From: an uncultured Actinomycetes bacterium
Lineage (GTDB): Bacteria; Actinomycetota; Thermoleophilia; RBG-16-64-13
Direction: 5' to 3'
Length of the DNA: 64,000 bases
NCBI GenBank assembly: GCA_963714175.1
Contig: CAVQNN010000003.1
Span: forward strand, 961,643 to 1,025,642
Part shown: positions 1-64,000 of the stretch, piece after piece
Position numbering within the stretch: the stretch's first letter is position 1
Layout of the letters: each line of letters begins with the position of its first letter
Made by a program: the position numbers and the translations under genes
The notes under the pieces: generated by a model
What the model saw: the letters and a program-made list of their open reading frames with translations, nothing else
What the model was told of the DNA's origin: nothing
Databases searched by the model: none

Positions 1-902
1 TCATCTCCGCCATAGCTTTTCCTGCCGCTTGGTACCTCGAACGGCGGATCGCCCGGCCCGTTCGCCGCGTGGCGGAGGCAAGCCGAGTGGTGGCCGAAGG
101 AGGGCACCCGATGCCCGTTCCCTCCAAAGGACCGGTCGAACTCATCGCCCTCAGTGACTCCTTCAACGACATGGCTGCGAAACTGAAGAAGGCTCAGGCG
201 GCTGAGCGGCAATTCCTCCTGTCGGTCAGCCACGAGCTCAAGACCCCTCTCACCGCCATCGACGGATACGCCGAACTCCTGACCGAAGGGGCCGTGGACG
301 GCGAGCAGGCGGGCCCGGTCCTGTCGAGCGAGGCCGGCCGCTTGAAGCGCTTGGTGAGCGACCTGCTGGATCTCGCCAAGCTGAGTCAGAGCACCTTCGC
401 CATCCGCGAGGAGCAGGTGGATCTCGATGCTGTCGCCGGTGAAGTGGTCCGGAGGCATGCGGCGCGGGCCAAGGAGCTTGGAGTTCAACTGCTCGCTCTC
501 TCATCAGGGGGTGCTGCGAGAGTCCGAGGCGACGAGGACCGCGTCGTGCAGGCCGTCTCGAATCTGGTGGAGAACGCGCTCGGCTGTGTGCCCGGGGGCG
601 GGTTGGTCACGGTGGAGACGAACCCCGGCGAAGTGATCGTCCGGGACGATGGACCGGGTCTTGCAGCCGAGGATCTGCCACGCGCCTTCGAAAGGTTCTA
701 CCTGCACGATCGGATGAAGAGCGACCCTGATCTTGGCACGGGACTAGGACTGGCCTTGGTCAAGGAATTGGTGGAGAGAATGGGCGGAGAAGTCTCGGTC
801 GCCAGCGAGTCTGGCAAAGGAGCGGTCTTCTCCTTGAAGCTGCAGCCGGCTCGCGCTGGGGATGTTCAGTATCTCCGGATGCCGCCGGAGGCAAACCGGT
901 GA
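1..902 (+). CDS. HAMP-domain sensor histidine kinase (5' end outside window)
   Basis: HAMP-like segment, H-box SVSHELKTPLT, N-box NLVENA, G1 DDGPG and G2 GTGLGL. Confidence 0.92.
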   Translation, partial: ISAIAFPAAWYLERRIARPVRRVAEASRVVAEGGHPMPVPSKGPVELIALSDSFNDMAAKLKKAQAAERQFLLSVSHELKTPLTAIDGYAELLTEGAVDGEQAGPVLSSEAGRLKRLVSDLLDLAKLSQSTFAIREEQVDLDAVAGEVVRRHAARAKELGVQLLALSSGGAARVRGDEDRVVQAVSNLVENALGCVPGGGLVTVETNPGEVIVRDDGPGLAAEDLPRAFERFYLHDRMKSDPDLGTGLGLALVKELVERMGGEVSVASESGKGAVFSLKLQPARAGDVQYLRMPPEANR

Positions 903-1445
903 CGCCGGCGACGGTTCTCGGTGGTTCCGAGGCCGGGGGCTCACGACGTTCCGGGCTGATGAGTCTGCGCGAGTACGTCCATCACACCGGACTCTCCACC
1001 GACGCACTGCTGCAACTCGAGGACATGGGACTGGTCGGCGCCCGGGCAGCCGACGCGCCGGGGCTGACGGCCGACGCAGAAGGGGCGACCAAGGAACGAG
1101 AGACGGGCGGTCGACCAATCATCGGGCTCTACGATGCTCTGGACCTGCGCGCAGGATGGGCGCTCAAGACCCTCCTCGACTCCGGGTTGCTGCCCGGAGG
1201 ACCTCGAGATGTGCGGACAGCGTCTTGTCTCGGCAGCCGAGGACGTCGCTCTCGTCCACTACAAGCTGCTTCGCACCGGCCTTGGGTCGACCTCTCGTGT
1301 CTCCAGCGAGATACTGAAGGAGGCACTCTCTGAGTTGCTCGCCGCGCTCACCCTGCGAGCTCTTCGCCGAATCGCCGTCGGGGCTAAGGGGCTCGACCAT
1401 GTCGACTCCGCCTCCTCCCGCTCGGACCCCTGGCGGCCTGCCTGA
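899..1445 (+). CDS. Truncated paralogue of the MerR-family regulator at 2271-3038, C-terminal part only (frameshift ~1195)
   Basis: SLREYVHHTGLSTDALLQLEDMGL..YDALDLRAGWALKTLLDSG..ALVHYKLL..LTLRA aligns by eye with ALPEYILRTGLSVDAVRKLEDLGL..YDSLDLRLGRAVKTLLDYG..ALVHEKML..LTLRA. GTGA overlap with the kinase stop. Confidence 0.7.
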
Positions 1446-1578
1446 AGGCCTCGAACGTAGGGCGCCATCTTGCGCATGGCGCTGTCTTACAGCCACCTGA
1501 CACAACGCTGACCGGTTCCTGACCCAGGCCTGAGACGCTACGAGTGTGACGCGCACGAACACGACCTGGAGGCCGAAT

Positions 1579-2146
1579 GTGACAACTGAAGCGACAACCT
1601 GGCGTGATCCGACACCCGCCGGCAAACCAACGCCGCAGGCGCAAGTCACGGACTCCAGACGTAGAGAACTGGAAGGCAGGCGTCTCCGCGCCGTCTGGTG
1701 TGCGATCTTCCTTGCGGGAGTCACTCTCAGCGGTCTGTTCCTCCACGGGCTGACTCCAGACGGCGGCGCCCCGAACGACGTCCATTCCACGGTCGGTACG
1801 ACCATCCTTCTGGCGGCGCACGTGATAATGGCGGTCGGATTCACGGTCACGATGGTGCGGCACCTTGTTGACAATCGCCGACGGCTACTGGCCTTTTTCA
1901 GGAGAGAGAAGCGCAAGGAACCTGCGTTGTCTGCTCGGCTACGTCGCGTTGGTGGGGCTTCTCGTCGCGTCGATCGCTACGGGGATCATCAGCAGCGGAC
2001 CGGACGGCGTGGGGCAGCACATGGTCATCTCGCTGGTTCTCGCGGCCGCAGGTATAGGGCATGGGGTGAGGCACGCGACCACGCGTAGGCGCCGGGCTTC
2101 GCGGCGAGCGTCCGCCGAGGCCAGGCCCGAGGGCGTGACCGATTGA
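1579..2146 (+). CDS. Four-TM His-rich membrane protein (DUF4405/cytochrome b-like), frameshift ~1915
   Basis: GGAGG RBS then GTG. Hydrophobic helices carry paired His (AAHVIM..VRHLVD; GQHMVI..GIGHG). Paralogue of 3028-3873. Confidence 0.65.
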
Positions 2147-2216
2147 GTTGACGCATCCTCCAGCGGGACTTCCACGAGGCGTGTCTCTCGGGATCGTGGG
2201 AGGTGCGCCTCTCCTC

Positions 2217-2246
2217 TTGACTGCGCATATAGTGTTGCTATATGCT
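2217..2246 (+). promoter_or_regulatory. Sigma70-type promoter with MerR-type dyad operator
   Basis: TTGACT (2217-2222), 18 bp, TATGCT (2241-2246). Perfect inverted repeat GCATATAG-N5-CTATATGC (2225-2245) lies in the spacer, upstream of a MerR gene. Confidence 0.7.
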
Positions 2247-2270
2247 GCTATGTAGTAAATGGAGGTGGCG

Positions 2271-3038
2271 ATGCCCGAGAAGGACTCCACAAAGAACCTG
2301 ATGCGGATCGGCGAGCTGGCCAAGGCGTCCGGAGTCACGGTCCAGACGATCCACTTCTACCTGCGCGAGAGGCTACTGCCGCCGCCGACCAAGACGGCTC
2401 CCAACATGGCCTACTACGGCCCCGAGTATCTGGAAGACATACGCCTCATCAAGGAACTGCAGAGCGAGAGGTATCTCCCTCTGGGCTTGATCCGCCAACT
2501 GCTGGAGGTGAAGCGCGAGGGACACGATCTGGACCACCTGCGCGAGATGCGCCTTGCTCTCGACTGGGCTTTCAGTGACGGTGAGGGCCAGGCGGACGCT
2601 GGGCCTGTGGCTCTGCCGGAGTACATCCTTCGCACCGGTCTCTCCGTCGACGCGGTCAGGAAACTGGAGGATCTGGGGCTGATCACGGCTGGGACGGCGG
2701 TAACGGAGGAGGCGGGTGGTGAGTCGCCCAAGCCCTACGACTCTCTGGATCTACGGCTGGGGCGGGCGGTGAAGACCCTGCTCGACTACGGACTTGGCCT
2801 GAGCGACCTGGAGTTGTACAAGCGGCAGCTTGCTCTGTGCAGGGAAGAGTCCGCTCTTGTCCACGAGAAGATGTTGCACAACCGCCCCCGTTCGATACCG
2901 CGCATCCCCACCCAGAAGCTGCTGGATACGCTCGGCGAGATGCAGACCGTGCTCACCCTGCGCGCCACTCGACAGGTGGCGACGAAGACCCATGAACTGC
3001 CACACGAAATCGAGCAGGAGGCTGAGGGTGCAGACTGA
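2271..3038 (+). CDS. MerR-family transcriptional regulator
   Basis: MRIGELAKASGVTVQTIHFYLRERLLPPP..AYY HTH motif; GGAGG RBS. Confidence 0.9.
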   Translation: MPEKDSTKNLMRIGELAKASGVTVQTIHFYLRERLLPPPTKTAPNMAYYGPEYLEDIRLIKELQSERYLPLGLIRQLLEVKREGHDLDHLREMRLALDWAFSDGEGQADAGPVALPEYILRTGLSVDAVRKLEDLGLITAGTAVTEEAGGESPKPYDSLDLRLGRAVKTLLDYGLGLSDLELYKRQLALCREESALVHEKMLHNRPRSIPRIPTQKLLDTLGEMQTVLTLRATRQVATKTHELPHEIEQEAEGAD

Positions 3039-3873
3039 ACGACCAGAAGGGAACGACCTCGCTTCGACCGTCAAGCCGTCCCCGCGGACGGGCACCACGG
3101 GCGCCCGACGTCGAGGACTGACCGGCCATCGGGCACGGGCCGTCTGGTGTTCGATCTTCCTCGTGGGCACGACTGTCACCGGTCTGGTTCTTCACGGGCA
3201 GACACCGCACGGCGGCGCTCTTGACGGGCTGGTCTCCTCGTCAGGCGGCGGGCCGGTCAGCCTCCAAATCGCGCACCTGATCTTCGCGGGCGGCCTCACC
3301 ATCTCGATAGCGTGGCACCTTGTCGACAAGCGCAGGCCGCTGCTTGCCGCTGTGAAGAGGAGAAGCGGAAGGAGCCTGCGTTCTCTATCTGCCGGTATGG
3401 CGCTCGCCGGACTCCTGGTGGCGTCGCTCGCCACGGGGTTTGTGAACAACGGGGCCGGTCACGTGGAGCACCACACGGCTGTCTCGATCGCCCTTGCGGT
3501 GGCGCTAGGCTGGCACGGGGCGCGACGGATGGCGGCGCGGAGACGCCGGGGTTGTGGGCGAGTTGCCGATGGAGGCCCGACCGTGAGCGCGCAGCGGACC
3601 GAGGCCACGGACTCTACCGAGTCCCGAGGCTCTCGAAAGGCTCGGCGCGCCCAGCGCGATCACCACCGCTCCGCGACCGAGTTCATCCTGGCCGACACCC
3701 GACTCTGTGAAGCCTGCGGAGACTGCGTGGAAGCCTGCCGCAGAGGGGTTCTCAGCGTGAAAGGGCCTCGGTTCCACAGGCACGTGCGCATCGACCATCC
3801 GGAAGAGTGCCGCGGTTGCGGCAAGTGCGTCTCCGCCTGTACGCATGGCGCGCTTCTACGGATACCAGGGTAG
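3028..3873 (+). CDS. His-rich membrane protein (DUF4405/cytochrome b-like) in frame with a 2x[4Fe-4S] ferredoxin domain, which may be a separate gene from GTG 3583
   Basis: AGGAGG+GTG at 3028. TM helices with IAHLIF..AWHLVD and EHHTAV..GWHG. C-terminal CEACGDCVEAC and CRGCGKCVSAC. Second GGAGG+GTG at 3571-3585. Confidence 0.75.
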   Translation: MQTERPEGNDLASTVKPSPRTGTTGARRRGLTGHRARAVWCSIFLVGTTVTGLVLHGQTPHGGALDGLVSSSGGGPVSLQIAHLIFAGGLTISIAWHLVDKRRPLLAAVKRRSGRSLRSLSAGMALAGLLVASLATGFVNNGAGHVEHHTAVSIALAVALGWHGARRMAARRRRGCGRVADGGPTVSAQRTEATDSTESRGSRKARRAQRDHHRSATEFILADTRLCEACGDCVEACRRGVLSVKGPRFHRHVRIDHPEECRGCGKCVSACTHGALLRIPG

Positions 3874-4930
3874 TCGCATAGCCCAGGAGCGCCGGCGCGG
3901 GGAGTAGATGATCTTCGCCTTGAGCGTCTTCGCCATCACTCGGCGCGCGAGATGCTCGAAGGATCGTTCGTAGTCGCGGTCCGGAGTGACGGCAGGCTAG
4001 CGGCTCGGCCCGCCGCCGCGCCGCTGAGGAGTGCGAAGGAAATGCCCTCGCCGCTCGAAGGGCTGACAAGTCCGGCGGCCTCACCGACCAGCAGAACGTG
4101 TCCGCGACCGGGAAAGAGCTCGGAACGTTTCCGTGGCCGCGACAACCGTCGAGCCGAGTGCTCCAGGATCTTCTCTCCCAATCCCAGTCTCTCCCTATAC
4201 CAGGCAAGAATCTGCTCGAAGCGCTCCTTCACCTCTCGCGTCTCCTCGAAGGCGCAGCCGATGAGCACGGTCTCGTTCTTCGGGATCGCCCACGCGTAGA
4301 AGTCGGTTTGAGCGCTGGAGAAGAGGACCTCGTGCGTGAGGGCGTTGGCCGGGGAGGCCTCAGGATTGGCGAGCGTGGCCTGAAGCGACACCATCGTGGC
4401 CGGGCCCGGGCGATCAGGGAAGAAATGGCGCCGCACGCTGGAGTTGGCGCCGTCGGCGCCAATCAGCATCTTGGTGCGAACAACCTGCGTCTGAGTTCCG
4501 CGCGAGAGCAGGACTTCGTCGGGCTCGGTGCCGACGCCGACGAACCTGGTCTGGCTGCTCACCTCGACCCGCTCCGCGGCCAGCTCGAGCAGCCAGGAGT
4601 CGAAGCGCGCCCGACTCACATTGACGTAGTCGCGGCGATAGGTCTGGTCGCGGCCGCTGTCCACGTCGTGCACATGGACGAGGCGGGCATCGGGTTGTAC
4701 GCGCACGTCTTCGGGCAGACTCAGCCCCAGCGAGGACAGAGCCGCTTGGGCATCGGGCGCCAGCAGCCCCCCGCAGCATCGTTCCCGAGCCGGATCGGCG
4801 CGGTCCACCAGAAGGCCACGCACGCCGGCCGGCAGACAGAGCGCGGCTGCGCATCCGGCCGCTCCGGCGCCGACTATGATCACATCATAAGAGTCGGCGA
4901 GCGGCGCAGAGGCCGGGTGCGTATCAGAGC
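3856..4930 (-). CDS. CbrA-like FAD-dependent oxidoreductase (geranylgeranyl reductase superfamily); frameshift near C-terminus, start uncertain
   Basis: DVIIVGAGAAG Rossmann motif, CCGGLLAPDAQ, IGADGANSSVRR and VGEAAGLVSPSSGEGISFAL resemble E. coli CbrA motifs as I recall them. Confidence 0.8.
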
Positions 4931-6166
4931 AGCTCCAGGAAGCTCTCCATGGCCTGCCGGGACTTCTCCTGCTGCGGTCCGCCGCGGCCGAGGGCGTCGC
5001 CGTCGATGGCCAGGAAGGGGATGCCCGCCTCCACGAAGGCCGCCCGCACCACCGGCACCGAGCCGAGGCCGTGCCGGCAACCCCAGTGGTTGAAATGCAC
5101 CACTCCGTCGACCTTGAGCTGCTTGGCCAGGGCCACATTGAGCCGGGCCCGCCGGGCCGAGGTGCCCCACATGACGTTGTCGGTGAGTCGCTTCGCCAGA
5201 CCCGGGGAAGGGATCGTCGGGGTCGACGGTCTCCAGGTGCATCTGGCCCATCTCCTCGAAGATCACGACGGCGTCTCGCTCGCGGAGCATGTCGAAGATC
5301 TCGGCGTCGTGATGAGGGACGGTGTGCAGCCAGAGCAGCCGCTTGAGCTTGCGGCCGCCATCCAGCACGGGAGCCATGAGGTCGCTACGGCCCCGCTCGG
5401 TGAGCAGCCGCTCGAAGTCCTTGGCGCCTTCCTCGGTGCCCCAGAGGAGCTGGCCCAGGAAGACGGTGGCGAAGGTGCGGCGTCCGTCCATCTCCAGGCG
5501 TCCGGCCAGGCGTTCGGTCATGACGTGGCCCCAGGCCGCGGAGGCCCGGTTGGAGAGCTCGATGGCCTTCTTGAGGTTCGGCTTGCGCCCGGTCCAGCGA
5601 CCGATGTCGTCGTGGAGCACGCGCATCTGCTCGGCCACGTCGGCGACGACCTCGGGGGATGCCTCGCCCTCGTCCGGCGGCAGCGGGACGCGGATCTCCC
5701 GGAAGGGCACGTTGTGACGGACCGCCAGCATCTCGAGCAGGCACTCCTTGCCCAGGCAGAGGGGAGTGGTGCCCAGGCACATGGAGGGCGCCGGCAGCAT
5801 GTCGTTCTCGACGGCCGCGAGTGCGATGCGGTGGTAGCTACAGACGTCGCGCGCCAGCGGCATGCGCGCGGCCGCGGACTCGACAGCCTCGCGTAGGTCG
5901 GTGCCGGTGAGGGTGGCGGAGCCGAGTTCGGGGATCATCGGTGTGAGCTTGTAGGAGGTCAAGAGCTCGGTGGGGAAGAGGTACGACACCCAAGGGACGA
6001 TGGCGCCAGGCTTGAAGAGATCGAGAGACGCGCTCAGAGCGTGGAGTTCCATGTAGCGTCGTGCGGTGCGGGCCTGCATCGCCTTCCAGCGGGTCTGAGC
6101 CAGGAAGGCGGTGCGGATGAGCGAGGCACCAAAGGAGTCACCGGTGACGTCGGCCATGCCGGGCAT
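4924..6166 (-). CDS. 2-hydroxyacyl-CoA dehydratase family subunit (HgdAB/FldBC/BcrBC-like), frameshift ~5200
   Basis: DVCSYHR, TTPLC, VIFEEMG, DGVVHFNHWGCR, PFLAIDGD and MESFLELL motifs. Confidence 0.85.
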
Positions 6167-6172
6167 GGGCAG

Positions 6173-7234
6173 CTAGTCCTCCTCGTCGAACAGGTCGTTG
6201 TCGAGCAGGTCGTCGTCGAGAAGCTGGGCCTCCAGGAAGGCCTCCACCCGGGTGCGCAGCGGGCCGTTGGCGTCGAAGGGGAAGTCCACCTCGATCTCCA
6301 GGTAGGGGAGTCCGCGTTCCTCGCGCCAGTCGCGAGACCAGCAGGGCGTCGTAGGCGCCGGGGTCGCAGAAGCTCTGCCGGGCGTAGATGATCGACGACG
6401 GACGCGGTCTGGTCGAGGCGCCGCACCAGATGATCGCGCCGGTCGGCGGTAGAGCGTCGGGGACACATGCCGATCTCGAGGATGCGGGCGGCCAGAGCGG
6501 CGTGGTCGAGTCGGCGCCGTCGCGGCGTCGGCGCCCGTTGCTCGCCGCCAGCGGCTTCCAGCGATCCGGCGAGGTGCAGGACTCCAGGCCGGCGACGCCG
6601 ACGCCCAGCTGTCCGACCAGGCGCAGAAGGGAGTCGTCGCTCAGAGGTCCGGCCACCAGGAACACTCCTCCCGGCTGTGGAGCCGAGGGGTAGTCGAGAG
6701 TCGGCGGTTCCTGCACGAGCGGCGCGGCTGCGGCTGCGGCGCGCGTCGGCTCGCGGCGGCTCGGCTCGCTCGCCGCAGCGCCTGTCCGCTCCGCGCCGGC
6801 AGGCAGCGGGCGGCCAGCCATTCCTCCAGGCGGCGCAGGTCGGCGGCCAGTGTCTTGGCCACCTCAGGTCCCGAAGTCCGGGGCATCGACAGCACGAACA
6901 CCCGCTCGGGGTGGGCCGCGGCCATCAGGTCACCCATCCGCCGCATGGCGTCGCAACCGCCCGGGACGATCAGGCAATCATCGCTCGAGACGGTGCCTGT
7001 CGCGGCGCCGCCGTTCGGCGAACCGCCGGCCGGGGAGACTTCCCCCAGCACATCCTCGGCCGCCGCCACGAGCTTTGTGACGTACGGACAAATCATCGGG
7101 TGTATGCTGAGTGCATCACGTCGGGCCGGAGCCGCCGCATCCCGCAGGCGGTTGCCCAGCCAGATAGGCGAGTAGCCGCTGCGGACTACGAGTTCCAGCG
7201 GCAGCAGGTCACAGGTGTAGTAGCAATAGGGCAT
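6173..7234 (-). CDS. Second 2-hydroxyacyl-CoA dehydratase family subunit (several frameshifts), acidic C-tail
   Basis: YTCDLLPLELV, HPMICPYV, GGCDAMRR, ESC, MCPR, SFCDP, PYLEIEVD and RTRVEAFLE motifs across frames. Confidence 0.8.
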
Positions 7235-7427
7235 GGGCAGATCCATGACAGGTTATGGCCCGGAGCCGACTATTGCAAGACCGGGCTTCGCTTGTGACTC
7301 ACCCGGGATGTCTCCCGGGGAGTCAAGACCTCGCCCAGCGGCCGATCCCCAGCGGGCAGATCGACCCGACGGACGGCGGGAGACCTTCATTTGTATCCAC
7401 ACTGGTGGGGGGCAAAAGGAGAGGGCG

Positions 7428-8119
7428 ATGCCCAAGAACAAAGTCGTAGGTCTCGAAGAGGCCATCTCCCACATCAAGTCGGGCATGACGGTCGCCGTCG
7501 GGGGATTCCTTTCCCAAGGCGATCCGCTCACGCTGATCCACGGACTCAGGGAGTCGGAAGCAAGGGACCTTACCATCGTCTCATGCACCGGCGGTTTCCG
7601 GGATCGTGGGATCGTTGAACTGGTCAAGCTGGGCAAGGTGCGCAAGCTGATCACCAGCCATATCGGGACCACCCCCGACGTAGTCAAGGCCTATCATGCC
7701 GGCGAGATCGAGGTGGAGTTGGTCCCGCAGGGTACGCTTGGCAGAGCAGATGCGTGCCGGGGGTGCAGGCCTGGGCGGCTTCCTCACGCCCACCGGCATG
7801 GGAACGGTGGTCGCGGAGGGCAAACCGCTCATCGAGGTCGACGGCCGGACCTACCTGCTGGAGAAGGCCATCCGGACCGATGTGGCTCTGGTGCGCGCCC
7901 ACGACGGCGACACCTGGGGCAACCTGAGGTATCGCGGCACGGCCAGCAACTACAATCCGGTCGTGCGCCACTTGCGCCGAGTACACCATCGCCGAGGTGG
8001 AGTACCTGTACAGCCCCGGTGAGATCGCGCCGGAGAGCGTGCAGACCTCCGGCCTCTACGTGCAGGCTGTGGTCAGGGCCGACCTGTCCTACCGCGGCTC
8101 GTCGCTTACCACCTGCTGA
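7428..8119 (+). CDS. Family I CoA-transferase subunit A (AtoD/ScoA-like), frameshifted
   Basis: [55 protein letters not shown]. Confidence 0.9.
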
Positions 8120-8146
8120 CAGCCGTCTTTCCAAGGAGAGATCAAA

Positions 8147-8824
8147 GTGCCTGAGATCGATATCAAGAACATCATCGCCGATCGGGCCGCCCAGGAACTC
8201 AAGGACGGTCAGATCATCAACCTGGGGATCGGGGTCCCGACACTGGTCGCCAACCACGTCCCGCCTGGTGTGGACGTCGTCATCCACAGCGAGAACGGAG
8301 CCGTGGGCGTGGGCCTCACTCCGGCGCCATACTGTGGCGATCCCGACAGGGCCAACGCAGGGGGCGCGCCGATCACGCTCAATGCTGGGGGCAGCTACTT
8401 CGATTCCGCCACTTCGTTCGGCATGATCCGGGGTGGTCACGTGGATATGACCTTCCTCGGTACTCTGCAGGTCGACGGAGCGGGCAATATCGCCAGCTAC
8501 GAGATCCCCGGCAAGCTGGTGGCCGGCATGGGCGGAGCCATGGACCTGCTGGCGGGCGCCAAGACGGTGAACGTGGTGACCGAGCATTGCTCCAAAGATG
8601 GAGCCAGCAAGTTGGTCAAGAACTGCACCTACCCGCTGACGGGCGCCGCCGAGGCCGACGTCATCATCACCGAGCGAGCGCTGTTCCGTCGCTACCCCGA
8701 CAAGGGTTTCGTCCTGGAGGAGGTGGCCCGGGGCTACACCTTGGACGACATCGCTGCGTGCACCGACATGGACTACGTGGTGTCCGACACGGTCAAGCTG
8801 GATGCATACGGACCGGAGGGCTAG
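8147..8824 (+). CDS. Family I CoA-transferase subunit B (AtoA/ScoB-like)
   Basis: INLGIGVPTLVAN, catalytic SENG, FGMIRGGHVD, GMGGAMDL. Confidence 0.93.
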   Translation: MPEIDIKNIIADRAAQELKDGQIINLGIGVPTLVANHVPPGVDVVIHSENGAVGVGLTPAPYCGDPDRANAGGAPITLNAGGSYFDSATSFGMIRGGHVDMTFLGTLQVDGAGNIASYEIPGKLVAGMGGAMDLLAGAKTVNVVTEHCSKDGASKLVKNCTYPLTGAAEADVIITERALFRRYPDKGFVLEEVARGYTLDDIAACTDMDYVVSDTVKLDAYGPEG

Positions 8825-8844
8825 ACTCGGGAGGGCTGGGGGCT

Positions 8845-9588
8845 ATGAGGAACCTTGCCCGGCACTGCCTTGTGGTGGTGCTGGTCGTTGCGTGGGTCGG
8901 GGCGGTGGTCTACCCCGACCCACGCCCGTTCTTCAGCTCGGTGGCACGGCTCAAGAATCCGCCCGTCGACGCCGGGGCGGCGGCCGAGATGGCGGCCGGG
9001 CTCCCCGATGACTACAAAGCCATCGAGGACCACGTTGCCAGCTACGTCCCCTGGAAGCCGGCGTGGACCGTGTACCGCCTGCCCTGGTACTTCCCGACCG
9101 TCAGCGAGGTGATCGCCGACCGGGCCGGGGACTGCCAAGCCCAGACCGTGCTCATGGCCAGCATCCTCGAGGCCAAGGGGATGCCCTACACCCTGCGCTA
9201 CTCCTTCGACCACGTGTGGGTGGACTACCCCGGCAGGCAGGTGACGACGCTGGAGGATCCGGCCACCTCGTTCGTGTCCGACGAAGGGGAGGGCTGGCTG
9301 GCCAGCCTGCCGGACAAGCTGCCCCTCTGGACGATCGTCAAGGTGCGCGTCGCCTATCACTGGACTCCCATGCCGCTCATGCAGAAGCTCCTGATCCTGC
9401 TGGGAACGGCCGTCATCGTCGGCTATGGCGAACGGCGTTTGTTCGGCAGGGTGAAGCGACTGATCTGGCGTGAGACTCCGGTGCTGAGCGTATCGCGCGC
9501 CCGTGAGAAGAGGGAGCGCCTAGGAGGCTGCCGAAAAGCGTACGCATCGCGCTCTGGCGGCGGAACGTCCCTTTCAGCAGCCTGCTAG
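8845..9588 (+). CDS. Membrane-anchored transglutaminase-like domain protein
   Basis: N-terminal TM, GDCQAQ..DHVWV (Cys-His), second TM near C-terminus. Confidence 0.65.
   Translation: MRNLARHCLVVVLVVAWVGAVVYPDPRPFFSSVARLKNPPVDAGAAAEMAAGLPDDYKAIEDHVASYVPWKPAWTVYRLPWYFPTVSEVIADRAGDCQAQTVLMASILEAKGMPYTLRYSFDHVWVDYPGRQVTTLEDPATSFVSDEGEGWLASLPDKLPLWTIVKVRVAYHWTPMPLMQKLLILLGTAVIVGYGERRLFGRVKRLIWRETPVLSVSRAREKRERLGGCRKAYASRSGGGTSLSAAC
9520..9588. mobile_element. MITE-like element with ~13-bp terminal inverted repeats flanked by CTAG
   Basis: CTAG-gaggctgccgaaa...tttcagcagcctg-CTAG, between convergent genes. Confidence 0.55.
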
Positions 9589-9610
9589 GCTCGGCGGCGC
9601 CCGTCGAGAC

Positions 9611-10137
9611 CTACATGCGAGAGAGACGCTCCAAGATCGCTTCGCGATGCGCTTCCACGTACGCGCTGGCCGGCGCGCAGCCGCATTTTCGGCACTTCAG
9701 GTCGTATGCCGAGTTGAGGGTTCCGCACGACGGGCAGGTGTTCCGTTCCTTCGCCTCCACGAGCCACGCCTCCGGCGCCTACCTCGCCGATGCGGGCGAG
9801 GCTCTCGTACAACTCTGCCCGGTGAGGGTACTCGACCTGGAACGTCGGAAAGGTTCTCGCACGGGTATTCCGAGCACTCGCTGCAGAACGACAGCCCCCG
9901 CTGCTCGGCGCAGGCGTAGAGGTTGCAGGCTTCGCAGTACGGCGTGCGCTTCTGGGAGCGGCAGCCGTCGCAGTGGGCCTGCTCCACGGTCCATCCCATG
10001 CGCCCGGCGAATGTCGCGAGCCGCGCCGGGTCCTCCTGGCTGCCTATGAAGATGCTGCACGCATCGCAGCAGAGTCCGCAGACCGCCGCGGTCGTGGGGG
10101 CCTGCTTCGGGGCCGTGTCGCTTGATTGTGGCGTCAT
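9611..10137 (-). CDS. DUF3795-family Cys-rich protein (frameshifted)
   Basis: AVCGLCCDAC, CDGCRS, CNLYACA, FCSECSEYPC and C-terminal CPSCG..CRKCG. Confidence 0.8.
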
Positions 10138-10164
10138 GATGCCTTGCTCCCTCTTTGCGATGGG

Positions 10165-11278
10165 TCAGTCAACGATCTCCCGGAACACTCGGGCGAGGTT
10201 TCGATAGCAGACCTTCTCTACCTGGGTCGCCGATAGCCCGGCTTTCGCCAGCAGCTCCCCGATGCGAGGGTAGTCGGCCACGCCCTGGAAGCCGGCCGGC
10301 AGGGCATCGACTCCGTCGAGGTCTCCACCGAGTCCGACGGCGTCTTCTCCGCCGACGTTGATCGCGTGAAGCACATGGTCGACGATCAGATCGAGCGGCG
10401 GGAGCGGGATCACAGCCTCAGCCTCGGCGCATCTCTGTCCGGCTTCGTCGACCGTGGTCGTGCCGGCCGCGATCGCGCTCCAGAACTCCTCTTCGGCACT
10501 TCGTGGTCTGCTGATAGTAGTCGCGCGGAGAGGAAGGCCGGGGCGAGGGTGATGCCGACGACGCCTCCTCGTTCCGCGATCGTGCGGATCATCTCGTCGG
10601 TGAGATTGCGGGGGCTGGGGCACAGCGTTCGACAGTTGCTGTGACTGGCGATGAACGGCCGGCTTGGCGACCCGGCAGATGTCGGCAAAGGACCGGTCTG
10701 AGGCGTGAGAAACGTCGACCATCACGTGCTGGTCTTCACAGGCCTCGACCAGAGTCGAAGCCCTTGGGTGTCAGCCCGCTTCCGTCACCGTAGGTCGAGC
10801 CGCAGAAGGCGGTGTCGTGCCAGGCAAGAGTGAGGAGCCGCACGCCCGCCCGGTGGAACGCGGTCAGATTGTCGACTTCTCCGGCCAGGGAGTCGGCACC
10901 CTCGAGGCTGGCCACGACGGCGATCCGAGCATCCGGCTCCGTAGCTGCGCAGGCCGCGGCTATCTCCGCGCCTGTCAAGGCGAGAAACAGGTCCGCCGGG
11001 TAGTCGTCGCACAGCCGGCGGACGGCCTCGACCTTTCCCATCGCCGCCTCGAACTCGCGCCCTTTGTATTTCTCCGTCCACACCCAGCTGGCGAAGACCT
11101 GGGCCCGCACTCCGGCCGCGCGCAGCCCCGGCAGGGTGACGTGCAGGGTCTTGCTCCCGAGGTGGTGGGCTGGGGCGCCGGTACCCGGGTCCTCGGTGCC
11201 GGCGTTGGTCTGGGCGAAGTCGGCCTTCTCTTCCCAGATCGCGCCGATGGTGTCGCAATGCGCGTCGAAGAATGGCAT
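10165..11278 (-). CDS. Membrane dipeptidase (peptidase M19), frameshifted
   Basis: FFDAHCDT, SLEGA, GVRLLTLAW, VDVSH, IASHSN, RNLTD, GLGGDLDG. Confidence 0.9.
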
Positions 11279-11329
11279 GGTGCCGGAAAGCATACCTTTT
11301 CCCGGCTCCTGCTGCTAAACTCGGGTTCC

Positions 11330-11458
11330 ATGGAGAGCAGAACAGGATCTCAGGCTTCCACTCCCGCACCCCGGTATGACGCCCTTCGGAGGCTAGTCTC
11401 GGCTGATTCGGCGCGCGGTGCTCTCGTTCTCGACCTCCTCCTGCTGCTCCCCCGCTAG
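11330..11458 (+). promoter_or_regulatory. Leu-rich leader peptide (42 aa, ..[11 protein letters not shown]) of leuA; LEU-element-like translational attenuator
   Basis: TGcTAAACT extended -10 (hexamer 11316-11321) lies 8 nt before ATG 11330, suggesting a leaderless start. Leu-codon segment TCTCGACCTCCT (11428-11439) is complementary at 11/12 positions to AGGAGGTGGAGA (11523-11534), the leuA SD. Confidence 0.75.
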
Positions 11459-11537
11459 GGGGAGATATTCGCGAAGCCGGCGTCATCCGGCACGTCAGCA
11501 GTCGAGATTCCATAGAAGAGCCAGGAGGTGGAGAGAT

Positions 11538-13249
11538 ATGTCCAAGAGCAACGCAACTGCAGGCGGTGCGACCAGCGATGGCGTCGGCGTCCCCTCGCAC
11601 GCAGATGCCCCGTCGTACATCGACGCCCCTTTGCCCGGCGATGTCCCCTCGCACGGCGAGGCCCCCCCGTGCGGCGGTGTCGCGGGCGGTAGGCGCAACG
11701 TAGGGGTCCCGGTCGTCTTCTTCGATACCACGTTGCGCGACGGGGAGCAGTCGCCCGGCAGCAGCCTGAACGCCTCGGAGAAACTGGAGATCGCTCAGCA
11801 GCTGGTCCGACTGGGCGTCGACGTGATCGAGGCCGGTTTTCCGGCCAGCAGCCCGGGCGATTTCGCCGCCGTGCAGGCGATCGCCCGCGAGGTCAAGGGC
11901 GCTGTGATCTGCGGCCTGGCCCGTTGTACGGAGGCCGACATCCGCACCTGCTGGGAAGCCATCAAGGACGCGGAACGCCCGCGCATCCACACTTTCGTAT
12001 CGACCTCCGACATCCATCTGAAGCATCAGATGCGGGTCAGCCGCGAGGAGGCCGTCAAGATCACCAAGGAGATGGTGGAACTCTGCGTGTCGCTCTGCCC
12101 GGCCGATGTGGAGTTCTCGGCCATGGACGCCACCCGCTCCGACGTGGATTTTCTGGCGCGAGGTGTTGGAGACCGCCGTCAAGGCCGGGGCTACCACCAT
12201 CAACGTGCCCGACACGGTGGGCTACACGTTGCCCAGTGAGTATGCGGCCCTCATGGACCGGCTGTACGAGAAGGTGCCCGGGCCTGGAGAACGTCGTGCT
12301 GAGCGTGCACTGCCACAACGACCTGGGCGTGGCCGTGGCCAACTCCCTGGCCGCGGTGGAGAGAGGGGCCACGCAGGTGGAGGTGGCCATCAACGGGCTG
12401 GGCGAGCGGGCCGGTAACGCCGCATTGGAAGAGATCGCCATGGCCTTGGTCACCCGCCGGGACATCCTGCAGCGACCGTGCAACATCGTCACCACCGAGA
12501 TCAGCCGGGCCAGCCGCATGGTCTCGAGCTTCACCGGGCACATGGTGCAGGCCAACAAGGCGATCGTGGGCAAGAATGCCTTCGCTCACGAATCGGGCAT
12601 CCACCAGGACGGGGTGCTGAAGGAACCCTCCACCTACGAGATCATGCATGCCTACGACATCGGCCTGACCGACTCCGACATCGTCCTGGGCAAGCACTCG
12701 GGACGCCACGCTCTGCGGTCGCACCTGGCCGAACTAGGCATACATCTGGAAGGCGACGAGTTGGCCGAGGTGTTCCGCCGCTTCAAGGACATCGCCGACA
12801 GGAAGAAGGAAGTCACCAGCGCCGACTTGGAAGCTCTGGTGGGTGAAGAACTCCGCGAGCGCGAGGATGTCTACTCGCTCGACCACGTTTACGTATCGGC
12901 GGGGACGGACATCATTTCTTCCAGCCAGGTGGGCGTGCGCAAGCTGGGCGAGAAGAAGGCGGGCAAAGCCTTCTCTGGCGGATCGGTGGAGTCGATCTTC
13001 AAAGCGATCGACGACGCCGTCGGGGTCAAGAGCAAGCTGATGGACTACCAGGTGCGGTCCATCACCTCGGGGAAGGACTCCCTGGGAGAGGTGCGGGTGG
13101 TTGTGGAGGTAGACGGCAGGCGCTACGCGGGCCAGGCGGTCTCGATCGACGTACTGGAAGCCTCGGCCAAGGCCTACGTCAGGGCTCTGAACAATGTGGC
13201 CATGAGCCGGGAAGCGGGTAGCGCTCGCGGCGACCGGGTGTACCTGTAG
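11538..13249 (+). CDS. leuA: 2-isopropylmalate synthase (frameshifts ~12160 and ~12280)
   Basis: [43 protein letters not shown] and C-terminal regulatory domain. Confidence 0.92.
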
Positions 13250-13274
13250 TAGAGACGGGGGAGACGAGACATCG

Positions 13275-18230
<4,956 letters not shown>

Positions 18231-18964
18231 CTACGAGGTATAGCCGGCGAAGCTCTCGACCACGGTCTGCGTCCTTCGGGATCTCCAGCTGGTCCATGAG
18301 CTTCTGCATGGCGTGCGATCATGGGCGGCGGCCCGACGATGTAGTAGGTCCAAGCCGACGGGATCGGCCAGCTCGGCCCGGACGACGCTCGGCGGTGATG
18401 AACCCGCCGTAGCCCTTCCAGCTCTCGGTGGGATTGGTGATCACGTGCACCACCCGCAGGCCGGCGATGGTCCGCGTCGAACTCGTCGAACTCGTCCTTG
18501 TAGACGATGCCGTCCTCGGTCATGCTCCCGTAGAACACGACAAGTTCTTGTCCCTCTATCCTGCCGGCTCCCTCCGTGTCGGCGAGGTACCGCAGCATGC
18601 TGCGCACGGGAGTGACTCCTATGCCTCCGGTGAGGAAGGCGATCTTGGGCGTCGTCGTATCCGAAGACGAAGCGGCCGTATGGCCCCTCGATCTCCACCT
18701 CGGCCCCAAGCGGAAGCGCGTCGAGGGCGTTCTTGAAGTCGGAGCCGGTGAGCCGGGTGGTCAGCTCGATGAACGACTCGGTGGGCGAATCGGCGTGGCT
18801 GAAGTGGTGGTCGAGCGGCCCTCCGGGCGAGGGGATGGTGATGCGTGTACCACTGTCCGGCCTCGAAGTCGTACTCCGGCGGGCCGGGAGAAGCGGTAGC
18901 TGGTGGTGTCGCTGCTGCGCGGGATCTTCTCCAGGAGCGTGCTGGTGAAGGTCATGGCTGCCAT
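18231..18964 (-). CDS. FNR-family FAD/NAD(P)-binding oxidoreductase (frameshifted)
   Basis: GQW, EIEGPYGRF, AFLTGGIGVTP, YIVGPPPM, C-terminal ESFAGY. Confidence 0.85.
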
Positions 18965-19048
18965 GCGTGGTCGACCTCCTGTCGGCGTCGAGCGGACTCG
19001 GGTGCGCCGCGGGATAGAATAGCAGCCGCGTCCGACCGGAGAGGATCG

Positions 19049-20283
19049 ATGGAACAAGCGGCAGATCACGCAGACACGGCACCGATCCAGCATCGTCGCC
19101 CGTGTGGTCGGCGGCCCGGTGCGCCGACTACGACTTCGAGGCCGTGCGGGCGGCGCTGCGGGAGGTGCTCGCTCCTCTGGGGGGCATGGCCGCCTTCGTC
19201 AAGCCGGGAGAGCGCATCGCCCTCAAACCCAACCTGCTCCTGGGCGCGGCGTCCCGAGCAGGCCATCACCACTCATCCGGCGGTGGTGGCGGCGGTGGCG
19301 TTGGCGGTGCAGGGAGGCGGGAGCCCACCCGGTGGTGGTGGAGAGTCCCGGCTCGGGGATCGTGCACGTCAAGACCGGTGATCGAGCGGGTGTTCCGCAA
19401 GGCCGGCTACCGCGAGGTCGGCCGACCGCTACGGATTCGAGCTCGAGTCTCGACATGGACTGGGAGACGGTCTCGCTACCCGGAGGCGCGCCTGGCCCAC
19501 CGGCTGGAGGTGATGACTCCCATCCTGCGGGCCGACGGGGTCATCAACCTGGCCAAGTTCAAGACCCACATGTTCATGATCTTCACCGGGGCGACCAAGA
19601 ACCTGTTCGGCGTGATCCCCGGACTCAACAAGGTGGGCTACCACGCCAGGCTGGCCGATCCCCTGCGCTTCGCCGACATGCTGCTGGACGTGGCCGGCTT
19701 CGTTCAGTCCGCGGCTGAGCATCGTCGACGGGATCGTGGCGATGGAGGGCAACGGCCCCGGGACCGGCGGGCAAGCCGCGCCCGCTGGGCGTGCTGCTGG
19801 CCGGCGCCGACACCGGTGGCGGTGGACGTGGCCTGCTGCCGCATCGCCGGCATCGACCCGGCGCGGTGCCCGTGCTTGTGGCCGCCCGGGAGCGGGGCCT
19901 GTGGAGCGGGCGGGCGGCCGACGTCGACACGCTGGGCGTGCCGGTGGCCGAGCTGCAGGTGAAGGACTTCGTCATGCCCGGCGCCTACAGCGGGCATCGG
20001 CGTCGGCGTCGGCTGGAGCTCTTCGATCGGCCGCTGCGGGCGGATGCTGCGCCGCTTCAACCCCCTGCCTCGGCCCAAGGCGGGCCGCTGCACGCTCTGC
20101 GCGGCCTGCGAGCAGGCCTGTCCCGGCAAGGCCATCAGCATGGACAAGACGGCGAAGGTCGCCAAGGTCGACGACTCGCTCTGCATCCGCTGCTACTGCT
20201 GTCACGAGGTCTGCCCGTCGGCGGCCATCGACCTGGAGTTCACCGGCATGGGCCGGGTGATGCACCGGCTGGGGCTGATGTGA
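19049..20283 (+). CDS. DUF362 domain protein with C-terminal 2x[4Fe-4S] domain (frameshifted)
   Basis: VKPGERIALKPNLL, TTHP, INLAKFKTH, GATKNLFG, MEGNGP, CTLCAACEQACP and CIRCYCCHEVCP. Confidence 0.88.
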
Positions 20284-21178
20284 TGAGCGGCCGCGCCGCG
20301 GAGACAGCGCGGGGCGCCGCAGGCGGCGTCGTCGGCGACGCCGCCCGGCGGCGCCGGATCCGCCTGGTCGCCCTCGACCTTGACGGCGTGGTGTGGCGTG
20401 GCAGCGAGGTCCTGCCCGGAGCGCCGGAGGCCCTGGCGGAGGTGCTGCGCCGCGGTCTCGACCTCCGCTACGTCAGCAACAACTCCACCGCCCACCGGGA
20501 GACGGTGTCCGAGCGGCTGGAGGCATGGGACTGCCCGCCGGAGCGGAGCGGGTGCTCACCTCGGGCTTCGTCGCCGGACGGTGGCTGCGCGAACGGCTGC
20601 CCGAGGGGACGCCGGGTGGTGGTGGGGGAGGCGGGGGCTGCTGCGCGAACTGCGCGAGGCCGGGCTGGTGCCGCTTCACTGCCCGGGAAACGGCCGCAGG
20701 ACGGGGGCGGCCCGCCCGGCGGCCGTCGTGGTGGGCATGGACCGGGCTTCTCCTACGACACTCTGGCCGCGGCGCAGGCGGCCATCCTGGGTGGGGCGCT
20801 GTTCGTGGCCACCAATCGGGACGCCACCTTCCCGACGCCGGAGGGTCTCGTCGCCGGGACGCGGCGCCATCGTGGCGGCGGTGGCCACGGCCGCCCAGCA
20901 GGAGCCGGTCCTCATGGGCAAGCCCGGTCTGGCGCTGGCCGAGGTCCTGGCGGCGGTCACCGGCGTGCCCCCGGCCCAGACCCTCTTCGTGGGCGACAGG
21001 CTGAGCACCGACATCGCCATGGGCACGCGGGCCGGCATGGTCACGGCCCTGGTGCTCACCGGGGTCACCAGCGAGGACGACCTGCGGCGCGCGCGACGCC
21101 GCCGAGGCCGCGGCTGCCGGACCACGTGCTGGCGGACCTCCGGGACCTGCCCCGCCTGCTGGACTCGCTGGGGCCTAG
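20283..21178 (+). CDS. HAD-IIA family hydrolase (NagD-like), frameshifted
   Basis: LDLDGVVW, YVSNNS, VATNRD, MGKP, VGDRLSTDI, LVLTGV. Confidence 0.88.
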
Positions 21179-21228
21179 GTCCTCACACGACCCTCCGGCC
21201 GTCCGCCGCCTGCAGTCGCGTCGCCCCC

Positions 21229-21272
21229 TTGACAGCGCTCGGCCGTAGCACTACTATTCCGATCGGAACAGT
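21229..21272 (+). promoter_or_regulatory. Promoter with palindromic operator for the Rrf2-metY-cysK operon
   Basis: TTGACA (21229-21234), 17 bp, TACTAT (21252-21257). 20-bp palindrome ACTATTCCGA|TCGGAACAGT (21253-21272, one mismatch). Confidence 0.75.
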
Positions 21273-21298
21273 GTACTTAAGCGGGGAAGTCCAGATCC

Positions 21299-21765
21299 AT
21301 GGTCCTCTCGCAGAAATCCCAGTACGCGGTGCGGGCGGTGTTCGAGCTGGCCAAGCGGCACGGCAACGGGCCGGTCAAGGCGGCCCGGATCGCGGAGGCC
21401 CAGCACATCCCCGTCCGCTTCCTGGAGAACATCCTCGGGCAGCTGCGGCAGGCGGGGATCGTCGAGTCGGTGCGGGGCAAAGAGGGCGGCTACCGGCTGA
21501 GCCGGCGACCCCAACAGGTCACGGTGGGCGAGGTGATCCGGCTGATCCAGGGCCCTATGGCGACGATCGAGTGTGCCGAAGCCGGACCGGGCCGCGGCAC
21601 GGGAGTGGAGCCGCATGCCCGCTGCGGACCGGGTGCGTGCTCCTGCCCATGTGGGACAAGGCGCACCGGGCCATGATGGACGTGTACGACGGAACGACCT
21701 TCGAGGATCTGGTGGAACAGGAGCGCGCGGCGAATGAATGCGAGATCATCGACTACGCGATCTAG
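21299..21765 (+). CDS. Rrf2-family regulator (IscR/CymR-like, three C-terminal Cys), frameshift ~21605
   Basis: SQYAVRA, FLENILGQLRQAGIVESVRGKEGGYRL, IEC..ACPLRTGCVL, DYAI end. Confidence 0.88.
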
Positions 21766-21843
21766 CATGCGGATTCGGCGAACGCCCGAGCGAGGCGCGT
21801 CCGAGGCGCCTGGCGGCGCACGGCCGCTCCAGGCGCAGTCTGA

Positions 21844-23217
<1,374 letters not shown>

Positions 23218-23230
23218 AGGAGGGCGCGAC

Positions 23231-24181
<951 letters not shown>

Positions 24182-24234
24182 CGGGGAGAGCCGGAGCGGC
24201 ATTTGCCGGAAGTCCGCCGACAGCTGGTTGGCTG

Positions 24235-25233
24235 TCACTTGGCTAAGGTAGCTGTCCAGCGCTTCCCTCAGCGGCGTCGGCCTGAACTCGGGGAAGCGCT
24301 CGCCAGGAGGAGGCGGTCGGCGTCGGTGACTGCGCCCCCCTGACTGACGAAGTCGACGGCGTCGGGAGTCAGCGGCCGCCCCGGTAGATACTGCATGCAG
24401 TGCCCCCTGGATCTTGCCCACCGGCTTGGGGATGTGCAGGATGGGACGCCGGCGCCCCTTGGCCTGCAGCGCCAGCCGGAGGAACTCGTTCAGGGTCACC
24501 GCGTCGGGTCCGCCCAGGCGGAAGGTGGTGTCGCGAGCCTTCGTCGGGAGCGGCGACGAGCAGCGCGAACAGCCTGCCGATATCGTCCACGAACACGGGC
24601 GTGAGGGGGTCGTCTCCGCGTCCGAAGATGGGCACGAAGGGCAGGTAGTCGGAGTAGCCGATGATGCGGTTGAGGGCGGTGTCTCGTGGCCCATACGCCC
24701 AGCAGGCCCGCACGATGGTCCAATCGAGGCCGCTGCCCCGTATGGCTTCTTCCGCCTGCCACTTCGCGCGGTTCCAGGGCTCTCGCGCTTCCTCCGAGAC
24801 GGTGATGCCGCTCATGTAGAGAAGGCGTGGGGAGCCGACCGGATAGCGGCCCGGTGCCGACCCTGTGGTCGGCCGGCCGTACACCTGCGCGACCGCCTCG
24901 AGAAGGTTGAGGGTGCCGTCGCGATCGACCGCGGCGTAGGTCAGGCCGCGGGCCGGGTTCTCAACGGGTGCGCCCGTGAACTGGGCGGCCTGGACGACGG
25001 CTTCGACCCCCTCCACGGCTGCGAGCAGGGTGGCCGGTCTGGTCACGTCGGCCTCGACGAAGGCCAGCCGGCCCTCGGCCAGGGCGCGGCGCCCGACTTC
25101 GTCGGCGGACGAGCTTGCGCGTCGCCGCCTCGGGTGAGCGGCTCATGGCCCGCACACTCCGGCCGGAACCCAACAGGTGCCGGGTTATGGCGCCTCCCAC
25201 GAACCCCGTGGCTCCAGATACCAGTATGGTCAC
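24235..25233 (-). CDS. NAD(P)-dependent epimerase/dehydratase (atypical SDR, NDUFA9-like), frameshifted
   Basis: ILVSGATGFVG, AKWQAEEAIRGSGLDWTIVR, PVFVDD, LGGPD. Confidence 0.82.
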
Positions 25234-25234
25234 G

Positions 25235-25962
25235 TCAGCCCTCGTCCGCGGCGGCGATCTCGTCGATCGAGCGCCCCGTGGCCACCGAATCGGGAGCCTC
25301 GGCGATCAGGCTGGCGCCGGGCCGGGCGGCCTCGTCTCGGTGCTTGAGCAGCAGCCAATTCTTCTCTCCACGGCCCTTCATCTGGACGAGAGCCCAGCTC
25401 CCGGTGAGCTTGTGGCCGTGGAGCACGAACTTCAGGTCGCCGCCGGCCAGCGCGGCCTCGGCGATGGCGGTGGGGTCGGCGGGCGGGGCGGCTTCTTCGG
25501 CGGCCTGCGGGCTGCCCGCTGGGAGGCGCCGCGCGCTCGTCCACGGCCCTTGGCGGTCTCCATCCAGGCGACGTCAGGCTCCCACCAGCCGAAATCCCAC
25601 ACCATGACGGTTCCCCCGCCGTACTCTCCCTTGGGGATGGTGCCCTCGAAGGCCGCGTACTCCAGAGGATGATCCTCGGTCATCACGGCCAGCCGCTTGT
25701 CGGCCGGATCGAGCGACGGTCCCTTGGGGACGGCCCATGACTTCAGAACGCCGCCCATCTCCAAGCGGAAGTCGTAGTGCAACTGAGTGGCCGCGTGCTT
25801 CTGCACGACGAACACATGATGGTGCTGCCCGGCGGCGTCGGGTCCAGGCTCGACTGCGGCAGGTTCTGCGGCGGCCGTATCTCCCGCAGGTTCGGCGGAG
25901 CGGGTGAAGTCGCGGCGGCGACGATACTCGGCCAGGGCTTCGGCGGCGGTCTGTTCGGCCAC
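25235..25962 (-). CDS. Stand-alone LigD 3'-phosphoesterase domain protein (frameshifted)
   Basis: [67 protein letters not shown]. Confidence 0.88.
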
Positions 25963-26166
25963 GCGATTCTCCTCTCGGGCGGCTCCGTGACTCCAGGGAT
26001 GGTGTCGCGACGGTGCGCGTCCTCGGTATCTTCCCATAGCGGCTCTGGGGTATGCGCCGAGGAGCACCAGGTAGCCAGAGCTGCTGCGAAGCCTCTAGTG
26101 ACTGGGTCCGCTCGCCGACATATACTCGGAAAGCGACCAATTCGAGATACGCGCCGGGAGGCAGCT

Positions 26167-28706
26167 GTGACCGCCAGTCCCTTGACTTCAGGTTGGTTCT
26201 ACGCCAAGCGGGAACAGGCCGGCGAGGCGCAGGTCGGCCCCTTGAGCTGGGAGCAGCTCGCCGGGCTCGCGCAGACCGGGGCGCTTGCGCCGGACGACTC
26301 TGGTCTGGCACGAGACCCTTCCCGGCTGGGTGCCCGCTACGCATGTCTCCGGGCTCTTTCCGGGCGGCCAGTGGCCCGGATACGCGGTGCCGCCTGGACC
26401 CGCTCCAGGCTGGAACGCGCAACCTGTCGCGGCCGCTGCCGCCGGTCGCCGGCGCTCCCATCTGCCCTGGATAATCCCCCTGGCCGCGCTGGTGCTGGTC
26501 GGCGCTGTCGTTGGGCTCGTCTTCGGCTTGAGGGGCGGGGACGACGACCGCGGGTCGACGGCTTCCACGTCATCAACGATCCTGTCGACCGCCGGCTCGA
26601 CCCTGCCCGGCACCGCGTCGACAGTCGTGGCCGGCGAGCCGGGCACGTGGCTGGTCATGATGTACGAGGATGCGGACGACGAGATCCTCGAAGAAGACAT
26701 GGCCTTCGACTTGAACGAAGCCGAACTCGTCGGCTCGACGGACCAGGTGACGATCGTCGCGCAGATGGACCGCTATGTCGGCGGCTACGATGGCGACGGC
26801 GATGTGACCTCGACCAAACGCTATCTGCTGACCCAGGATGCCGACCTCTACAACGTGAACTCCGAGGAGTTGGCCGATCTCGGCGAAGTGGACATGGGCG
26901 ACGGCCAATCTCTGTACGACTTTGCCACCTGGGCGATCGGCGTCATATCCCGCCGAGCACTACGTGCTCATCCTGTCGGACCACGGCGGCGGCTGGACGG
27001 GCGGCTGGAGCGATGACGACCCGGAGTACGGCAGTGGTCTGACCATGCAGGAGATCGACGACGCCCTCGGCGCCATCGTCGCCGACACCGGCATCGGCGC
27101 CTTCGAACTGGTCGGTTTCGACGCCTGCCTCATGGGACAGCTGGAAGTGATGAGCGCGGTCGCGCCGCACGCCCGGTACGCGGTCGGCTCGGAGGAAACC
27201 GAACCCTCACTCGGCTGGGGCTACGCCGAATTCCTGCGGGCGCTGACGGCAGGACCCGGCCATGACCGGGCGCGAACTGGGGCAGGCCATCGTGGACAGC
27301 TACGTCGGTGGACGATGTCCGCATCACCGACGATCAGGCGCGCAGCGTGCTCGCCGGCGGCGACTTCAGCGCCGATACCGTGGCCGCTGAGGTGAGCAGA
27401 TCCACGACCCTGTCCACGATCGACCTGAGCGCGGTCCAGGACTTGAACGCGGCGGTCAATGGATTGGCCGTCGCGCTGACGGGCGTCGACCAGGAACTGG
27501 TGGCACAGGCGCGCGCCTACTCCCAATCGTACGCCAGCGTCTTCGGCGAAGAGGACCCGCCCTCCTACATCGACCTGGGGCACTTCGTGGACCTGTTGCT
27601 CGAGGGTGTCGACGACCCGAAGTGACCCAGGCCGCCGAGCAGGTGAGGAGCACCCTGGCGCAGGCGGTGACCGCCGAGACCCATGGCGAGGATAGACCGG
27701 GCTCCAGCGGGCTCGCCATCTACTTCCCCAACTCTGCGGAGTACGTGGGCACATTCGGCGAGTGGACGATCAACTACCCCTCGTCCATCGGTCGCTTTGC
27801 CACCGCTTCTCTGTGGGACGACTACCTGACCTTCCACTACACGGGCGAAGCCTTCGATGCCGGCAACGCCGACGTGGCCGTGTTGACCCCGGCCCAATCC
27901 ACGCGAGACCGATTTCATCGGAGGCGGTCGAGGAATCCGCGCCGGAGGAGGACGCTGAGATCACGGCACCCGGTGCAGGTCAACTCACCATCGCTCCGAT
28001 CACTGTCTCTGCCAGCGAGATCGGTCCCGATGAGATCGTGACGCTGAACACCGAGATCACGGGCTCGAACATCGCCTACGTCTACTACTACGTCAGCTAC
28101 TACTGGGAGAGACGACGGCTCCTATCTCACCGCCGACGCGGGCTTTGTCGAGCCTGGAGCCATAAAGGAGATCGGCGGGGTCTACTACCCGGACTGGGGC
28201 GATGAGGGCGTCACCTCCGTGGAGTACGACTGGGAACCGACCTTGTACTACATGAGCGACGGGAACGAGGCCAACGACCAGTTCGCCTTCTTCGAGCCCA
28301 CGGTCTATGGCGCGGACGTGAGCGAGGATATCTACACCGTGCGCGGGACGTACACGTTCATCGACACCGGGACCCAGATGGACGCGGAGATAGATTTCAA
28401 CGGAGACGGCGACATGCAGAGCGTCTGGGGCTATCAGCGAAGAGAGCGATCGGCTCGGGCACCTGGCACGAGATCACCCCGAAGCCGGGAGACACCTTCA
28501 CCATCACGGACGAGTACCTCGAGTTCGACCAGAATCCCGACGGCGAGTTCGTCGACTACGACGGCGGCATCATGACCTTCGGCGACACTCCCTTCACCAT
28601 GGTCGCCTACTACGTCTTCTCCGGCGACTACACCCTGGCCATCGGCGTCGAAGACCTGGACGGCAACATCACCTGGGAATTCACCGAGATCGTCGTTACC
28701 GAATAG
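26167..28706 (+). CDS. GYF_2(DUF4339)-TM-clostripain (peptidase C11) protein with acidic C-terminal domain (several frameshifts)
   Basis: WFY..QVGPLSWEQL..LVWHETLPGWVPA; TM segment; S/T linker; WLVMMYEDAD, VDMGD, ILSDHGGGW (catalytic His) and VGFDACLM (catalytic Cys). Confidence 0.85.
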
Positions 28707-28740
28707 GCGAGTCGCATCTGGGGACGGCCGGGAGGGACCA

Positions 28741-29591
28741 ATGGAGCCATTTGCGACATTCGAGCACAAGGGCAGGGTCCTGCGGCTGTCTTCCTACGAG
28801 GCGGCTTGCCCGGGTCCGAGGGCCGGCCTCCGCCACGCGGGCCGCGGGTCGCGGCCCCCGCTCACGCCGGGCGCGGGGAGGTTCGAGATCGGGCAGATCG
28901 AATCTGGCCGAGGAAGACGGCGAATTCGCGCTCACGGCTCAGATCCGTGGGAGACACATCGCCTACGTCTACACCGAACTCCTGCTCAAAGACAGGGACC
29001 TCGATCGATTCTACGGGCCGGTCGCTCGCGAGCACGTCCGGGCCGACAGGAACAAGGAGACCCGCGGAATCACCCGCCCGGATTGGGACGACCCGGTGGA
29101 CGTCGCGGTCCAGGATCCGTCCGAGTCTGCGGCTGCTGACCGACGGAGTCGACTCGGCCTTCTGCTTCTCCGTCCCCGAGGGATACGGCGACTCTGGAGT
29201 ACCGGCTCGACGGTCTGTACACCCTCGCCGATGGAGCCGCCCCGTTCCGCGCCTGCCTTGTCTTCGACAGCGCCGGCGAGACTAAGCGGGTTCTGGCCTA
29301 CAGAGAGCAGGGCAGGCGTTCGATGCCTCGCGCTCTGACTCCCAGGCACGGCGACCAGTTCACCCCCTTCGTGCAGGTCCTCACGCCGCTCCGCCGATGA
29401 TGGAGACTGGGAGGTGGGCGGTGGCGCTCTCCACATCCCTCGTCTTCCCGGACCGGCGGTTGCGGGTGGTCACGGAGACTCTCATACCCGGGGACTATCT
29501 CGCCGGTCTGGTCGTCCAGGATCTGGACGGCGGACTTCACCGGAAGTACGTGCCGCTGGCCATCGGCGCTAGGCGGGGCGACCCGACCTGA
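28741..29591 (+). CDS. Hypothetical protein paralogous to the C-terminal domain of the upstream clostripain (frameshifted)
   Basis: Shared motifs PGAG, IAYVY, KE..G..PDW, Y..GxYT, TP..GD.FT and GDY..V.DLDG; GGAGGG RBS. Confidence 0.7.
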
Positions 29592-29657
29592 GCCGCCACG
29601 GCGCGGGCCCGCCGGCCGCCGCGCGGGCACCCGCGGCGCGCTATAGTTGACGGCGCC

Positions 29658-30500
29658 ATGGCAGGCTTCTGGGAGACCAACGAAAAGCACTTCGTCGACG
29701 CCGGGGTGTCGGTCCTGGTGTTGGTGGCCGCCTGGCTGCTCTACTGGCTGCTGCGGTACGGGATCAACCGCTTCTCGCGTCGTCACAACCTGGGTGAAGC
29801 CGACCCCGGCGCCGAGACTCGCCTGCGCATGATCCAGCGGCTGTCGACGGTGGCGCTGTTCTTCGTCGCGATCGGCCTGGTCTTCTGGATCATGGACGTG
29901 TCCGCTCTCAAGCGGGTGGCCGTGGGGATGTTCGCCTCGGCCGGAGTGGTCGGGATCGCGCTGGGTTTCGCCGCCCAGACCACCATGGCCAATCTGGTGT
30001 CGGGGATCATCATCGCCTTCGCGCAGCCCATCCGGCTCGGCGACAACGTCAAGATCGACGGCGAGTACGGCGCGGTGGAGTCCATCGGCCTCTTCTACAC
30101 CTACATCCGCACCTGGGACAACCGGCGCCTGGTCATCCCCAACAAGCTCCTGTCCGACCAGACCATCCGCAACTACACCATCGGTCGATCCGCGCATGCC
30201 GGCTCTGGTGGTCCTGCGGCTGGACTACGGCGCCGACGTGGAGGCGGTGCGGGCTGCTCTGCTCGCGGAGGCCCGGGCGCATCCGCCTGTTCTTGGCCGA
30301 TCCTGAGCCTTCGGTGCAGGTGGTCGACGCCGACGAGATGGGCGTCTCGGTGCGACTGATGGCCTGGGCGCCCACGCAGGCCGACGCCTGGACGCTGGCC
30401 GCGGACGTGCGCGAGAGCGTGGTGCGGAAGCTGGCGGCATCCGCCGTGCCGGTGGGAGTGCGCTGGAGCCGGATCGTCTCCGAACCCAGACCCCGTGAGG
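29658..30500 (+). CDS. mscS: Small-conductance mechanosensitive channel (frameshifted, end approximate)
   Basis: SAGVVGIALGFAAQ..NLVSG, PIRLGD, GAVESI, IPNK. Confidence 0.88.
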
Positions 30501-30564
30501 CGGCCGACCCCGTCAGACCGGCCGGCCGGCAGGCCGAGCCCGTGCGGCGCGTGCCGCTCGGCGA

Positions 30565-31915
30565 ATGCGCCCGCGGAAGATCTGGGGCCTCGACCGCAAT
30601 GTCTTCTGGGCCGGGGTCTCATCCTTCTTCATGGACATCAGCTCCGAGATGGTCTACTCGCTGGTGCCCATCTTCTTGTCGTCGGTCCTGGGGATCAACA
30701 AGTCGCTGATCGGGCTGATCGAGGGGATCGCCGAGACCACGGCCAGCATGCTCAAGATGTTCTCGGGATGGTTGAGCGACAAGCTGGGCCGGCGCAAACC
30801 GCTCATGCTCTTTGGCTACAGCATCTCCACACTCAGCCGCCCCCTGCTGGCCCTGGCCCGGGGCTGGGGGATGGTGCTGGGGTCACGGTTCGTCGACCGC
30901 TTCGGCAAGGGGGTGCGCACCGCGCCGCGGGACGCCATCGTGGCCGACTCTTGCGACAAGAAGGAACTGGGGCGTTCGTTCGGTTTTCACCGGGCCATGG
31001 ATCAGTTCGGGGCGGTGATAGGTCCGGCGATCGCCTTCCTGGTGCTGGCGCTGCGCCCGGAGGACTACCGCACGGTGTTCTGGATCTCGCTGATCCCCGG
31101 GCTTCATCTGCGTGGCCGTCATCGCGTTCTTCATACATGATCGGAGGCGGCGGGCGGCGGATACCGCCGTTTGCACGGCGCCGGCCGAGGCTGCGTCTCC
31201 CGACTCCGGCCCGGCTGCCGAGGCCGGCGACCTGGGCGGACCCGGCCTGGAAGGGCACCTCGGCCGGGCGACGCGCCCCGGCAGGGCGGGGCGCCTGCGC
31301 GGCCCGCTGCTGGCCTATCTGTTCGTGACCGGGATCTTCGCGCTGGGCAACTCGTCCGACGTCTTTCTCATCCTGCGGGCGCAGGACCTGGAGGTGGCGA
31401 CGGTCATGATCCCGGTGCTCTATCTGATGTTCAACCTGGTCTACTCGGCCCTGTCGATCCCCGCGGGCCTGCTCGCCGACCGCATCGGCAGACGGAGGGT
31501 GGCGCTCCTGGGCTTCGCCGTGTTCGCGGGGACATATGCGTGGATGGCGCTGGCCGGCGCGCAGGGTGCCGCCTGGGGAGTCTTCGCGCTGTACGGCATC
31601 TACATGGCCATCGCCGACGGCAACGGGCGGGCGCTCCTGGCCGAGTTCTCCTCGAGCGGGAGGCACGGAACGGCCTTCGGCGCCTATCACATGGTGGTGG
31701 GGCTCGCGGCGCTGCCGGCGAGCGTCATCGCTGGTCTGCTGTACGATCACGTCTCGGCCTCGGCGCCCTTCTGGCTGGGGGCGGCTGCCGCCGGTTTGGC
31801 GGGGGTCCTGATGCTGGCGCTCGTGCCGGAGCCGCGGAGGGCCGTCAAGAAGTGCACGGTCGACTCAGCGCTGCGAGGCTCGGAGACGATGACGCGCAGA
31901 CAGCGCAGGGCGTAA
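30565..31915 (+). CDS. MFS transporter (frameshift ~31105)
   Basis: DISSEM, GWLSDKLGRRK, DRFGKGVRTAPRDA, GLLADRIGRRR, many TM helices. Confidence 0.9.
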
Positions 31916-31985
31916 TCGCGCTATCACGCGCGGCGCCGATTGCGCCGCTCAGTGCGTTCGCGGCCGGCTTCGCTCTTCAGCAGCC

Positions 31986-32717
31986 TCAGCCCAACTGCGC
32001 GAGGATGGCCGGGATCTCGCGATGGTCGCGGATGACGAAGTCGGCCTCCGGAGGCTCCTCATCATCCGATCGCGCCCGCGCAGCGGATGGTCGACCATGC
32101 CCAGCGCCTTCGCCCCGGCGATGTCGGTGCGGGGCGTGTCCCCGACGTGCACGGCTTGCGCTGGGTCGGCCCCCAGTTCGGCCAGAGTGCTCTCGAACAT
32201 CCTCCGGTCGGGCTTGGGGTAGCCGGTCTCGTCGGAGAAGGTGAGCGCCGTGAAGCAGTCCAGCAGCCCGTCCTTCTCGAGGAAGCTCCTCAAGATCCGT
32301 CCCGTGGTCAGGCTGGTGTCGGAGATGATCCCGAGCCGGTAGCCCGCGGCGGCGAGGGCGGGGATGGTCTCGCGCACACCCGGGAGGAGCTCGAGATCGG
32401 CCAGAAGCGAGGCGTTCTCGATCTCGAGGATGGTCGCGGATATCGCATCCTCGTTCGAGCGCGGTGGCTTCGACATCGAAGCGGTCGAGGAAGTGCAGTA
32501 CATGCTCGCGGGAACCGAAATGCCTACCGTCCATCCAAGCGGCTACGAAGGCTTCGATGCTGGAGCGGTGCGCCTCCAGCATCTCCTCCTCCGAGGGATG
32601 AGCTCCGGCTGAAGCCAGCAGCTGTCGCATGGCGTGCGCCCTTCGGGGCCGGACCTCGTCGTAGGCGGAGTCTGCCGAGTAGAGCGTGTTCCAGAGGTCG
32701 AAGGTCAGCGCGGTCAC
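31986..32717 (-). CDS. HAD-family hydrolase (frameshifted)
   Basis: TFDLWNTL, GIISDT, PKPD, HVGDTPRTDIAGA. Confidence 0.85.
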   Translation of the reverse strand: MTALTFDLWNTLYSADSAYDEVRPRRAHAMRQLLASAGAHPSEEEMLEAHRSSIEAFVAAWMDGRHFGSREHVLHFLDRFDVEATALERGCDIRDHPRDRERLASGRSRAPPGCARDHPRPRRRGLPARDHLRHQPDHGTDLEELPREGRAAGLLHGAHLLRRDRLPQARPEDVREHSGRTGGRPSASRARRGHAPHRHRRGEGAGHGRPSAARARSDDEEPPEADFVIRDHREIPAILAQLG

Positions 32718-32958
32718 CCGGGTGGGTCGCCGCCCGCCGCCGGGGAGCTTCCCGGTCTCGCACGACGCGCTATGCCCGGGTGCAACGGGCCCCCGGTGGA
32801 AGGCGTCGGCTTGAGAAATTGCAGGGCTATGTTGGTCAACCCGGAAATAGTAAGGGTCAGTGAAGAGGTCGCGGCTCCTCGCACGACGGGTCTCCCACCC
32901 GCGGCCGGGGCGGACCGGAACAAGTCCGGGGTGGCACATGTTGGTATCCTTCCTCTCC

Positions 32959-34194
32959 ATGAAAACCAAATCCTTGAAATCTATGGCGCTCTGCGCCCTT
33001 GGCTTTGCCGTCGTTCTGGCCGGTCTTCTGCTGGCCCCTGGGACCGCGCGCGCGCAGGCAGCCGGGTTCAGCGACGTCCCTGCCTCGCATCCCTACCATG
33101 TTCAGATCGAGACGCTGGCGCAGCTTGGGATTATAGACGGCTACTCGGACGGGACCTTCCTGCCCAACGAGAAGGTCACGCGGCAGCAGTTCGCCAAGAT
33201 GGTGATCCTGGCCATGCGCATCAGCGTCAGCGAAGAGGACGAGTGCACCTTCACCGACGTCAAGAAGAGTTCTGATGTGACTCTGTACCCCGACAACTAC
33301 GTGGCCGCGGCGGCGCGCGAGAAGATCGTCACCGGCTACTCGGGCTCCATCTTCAAACCCGACGCCGACATCACGCTGGCGCAACTGGTGACCATGGGCA
33401 CCCGCGCCTGCGAGAGGCCGCTCTACGTTCCTCCGGATTCATACAAGTCGGCCTGGGGCAAATTCGACACGACTCATTACTTCATCGCCTGGGTGGCCCA
33501 GTACAACGGGCTGCTGAGGGGAATGGCGCCTTCCGGGACGACTCTCCAGTCGATGAAGCCCCTCAACACCGCCACCAGGGGGCAGGCGGCGGCGCTCCTG
33601 TTCAACATCATGGGCACCGACCTGGCCGGGCTCAACGGCCGTTTCCTCGGCGATTCCACCGACCTGGTGGCCTACTTCCGCGCCCAGACCAAAGGAAACG
33701 ACGGCAAGTTCACCGTTCCCTTGGAGACCCTGGCCAAGATGTACGTCATCTACGGCGCCCGGTTCGGCATACGTGCCGACATGGCCTGGGCTCAGATGAT
33801 CCACGAGACGGGCTACGGGCAGTACGGCGGGGATGTGCTTCCCGAGCAGAACAACATGGCAGGCATCGGGGCTACGGGTGGCATTCCCGGCAACTCCTTC
33901 GCCACGGCTGAGTTGGGCGTGATCGCCCAGTACGTGCATCTGGCCTGGTATCTCTACCCCGATCACATGAGCGATCCCTACTGCGTGCTGGTGGAGCAGC
34001 CCGCCGACGGTCCGATCACCATCCAGGGCGATCCACGGCACTTCACGTCAGACGGGAGCGTTCACAAGGGCAACGTGCGCACTGTCTACGACCTGAGCGC
34101 CAAATGGGCGGTCGGTCCGAACTACGGATCGGCGATCAAGGGCATCGTGGACGACATGATCGCGGATGGCTACATCACCTGCGGACTTTGGTAG
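32959..34194 (+). CDS. Secreted SLH-domain protein with C-terminal glucosaminidase (GH73-like) domain
   Basis: Signal peptide; FSDVP..GIIDGYSDGTFLPNEKVTRQQ SLH repeats; AQMIHETG..QNNMAGIGA, KWA. Confidence 0.85.
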   Translation: MKTKSLKSMALCALGFAVVLAGLLLAPGTARAQAAGFSDVPASHPYHVQIETLAQLGIIDGYSDGTFLPNEKVTRQQFAKMVILAMRISVSEEDECTFTDVKKSSDVTLYPDNYVAAAAREKIVTGYSGSIFKPDADITLAQLVTMGTRACERPLYVPPDSYKSAWGKFDTTHYFIAWVAQYNGLLRGMAPSGTTLQSMKPLNTATRGQAAALLFNIMGTDLAGLNGRFLGDSTDLVAYFRAQTKGNDGKFTVPLETLAKMYVIYGARFGIRADMAWAQMIHETGYGQYGGDVLPEQNNMAGIGATGGIPGNSFATAELGVIAQYVHLAWYLYPDHMSDPYCVLVEQPADGPITIQGDPRHFTSDGSVHKGNVRTVYDLSAKWAVGPNYGSAIKGIVDDMIADGYITCGLW

Positions 34195-34240
34195 CGTGTT
34201 GCTAGACAGTGTTTGTGGATAGGAAAGGATCTCAGGAACG

Positions 34241-34618
34241 ATGAAGGATGTGGCGATTCTGCCCGAGCATCTGCGCGAGGCCGCGTTGGCCGCGGGACCG
34301 GACTTCGGCTGGCCGGTGGATCTAGCCTCGGAGGTCATCCAGGCCCTGGCTGACGCGGGCGCCGTGGTCATCGGGGTGGAGGCTTGGAGCGTGGATTCCG
34401 AAGGGGTCCCGGCCTCGGTGGGGTGGTCGTCGTATGACCTGGACGACTATCAGAGCGACTGGGACGCCTCGATCGAGGCCGCGAGGTTGGTGGCTGAAGA
34501 AGTGCTCGCCGGCGTTCTTGAAACCGCGGTCGAGGACGAAGTCAACTACATCGGCATCGACTGGGATTCCTCAAGACCGTCGGGCCTGGCTGGTACCTCT
34601 GAGGGACCCTCTATCTAG
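34241..34618 (+). CDS. Small acidic hypothetical protein (weak Imm40-like pattern)
   Basis: Intact ORF with RBS; WPVDLASEVIQAL..VIGVEAW pattern. Confidence 0.5.
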   Translation: MKDVAILPEHLREAALAAGPDFGWPVDLASEVIQALADAGAVVIGVEAWSVDSEGVPASVGWSSYDLDDYQSDWDASIEAARLVAEEVLAGVLETAVEDEVNYIGIDWDSSRPSGLAGTSEGPSI

Positions 34619-34644
34619 AGGCCTCGTCGATCGCGAGCGCGCCG

Positions 34645-35196
34645 TCAGTTGTCGATCATGTTCTTCAGATCCACGTAGGGGCTGAGCCCGCTCAGAGCGC
34701 GCTCCTCCAGGGCCAGTGCCTCTTCCCACATGCGAAAGGCGAGTTCGATGTCGCGCTCGCTCTCACCCTCGATCCCGGTGATCATCCTGTCGAGGGCGGT
34801 CAGTTCTCCGTTGAACGAGGTGCAGAACTGAGAATGCGCATCGGCGACCTCAGCGGGAGCGCTGATTTCGCGTAGGGCCGCCAGCGCGGTGCGCAGGTAG
34901 GCGGCGAACTCCCGGGCCCTTTCGATCTCCGCCCTCGTCGGCCGGAGAGGATCCACGAAGACCAGCTTCTCGCTCTGGGTCTCGGCGGGGACCATGTAGG
35001 TCTGCACCCAGCCGGTGATCGCCTCCTTGTATTCCTGCACCGCGCGGACCGTTTCGGCGGCCTCCGCGTTGGCACTGGCGGTGGTCTCAGTCGAACTCGG
35101 AGGAGCCGCGACGGTCTGGCCACCACAGGCCGCGGCGGCCAGTGCCACGATGCACATGATGGCAAGAAGAACGATGGACACGCCCCGTCGTGACAT
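34645..35196 (-). CDS. Hypothetical lipoprotein
   Basis: Basic N-terminus, hydrophobic core, lipobox AAAC-GG. Confidence 0.7.
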   Translation of the reverse strand: MSRRGVSIVLLAIMCIVALAAAACGGQTVAAPPSSTETTASANAEAAETVRAVQEYKEAITGWVQTYMVPAETQSEKLVFVDPLRPTRAEIERAREFAAYLRTALAALREISAPAEVADAHSQFCTSFNGELTALDRMITGIEGESERDIELAFRMWEEALALEERALSGLSPYVDLKNMIDN

Positions 35197-35314
35197 GAGA
35201 AGCCCCCAGACTCCGAGATCCCACAAGAAGTGTAGCTCGCAGACACTATCGGGAGCGCGTCGGCAACGCTTGAGCCAGGCTTCCATAGTGGCGTCGGGCT
35301 CGGATCGTGCGCGG

Positions 35315-36001
35315 CTACCCTCGGGTCGCCCGCCCGTCGCCCTCGATGGGTATGGCCGGGCCGAGGTAGGTGGGCTCGGGGTGGGTGATGTGGAGTTGGA
35401 GGATGGCCTTGACTCGAGCCAGTTTCTCGCGCGCCGCGTTCTTGGACTCATTGGCGTAGGGCTGGATGTCGGCCGCCACGCCGGTGGCCTCCAGGCCGAG
35501 TGCTCGGGCCGTGTAGACCGCGCGGGCCAGGTGGAACTCCTGGGTGACGATCAGGGCTGTCGTCACCTGGAACACATCGCGGGCGCGGTACATGGTGTCG
35601 TAGGTGTCGAAGCCGGCGTGGTCGGTGAAGACATCCTCGTCGGGGACACCGCGCTCGAGCACGTACCTGAGCATGACGTTGACCTCGTCGTACTCGGTCT
35701 GGCCGTGGTCTCCCGAAAGAAGCAGCTTGTCCACCTTGCCCAACTCGTAGAGCCTGACGCCGGTCTCGAGGCGATCGGCGAGCATGGGGGCGGGGGTGCC
35801 GTCTCCGTATACCCTGGCTCCCAGGACGATGGCGCATTGGGCGTGAGGCGCGTCTTCGAGGGACGGCGAGACGAAGTCGTCATCGGACTGCGTGATGATC
35901 AGGTTCGGTATCAGAAGCGTCAGACCGGCCAGCACCACGACGACACCCGCCGTGGCCAGGGACCAGAGGACCACCCGCCTCTTGCGACTACGCTCTCCCA
36001 T
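35315..36001 (-). CDS. sanA: SanA/ElyC/YdcF (DUF218) family protein
   Basis: IVLGA, LADRL, LLSGD, DHAGFDTYDT, IVTQEFHLARA, RE. Confidence 0.85.
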   Translation of the reverse strand: MGERSRKRRVVLWSLATAGVVVVLAGLTLLIPNLIITQSDDDFVSPSLEDAPHAQCAIVLGARVYGDGTPAPMLADRLETGVRLYELGKVDKLLLSGDHGQTEYDEVNVMLRYVLERGVPDEDVFTDHAGFDTYDTMYRARDVFQVTTALIVTQEFHLARAVYTARALGLEATGVAADIQPYANESKNAAREKLARVKAILQLHITHPEPTYLGPAIPIEGDGRATRG

Positions 36002-36025
36002 TGGGGCAGGGTACCACTGGCCCAA

Positions 36026-36077
36026 TGGCTGCTGAAAGGGGACGTCTCGTGGCCGGGATTTCGTCTTCAGCAGCCTC
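36026..36077. mobile_element. Second copy of the GGCTGCTGAA-ended MITE-like element
   Basis: ggctgctgaa (36027-36036)...ttcagcagcc (36066-36075). Internal AAGGGGACGT matches the reverse strand of the 9520 element (AAGGGACGT). Confidence 0.55.
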
Positions 36078-36248
36078 AAGGGGGGCATGAGCTCGCCTTC
36101 AAGCCGGCACGTGGCCGAGGATGACCCGAAACGCCTGGTTGTCCATCGTGCGCCTGTAGAATAAAATGCTTGACTCGCGGGGGGCCGTTTCGCCCGCATC
36201 AGCGGGCGCTCGAATCGCATCAAGCTTGAACGAACGGGGGTATGTGGC

Positions 36249-37526
36249 ATGGCTATGACCATGACCGAGAAGATCCTGGCACGAGCTGCCGGCAAGGAGT
36301 CGGTCGCTCCAGGCGATCTCATCATGGCGAAGCTCGACCTGTGTCTCGGCAACGACGTCACCTCCGGGGTGGCCATCGACGAGTTCGAGAAGGCCGGGTT
36401 CGATCGCGTGTTCGATCCTGAGAAGATCGTGCTCATCCCCGACCACTTCACGCCCAACAAAGACATCAAGACCGCGGGCCTGGTCATGCAGATGCGCGAG
36501 TTCGCCAAGAAGCACGGTCTCGTGCACTGGTACGACGTGGGCCGCGTCGGCGTGGAGCATGCCTTCCTGCCCGAGCAGGGCTTGGTCGGTCCCGGTGACG
36601 TGGTCCTGGGCGCCGACTCTCACACCTGCACCTACGGCGCGCTGGGAGCCTTCGCGACCGGGGTCGGCTCCACCGACCTGGCCGGCGCCATGGCGATGGG
36701 TGAGGCCTGGTTCCGCGTACCCGAGACCCACCGCTTCGACTTCGAAGGAACGTTGACCCGCTACGTGACGGGCAAAGACCTCGTGCTCTACGCCATCGGT
36801 CAGATCGGGGTGGACGGGGCTCTCTACAAGGCCATGGAGTTCACGGGCTCGGCCATCCGTGGTCTCTCCATGGATTCGCGCTTCACCATCTGCAATATGG
36901 CCATCGAGGCCGGGGGCAAGAGCGGCATCATCGCTCCCGACGACATCACCAAGGCCTACGTCGAGGGCCGGTTCCGCCGCAAGCCCGTCTACTACACCTC
37001 CGACGCCGACGCTGTCTACGAGAAGACGTATTCCTGGAAGGCCGAGGACGTGCCGCTCATGGTGGCCAAGCCGCATCTGCCTTCAAACACACAGCCGGCC
37101 GAGGAGCTGAACAGCATCAAGATCGACCAGGTGGTCATCGGTAGCTGCACCAACGGTCGCATGGAGGACCTGCGCCAGGCGGCGGAGATCCTGCGCGGAC
37201 GCAAGGTCAACAAAGACATCCGTTGCATCGTCATCCCGGCGACCCAGGCCATCTGGAAGCAGGCCATGGACGAGGGTCTGTTCGACGTGTTCATCGAGGC
37301 CGAGGCGGCCGTGTCGGCGCCCACCTGCGGACCCTGTCTGGGCGGCCACATGGGCGTCCTGGCTGAGGGCGAGAGGGCCGTGTCGACCACCAACCGCAAC
37401 TTCGTGGGCCGCATGGGCCATCCGGGCTCCGAGGTCTACCTGGCCGGCCCGTATGTGGCGGCAGCCAGCGCGGTGGCCGGCTACATCGCCACCCCTGACC
37501 AGATCGGTGGAAGGAGGCAGCCATGA
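36249..37526 (+). CDS. leuC: 3-isopropylmalate dehydratase large subunit
   Basis: MTEKILA, PDH, GADSHTCT, IGSCTNGR, TCGPCLG, STTNRNF. Confidence 0.95.
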   Translation: MAMTMTEKILARAAGKESVAPGDLIMAKLDLCLGNDVTSGVAIDEFEKAGFDRVFDPEKIVLIPDHFTPNKDIKTAGLVMQMREFAKKHGLVHWYDVGRVGVEHAFLPEQGLVGPGDVVLGADSHTCTYGALGAFATGVGSTDLAGAMAMGEAWFRVPETHRFDFEGTLTRYVTGKDLVLYAIGQIGVDGALYKAMEFTGSAIRGLSMDSRFTICNMAIEAGGKSGIIAPDDITKAYVEGRFRRKPVYYTSDADAVYEKTYSWKAEDVPLMVAKPHLPSNTQPAEELNSIKIDQVVIGSCTNGRMEDLRQAAEILRGRKVNKDIRCIVIPATQAIWKQAMDEGLFDVFIEAEAAVSAPTCGPCLGGHMGVLAEGERAVSTTNRNFVGRMGHPGSEVYLAGPYVAAASAVAGYIATPDQIGGRRQP

Positions 37527-38020
37527 CGGCGCTGCGCGGACGCGCCTGGACCTTCGGTCGCGACGTCGACACCGACCTCATCATCCCGGCCAGGTACCTG
37601 AACATGAAGACGGCCGCAGAGCTGGCAGCACATGTGATGGAAGACGCCGACCCCACCTTCTCCAGCAAGGTCAAGCCGGGCGACATCATCGTGGCCAGAG
37701 AGAACTTCGGCTGCGGCTCTTCTCGCGAGCATGCCCCCATCGCCATCAAGGGCGCAGGGGTGTCACTCGTGATCGCCAAGAGCTTCGCCCGCATCTTCTA
37801 CCGTAACGCCTTCAACACCGGACTGCCGATCCTGGTCGCGCCTGAGGCGGTGGACGGCATCAAGGAAGGCGACGAACTGACGGTCGATCTCGCCTCCGGC
37901 GAGATCGCCGACCTGACCTCCGGCGTGAACTACCAGGCCCAGCCACTCCCGCCCTTCATGCGCGAACTAGTGGACGCGGGGGGCCTGCTCCCCTATCTGA
38001 AGAGCCGCGCGAAAGGATGA
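37523..38020 (+). CDS. leuD: 3-isopropylmalate dehydratase small subunit
   Basis: VDTDLIIPARYL, NFGCGSSREHA, SFARIFYRN. Confidence 0.95.
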   Translation: MTALRGRAWTFGRDVDTDLIIPARYLNMKTAAELAAHVMEDADPTFSSKVKPGDIIVARENFGCGSSREHAPIAIKGAGVSLVIAKSFARIFYRNAFNTGLPILVAPEAVDGIKEGDELTVDLASGEIADLTSGVNYQAQPLPPFMRELVDAGGLLPYLKSRAKG

Positions 38021-39105
38021 GCATGGAATACAAGATCGCCGTCATGCCCGGCGACGGCACGGGCCCCGAGGTCGTGGCCGAGGGACTCAAGGTCCTCAAG
38101 GCGGCGGCCGCGCGCCAGGGCTTCACCTACAGCACCACTCACTACGATTTCGGCGGCGAGCGCTACATGCGCACGGGCGAGACCCTGCCCGACTCGGCCA
38201 TCGAGGAGTTCAAGCAGCACGACGCCATCTTCCTGGGGGCCATGGGGCATCCCGACGTGGCTCCGGGCATCCTGGAGCAGGGCGTTCTGCTGAAGGCGCG
38301 GTTCGCGCTGGATCAGTACATCAACCTTCGGCCGGTACGCCTCATCCCCGGGGTCGAGACTCCCATCAAGGGCAAGGGGCCCAAGGAGATCGACTACTGC
38401 TGTGTCCGCGAGAACAGCGGCGGGATGTACACGGGCATGGGCGGCAACTCCCGGCCGGGCACCAAGGACGAGGTGGCCATCCAGGAGATGGTCTACACCT
38501 ACGACCAGGTGGCCCGCTGCCTCCGCTTCGCCTTCGACTACGCCCGCAAGTACGGCAAGAAGTCCCGCGGACTCGGCCCGAACAACACCCTGGCCCTCAT
38601 CGGCAAGTCCAACGTGCTCACGCACATGTACAAGCTGTGGAACCGCGTCTTCGCCGAGATCGGCGACGAGGAGTACCCGGACATCAAACGTGAGTACTAC
38701 CACGTGGACGCCACCTGTCTCTACATGGTGGCCAGCCCGGAGATGTTCGACGTCATGGTGGTCGAGAACATGTTCGGCGACATCGTCACCGATCTGGGCG
38801 CCATCACTCAGGGCGGCCTGGGCGTGGCCGCGGGTGGCAACATCAACCCCGAGGGCGTCAGCATGTTCGAGCCCATCGGCGGAACGGCTCCCATGTGGAC
38901 CGGCAAGAATGCCATCAACCCTCTGGCGGCCATCGGCGCTGTGCAGATGATGCTGCAGCACCTTGGCGAGACCGAGGCCGCTGCTCTCATAGACAAGGGC
39001 ATAGAGCACGCGGTCAGCAAGATGAAGTCCATGGTCGCCAATGAGATGGGCATGGGCACCGACGCCGTCGGCGATCTGGTGGCGGAGTACGTAGCCAAGG
39101 CGTAG
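38017..39105 (+). CDS. leuB: 3-isopropylmalate dehydrogenase
   Basis: GDGTGPEV, NLRP, RENS, KSNV, NMFGDIVTD, MFEP; in operon with leuCD. Confidence 0.88.
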   Translation: MSMEYKIAVMPGDGTGPEVVAEGLKVLKAAAARQGFTYSTTHYDFGGERYMRTGETLPDSAIEEFKQHDAIFLGAMGHPDVAPGILEQGVLLKARFALDQYINLRPVRLIPGVETPIKGKGPKEIDYCCVRENSGGMYTGMGGNSRPGTKDEVAIQEMVYTYDQVARCLRFAFDYARKYGKKSRGLGPNNTLALIGKSNVLTHMYKLWNRVFAEIGDEEYPDIKREYYHVDATCLYMVASPEMFDVMVVENMFGDIVTDLGAITQGGLGVAAGGNINPEGVSMFEPIGGTAPMWTGKNAINPLAAIGAVQMMLQHLGETEAAALIDKGIEHAVSKMKSMVANEMGMGTDAVGDLVAEYVAKA

Positions 39106-39155
39106 CGGCTACCGGGGGCCTCCGCCGCGGCGGCGCGTTCCAATGTCAGGCACCA

Positions 39156-39200
39156 ACTGGGCGCCGCCATTCCTTCGGGAATGGCGGCGCCCAGTCTTTC
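39156..39200 (+). terminator. Intrinsic terminator after leuB
   Basis: 18-bp perfect stem actgggcgccgccattcc / ggaatggcggcgcccagt with cUUCGg loop, followed by ctttc. Confidence 0.8.
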
Positions 39201-39279
39201 CAGCGAGACACTTCCGGCCGAGACGTTCTGGGTGGTATTAGTGAGTGTGCGGTCAGGGTGAACAACGAGGAGGCTCGGT

Positions 39280-39759
39280 ATGTCGAACGATGAGGCCGAA
39301 CTGGCGCAGAAGGGACCGTTTCACGACCTCGAAGCACATGCGGCGTCGCTTCTGCGCCGCCGCGCCAGCCGCAACCTCAACGTCCTCGAGGCTGAGGAAC
39401 GGCGATCGGTGGGTCAACGGATGGCCGACACCTTCGCCAGGGGCGCGGGTAGTTGGCGCTTCATCATCGGGTTCTTCATCATCCTTGTGGCCTGGATGGC
39501 GATGAACGCGATTGCTGGACTGCGACATTGGGATCCGTACCCTTTCATCCTGCTGAATCTCGTGCTGTCGTGCGTGGCCGCGATCCAGGCTCCAGTGATC
39601 CTCATGAGCCAGAACAGGGAGGAGGCTCGGGATAGAATCAGAGCCGAAGCCGACTATGAGGTCAACCTGAAGGCGGAGGTTCTTCTCGAGCATCTGACCA
39701 AGGAGGTGGAGACTCTGAAAGCAATGCTGGCGGAGAGCCAGGGCCGACCTGGTGTCTAA
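39280..39759 (+). CDS. DUF1003 membrane protein
   Basis: GSWRFI, WDPYPFILLNLVLSCVAAIQAPVILMSQNR. Confidence 0.92.
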   Translation: MSNDEAELAQKGPFHDLEAHAASLLRRRASRNLNVLEAEERRSVGQRMADTFARGAGSWRFIIGFFIILVAWMAMNAIAGLRHWDPYPFILLNLVLSCVAAIQAPVILMSQNREEARDRIRAEADYEVNLKAEVLLEHLTKEVETLKAMLAESQGRPGV

Positions 39760-39834
39760 ACACCTGAAGGCAGGGGTATGCTGACAGGGTATCGAATAGT
39801 GCTGCGAAAGCGGTCACAAAGGGAGGGAGGCCAC

Positions 39835-40269
39835 ATGGGATTCATCGTCGTTGGGGTGGATGGGTCTGAGGGCGCGACACTCGCCCTGGAGTACGCCATC
39901 AAGGAGGCTGCTCTGCGCGGCGCCAAGCTCAGACTGGTCAGCGCCTGGGAGATCCCGGCCTCGGTGCTTGCCAGTGTGGTGGCCGGCAAGGAGTTCTACG
40001 AGGAATTCCGCGACAATGCCGTGCAGGTGGCTCGCGACGCGGCGGCGCTGGTGGACGAGCGCGATCCGTCGGTAGAGCACGAGGAGATGGTGGTCGAGGG
40101 ACAGGCGGCGAAGGTCCTCTTGGAGAACTCGGCCGACGCGGACTTGATGGTGGTCGGCCGGCGCGGTCGGGGGACATTCCGGGACATGATGCTCGGATCG
40201 ATCAGCCGGCATGTAGTCGCGCACGCCAAGGTCCCCTTGGTGATCATCCCCTCGCCCATGCCTAAGTAG
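39835..40269 (+). CDS. Universal stress protein
   Basis: IVVGVDGS, ADLMVVGRRG..LGSIS. Confidence 0.92.
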   Translation: MGFIVVGVDGSEGATLALEYAIKEAALRGAKLRLVSAWEIPASVLASVVAGKEFYEEFRDNAVQVARDAAALVDERDPSVEHEEMVVEGQAAKVLLENSADADLMVVGRRGRGTFRDMMLGSISRHVVAHAKVPLVIIPSPMPK

Positions 40270-40275
40270 GGCACG

Positions 40276-41133
40276 TTGCTGATCGACCGCAGCACCACCG
40301 CCCTGGTGGTCGATTCGACCGCCGACCTGCCCGACAACCTGGCTCAGGACCCGAACCTGACCATGGTGCCGCTCACGGTCTTCTTCGGCGACGAGGCCTA
40401 TCTTGACTGGGTGGAACTCAAGCCGCAGCAGTTCTACGAGAAACTGGCGACCGCTGAGCGACTGCCGACCACCTCCCAACCCTCCCCGGGCATCTGGGTC
40501 GAACTCTATAGTCGGCTACGAGAGCAGTATCAGAGGGTCTACTCCGTGCATCTCAGCGCCGAGTTCAGCGGCACATGCGAAACAGCCCGCGCGGCCGCCG
40601 CGGGGATCGACGGGGTCACGGTGGTGGACTCCCGGCTGGCCACGGGGGGCATCGCTCTCCTTGTGGACCGCATGATGGAGCGGATCGACCGCGGAGTGAC
40701 CCAGCAGGAGTTCGACGCCTACATCGAGTACTTCCATGCCAACAAGACGTTCCTCTTCACAGTGACAACGCTGGACTACCTCCAGAAGGGCGGCCGGATC
40801 GGGCGAGCCTCGCACCTGGTGGGCACCCTGCTCAACATCAAGCCGGTACTGACCATCGACGACGGGGTGGCCGACGTGGTGAAGAAGACCCGGGGGATAG
40901 GCCAGGCCTTGGAGACGATGCGCGACTGCCTCCTGGAGCGCACGAGGCCTGGGTCCGACGTGTACGCCAATCTGTCGCACGGTCTGAATCTACCGGTCAT
41001 GGAACGGCTGCAAGACTTGCTTCTGGAGGTCAACGATCGGCGCATCCATCTCCGTCCCCCGAGCATCATCGGTTCGGTGATCGGTACATACAGCGGCCCA
41101 AAAGCGGTGGGTGTCTGCTTCATCGAGGAATAG
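40276..41133 (+). CDS. DegV-family fatty-acid-binding protein
   Basis: VDSTADLP, PTTSQPS, LSAEFSGT, VDS, LDYLQKGGRI, LNIKP. Confidence 0.92.
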   Translation: MLIDRSTTALVVDSTADLPDNLAQDPNLTMVPLTVFFGDEAYLDWVELKPQQFYEKLATAERLPTTSQPSPGIWVELYSRLREQYQRVYSVHLSAEFSGTCETARAAAAGIDGVTVVDSRLATGGIALLVDRMMERIDRGVTQQEFDAYIEYFHANKTFLFTVTTLDYLQKGGRIGRASHLVGTLLNIKPVLTIDDGVADVVKKTRGIGQALETMRDCLLERTRPGSDVYANLSHGLNLPVMERLQDLLLEVNDRRIHLRPPSIIGSVIGTYSGPKAVGVCFIEE

Positions 41134-41296
41134 GGGCTGAATGCGAGTGTTTGCGCCACCTAGGAGACCTCCAGACACCTCGCCGGTCCTATTCAGCTAT
41201 GCGTGGGTTCTGCCGAAAAGGGATAAGGCAGTGTCTCGTTAATCCGTATCTGCGTGCCCCGCCCGGTCACGGGTGTCGAGGAGGTTGAGCGCCGCG

Positions 41297-44200
41297 ATGG
41301 CAAAGGACCAACTGAAGGAACTGCTCGAAGCGACGGGCAAGGTGCTTCTGGAGAACGCCTGGAGGGGCGTGGCGGCGTTCTCATCAGACGGTTCGTGCCT
41401 CTGGGCGAATGAGCTGGCAGCCGCCGTTGTCGGTGTGCCTTTGGCTCAGCTGGTCCTGCATCCGCTGGACGACGCCCTCTGGGGAGAAGGGTCGGAGGCC
41501 GACGCGCGCCAGGCGACGACTGCCAATGGACGCGTGCGGCGCGAGCTGAAGCTCAGCCGGCCGGACGGGGAAGTGCGATGGATCGAGCGCACCTTGGTGG
41601 GAGTCGACTTCCGGGGCAAGAAGATCCCGGTGATGGTATTCGAGGATCTCACAGACACGAAGCGAACCCAGGAGTCGCTGAAGCGGGCCGAACTCGCCAT
41701 CGCCCAGGCGAGCGAGATGATCTACTGGCTCCGCGAAGACTCAAGGTTCGTATACGCCAACGACGAGATCTGCGCGCTGCTTGGGTACACGCGCGATGAG
41801 CTGATGACCATGTCGCTGTGCGACGTCTCTCTTTGCGCCCCCGGCGCATGGGAGGAACAGTGGGAAGCGACGAAGACGGCGGGATCGAGCCGCCAGATCA
41901 CCACATTCCGCGCGAAGAGCGGAGACACCGTCGAGGTGGAGACCAAGGCCAGCTTCATCGGAGTTGCAGAGTCCGAGGGCGACTATCTCTGCGTTTTTGG
42001 GCGCGACGTCACCGAGCAGAAGAGGCTGGAGGATTCGCTGCGCTTCACCCAGATCTCGATGGACAGCTCCCTGGATCACGTCTACTGGGTCAACAAACTG
42101 GGCTATATCACTTGGGTGAGCGAAGGGCACGCTCAGGCTGCTGGGCTACACCCGTGAAGAGATGGTCGGCGCTCACATCTCCGAGTTCACTCCCAAGGTC
42201 ATCTCCGAACAGGGTGGCAGCTGGGAACTGGGGTGGAAGAGAGTCAAGGAGCAAGGCTCGGAGTACATGGAGACCACCATCAGGGCCAAGGACGGCCGGC
42301 CGGTGCCTGTCGAGGTGAAGATCACCTATGTCGAGCACCAGGGTGAGGAATACAACGTCGTCTTCGCCCGCGACATCTCAGAACGGAAGAAGTTGGGCAC
42401 GGCGCTGCGCGCGGCTGAGATGGCCATTGAGAAGGCTCAGGAACTGATCTTCTGGGTGGGCGATGATTCCAGACTCATCTACGTGAACGAGGCCACCTGC
42501 GCCCGAACCGGCTACAAGCGCGAAGAGCTGATCGGGATGACCATCTTCGATATCCATCCCACCGCCAACCGCCCCTGGGATACCGAGGAGGTCAAGGCCA
42601 AGGGCGGAAAGATGGTGTTCGAGGCCCCGTACGTAACCAAGAGCGGAGAGGAATTCGACGTCGAGGTCAACGCCAACCACGTGGATCTCGGCCCCGGCGG
42701 GGAATTCCTCTGCGTCTATGCGCGCGACATCAGCGAGCAGAAGCGCGCGGCGCGCTCGCTGGGGCTGGCCGAGTACTCCATGGACAAGGCCGGTGATCTC
42801 ATCTACTGGATCGACTCCGACGGCCACATTGTCTACGCCAACGATGCCGCCTGCGCGACGAGCGGTTATGCACGCGAAGAATTGCTCGCCATGACCCTCC
42901 ACGATCTCGACCCCTGGGCCCCCAGCCCTTGGGCGGAGTACTGGGAGCGGACGAGGGAAACGACGGTCTCCGCTCAGCATTCAGGTCAGGCATCGCAAGA
43001 AGAGCGGTGAGCTGCTCGACGTGGAGATCAGAGCCAACACCGTCGCGTTCGAGGGCAAGGAATACCGCTGCATTTTCGCTCGTGACATCAGCGAGGAGAA
43101 GCGCACGGAAGAGTTGATGCGCATCACTCAGATCTCGGTGGATCGAGCCAACGAGCAGATCTTCTGGATCAACTCCGAGGGCAAGTTCGTCTTCGCCAAC
43201 GAGGCTGCCCTCCGCGAGTTGGGTTACACGTGGGAAGAGCTCTCGGGCATGGACATCCACCAGGTGGACGCTACTGAACAACTGGAGTCGAGCAACTTCG
43301 CCGAGGAGTTCGCCAAGAGCAAGAGCGAAGGCTCCGTCAAGGCCGAGAAAGTCGCACCGCCGCAAAGACGGCACGACAATGCCCGTGGATGTGAACATCA
43401 CCTACGTGGAGTACGCGGGCAAGGAATACCGTCTCGTGGTTGCGCGCGACGTCACCGAGCGTAGGGCGTTGGAGAAGTCGCTGCGCCTGACGCGGTTCTC
43501 GGTGGATGGCGCCAATGATCAGATAGCCTGGGCAGACGCGCGGGGCAGGTTCATCGATGTCAACGACGCCATGTGCCAGCAGCTCGGGCTACACGCGGGA
43601 AGAGTTCCTGCAGATGGGCATCGACGACTTGAATCCGAATCATTCCGCGCGACGGTCGGGAAGTCCTCGAGAGTTCAAGACGCGGGGGATCGGGGCGACT
43701 GAAGAGGCCGTTGCCTATCGCAAAGACGGCACCTACATGCATGTGGAGATCAGCGCAAGCTTCGTGGAGTACGAGGGCGAGCAGTACTACTTCCTTTTCT
43801 CCCGCGACATAACCAAGCGCAAGGAGCTGGAGGAATCGCTGCGCCTGACGCAGATCTCGGTGGACCGCACCGGGGACATGATCTTCTGGATCAACGCTGA
43901 GGGCAGGGTCTACTTCGCGAACGACTCCGCCTGCAGCCAGCTGGGCTACACACGCGCAGAGCTCAGGCAACTGACCTACCGCGACCTGACTGTCGACGCG
44001 CCTGAGGATTGGCGCATGGTCTTCGAGTCGACCTGAAGGACGGGATCGCCAGGCTCACTGAGCGCGTGCTGCGCCGCAAGGACGGCACCGAGATCGCGGT
44101 GGAAGCCAACGCTGCCTACACCGAGTACGAGGGCTGGCCGTACATGCTCGTCCTTGCGCGCGATGTAAGCGAACGCAAGCGGCTGGAGGAATCGCTGCGG

Positions 44201-47200
44201 CTGGCCCAGTTCTCCGTGGACCACGCCGGGGAGCAGGTGCTCTGGGTCGATGAGGACGGCAAGATCTTCTATGCCAACGAGTCCGCTCGCAGAGAGCTGG
44301 ACTACACGCGGGAAGAGATGCTGGGGCTCAGCATCTACGACATCGACCCCACTGTCACCGAACCGTGGACGGAAGCATGGGCGAACCTCAAACGAATTGG
44401 GACTCATACCTTCGACACCATCCATCGCAGGAGAGACGGCGTCGAGATGCAGGTGGAGACCACCTCCAGCTACCTGGAGTTCGAAGGTAGGGGCTACAGC
44501 TCCGTGGTCGCGCGCAACGTCAGCGAGCGCAAGATGTTGGAGAAATCGCTGATTCTGACGCAGATCTCGGTGGAGCGTGCCGGCGACATGATCTTCTGGG
44601 TCAATTCAGACGGCGAGGTCTTCTTCGCGAACGACGCCACCTGCGTGGAGTTGGGCTACTCGCGGGAAGAGCTGGTGGGCTTGAACTACCTCGAAGTGGC
44701 ACCCCGTCTCCCGGCCGTTTGGAGTGAGGCCCTGGATCTGGTCAAGGAGCACGGCGCTCTGGTCCGGGAGAGCGTGCTTCGTCGCAAGGACGGCACCGAG
44801 GTACCGGTGGAGGCCAGTTCCACCATGGCGGAGTATGAGGGCCGGGAGTACATCATCGTTGTTACGCGCGACATCACCGAGCGCATCAAGGCCCAGTCGG
44901 AGTTCGACACCGAAGTCGCCAGGCGGCGGGTCCTGGCCGAGCAGTCCCGGGACGGAATAGTCATCATGGACGTGACCGGCGCCGTACGCGAGGCCAATCG
45001 AGCCTACGCGCGCATGCTGGGCTACACCCTGGATGAGGTCTACCAGCTTCACATCTGGGACTGGAACGCCGCCAACCTCCCCCGGGAAGTGCTGGTGGGC
45101 ATGCTCGAAGATGTCGGTCCCGAGGGCAACGACCTCGAGACTCTGCCACCGTCGCAAAGACGGCACCGTGATCGATGTCGAGATCAGCAGCATCGGTGAG
45201 ATGGTCGGCGGCGAGAAGCTCATCTTCGCCGTATGCCGCGACGTCACCGAGCGCAAGAAGATGGAAGAATCGCTTCGCCTGACTCAATACTCGGTGGACC
45301 AGGTCGGTGACATGATCTTCTGGGTAGGGCCTGATGGCGCGAACATCCACGTGAACGAAGTCGCATGCCGGCAGTTGGGCTACACGCGAGAACAGCTGCT
45401 GGGCATGACGATGCAGGATCTGGACCCGTCGCTCACCGACATGAAGGCGGCCTGGGAAGGGGTCAAGCAGCAGGGCTCGGTGACAGACGAGACCAGCCTC
45501 GTCACCGCGGACGGTCGCGAGTTCCCCGTGGAGATCCGCGCCAGCTACCTGGAGTATGAGGGCCGGAGAATACAACCTCGTGGTCATGCGCGACATCACC
45601 GAGCGCCTCAAGGCTCAGTCGGAATTCGATACCGAAGTCGCCAGGCGGCGAGTCCTGGTCGAGCAGTCCAGGGACGGCGTCGTCATCATGGACTTGACCG
45701 GAGCTGTCCGCGAGGCGAACGAAGCCTACGCGCACATGCTCGGCTACACCCTGGGAGAGGTCCATCAACTCCACATCTGGGACTGGGACGCGGACATCGG
45801 CAAGGAAGACCTGCTGGCAATGCTCGAGGGGGTCGGCAACACGGGCGAGGACATCAGGACTCGCCACCGTCGCAAGGACGGAACCGTGATCGATGTCGAG
45901 ATCAGCAGTATCGGCGAGATAGTCGGCGGTGAGAAGCTTGTTTTCAACCTGTGCCGCGACGTCACCGAGCGCAAGAAGATGGAAGAATCGCTGCGCATGA
46001 CCCAGTACTCGGTCGACCACGCTGTGGAAGAGATCCTCTGGCTCGACGAGAACGGCCGGATAATGTCCGCCAACGATGCGGCCTGTGAGAAGTTGGGCTA
46101 CACCCATGAGGAGATCGTGAGCCTTACCGCCCGTGACTTGGATCCAACGGTTCCTGAGGACTGGAACAGGGTGTGGGGCGCGCTCAAGGAGAAGGGCGCG
46201 TTGACGCTCGAGACCACGCATCGCACCAAGGATGGGCAGGAGTTCGCGGTGGAGGTCCAGTCCAGCCTCATGGAGTACGAGGGCCGGGAGTACAACCTCC
46301 TCTTCGCGCACGACATCTCCGATCGCAAGAGCTTGGAGGAGTCGCTCCGCCTGACCCAGTTCTCGGTCGATCAGTCCGGAGACCAGATCTTCTGGTTGAC
46401 CCCCAAGGGCAGGTTCGTTCACGCGAACGACGCCACCTGCGATCAACTGGGCTACACACGTGACGAACTGCTGAACACGAACATTCGCGAGGTGGCTTCG
46501 GGGGTCAAGGAGGACTGGAAGGAATCCTGGGAGGAACTCAAGCGCGAGGGTTCGCTGACTTCGGAGCAGGTCTACCGGAGCAAGGACGGCCGTCAGACTC
46601 CCGTGGAGGTCCGCTCCCGTCACGTCGAGTGGGCGGGCAGGGAGTACGAGATCGTGTTCGCGCACGACATTACCTCGCGGAAGAAGATGGAGGAGAGGCT
46701 GCGCCTGACCCAGCTCTCGGTAGACCAGGCCGCGGACCAGACATTCTGGATCACCCCGGAGGGTCAGTTCGTCTTTGTGAACGACGCGACCTGCGATCAG
46801 TTGGGCTACACGCGAGAAGAGCTTCTGAGTATGACCGTCTTCGACGTCGATCCCACGCTTCCCAAGGGTTGGACAGGGGGTTGGGAAGAACTCAAACGGC
46901 GGGGCTCGCTGACGCATGAGGCCATTCACCGCACCAAGGATGGCAGGGACATCCCGATGGAGATCCGCGCCAGCTACGTCAAGCAGAACGGCAACGAGTA
47001 CAACTTCGTGTCGGCGCGCGACATCAGTGGCCGCAAGACGATGGAAGAGTCGCTCCGGCTGACGCAGATCTCGGTCAATCGCGCCGGCGACCAGGTTCTC
47101 TGGATCGATCCCGAGGGCAGGATAGTCTTCGTGAACGACGCCGCCTGCGAGCAGCTGGGCTACACCCGAGAGGAACTGCTCGCGTTGACCGTCTACGACC

Positions 47201-49497
47201 TGGATCACACGTTACCCAGGCCGTGGACAGGAGAATGGCTCAGGATCAAGGAACAGGGCTCGATCCTCCACGAGGCGATGCACCGCACCAAGAACGGTGT
47301 CGACATGCCCGTCGAGGTGAACGCGACCTACGTCGAGTACGAGGGCCGGGAGTACAACTTCGTCTTCGCCCGCGATATCACGGAACGCAAGAAGGCAGAC
47401 AACGCGCTGCGGATAGCGAAGGACAAGGCCGAGGCGGCCAACCGGGAACTGGAGCACTCCATCAAGCGCACCAACCAGCTCGCCGTCGAGGCCCAGGCGG
47501 CCAACGAGGCCAAGAGCGCGTTCCTGGCCAACATGAGCCATGAGATCCGTACTCCTATGAACGGTGTCATAGGCATGGTCGATCTCCTGCTCGACACCGA
47601 ACTCAACCCGGAGCAGCGCGACTACGCCGAGACGGTCCAGTCCAGTGCCGAGGCGCTCCTGACCGTCATCGGCGACATCCTCGACTTCTCGAAGGTGGAG
47701 GCGAAGAAGCTCGAATTCGAGAACATCGACTTCGACCTCCGGCTGACGCTTGAAGACATGATGGCCATACTCGCCATCAAGGCACACGAGAAAGGCGTCG
47801 AGCTGGCCGTCCTGGTCGAGCCCGACGTGCCGTCCGCGCTCTGCGGCGACCCCGGCCGTCTGCGGCAGGTACTGACGAACCTCGTGGGCAACGCGATCAA
47901 GTTCACCGAGGAAGGCGAGGTGGACGTTCATGTGATCCTCGAGTCGGAGGACGACCAGGGGGCGGTCATGCGCTTCGTGGTGCGTGACAGCGGCATCGGG
48001 ATCCCCGAGGCGGTGCTGGAGCAACTCTTCCACCCGTTCGTGCAGGCCGATGCCTCGACCACGCGACGTTACGGAGGTTCGGGGCTGGGTCTCTCCATCG
48101 CCAAGGGTCTGGTGGAAGCGATGGGCGGACAACTGGGAGCCGAGAGCACGGTGGGCGTCGGCTCCACCTTCTGGTTCAGTCTGCCGCTGTCCAAGGGCAC
48201 GCCTATCCCGAGCGAGTACGCCAGGATGGAGCTGGGCTCGGTGGCGGGAGTGCGGGTCCTCGGCGTGGACGACAGCGAGACGAACCGCAAAGTCATGGCC
48301 GGCATGCTTGACTCCTGGGGTTGCCGGCACAGCGAGGTTCCGGGTGCCAAGGAAGCGCTGGTCGCTCTCCGCCAGGCGGTGGCTGAGGGAGATCCCTACC
48401 GGGTGGCGGTCCTCGACATGTGCATGCCCGACATCGACGGCGAGGAACTCGCCATCGCGATCAAGGCCGATCCGGAACTGGCGGCGACTGGCCTTGTGAT
48501 GATGACCTCCGTGGGCGCTCGCGGTGACGCGGCTCGCATGGAGAAGGTGGGATTCTCCGCCTATCTGGTGAAGCCGGTGCGACAGTCGCACTTCTACGAC
48601 TGCCTGGCCGCGGTGGTGGGTCCGGATGTCCGGGAAGGCGATGGGGGCGAACGGCCCACCGCTCCTGCCCGCATCATCACTCGCCACACCCTGGCCGAAC
48701 GGGCCAGGAGACGCGCCTGCATATTGTTGGCTGAGGACAACCTGACCAACCAGAAAGTGGCCCTGAAGGCTCTTGAGAAGCTCGGCTACCAAGCCGATGT
48801 TGCCAACGATGGAGCTCAGGCGCTGCAGGCTACCAGAGACAAACTGTACGATCTTGTGCTCATGGACGTACAGATGCCGGGGATGGACGGCATGGAAGCC
48901 ACGCGGCAGATCCGAGATCCGAACTCGGGGACTCTCAACCCCTCAGTGGTCATAGTGGCCTTGACCGCGCACGCCATGTCGGGCGACAGGCAGAGGTGTC
49001 TCGACAACGGCATGGACGACTACCTGGCCAAGCCTATCAAGGCCGCGGAGCTGCAGGAGGTCATCTCCAAGTGGATGTCGGCCACGCCGCCTGGAGCTGA
49101 GTCTGAGGCTATCCCGCCTGCCCTGAAAGTGTCCGAGCGACCGGTCCGGGCGGTGTTCGATGAGAAGGTGCTCCTCAATCTCCTCGAGGGCGACCGCGAA
49201 TCGGCTGGTGAGATCGCCGACCAGTACTTGGCGGACGTTGCCGGGCAGGTGACCCGCATCCGCGAAGCCATCGAAGTGCAGGACGCCGTGCAGACGCGCG
49301 AAAGGGCGCATGCCCTCAAGGGATCGTCGGCAAGCGTTGGAGCAGAGGCCTTGCGATACTGTGCAGGCGACCTGGAGAAGCTGGCGGCGGCCGGTGATGT
49401 GACCAGTAACGAGGTGGCCGCGTTGGCTGCAGATCTCGAGCATCAGCTCAACCTGTTGCTGGCGTTTGCTGAAGAGAAGGGTGGGCGGCTGATGTGA
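41297..49497 (+). CDS. Giant cytoplasmic hybrid histidine kinase: 17 PAS - HisKA - HATPase - REC - REC - HPt (about 7 frameshifts)
   Basis: Repeated units (..SVD.AGD.IFW..G....ND..C..LGY.REEL ... EY..ARD(I/V)(T/S)ERK) continue across frames, then [31 protein letters not shown], two REC domains (LDMCMP, MDVQMP) and AHALKGSS. Confidence 0.85.
44830..46018 (+). repeat. Recent internal duplication of a PAS module (~44830-45300 vs ~45551-46018)
   Basis: Near-identical DNA and protein: [46 protein letters not shown]. Confidence 0.8.
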
Positions 49498-50469
49498 GAG
49501 CACTCGTCGCCGATGACGACACAGCGTCGCGTCTATTGCTTCAGAGGGTCCTGGCCAAGTGGGGGTACGACGTCGTCACTGCCTCCGAGGGCGAGGAGGC
49601 GTGGAGGATCCTCACGGGCGACAACTCGCCCGACCTCGCCGTCCTCGACTGGATGATGCCGGGGTTGGATGGGGTGGAGGTGTGCCGTCGCATCCGGGCT
49701 CTCGACCTGTCCAGCCCGCCGTACCTCATCCTATTGACCTCGCGCGGCGACAAACAGGACATAGCGACCGGTCTTGAATCCGGGGCTTCGGACTACGTTC
49801 AGAAGCCGTTCGATCACGACGAACTGCGAGCAAGGCTGCTGGTGGGCAGGAGGTTCGCCGAGCTGAACGCCAAGCTCCTGGAGACTCAGCGCGAATTGCA
49901 GAAGCAGGCGCTCACCGACCCTCTGACGCACATCATGAACAGGAGAGCCGTCATTGCTCGCCTGGGCGAGGAGATGGCTCGGGCCCCCAGGCAGGGAATG
50001 CCGCTCAGCATCGGGGTGCTGGACATCGACCATTTCAAGCTGGTCAACGATCAGCTCGGGCATGCTGGCGGGCGACACTGTGCTGCAGGCCGTCGTGGAG
50101 CGCACCCTCAGGGCTCTCCGTCCGTACGACGCTCTTGGGCGGATAGGCGGTGAGGAGTTCCTCATCGTTATGCCGGGGGTGGGCGCCAGGGACGCCACGA
50201 TAGTGCTCGAGCGGATAAGGAACATCGTCCGCCAGACTCCTGTCGAAACGCAGGGCGAGGAGATCACGGTGACGGTCAGCATCGGAGGCGCGGTCAGCGC
50301 GGGCGAATCGGGAGACGAGCTCATGCACACCGCCGACGTAGCTCTCTACCGGGCGAAAGGCGAGGGGCGCGACCGTGTCATCATGGCCGCGCGCAGGGTC
50401 TCGGAAGCAGAGAGCCTGGTCCAGGCTGAGGCGGAGGGCACCGCACCTCCGGGCCCCGCGGGCAGTTGA
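49494..50469 (+). CDS. REC-GGDEF diguanylate cyclase (PleD/WspR-like), frameshift ~50070
   Basis: LDWMMP receiver; TDPLT, DIDHFK, RPYD I-site, GGEEF; GTGA overlap with the kinase. Confidence 0.9.
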
Positions 50470-50686
50470 CAAGGCGGGTTCGGCGACGCTGAAGTGCCCG
50501 TGGGCCGCTGTTTTCCCAGTCCCTCGGTGGTCCACTGATATGCAAGAATCGCATGTTATACTGCCGGCGACAATCGATAGGAATCTCGTTCAGGCGCTGC
50601 GTAGAGACACGGTTTTCGCTCTTACCCCGCCCGCATGCAGTCTCGTCCTCTCGTTTGCCGCAACGTAACTCCAGATGGAGGAAGAC

Positions 50687-51034
50687 ATGAGTGCCGCGAA
50701 ACTGTACGTGGGCAATCTCAGCTACAGCACCACCGAGGCAAGCATCAGGGCTCTGTTCGAGCAGCACGGGGAGGTCGCCTCGGTCAACCTGATCACCGAC
50801 CGGGACAGCGGCCGACCCAAGGGCTTCGGCTTCGTGGAGATGGCGACCGACGAGGCGGCAGAAGCCGCCAAGGGCGCTCTGGACGGCACTGAACTCGACG
50901 GACGCACGATCAAGGTCGACACTGCCAAGGAGCCTGCGCCCCGCGCGCCCCGCTCGGGCGGCTACGGCGGCGGCGGCTATGGTGGCGGTGGAGGCGGCGG
51001 CTACGGCGGTGGTGGCGGCGGGCGTCGCTGGTAG
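50687..51034 (+). CDS. RRM RNA-binding protein with Gly-rich tail
   Basis: LYVGNL (RNP2), KGFGFVEM (RNP1), GGYGGG repeats. Confidence 0.95.
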   Translation: MSAAKLYVGNLSYSTTEASIRALFEQHGEVASVNLITDRDSGRPKGFGFVEMATDEAAEAAKGALDGTELDGRTIKVDTAKEPAPRAPRSGGYGGGGYGGGGGGGYGGGGGGRRW

Positions 51035-51059
51035 TCACCCTCTGAGATATCGAAGTCGT

Positions 51060-51094
51060 GAAAGCGCCGGCCCTTGGGCCGGCGCTTTCTTCTT
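51060..51094 (+). terminator. Intrinsic terminator after the RRM gene
   Basis: gaaagcgccggccc-tt-gggccggcgctttc followed by ttctt. Confidence 0.8.
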
Positions 51095-51136
51095 GCCCTG
51101 AGAGGCTGCTGATCCGCATCGACATCCACGGCGCCC

Positions 51137-51178
51137 TTGTAAAGTTAGCCGCTTAACACTAAAATAGGCGCACCTAAC
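51137..51178 (+). promoter_or_regulatory. Promoter with tandem DtxR/MntR-type boxes
   Basis: TTGTAA (51137), 17 bp, TAAAAT (51160). Dyads GTTAG-ccgc-TTAAC (51144-51157) and TAGG-cgca-CCTA (51165-51176). Confidence 0.65.
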
Positions 51179-51195
51179 TCCGCCGGAATGACTGG

Positions 51196-51668
51196 ATGAC
51201 CAACATGGGCAGCCAACTGCGAAGCAGCGAAGCGACAGTGAGACCGACCGGAGTCGGCGATGGTGATGCTCTCAGCGCCAGCCTCGAGGACTATCTGGAG
51301 GCCATCCTCCAGTTGGAGCGCACTTCGCGGGTGGCTCGCGTCAGCGAGATCGCGGAGCAGTTGAACGTATCGCGGCCTTCTGTGACGGGGGCGCTCAAGG
51401 GGCTGGCCAGTCGCGGGCTTGTTTCGCACGCACGCTACGGCCATGTGACTCTCACCGAGGAGGGGGCCGCCATCGCCGTTGAGGTGGAGGGTCGTCACGT
51501 GGCCATCCGTGAGTTCCTGACGGGCGTGCTGTCTGTCCCTGAGGAGAAGGCGGACCTGACTGCGTGCAGGCTCGAGCACGTGCTGGAGCCTGACGTGCTC
51601 TGCCATTTCGTCACCTACGCCGAGAAACACAGGCGGAGTCGGTCGGGAGCGCAGGGGGGCGGTCGTGA
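51196..51668 (+). CDS. DtxR/MntR-family metal-dependent regulator (3' end frameshifted)
   Basis: SLEDYLEAI, RVSEIAEQLNVSRPSVT, LTEEG, RH, ACRLEH. Confidence 0.9.
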
Positions 51669-51928
51669 CCTCGCTCGCCGAACTTCCCAACGATTCGCTG
51701 GCCAGGGTGGAGGCGCTTCCGCATTCTCACGGCCTGGCCAGACGTCTGATCGCGCTTGGGCTGACGCCCGGCGCGGAGGTGCGCGTGCTGCAGAACCGGA
51801 GTCACGGGCCGTTGATCGTCGAGGTGCACGGTGCAAGGTTGGCATTGGGCCGGGGCCAGGCAGCGCGGGTGGCTGTGGAGTTGGTGCCTCGCGAGCGCGC
51901 TGAGGCACTCTCAATGGTGGACGAGTAG
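51665..51928 (+). CDS. feoA: Ferrous iron transport protein A
   Basis: RRLIALGLTPG..GPLIVEVHGARLALGRGQA. Confidence 0.9.
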   Translation: MTSLAELPNDSLARVEALPHSHGLARRLIALGLTPGAEVRVLQNRSHGPLIVEVHGARLALGRGQAARVAVELVPRERAEALSMVDE

Positions 51929-53949
51929 TGGCGGAAGCGGGGGAACGGCCGCCTGACCTCAAACTCGCCCTCGCGGGCCAGCCCAACGTGGGCAAGAGCA
52001 CGGTCTTCAACGCCCTCACCGGGCTGGACCAGCACGTGGGCAACTGGGCCGGCAAGACGGTGGAGAAGAGAACGGGCCACTTCGAACACCAAGGCCTGCG
52101 TGTCGAGATCGTCGACCTGCCGGGCACCTACAGTCTCACCTCCGGCTCCGAAGAAGAGCGCATCGCCCGAGACTACCTGATCGAAGAGCCCCCCGACGTG
52201 GTGATCGCCATCGTCAACGCCGCCTCGCTGGAACGCAATCTCTACCTGGTCGCCGAACTGCTTCTGCTGCCCGTTCCGGTGGTCGTGGGGCTCAACATGG
52301 TGGACGTGGCCCAGAGTCACGGCCTGCACGTGGAGGCGCCGGTGCTCGAGGCGGCCCTGGGCGTCCCGGTGGTCGAGCTCGTCGCCAGCAAGCGCCGGGG
52401 TCTGCGCGAACTGGTCGACTCCGCGGCCAAGCTCGCGGAGCACCCCGAGTCGTTCAAGCCCAACCGTCCGGTGATACGCGACAAACACCGTGAGGTGCTG
52501 GCCCAGATCGAGACTCTCGTCGCCGACCGTGCTCCGGCCGGCTATCCTCCGGACTGGCTGGCCCTCAAGCTGCTGGAGGGCGACCCCGACGCGGCCAGAC
52601 TGGTGCGGACCAAGATCCCAGAGGCCTGGGAGCCTATCCACGTCATCTTGGCGGAACACGACGACGCCTATCTCGACATCGCCGGCGGCCGCTACGACTG
52701 GGTGGCCCGGATGGTGCGGGCAGCGGTGGTCAAGCCGCGTCGCGGGGCGCTCGTGATCACCGACCGTATCGACCGGGTGGCGACGCATCCCTTCTGGGGG
52801 CTGGTGGTGCTTCTCGCGGCGCTGGCGGCGGTGTTCGCCGTCACCTACGCCGTGGCCAATCCGGCGGCGGGCGCGCTGAGCGGGGTCGTCACGGGGGATT
52901 TGTCCGACTGGCTGCGCAACCTGTTGGAGGGGGCACCAGGGTGGCTCTCCGGTTTGATCGTCGACGGAGTGGTAGCCGGCGTCGGCACGACTCTATCCGT
53001 GGTGCCGATCCTCGTGGTCTTCTTCGCCGCCCTGGGATTCCTCGAGGATGTCGGCTACATGGCTCGCACGGCCTTCGTCATGGACCGGTACATGCACTGG
53101 ATCGGCCTGCACGGCAAGTCCTGCATGCCGCTGCTTCTCGGCTTCGGCTGCAACGTGCCGGCCGTTCTGGGCACGCGCATCATCGAGGAGCGCAAGGCGC
53201 GCCTGCTCACCATGATGTTGACGCCGTTCGTGCCCTGCACCGGCCGTTTGGCGGTGCTCGTGTTCCTGGCGCCGGCCTTCTTCGGCGCGAACGCCCCCTG
53301 GGCGCTGGTGGCGCTGGTGGGGGGCAACCTGGTCGTGTTGGCTCTGGTGGGCCTGGGGGTGAACAAGTTCGTCTTCAAGGGATCGCGCAGCGCCTTCATC
53401 ATGGAGATGCCTCTCTACCACGTGCCCAATGCCCGCACCATCGGGATCTACGTGTGGCGTAACACCTGGTCGTTCGTCAAGAAGGCGGGCACGCTCATCG
53501 TCATCATCTCGGCCATCGTGTGGGTTCTCTCCACCTACCCCGGGCCGGATCCGGCCGACAGCGTGCTGGGAGTGGTGGGGCGCTTTCTGGAGCCGGTGGG
53601 AGCGCTCATGGGACTGGGCGACTGGCGGCTGATCGTGGCTCTGCTGTCGAGCTTCGTGGCCAAGGAGAACAGCATCGCCACCCTGGGCATCTTGTTCGGC
53701 TCCGGAGTCTCGGGTGCCGCCGGCGCGGCCGGGGTCGGCCTGGCTGCCAAGGTGGCGGCCGTACTCACACCGGCCGCCGCCGCCGCGTTCCTGGTGGTGC
53801 AGATGACCTTCGTGCCCTGCGCGGCCACCATGGCCGCCATCCGGCAGGAATCGCGTTCCTGGCGCTGGACCTGGACCAGCGTGGGCCTGATGCTGGTGGT
53901 GGCCTTCGTACTGGGAGTGATCGTCTATCAGGTGGGGTCGCTGTTCTAG
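51928..53949 (+). CDS. feoB: Ferrous iron transport protein B
   Basis: GQPNVGKST, GNWAGKTVE, DLPG, NMVD, GFGCNVPA, FIMEMP. Confidence 0.96.
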   Translation: MAEAGERPPDLKLALAGQPNVGKSTVFNALTGLDQHVGNWAGKTVEKRTGHFEHQGLRVEIVDLPGTYSLTSGSEEERIARDYLIEEPPDVVIAIVNAASLERNLYLVAELLLLPVPVVVGLNMVDVAQSHGLHVEAPVLEAALGVPVVELVASKRRGLRELVDSAAKLAEHPESFKPNRPVIRDKHREVLAQIETLVADRAPAGYPPDWLALKLLEGDPDAARLVRTKIPEAWEPIHVILAEHDDAYLDIAGGRYDWVARMVRAAVVKPRRGALVITDRIDRVATHPFWGLVVLLAALAAVFAVTYAVANPAAGALSGVVTGDLSDWLRNLLEGAPGWLSGLIVDGVVAGVGTTLSVVPILVVFFAALGFLEDVGYMARTAFVMDRYMHWIGLHGKSCMPLLLGFGCNVPAVLGTRIIEERKARLLTMMLTPFVPCTGRLAVLVFLAPAFFGANAPWALVALVGGNLVVLALVGLGVNKFVFKGSRSAFIMEMPLYHVPNARTIGIYVWRNTWSFVKKAGTLIVIISAIVWVLSTYPGPDPADSVLGVVGRFLEPVGALMGLGDWRLIVALLSSFVAKENSIATLGILFGSGVSGAAGAAGVGLAAKVAAVLTPAAAAAFLVVQMTFVPCAATMAAIRQESRSWRWTWTSVGLMLVVAFVLGVIVYQVGSLF

Positions 53950-54083
53950 CAGGCTGCTGAAGACTCGCCCGACGAGGAGGTCGGACGCGCAAGTGGCGCG
54001 GTGCTTCGGCCGGGAACGGGCCAGATTTTGTATACTCCCCCTATTCAATGTTCGGAGCCCAGGCGAGGCCCAGGGAGGCCACC

Positions 54084-54957
54084 ATGCAGATCTACATCGA
54101 CGGCAAGTTCTACAGCGAAGAAGACGCGAAGGTCAGTGTCTTCGACCACGGTCTCCTGTACGGGGACGGTGTGTTCGAAGGCATCCGGACCTACGCGGGC
54201 CGGGTATTCGAACTCGACGCACATATCGACCGGCTGTACGCGTCGGCGCAGACCATAGCCTTGGAGATCCCGATCTCGCGCGACGAACTCGTCGAGGCCA
54301 TGATGGAGACCATCCGGCGCAATGACGTCATGGATGGCTACATCCGCCTGGTGGTGACTCGGGGCATGGGCGATCTGGGACTCAACCCGTGCAAGTGCCC
54401 AAAGGCCACGGTGTTCTGCATCGCCGGCGACATCACGCTCTATCCGGCCGAGGTCTACGAGAAGGGCTTCAAGGTCAAGACCCTCTCCACGCGGCGCAAC
54501 GATCCCCAGGCCATCAATCCGGCCGTCAAGAGCCTCAACTACCTGAACAACATCATGGGCGCGCTTGAGCTGCGGGGCACCGGCGTGAACGAGGGTCTGT
54601 TCCTTACCACTTCGGGCTACGTGTGCGAGTGCACGGCCGACAACTTGTTCCTGATCAAGGGGCGCAAGCTGATGACCCCGAACACGGCGCTGGGTGCTCT
54701 GCGCGGGATCACCCGGGGCGTGGTCGATGAGACTGGCCGCGGGCATGGGCATGGAGGTGGAAGAAGGGTTCTACACGCTCCACGACGTCTACAACGCCGA
54801 CGAGGCCTTCCTCACCGGCACGGCGGCGGAGGTCGGCCCCGTCGTGGAGGTCGACATGCGGCCGATCGGCGCGGGCGTGCCCGGCCCGGTGACCAGAGAC
54901 ATCATCGCCCGCTTCCACGAGTACGCTCAGAGCACCGGTACGCCGGTGAACAGATAG
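54084..54957 (+). CDS. ilvE: Branched-chain amino acid aminotransferase (frameshift ~54725)
   Basis: [47 protein letters not shown]. Confidence 0.93.
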
Positions 54958-54962
54958 GGCGC

Positions 54963-56564
54963 GTGGTGGATCCGGCGCGCCCCCTGGTCCTGTACGACAC
55001 CACGCTGCGTGACGGCATGCAGCGTGAGGGCCTGAGCGTGTCGGTGGACGAGAAGGTGCGCATCGCCGTCCGGATCGCCGATCTGGGCGTGCACGTCATC
55101 GAGGGAGGCTTCCCGGGTTCCAACCCCAAGGACGAGGAGTTCTTCCGCAGAGCTGCAGCGCGAGCGATCTGGGCGACGCAGTGGTCGCGGTCTTCGGCAT
55201 GACCCGCGGGCAGGGGCACCAGGGCCGAGGACGACCCTCAACTCCGGGCCCTGGTCGACTGCTGGGCCCCCGTCGCCGCCGTGGTGGGCAAGACCTGGGA
55301 TCTGCACGTGGAGAAGGTCCTGCGCGTCGATCGCGACGAGAACCTGCGCATGATCTCGGAGTCGGTGGGCTTCTTGCAGGAACAGGGCAAACGGGTCTTC
55401 TACGACGCCGAGCACTTCTTCGACGCCTAGGCCGCCCACCCCGACTACGCCCTGGCCTGCCTGCGGGCGGCCGCCGAGGCGGGGGCCGAGGCCGTCTGTC
55501 TGTGCGACACCAACGGAGCCGCTCTGCCGACGCAGGTGGCGCGAGGTGGTGGAGCGGGTCGTGGCCGAGCTGGGCGGAGTCCTGCCGGGTCGGCATCCAC
55601 GCCCACAACGACGCCGGCTGCGCCGTGGCCAATTCGCTGGTCGCGGTGGATCGGGGCGCCGACATGGTGCAGGGCACCATCAACGGCTACGGAGAGCGCT
55701 GCGGCAACGCCGATCTGTGCGCCATCATTCCCGGGCTGAAGCTGAAGATGGGCATCGACTGCGTGTCCGACCGCGATCTGGCCAAGCTCACCGACACGGC
55801 CCGCTTCGTGGCGGAACTCTGCAACGTCTCCCCCGATCCACACCAGCCCTATGTGGGCCACAACGCCTTCGCCCACAAGGGCGGGATGCACGTGTCGGCG
55901 GTGGAGCGCGATCCCAGCACCTTCGAACACATCGATCCGGCCCTGGTGGGCAACTCCCCGCACGTGCTGGTGTCGGAGCTTTCGGGTCGGGCGACCATCA
56001 ACGCAGAGGGTCCGAGAACTGGGCTACCCCGTGCAGGAGGAGAAGGAACTGGCCGATCGCCTGCTCAAAGCGCATCAAGGAGCAAGAGCACGCCGGGCTA
56101 TCACTACGAGGCGGCGGACGCCTCCTTCGAGTTGCTGCTCCGCGCCGAGCTGGGTCTCAAGGTCGAGTTCTTCCATCTGGAGACCTTCCGCATCATCGTG
56201 GAGAAGCGGGAGGACGGTGAGACCGTGAGTGAGGCCACGGTCAAGGTGCACGTGGGCGGCGAGCGCTACGTGGAGACGGCCGAGGGCAACGGCCCCGTCA
56301 ATGCCCTGGACAAGGCGCTGCGCATGGCCATCGAGCGACGGTTCCCGGAGGTGCACGATATCCACCTGGTCAACTACAGCGTGCGCATCCTGGATGAGGA
56401 CAGAGGCACCGCGGCCACGACCAGGGTGCTGATCGATTCGTCCGACGGGCGCGACAACTGGGGTAGCGTGGGAGTGGGAGTGAACGTGGTCGAGGCCTCC
56501 TGGGAGGCGTCTGGTCGACTCCATCTCCTACGGTCTGCTGCGTTTGGTCACGGAGGAGCGATGA
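54963..56564 (+). CDS. cimA: Citramalate synthase (frameshifts and one in-frame TAG at 55428)
   Basis: [67 protein letters not shown]. Confidence 0.88.
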
Positions 56565-57347
56565 AGCTGGCTCGAATCACGTACCAGGGCGAGGTCTGCG
56601 AGGCCACCGTCACCTGCAGCGGGTATTTCATCGAGCCGCCGTCCAAGTACGCCGGGACCGCGGTGGGAGAGGATGAGGCTGTGTTGCTGGCTCCCGTGGC
56701 CCCAGGCAAGATCCTGGGCGTAGGCTGGAACTTCCGCGAGCACATCAAGGAGATGGCCGATCGACTGGCCGGCGACCAGGCTCCCAAGCAGAGGGCGGAA
56801 GATGTCCCCGACGCCATCCTGTTCCTGAAGCCGCCCTCCAGCCTGATCGGGCACCGCGACGCGATCGTCTATCCGCGCGACGCCACCCGGGTGGAGTACG
56901 AAGGCGAGCTGGCCGTGGTCATCGCGCGGGACACCCGGCGCGTGACCCCGAGCGAGGCCGTGCAGCGCGGTGCTGGGGTGGACCTGCGCCAACGACGTGA
57001 CCGAGCGCGATCAACAGGGCACCGACAAGCAGTGGTGGCGGGCCAAGGGCTACGACACGTTCGCGGTGGCCGGGCCGTTTCTGGAGACCGAGACCCCGGG
57101 GCCGGATGCCTGGATCCGCACCAGGGTCAACGGCGAACTGCGCCAGGCAGGCCAGGTGGGCGACATGATCCGCGACCCGTTACGGTGATCTCGCTGATCA
57201 GCCAGGCCATGACGCTTCAGCAGGGGCGACCTGATCATGCTGGGCACGCCGCCCGGAGTGGGGGAGCTCCACCCGGGTGACGAGGTTGAGGTAGATATCG
57301 ACGGAGTTGGGTACCTAAGGAATCCTGTCGTACTCGAGGAGGGATGA
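56561..57347 (+). CDS. Fumarylacetoacetate hydrolase family protein (frameshifted)
   Basis: [43 protein letters not shown]. Confidence 0.9.
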
Positions 57348-58003
57348 CGATGGACTCCGAGGACACGAAGTCGGCCTCCCAGGAGCCGGATGCTCCGCGC
57401 GCTGATGCACTGCTGTCAGACCTGCCGGTGGAAGCCCGCAGCCTGGAGGAACTGACCGCCCTGGAGGCGGCAGCAAGGCTTGAGCTGGAGCCCCATCGTG
57501 AGGGCGGGTACTTCCGCGAGACCTATCGCTCGCCGATCGAGGTGAACACGAGAAACGGCCGGCGTCCTCTGATGACCTCGATTCTCTACCTCCTGACCAC
57601 GGATGCCCCAAGTCGCTTCCATCGTCTCCGTTCCGACGAGCTCTGGCTATATCATGCCGGGGCTGCCGCCGAGCTGATAATGCTGCCTCCGCAGACGGCC
57701 AAGACGGCTGGGCGACTGCCTGCGCATCAACCCATCGGTCTCGACTGCCCTCAGGCACTGGTTCCGGCCCAGTGGTGGCTGGGAGCGCGCGTGATCTCGC
57801 AGAGTGAAGCCGACTGGGGGACCGGCAGGACTCCGGAACGGCGTTGGGTCGCCGACAGGCGCTCGAGCCCGGAGCATCATTGGACCTTGGTGAGCTGCGT
57901 GGTCACTCCCGGTTTCGACTATGAGGACTTCGAGCTGGGCGACCGGCAGAGACTCTTGCGCGACTATCCTCTGGCCCGAGAGGTAGTCCTGGCGCTCACG
58001 TGA
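57344..58003 (+). CDS. Cupin_5 (DUF985) family protein
   Basis: [50 protein letters not shown]. Confidence 0.9.
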
Positions 58004-58004
58004 T

Positions 58005-58291
58005 GGGCGGCCGAGGGGGTGTTCCCGCTGCGCTCACGCTCTTTGCACCGAGTACGGTGTCGCAAGGCTTAGCGGCAACACCCCTCGGCCGCCCGCACTT
58101 GTAGGTCGCTCTGAGTCACATGTGCCTATGAGTGGGGCACCGCACTCACCGACTGACAGGAAGAGCCGGACCGAGGGGAGCGGCCACCTGGTTCTGAGGC
58201 GGGGAGGGGCGAAGGGGTCCCGGAGGAGCATTGCGACGCTGCGCAGCCGCGCAGAGAGCGTGAGCGAGGTAGGGACCCCTTCGCCCCTCCC
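58005..58291. repeat. Inverted pair of related ~90-nt hairpin elements
   Basis: Element 1 (58005-58094) and element 2 (58202-58291, 20-bp perfect stem) have reverse-complementary interiors. Confidence 0.65.
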
Positions 58292-58374
58292 AGGTCTGCA
58301 GTGGAGTGGTCGTCCACTCGGTAGGCGAATCCCGCTCTGAGCGGAAATTGTTCACTCTCAGCCCACCACGCGGC

Positions 58375-58403
58375 TTGAGGGGTCGAGGGCCTTCGGGTAG
58401 AAT
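58375..58403 (+). promoter_or_regulatory. Putative dnaE promoter
   Basis: TTGAGG, 17 bp, TAGAAT. Confidence 0.55.
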
Positions 58404-58456
58404 CGAGCAGTAGCAGGGTACCCACCCGCGACGCATTTTCAGGGAGACCCGTCATC

Positions 58457-61400
58457 TTGTCAGCTTCGCTCCAGCCTGTCACAGAGAACCAAGTCGAGGC
58501 GGCGCCTGCGCGCCCGCCGGCCGGGTTCTGTCATCTGCACGTCCACACGCACTACTCGGCGCTCGACGGAGCCTGCAAGCTGGACGAGCTGGTCGGCCGG
58601 GCGGTGGAGCTGGGCATGCCGGCTCTGGCCATCACCGACCACGGGGTGCTGTCGGGCATCATCCAGTTCTATCAGCAGTGCCTCAAGGCCGGTATCAAGC
58701 CCATCGTGGGCCTGGAGGCCTATCTGGTGGAGGACCGGCTGCGCAAGGAAGGGCAGAACGAGGAGCGCTGGCATCTGACTCTGCTCGCCCGCGACAACAC
58801 CGGCTACCGCAACCTGCTCAGGTTGGGGAGCCTGGCCTTCCTCGAGGGCTACTACTACAAGCCGCGCATGGACTACGCGTTGCTGAGGGAGCATGCCGAG
58901 GGTCTGATCTGTCTGACCGGGTGCGCCAGCGGTCGGCTGTCGCGCGCTCTGCAGAACGGGCAGACGGCCGCCGCGGAGGCCGAGGTCGAGCGGCTGACCG
59001 GCATCTTCGGTGCGGACAACGTCTACCTGGAGATGCAGGAGACCGGCATCCGGGAACTGGCCGAGATCAACCCCCGCATGATCGAATTGGCGGAGCGTAC
59101 CGGCCTCAAGCTCGTGGCCACCAACGACGTCCACTACCTGCGCGAGAAGGACGCCGCCGCCCACGACGTGCTCCTCTGCATCCAGACCGGCTCGCGGCTC
59201 TCGGAGGAGAACCGGATGCGCTTCAGCTCGGAGGAGTTCTTCCTCAAGAGCGAAGAGGAGATGCTCGATGTCTTTCCCGATCATCCGGAGGCACTGGCAA
59301 CCACTCTGGAGATAGCGGAGCGCTGCAACGTCGAGATCGAGCTCGACGGGATGCTGATCCCGCATTTCCCCGTGCCTGAAGGGTACGACGAGACTTCCTA
59401 TCTGCGCGAGCAGTGCGAGAAAGGGCTGGTCCGCCGCTTCGGCGACGCCGTCACGCCCCAGGTGTTGGAACGGCTGGAGAGTGAGCTGGCCGTGGTGGAG
59501 AAGATGGGCTTTCCGCCCTACTTCCTCATAGTCTGGGACTTCGTGAGCTTCGCCAAGCAGTCCGGCATTCCCGTGGGCCCGGGCCGAGGCTCGGCCGCGG
59601 GCTCGCTGGTCTCCTATCTTCTGGGCATCACCGATCTCGACCCCATCGCCCACGATCTCCTGTTCGAGCGCTTCCTCAATCCCGATCGCATCAGCATGCC
59701 CGACATCGACATCGACTTCTCGGTGCCCGGGCGCGAGAAGGTCATCGAGTACGTGGCCAACAAGTACGGGCGCGACCGAGTGGCCCAGATAGCCACGTTC
59801 GGTACCATCAAGGCCCGGCAGGCCATCCGCGATGCCGCCCGGGTCATGGACGTGCCCTACGGTCAGTCCGATCGCATCGCCAAGCTGGTGCCCGAAGTCC
59901 TCAACATCACCCTCGATGCCTGCTTGGCCGATCCCAAATGCGAGTTGCGCTTGGCCTACGACAGCGACCAGGTGGTTCGGGAGGTCGTCGACATGGCCCG
60001 GCCTCTGGAGGGTCTCATCCGCCAGGATTCCATCCACGCTGCGGGCGTGGTCATCTCCAAGGGACCCCTCACCGATCACCTGCCTCTCATGCAGAAGGGC
60101 GATGCCGAGGTGGTCACTCAGGTCTCCATGACCGACGTGGAGAAGCTGGGCCTGTTGAAGATGGACTTCCTGGGACTGCGCAATCTGGACGTGATCGACA
60201 GCGCGGTCAAGATCATCCGGGCCGAGGGGCATCCGGACTTCGACATCGAGACCATCCCGCTTGACGATGGTCCCACTTACCGGCTGCTGGCCAAGGGCGA
60301 CTCCGAAGGCGTCTTCCAGTTCGAGTCGAGCGGCATGCGCGACGCCCTCCGCGAGATCCAGCCCACCCGCCTGGACGATCTGATCGCCCTGGTGGCCCTG
60401 TACCGGCCGGGGCCGATGCAGTTCATCTCCGAATACGCGCGCAACAAACGTGCTCCAGAGAAGATCAAGTACGAGGACGACAGGCTCGAGCCCATCCTCA
60501 GCCCCACCTACGGGGTCGCGATCTACCAGGAGCAGCTCATGGAGATCTCCAAGCGCATCGGCGGGTTCACTCCCTCCGAGGCCGACGATCTGCGCAAGGC
60601 CATCGGCAAGAAGATCCGGGCCAAGATGGACATGCTGGAACCCAAGTTCCGGGAGGGCGCCGCGACCACGGGCACGGCTGCGCGCGTGATAGACCACCTG
60701 TGGTCGCTCATGGAGAAAGCGGGCGACTACTCCTTCAACAAGTCGCATGCCGCCTGCTACGCTCTGATCTCGTATCGCACCGCCTATCTCAAGGCCAACT
60801 TCCCGGTGCAGTACATGGCGGCTTTGATCTCGAGCGTCATGGATACCAAGGACAAGGTGCCCTTCTACGTGACTGTGGCCAACGAGATGGGCATCGAGGT
60901 GCTCCCTCCCGACATCAACGAGTCGGTGCTCGACTTTCGCGGCATCGAGGGACGTATCCGTTTCGGGCTGAACGCAGTCAAGAACGTGGGGGAGACGGCC
61001 ATCCGCAATATCCTCGAAACCAGGAAGAGGCTGGGAGCCTTCACCGACGTCTTCGACTTCTGCGAGCGCGTGGACCTGGGCGTGGTGAACGGGAGAGCTA
61101 TCGAGAGCCTGGTGAAGTCGGGAGCCCTGGATTCCATCGGGCCATCGAGGAGAGGGATGCTCCTGGTTTTGCCGCAGGCCATGGCGTGTGGCAAGAAGGC
61201 CCGCTCCGACGCTGATCGGGGACAAGGCTCCATCTTCGACCTCATGATGGAGCCGAGTACGTCGACGGGTGAGGCGGATGACGCCGACGGCTCGCCGGCC
61301 AACGACAAGCGCAGGAACGGCAACCCACCGGTCGAGATACCCAGCGCCGACTTCAGCAAGGAAGAACTCCTGGCTCTGGAGAAGGAGACCCTGGGCCTGT

Positions 61401-62017
61401 ACGTGAGTTCGCATCCTCTCAAAGACATCCGGGCCCAGGTTCGGCGGGAGGCCGGTCATCTCATCTCCCAACTCGGGGAGATCCCCGACGGTACCATCAC
61501 CACGATCGTGGGCATGGTGAGCTCGGTCAAGAGGATCACCACCAAGAAATCGGGTGAGCTCATGGCTTTCGTCACCATAGAGGGCCTTGAGGGCTCGGTC
61601 GAGATGCTCTGCTTCCCCGCCATCTACCAGGAGAACAAAGAACTCCTGGAGGAAGACAAGGTGGTCAAGATCAAAGGGAGGGTCGATCACAAGGACGAGG
61701 CCGAGATCAAGTTCATCCCCCTGGCTATCGAGGCCTTCGCCCCCAAGACCGGTCTGGAGCCTCTGGCTCTCTCGGTCGATGGCGACCGGCTGCCCAGCAG
61801 CATCATCGACGATCTCAAGCACATCCTTGGACGCTTTCCCGGCCCGTGCTCTGTGGAGATGCACGTGCGCTCGGGAGAAAGCGCCCGGCGTTTGCGGCTC
61901 GGCGACGGCTTTCGCGTCGACCCGCAAGCGAGCCTGTTCGCCGAGCTCAAGGAACTGCTGGGCGAGACCTGCGTGTGCCAGGGCAACGGGGTCATGTTCA
62001 ACGGAGCGGGGAAGTAG
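58457..62017 (+). CDS. dnaE: DNA polymerase III alpha subunit
   Basis: HLHVHTHYS PHP domain, GPGRGSAAGS, MPDIDIDF, KMDFLGL, FNKSH; intact 1186-aa ORF. Confidence 0.98.
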   Translation: MSASLQPVTENQVEAAPARPPAGFCHLHVHTHYSALDGACKLDELVGRAVELGMPALAITDHGVLSGIIQFYQQCLKAGIKPIVGLEAYLVEDRLRKEGQNEERWHLTLLARDNTGYRNLLRLGSLAFLEGYYYKPRMDYALLREHAEGLICLTGCASGRLSRALQNGQTAAAEAEVERLTGIFGADNVYLEMQETGIRELAEINPRMIELAERTGLKLVATNDVHYLREKDAAAHDVLLCIQTGSRLSEENRMRFSSEEFFLKSEEEMLDVFPDHPEALATTLEIAERCNVEIELDGMLIPHFPVPEGYDETSYLREQCEKGLVRRFGDAVTPQVLERLESELAVVEKMGFPPYFLIVWDFVSFAKQSGIPVGPGRGSAAGSLVSYLLGITDLDPIAHDLLFERFLNPDRISMPDIDIDFSVPGREKVIEYVANKYGRDRVAQIATFGTIKARQAIRDAARVMDVPYGQSDRIAKLVPEVLNITLDACLADPKCELRLAYDSDQVVREVVDMARPLEGLIRQDSIHAAGVVISKGPLTDHLPLMQKGDAEVVTQVSMTDVEKLGLLKMDFLGLRNLDVIDSAVKIIRAEGHPDFDIETIPLDDGPTYRLLAKGDSEGVFQFESSGMRDALREIQPTRLDDLIALVALYRPGPMQFISEYARNKRAPEKIKYEDDRLEPILSPTYGVAIYQEQLMEISKRIGGFTPSEADDLRKAIGKKIRAKMDMLEPKFREGAATTGTAARVIDHLWSLMEKAGDYSFNKSHAACYALISYRTAYLKANFPVQYMAALISSVMDTKDKVPFYVTVANEMGIEVLPPDINESVLDFRGIEGRIRFGLNAVKNVGETAIRNILETRKRLGAFTDVFDFCERVDLGVVNGRAIESLVKSGALDSIGPSRRGMLLVLPQAMACGKKARSDADRGQGSIFDLMMEPSTSTGEADDADGSPANDKRRNGNPPVEIPSADFSKEELLALEKETLGLYVSSHPLKDIRAQVRREAGHLISQLGEIPDGTITTIVGMVSSVKRITTKKSGELMAFVTIEGLEGSVEMLCFPAIYQENKELLEEDKVVKIKGRVDHKDEAEIKFIPLAIEAFAPKTGLEPLALSVDGDRLPSSIIDDLKHILGRFPGPCSVEMHVRSGESARRLRLGDGFRVDPQASLFAELKELLGETCVCQGNGVMFNGAGK

Positions 62018-62045
62018 GGGCTGCACCGATGAAGGGGTGGGTCGC

Positions 62046-63344
62046 GTGAGAAGCAGAGCCTTGACCCGGGATACCGTGGCCGCCGAAGTCGCCGCGCTCC
62101 GGCCGGCGGAAGCGGCCGGCCGGGAGGTCGCCGAAGTGGTGGCCCGACTCCTGGCCGACGTGCGGGCCCGGGGCGACGCCGCCGTCGTCGAAGCCACCGC
62201 CCGCTTTGACTGGCCGGGCGCGAACGCGGCCGGGCTTGCCGTGACGGCAGAGGATCTGGAGTCGGCATACCGTGAGGTCGACCCCGAGGTCATGGCCGCT
62301 CTGCAGACCTCACGCGACAACTGCACCTTCTTCCACCAGCACGAGCTGGTCCCGGACTGGGAAGACACAGGGGCGCAGGGCCAGAAGCTGGGGATCCGCC
62401 ACCGCGCCGTGGAGCGGGCGGGGCTGTACGTGCCGGGCGGCTTGGGCGTGTACGCCTCGACGGTGATCATGAACGCGGTGCCGGCGCTTGTGGCCGGGGT
62501 CGATGAACTGATCATCTGCACACCCCCGGGCCGCGACGGGAGCGTCAACCGGTCGGTGCTGGCGGCTGCGCGCCTCATGGGCGTTTCCCAAGTCTTCAGA
62601 GTAGGTGGCGCGCAGGCTATCGCCGCCATGGCATACGGCACCGAGACCATTCCTCGCGTCGACGTCATCTGCGGCCCGGGCAATGCTTACGTCCTGGAGG
62701 CCAAGCGCCAGGTGTACGGGGTTGTGGGCATCGACAGCCTGGCCGGACCCAGCGAGGTGCTGATCGTTGCCGACGCGAGTGCCCGTCCCGAGTGGGTGGC
62801 CGCCGATCTGCTGGCCCAGGAGGAGCACCGGGCCGGGGCGACCGGTGTGCTTGTGGCGGAATCGGAGGGCTTGTGCGCCCAGGTCCAGGAGGCCCTCGGC
62901 GCGCTTCGGTCGCGGGCTGCCCACCACTCATCAGGCGCCGACTCCCTCCTGACGGCCTTCTACCCGGCACCTGGCGAGGACTTCCTTGGGCTCGCCGTCG
63001 CGATGGTAGACGCGTACGCTCCCGAACACCTGGAGATCCAGGTGACCGACCCGCGGTGGTTCTTGGGCCGGGTGCGTTCCGCGGGGGCGGTGTTCATCGG
63101 CCACCTGACGCCCACCGCCTTCGGAGACTACGTCGCCGGGAGCAATCATGTGCTGCCTACCGGCGGATCGGCACGCTTTTCGTCCCCCCTGTCGGTGCAC
63201 ACCTTCCTTCGCAGATCGTCGTTCGTGGAGATGACGGACGATGCGGTTCGGCTCCTGACGCCACACCTGGCCAGACTCGCCGACAGTGAGGGATTCGCAT
63301 TCCACCGCGTTTCGGCGGAGCTGCGGCAGGAGTCCGCGGACTAG
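62046..63344 (+). CDS. hisD: Histidinol dehydrogenase
   Basis: GLYVPGG, GGAQAIAA, GPGNAYV, AGPSE, AQEEH, APEHL, GDYVAGSNHVLPT. Confidence 0.95.
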   Translation: MRSRALTRDTVAAEVAALRPAEAAGREVAEVVARLLADVRARGDAAVVEATARFDWPGANAAGLAVTAEDLESAYREVDPEVMAALQTSRDNCTFFHQHELVPDWEDTGAQGQKLGIRHRAVERAGLYVPGGLGVYASTVIMNAVPALVAGVDELIICTPPGRDGSVNRSVLAAARLMGVSQVFRVGGAQAIAAMAYGTETIPRVDVICGPGNAYVLEAKRQVYGVVGIDSLAGPSEVLIVADASARPEWVAADLLAQEEHRAGATGVLVAESEGLCAQVQEALGALRSRAAHHSSGADSLLTAFYPAPGEDFLGLAVAMVDAYAPEHLEIQVTDPRWFLGRVRSAGAVFIGHLTPTAFGDYVAGSNHVLPTGGSARFSSPLSVHTFLRRSSFVEMTDDAVRLLTPHLARLADSEGFAFHRVSAELRQESAD

Positions 63345-63409
63345 CGGAACGCCCGAGCGCCCATCACGCCCTGACGGCGAAACGTCCCTCTTTGGCAGTC
63401 GGCCGGCTC

Positions 63410-64000
63410 CTAGACCACTTCAGCACAGGCGGTGGCCACGCGGGCGTCTCGCGCGTCGAGACTCTGGATGAACCGGCTCACGAGATAGGGATCGAACTGA
63501 GTTCCGGAGGCCTTCACCAGTTCGGCACGAGCTTGCTCGCGGGTCATGGGCTTGCGATATGGCCTGTCGAGGGTCATTGCCGCATAGGCGTCGGCAATCG
63601 CCAGAATGCGGGCTAATACTGGGATATCGTCGCCCGACAATTCGGCTGGGTAGCCACTGCCGTCCTGGCGCTCATGATGCGAACGGACCGCGTCGGCGAC
63701 CTCGGCCAAACGGGGCATGTCCTCGATCACCGAAGCGCTCATGTCAACATGTCGTCGAACCATGTCCTCCTCCGCGGGGGTGAGTGCCGTCGGTTGGCGA
63801 AGAAGCTGAGCCGGAACCCCGATCTTCCCCACGTCGTGGAGCATCGCGGCTACATGCAACGTGCTCAGGGACTCCTCAGAAAGGCCGACGGCTTGTCCCA
63901 GTGAGAGGGCGTACAAGACGACGTGTTCGGAGTGTAGCCGGGTGTAGTGGTCCCTGGCCCCCACCACGTTGAGCAGCCGGCCGGCTACGCCCAGCAGCCC
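63410..64000 (-). CDS. HD-GYP domain protein (5' end outside window)
   Basis: RDHYTRLHS, LHDVGK, HHERQDGSGYP, ADAYAAMT..RPY. Confidence 0.92.
   Translation of the reverse strand, partial: GLLGVAGRLLNVVGARDHYTRLHSEHVVLYALSLGQAVGLSEESLSTLHVAAMLHDVGKIGVPAQLLRQPTALTPAEEDMVRRHVDMSASVIEDMPRLAEVADAVRSHHERQDGSGYPAELSGDDIPVLARILAIADAYAAMTLDRPYRKPMTREQARAELVKASGTQFDPYLVSRFIQSLDARDARVATACAEVV

Follow-up and report, generated by a model that had tools for sequence, protein, structure and literature searches.

The locus lies on the forward strand at positions 41243 to 50469 of the window, by which we mean the whole 64,000-nucleotide stretch of DNA that was analysed, and it appears in the open-frame listing as a chain of 10 overlapping stop-to-stop frames. 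All 10 carry Pfam matches to PAS, kinase, REC or GGDEF domains, with E-values as low as 4.6e-64, so that chance is no issue for the domain calls. Read through its frame changes, the chain gives a very long hybrid sensor histidine kinase gene and a short diguanylate cyclase gene, with the following features in and beside them:

40276 to 41133, + strand: DegV-family gene (context; Pfam), 5' of the kinase gene
41297 to 49497, + strand: hybrid sensor histidine kinase gene, about 2,730 codons with seven frame changes read through (frames 2>0>1>2>0>2>0>1)
41345 to 41665, + strand: PAS unit 1, a divergent N-terminal unit, orthologous in all relatives (E 4.6e-13; tree)
41672 to 44890, + strand: PAS units 2-10, each of about 118 residues; one frame change cuts each of units 3, 5, 6, 7 and 8
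44900 to 45981, + strand: PAS units 11-13 (profile, tree, alignment); units 11 and 12 are cut by one frame change each
45982 to 47394, + strand: PAS units 14-17, in one intact frame (profile, tree)
47395 to 47703, + strand: long helical linker and HisKA (DHp) domain with the H-box SHEIRTP (Pfam), almost invariant among 8 species
47845 to 48192, + strand: HATPase_c catalytic domain (Pfam)
48250 to 49065, + strand: two receiver domains, at about 48250-48603 and 48721-49065 (Pfam, residues by eye)
49210 to 49440, + strand: HPt domain with the motif HALKGS (Pfam)
49494 to 50469, + strand: REC-GGEEF diguanylate cyclase gene, about 324 codons with one frame change near 50069

The kinase gene starts at an ATG at 41297 with GAGGAGG just 5' of it, and its 8,201 bases, minus 8 extra bases, amount to 2,730 codons and a stop. 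Across 4.3 kb the joined frame has no in-frame stop, the coordinates of the unit profile run continuously over every frame change, and in relatives the gene is a single open frame, of up to 2,057 residues. A hydropathy analysis alone found no membrane segment, the highest 19-residue Kyte-Doolittle mean being 1.54. The DegV-family gene is kept upstream of the kinase in 3 of the 6 relatives tested. Promoter and terminator scans gave no hit before the kinase gene and no terminator after the cyclase gene, and Rfam gave no match in 40900-51300. A single promoter-like site was seen at 50535-50562.

Our own profile, at 118 residues per unit, places 16 PAS units back to back from 41672 to 47394, and a broadened version of it adds the N-terminal unit at 41345-41665 (E 4.6e-13), for 17 in total. 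TIGR00229 scores above its cut-off in all 8 kinase fragments, where its 20 stretches fit 17 units cut at 7 places, and PAS_9, PAS, PAS_4 and related Pfam models exceed their gathering scores in the same 8 of 8. A stereotyped linker joins the units at 11 of the 16 junctions, as counted by eye on the alignment and matches. Units 11 and 13 make up a PAS subtype of their own. Their protein sequences agree at 86%, as do their DNA sequences over an 810-column alignment (an estimated 88% or so in the first 470 columns or thereabouts). For units 15-17, orthologues are found in relatives, likewise at that end of the array. Tandem Repeats Finder detected no 354-base DNA array, because the units are too diverged at the DNA level. 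An AlphaFold2 model of units 15-17 and the DHp domain (pLDDT 82.7, pTM 0.35) shows three five-stranded antiparallel sheets with flanking helices, the PAS folds being joined by helices of 17-19 residues and followed by a 71-residue helix that runs into the H-box.

Pfam gives the order HisKA-HATPase-REC-REC-HPt at the C-terminus (HisKA 2.1e-21, HATPase_c 9.3e-30, Hpt 6.3e-11), and both receivers, read by eye, hold the acidic pair, the acceptor Asp, the Thr/Ser and the Lys. With a phospho-accepting His, an HATPase_c domain, a receiver Asp and an HPt His all in place, the protein is classed as a hybrid (unorthodox) histidine kinase with HPt. SHEIRTP and the HPt residue H639 are invariant in 8 species, whose kinase-relay modules share 79-84% identity; for the last three PAS units and DHp the orthologue comparison gives 55-68%. 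A reading made from the sequence alone had proposed a single protein of about 2,730 residues from one gene, with no transmembrane segment, 17 tandem PAS/PAC units mostly joined by a stereotyped linker, and this C-terminal domain order, and on each of these points it is borne out.

The array was also scanned for cofactor motifs. NCRF(L) is the signature of LOV domains and CxxCH that of c-type haem; none of NCRF, GRNC and CxxCH occurs in the 75 aligned PAS units of 8 species. The sequence-only reading had the array integrating many ligands or acting as a rod-like scaffold, a proposal that finds no support here, since cofactor motifs are absent and the ligand is unreadable from sequence. The units may possibly bind b-type haem, FAD or other ligands.

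The adjoining cyclase and its proposed wiring

The cyclase gene opens with a GTG at 49494 that overlaps the kinase TGA at 49495-49497 (a GTGA overlap). Pfam finds Response_reg (3e-27) and, on the two fragments of the gene, GGDEF (1.2e-12 and 3.3e-22), and the sequence RPYD-ALGRI-GGEEF sets an RxxD site five residues upstream of GGEEF; the overlap with the kinase stop and the I-site had both been pointed out earlier. RxYD-x5-GGEEF is kept in 8 of 8 full-length cyclases (7 relatives and a same-genome paralogue), the cyclase receiver is 80-96% identical among relatives, and a REC-GGDEF gene stands directly downstream of the kinase in 7 of 7 relatives. The same genome carries a paralogous HK-REC-HPt + REC-GGDEF cassette, whose REC-GGDEF is a 55%-identical paralogue of the present one.

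A model of the interface between the HPt domain and the cyclase receiver scored 0.70, against 0.49 for the best control, and passed a mark that was reached by 116 out of 157 solved complexes and by 2 out of 215 mismatched pairs. Our own alignments went into the model, and solved complexes of this textbook pair exist, so that the pass may reflect likeness to known structures. Contact agreement among runs was at least 94% and partner pLDDT at least 84. The modelled interface comprises HPt residues 636-648 around His639 and REC residues 8-12, 54, 83 and 104-105 around Asp52.

An improbable alternative is that the 17-PAS kinase is real but that its HPt domain mainly feeds other receivers, or that the REC-GGEEF protein takes its input mainly from another kinase, for instance the paralogous CHASE4 kinase. 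The presence of about 16 GGDEF genes in the genome and of the 55%-identical REC-GGDEF beside a second HK-HPt would leave room for such partners, and close cousins of the true partner also pass the complex-model test; however, the two genes overlap by GTGA, are adjacent in 7 of 7 relatives and have been duplicated together as a pair, in a genome that has only 3 HPt domains. Taking the gene overlap, the 7/7 synteny, the paralogous cassette and the HPt-REC model together, the best reading remains, as had been proposed from the sequence, that the kinase sets c-di-GMP through its neighbour, and most likely it switches the adjoining cyclase on.

We infer the following phosphotransfer route and activation of the cyclase. 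One or more PAS modules would sense signals, and a helical spine would carry them to the kinase core of what may be a dimeric rod. The phosphoryl group would then pass from the His of SHEIRTP to the Asp of one of the two internal receivers, on to the HPt His and finally to the Asp of the REC-GGEEF protein, which, being translationally coupled to the kinase, would make c-di-GMP. Its RxxD site would provide product inhibition.

Frame changes and unit count

The frame changes, seven in the kinase gene and one in the cyclase gene, are extra bases from an error-prone assembly, and for at least 4 of the 8 their nature as errors is shown. They lie as follows:

42125 to 42127, + strand: frame change 1 (2>0), most likely one G too many in a GGG run
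42965, + strand: frame change 2 (0>1), one base missing in a short-read contig (X3)
43340 to 43356, + strand: frame change 3 (1>2)
43578 to 43591, + strand: frame change 4 (2>0), most likely one G too many in CTCGGGCTAC
44027 to 44029, + strand: frame change 5 (0>2), two bases missing in a short-read contig (X1)
45143, + strand: frame change 6 (2>0), one base missing in a short-read contig (X2) and in the paralogous unit 13
45567 to 45570, + strand: frame change 7 (0>1), one A more than in the paralogous copy at 44846
50069, + strand: cyclase frame change (0>1), one base missing in a short-read contig (X3)

Short-read contigs drop bases at 42965, at 44027 and 44029, at 45143 and at 50069, and these 5 indels are the only ones listed over 9.2 kb. 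Bases are thus missing at 4 of the 8 predicted sites, which argues, in line with the sequence-only reading, that the frameshifts are not real gene splits. At each of these four sites the support is a single contig whose depth is low (2.3 to 6.6); the X3 contigs belong to a different strain, with 31 differing letters in 453, and the X1 and X2 contigs may derive from the genome's own source sample. Among the other four sites, at about 42125, 43350, 43585 and 45567, only the last has indirect support from a paralogue. Every broken PAS unit exceeds a multiple of 3 by 1 or 2 bases. About 13 further frame changes occur in roughly 37 kb of the remaining window, neighbouring housekeeping genes included; the genome is 70.7% complete and consists of only 14 contigs. 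Within the kinase gene all 7 frame changes fall in the first 4.3 kb, which makes that part denser in them than the window background of about 1 per 2.7 kb, and the last 3.9 kb has none. Frame changes also clump elsewhere in the window, in pairs at 7739/7960, 12158/12277, 13663/13900 and 30180/30290.

That the gene is a decaying pseudogene, with real frame changes and a product made only from its last 1,313 codons (5 PAS units and the kinase-relay core, 45556-49497), is very improbable. Such a remnant would fit the position of all 7 kinase frame changes upstream of 45570, the ATG-started open frame of 1,313 residues that remains, the product of exactly that length that gene callers recorded (P0121), and the occurrence in relatives of kinases of about 1,300 residues with 5 PAS units. 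However, the extra bases are missing in short-read contigs at 3 of the 7 kinase sites and a fourth is missing in a paralogue, the joined frame is free of stops over 4.3 kb, with a full-length PAS profile match in every unit, similar frame changes interrupt neighbouring housekeeping genes, and the tree makes the N-terminal unit, together with the start, orthologous to those of relatives.

It is extremely improbable that the count of 17 is an artefact of mis-joined or expanded repeats: the units do repeat with one 354-base period, no single listed short-read contig spans the array and some such contigs show joints that skip units, but the units differ too much for an assembler to confuse them (the closest DNA pair is 86% alike over 810 columns and the next best 75%, with no array seen by Tandem Repeats Finder), the sides of the joints are only 20-30 bases at 92% likeness, as is typical of other organisms or repeats, X1 short-read contigs cover 27 of 30 bins, and relatives have 11 units in one open frame or 12 with one frame change read through. 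The unit-skipping joints were considered separately as copy-number variants and set aside, their sides being 20-30 bases long at 92% likeness.

We therefore hold it highly probable that the kinase locus is one intact gene whose frame changes are assembly errors, and that its product is a hybrid kinase of about 2,730 residues, soluble and probably a dimer, that relays to the adjoining cyclase. On this account, 9 kb that look shattered in a noisy long-read genome form one working signalling unit of two genes.

Array length within the genus and relation to known systems

The kinase and its REC-GGDEF neighbour are kept in 7 of the 7 same-genus genomes examined, whose source names are Thermoleophilia or Actinobacteria. 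The orthologues carry 5, 5, 8, 8, 9, 11, 12 and 17 PAS units, the last being the present kinase, and since its 7 relatives have 5 to 12 it is the largest of its orthologue group. When genome contigs were searched with the kinase-relay module, the hits were all distant hybrid kinases from many phyla, at 36-49% identity, with no close relative among them. Within the genus the array has most likely lengthened and shortened, over a range of 5 to 17 units, as complete modules of 118 residues were duplicated; the cyclase and the kinase-relay core have meanwhile stayed near-constant.

Rather unlikely, though not fanciful, is the proposal that the orthologous kinase is a naturally length-variable rod, in which the middle PAS units would not sense ligands independently but would serve to tune spacing or gain, or as a platform for homotypic assembly. 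With the same tentativeness, modules would be gained and lost in register while the first unit, the last two or three, the core and the cyclase stay fixed. Were this so, the gene family would be a natural experiment on how, and how far, signals travel along a PAS chain. With 5-17 PAS modules on a near-invariant core, it offers a ready-made series for asking whether extra modules add inputs, alter gain or do nothing. A limited literature search found nothing in print on variation in PAS number within a genus.

The layout of the pair, with a kinase core, REC and HPt encoded beside a REC-GGDEF protein, is that of Hk1-Rrp1 of Borrelia burgdorferi. According to a review, the cyclase activity of Rrp1 depends on phosphorylation of its receiver, and direct phosphotransfer from Hk1 had yet to be confirmed (PMC4013479). 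Hk1 has periplasmic sensing domains and one receiver, whereas the present kinase is soluble, with 17 cytoplasmic PAS units and two receivers, and the two pairs share no sequence orthology.

BarA, TorS and ArcB have the same HisKA-HATPase-REC-HPt order and are what the C-terminal module matches best in NCBIfam, at scores far below their equivalog cut-offs (496.6 against 890, 464.1 against 676.5 and 400.5 against 838, respectively). All three are membrane-anchored; the present kinase differs from them in having no hydrophobic segment and a second receiver. The cyclase, like those of the PleD/WspR type, has a receiver followed by GGEEF with RxxD five residues upstream. The PleD family is its best NCBIfam match, below the equivalog cut-off (149.7 against 474, on a fragment). 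PleD has two receivers, whereas the present cyclase has one.

The best Foldseek matches of units 15-17 and DHp are the PpsR triple-PAS structure (PDB 4hh2), DosP, MmoS (3ewk) and the Brucella LOV-PAS-HK (6ph4), in all of which PAS cores are joined by N-terminal helical extensions, as in our model; the low TM-scores arise because the domain arrangement differs or is uncertain. By sequence, the nearest solved structures are 3olo, 3ewk and 3bwl, and the search of solved structures returned only structural-genomics PAS domains, MmoS, DosP and PpsR. These structures are 12-22% identical to the present units, in which a motif search saw no flavin, haem or LOV signature.

The array had also been called extreme. 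In the sense of unprecedented it is not: a 2023 survey counted 2 PAS domains in the average protein and as many as 19 in one kinase, from a cyanobacterium (UniProt A0A1Z4MZL8; PMC10468136). A literature phrase search for 14 to 20 'PAS domains' found this survey alone, and the portions consulted of the Asgard kinases paper and the CckA/DivL preprint gave no maximum PAS counts. A database search gave 466 relatives of 2,341-5,000 residues; among the 120 listed, 30 have at least 17 PAS-like matches, with a maximum of 25, by an iterated profile of our own that was used for distant proteins, where the narrow first profile undercounted.

Giant multi-PAS kinases are rare but already known, and the present kinase is a large addition to a known class. 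Kinases with 17 or so PAS-like units are numerous in databases and essentially unstudied, which makes this one a well-documented addition, although the locus opens no new kind of mechanism. Like the present kinase, the published multi-PAS kinases have very long PAS arrays before the kinase core. The long database relatives are at most 47% identical to it, so that their arrays arose independently. What sets the present kinase apart is an actinobacterial lineage (named Thermoleophilia) and a size that no other member of its orthologue group reaches.

Architecture of the kinase gene

The kinase and its cyclase neighbor are spread over ten overlapping stop-to-stop frames chained across 41243-50469 on the forward strand. 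By Pfam, frames 1-8 contain PAS families, frame 8 additionally HisKA, HATPase_c, two Response_reg stretches and Hpt, and frames 9-10 Response_reg and both halves of a single GGDEF domain. A 118-residue unit profile, built on 13 intact units of which the window supplied 4 and one relative 9, located 16 contiguous PAS units at 41672-47394; once broadened in three rounds on 120 long database relatives, it added one more at the N-terminus (41345-41665, E 4.6e-13), for a total of 17. TIGR00229 matched 20 stretches across the eight kinase fragments, as expected of 17 units cut at seven places. The gene starts are:

41297, + strand: kinase start, ATG, with GAGGAGG in front
49494, + strand: cyclase start, GTG, overlapping the kinase TGA as GTGA

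The catalytic motifs are in place (H-box SHEIRTP, both receiver aspartates, HPt motif HALKGS). With a 19-residue mean hydropathy that peaks at 1.54 across all kinase fragments, the protein is predicted to lack membrane segments. The sequence-only reading of the kinase and cyclase locus is confirmed: profile and TIGR00229 counts bear out its 17 PAS units, Pfam and motifs its HisKA-HATPase-REC-REC-HPt order, hydropathy its lack of a transmembrane segment, and the joined frames its length of ~2,730 residues. The stereotyped linker that it described between PAS units holds at 11 of the 16 unit junctions.

An AlphaFold2 model of units 15-17 and the DHp (mean pLDDT 82.7, pTM 0.35), computed on an alignment of eight orthologues, has three PAS folds connected by 17-19-residue helices and a 71-residue helix that begins at the final PAS and enters the H-box. 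Foldseek ranked PpsR triple-PAS, DosP, MmoS, Brucella LOV-PAS-HK, FixL and NifL highest; a sequence search places structural-genomics PAS domains, MmoS and DosP nearest among solved chains. A motif search found neither LOV nor CxxCH motifs in any PAS unit.

Frame changes as assembly errors

The genome comprises 3.46 Mb in 14 contigs yet is only 70.7% complete by marker genes, a pattern suggestive of an indel-prone long-read assembly. When syntenic open frames of two relatives were placed on the window by tblastn, ~13 more frame changes appeared in ~37 kb outside the kinase/cyclase pair, and relatives' proteins placed on the window gave a further one:

Near 5210, 7739, 7960, 12158, 12277, 13663, 13900 and 17045: frame changes (tblastn with relatives' frames)
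Near 25450, 27300, 30180, 30290 and 55540: frame changes (tblastn with relatives' frames)
54726: further frame change (relatives' proteins)

Lying in other genes, these changes are indel noise from the assembly, and gene calls all over this genome will be broken by it. They are frequently paired, 100-250 bases apart.

The frame changes in the kinase and cyclase genes are likewise errors, by short-read contigs at 4 of the 8 sites and probably also at the other four, three of which lie near 42125, 43350 and 43585. Logan contigs of four short-read runs, compared with 41243-50469, carry five indels in total, all "left out" (42965, 44027, 44029, 45143 and 50069), each supported by a single contig of low depth; they coincide with 4 of 8 predicted frame-change sites, and their base numbers are those needed to restore the frame. 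Runs X1 and X2 may be drawn from the source sample; X3 represents another strain. Each broken PAS unit exceeds a multiple of three by 1 base (two bases in unit 8), unit-profile coordinates continue across every break, and DNA alignment of units 10-11 with the paralogous units 12-13 places an extra base at ~45143 and another at ~45567. In the cyclase, the proteins of all 7 relatives match the window in one frame up to 50059-50072 and in another from there on. All seven kinase breaks fall within the first 4.3 kb, a density above the window background, which only the clumping of errors, seen elsewhere in the window too, might account for.

A variable PAS array on a fixed core

That the array itself was produced by assembly, through collapsed or expanded repeats, is rejected, because its units are far too diverged. 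The top internal DNA match, between units 10-11 and units 12-13, is 86% over the full 810-column alignment (an estimated ~88% over its first ~470 columns), the second best is 75%, Tandem Repeats Finder detected no array, and protein identity between units is mostly 30-57%.

All 31 genomes searched gave matches, which is normal for kinases. True orthologues lie within the same genus and are 71-81% identical across the aligned part; those in databases are named "Thermoleophilia bacterium" or "Actinobacteria bacterium" by their sources. PAS units could be counted in seven relatives' genomes, leaving out G005, G006 and G014, whose kinase genes are too fragmented or run off a contig end.

PAS units in orthologous kinases of relatives
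Single open frames: G011, 5; G009, 5; G008, 8; G013, 11
One frame change read through in each: G012, 8; G001, 9; G010, 12

Database orthologues of at least 1,252 residues span 1,252-1,768 residues and 5-9 units, with kinase modules 69-85% identical; this range leaves out 5 of 26 rows that are shorter (768-1,200 residues, 1-4 units) and apparently cut. No protein of at least 2,341 residues exceeds 47% identity. With 5-12 units in its orthologues and no closer long protein, the window kinase is the largest of its group.

In a tree of 75 units, unit 1 is orthologous across all eight species, as are the final two or three units, and the middle units mostly cluster by lineage, which indicates independent expansions. 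Window units 11 and 13 form a separate PAS-subtype clade with units 3 and 6 of G008, unit 3 of G009 and G011, and unit 5 of G013. Units 11 and 13 (44835-45310 and 45556-46030) share 86% protein identity, their neighbors ~46%; the same-subtype units 3 and 6 of G008 (locus L023) are almost identical. Such likeness is a sign of recent duplication or gene conversion confined to this PAS subtype.

Between species, identity is 79-84% in the kinase-relay module and 80-96% in the cyclase receiver: a constrained core carries a fluid array. That the number of modules ranges from 5 to 17 inside a single genus, on a core that stays fixed, is the one feature worth a specialist's glance; a targeted literature search found nothing in print on within-genus variation in PAS number.

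Cyclase partner, neighborhood and known systems

The next gene had been read as a REC-GGEEF protein with an RxxD I-site overlapping the kinase stop, and so it proved: besides the GTGA overlap, it carries the receiver Asp, GGEEF and, five residues upstream, RPYD. RxYD-x5-GGEEF is kept in all 8 full-length aligned cyclases (7 relatives and a paralogue in the source genome), and a REC-GGDEF gene directly follows the kinase in 7/7 relatives examined. The source genome has only three HPt domains, and one of the other two sits ~100 kb from the kinase in a paralogous cassette:

G000:C3:1110154-1115272 (source genome; locus L115 3155-8273), ~100 kb beyond the window: CHASE4, three PAS, HisKA-HATPase, then REC-HPt, then REC-GGDEF

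Such a cassette implies that the pair was duplicated as a pair. Its CHASE4/PAS/HisKA-HATPase frame of 1,114 residues is overlapped by the REC-HPt frame, probably another frameshift split. A model of the HPt with the cyclase receiver scored 0.70 (0.49 for the best control); among solved complexes 116 of 157 reach this mark, among mismatched pairs 2 of 215. Contacts agree between runs to 94% or more, partner pLDDT is 84 or higher, and the model packs the surroundings of the HPt histidine onto the active-site loops of the receiver. As such complexes are textbook ones and the alignments our own, the model is a likeness, not proof. With the GTGA overlap, 7/7 synteny, paired duplication and this model, the phosphorelay from kinase to cyclase proposed earlier is the best-supported inference. 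The role also proposed for the array, as an integrator of many ligands or as a rod, is speculative.

The upstream neighbors of the pair are leuC/leuD-like, leuB-like, DUF1003, Usp and DegV genes, and those downstream are an RRM protein, a DtxR-like repressor, FeoA, FeoB, a class IV aminotransferase and LeuA-like genes; none of these neighbors hints at the signal sensed. Leucine-biosynthesis genes (leuCD, leuB ... ilvE-like, leuA) enclose the pair at 36249-41133 and 50669-57280, sharing the neighborhood with Usp, DUF1003, DegV and the DtxR-FeoAB iron uptake unit in an order conserved in relatives. Within 54048-57280, Aminotran_4 is joined to an HMGL-like start and LeuA parts to an FAA_hydrolase domain; these joins probably stem from the frame changes at ~54726 and ~55540 instead of being real fusions. 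Before the RRM_1 RNA-binding gene (start ~50675), ~110 bases are conserved (50535-50675), possibly a conserved leader; relatives' translated frames are ~75% alike through a stop at 50666-50668, and Rfam gave no match in this region, which includes:

50535-50562: promoter-like site upstream of the RRM_1 gene

Long PAS arrays are already documented. The PAS number had been called extreme, but it is not unprecedented: according to a 2023 survey, PAS domains average two per protein and reach 19 in one cyanobacterial kinase (PMC10468136). Databases hold 466 relatives of 2,341-5,000 residues, and among 120 listed long ones, 30 have at least 17 PAS-like matches, with a maximum of 25 (approximate counts from an iterated ad-hoc profile). 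The NCBIfam equivalogs BarA, TorS, ArcB and PleD match best, yet score well under their cut-offs. Hk1-Rrp1 (PMC4013479) has the same arrangement, a kinase core with REC and Hpt adjoining a REC-GGDEF regulator; the kinase/cyclase pair is a large addition to an already known kind of system.
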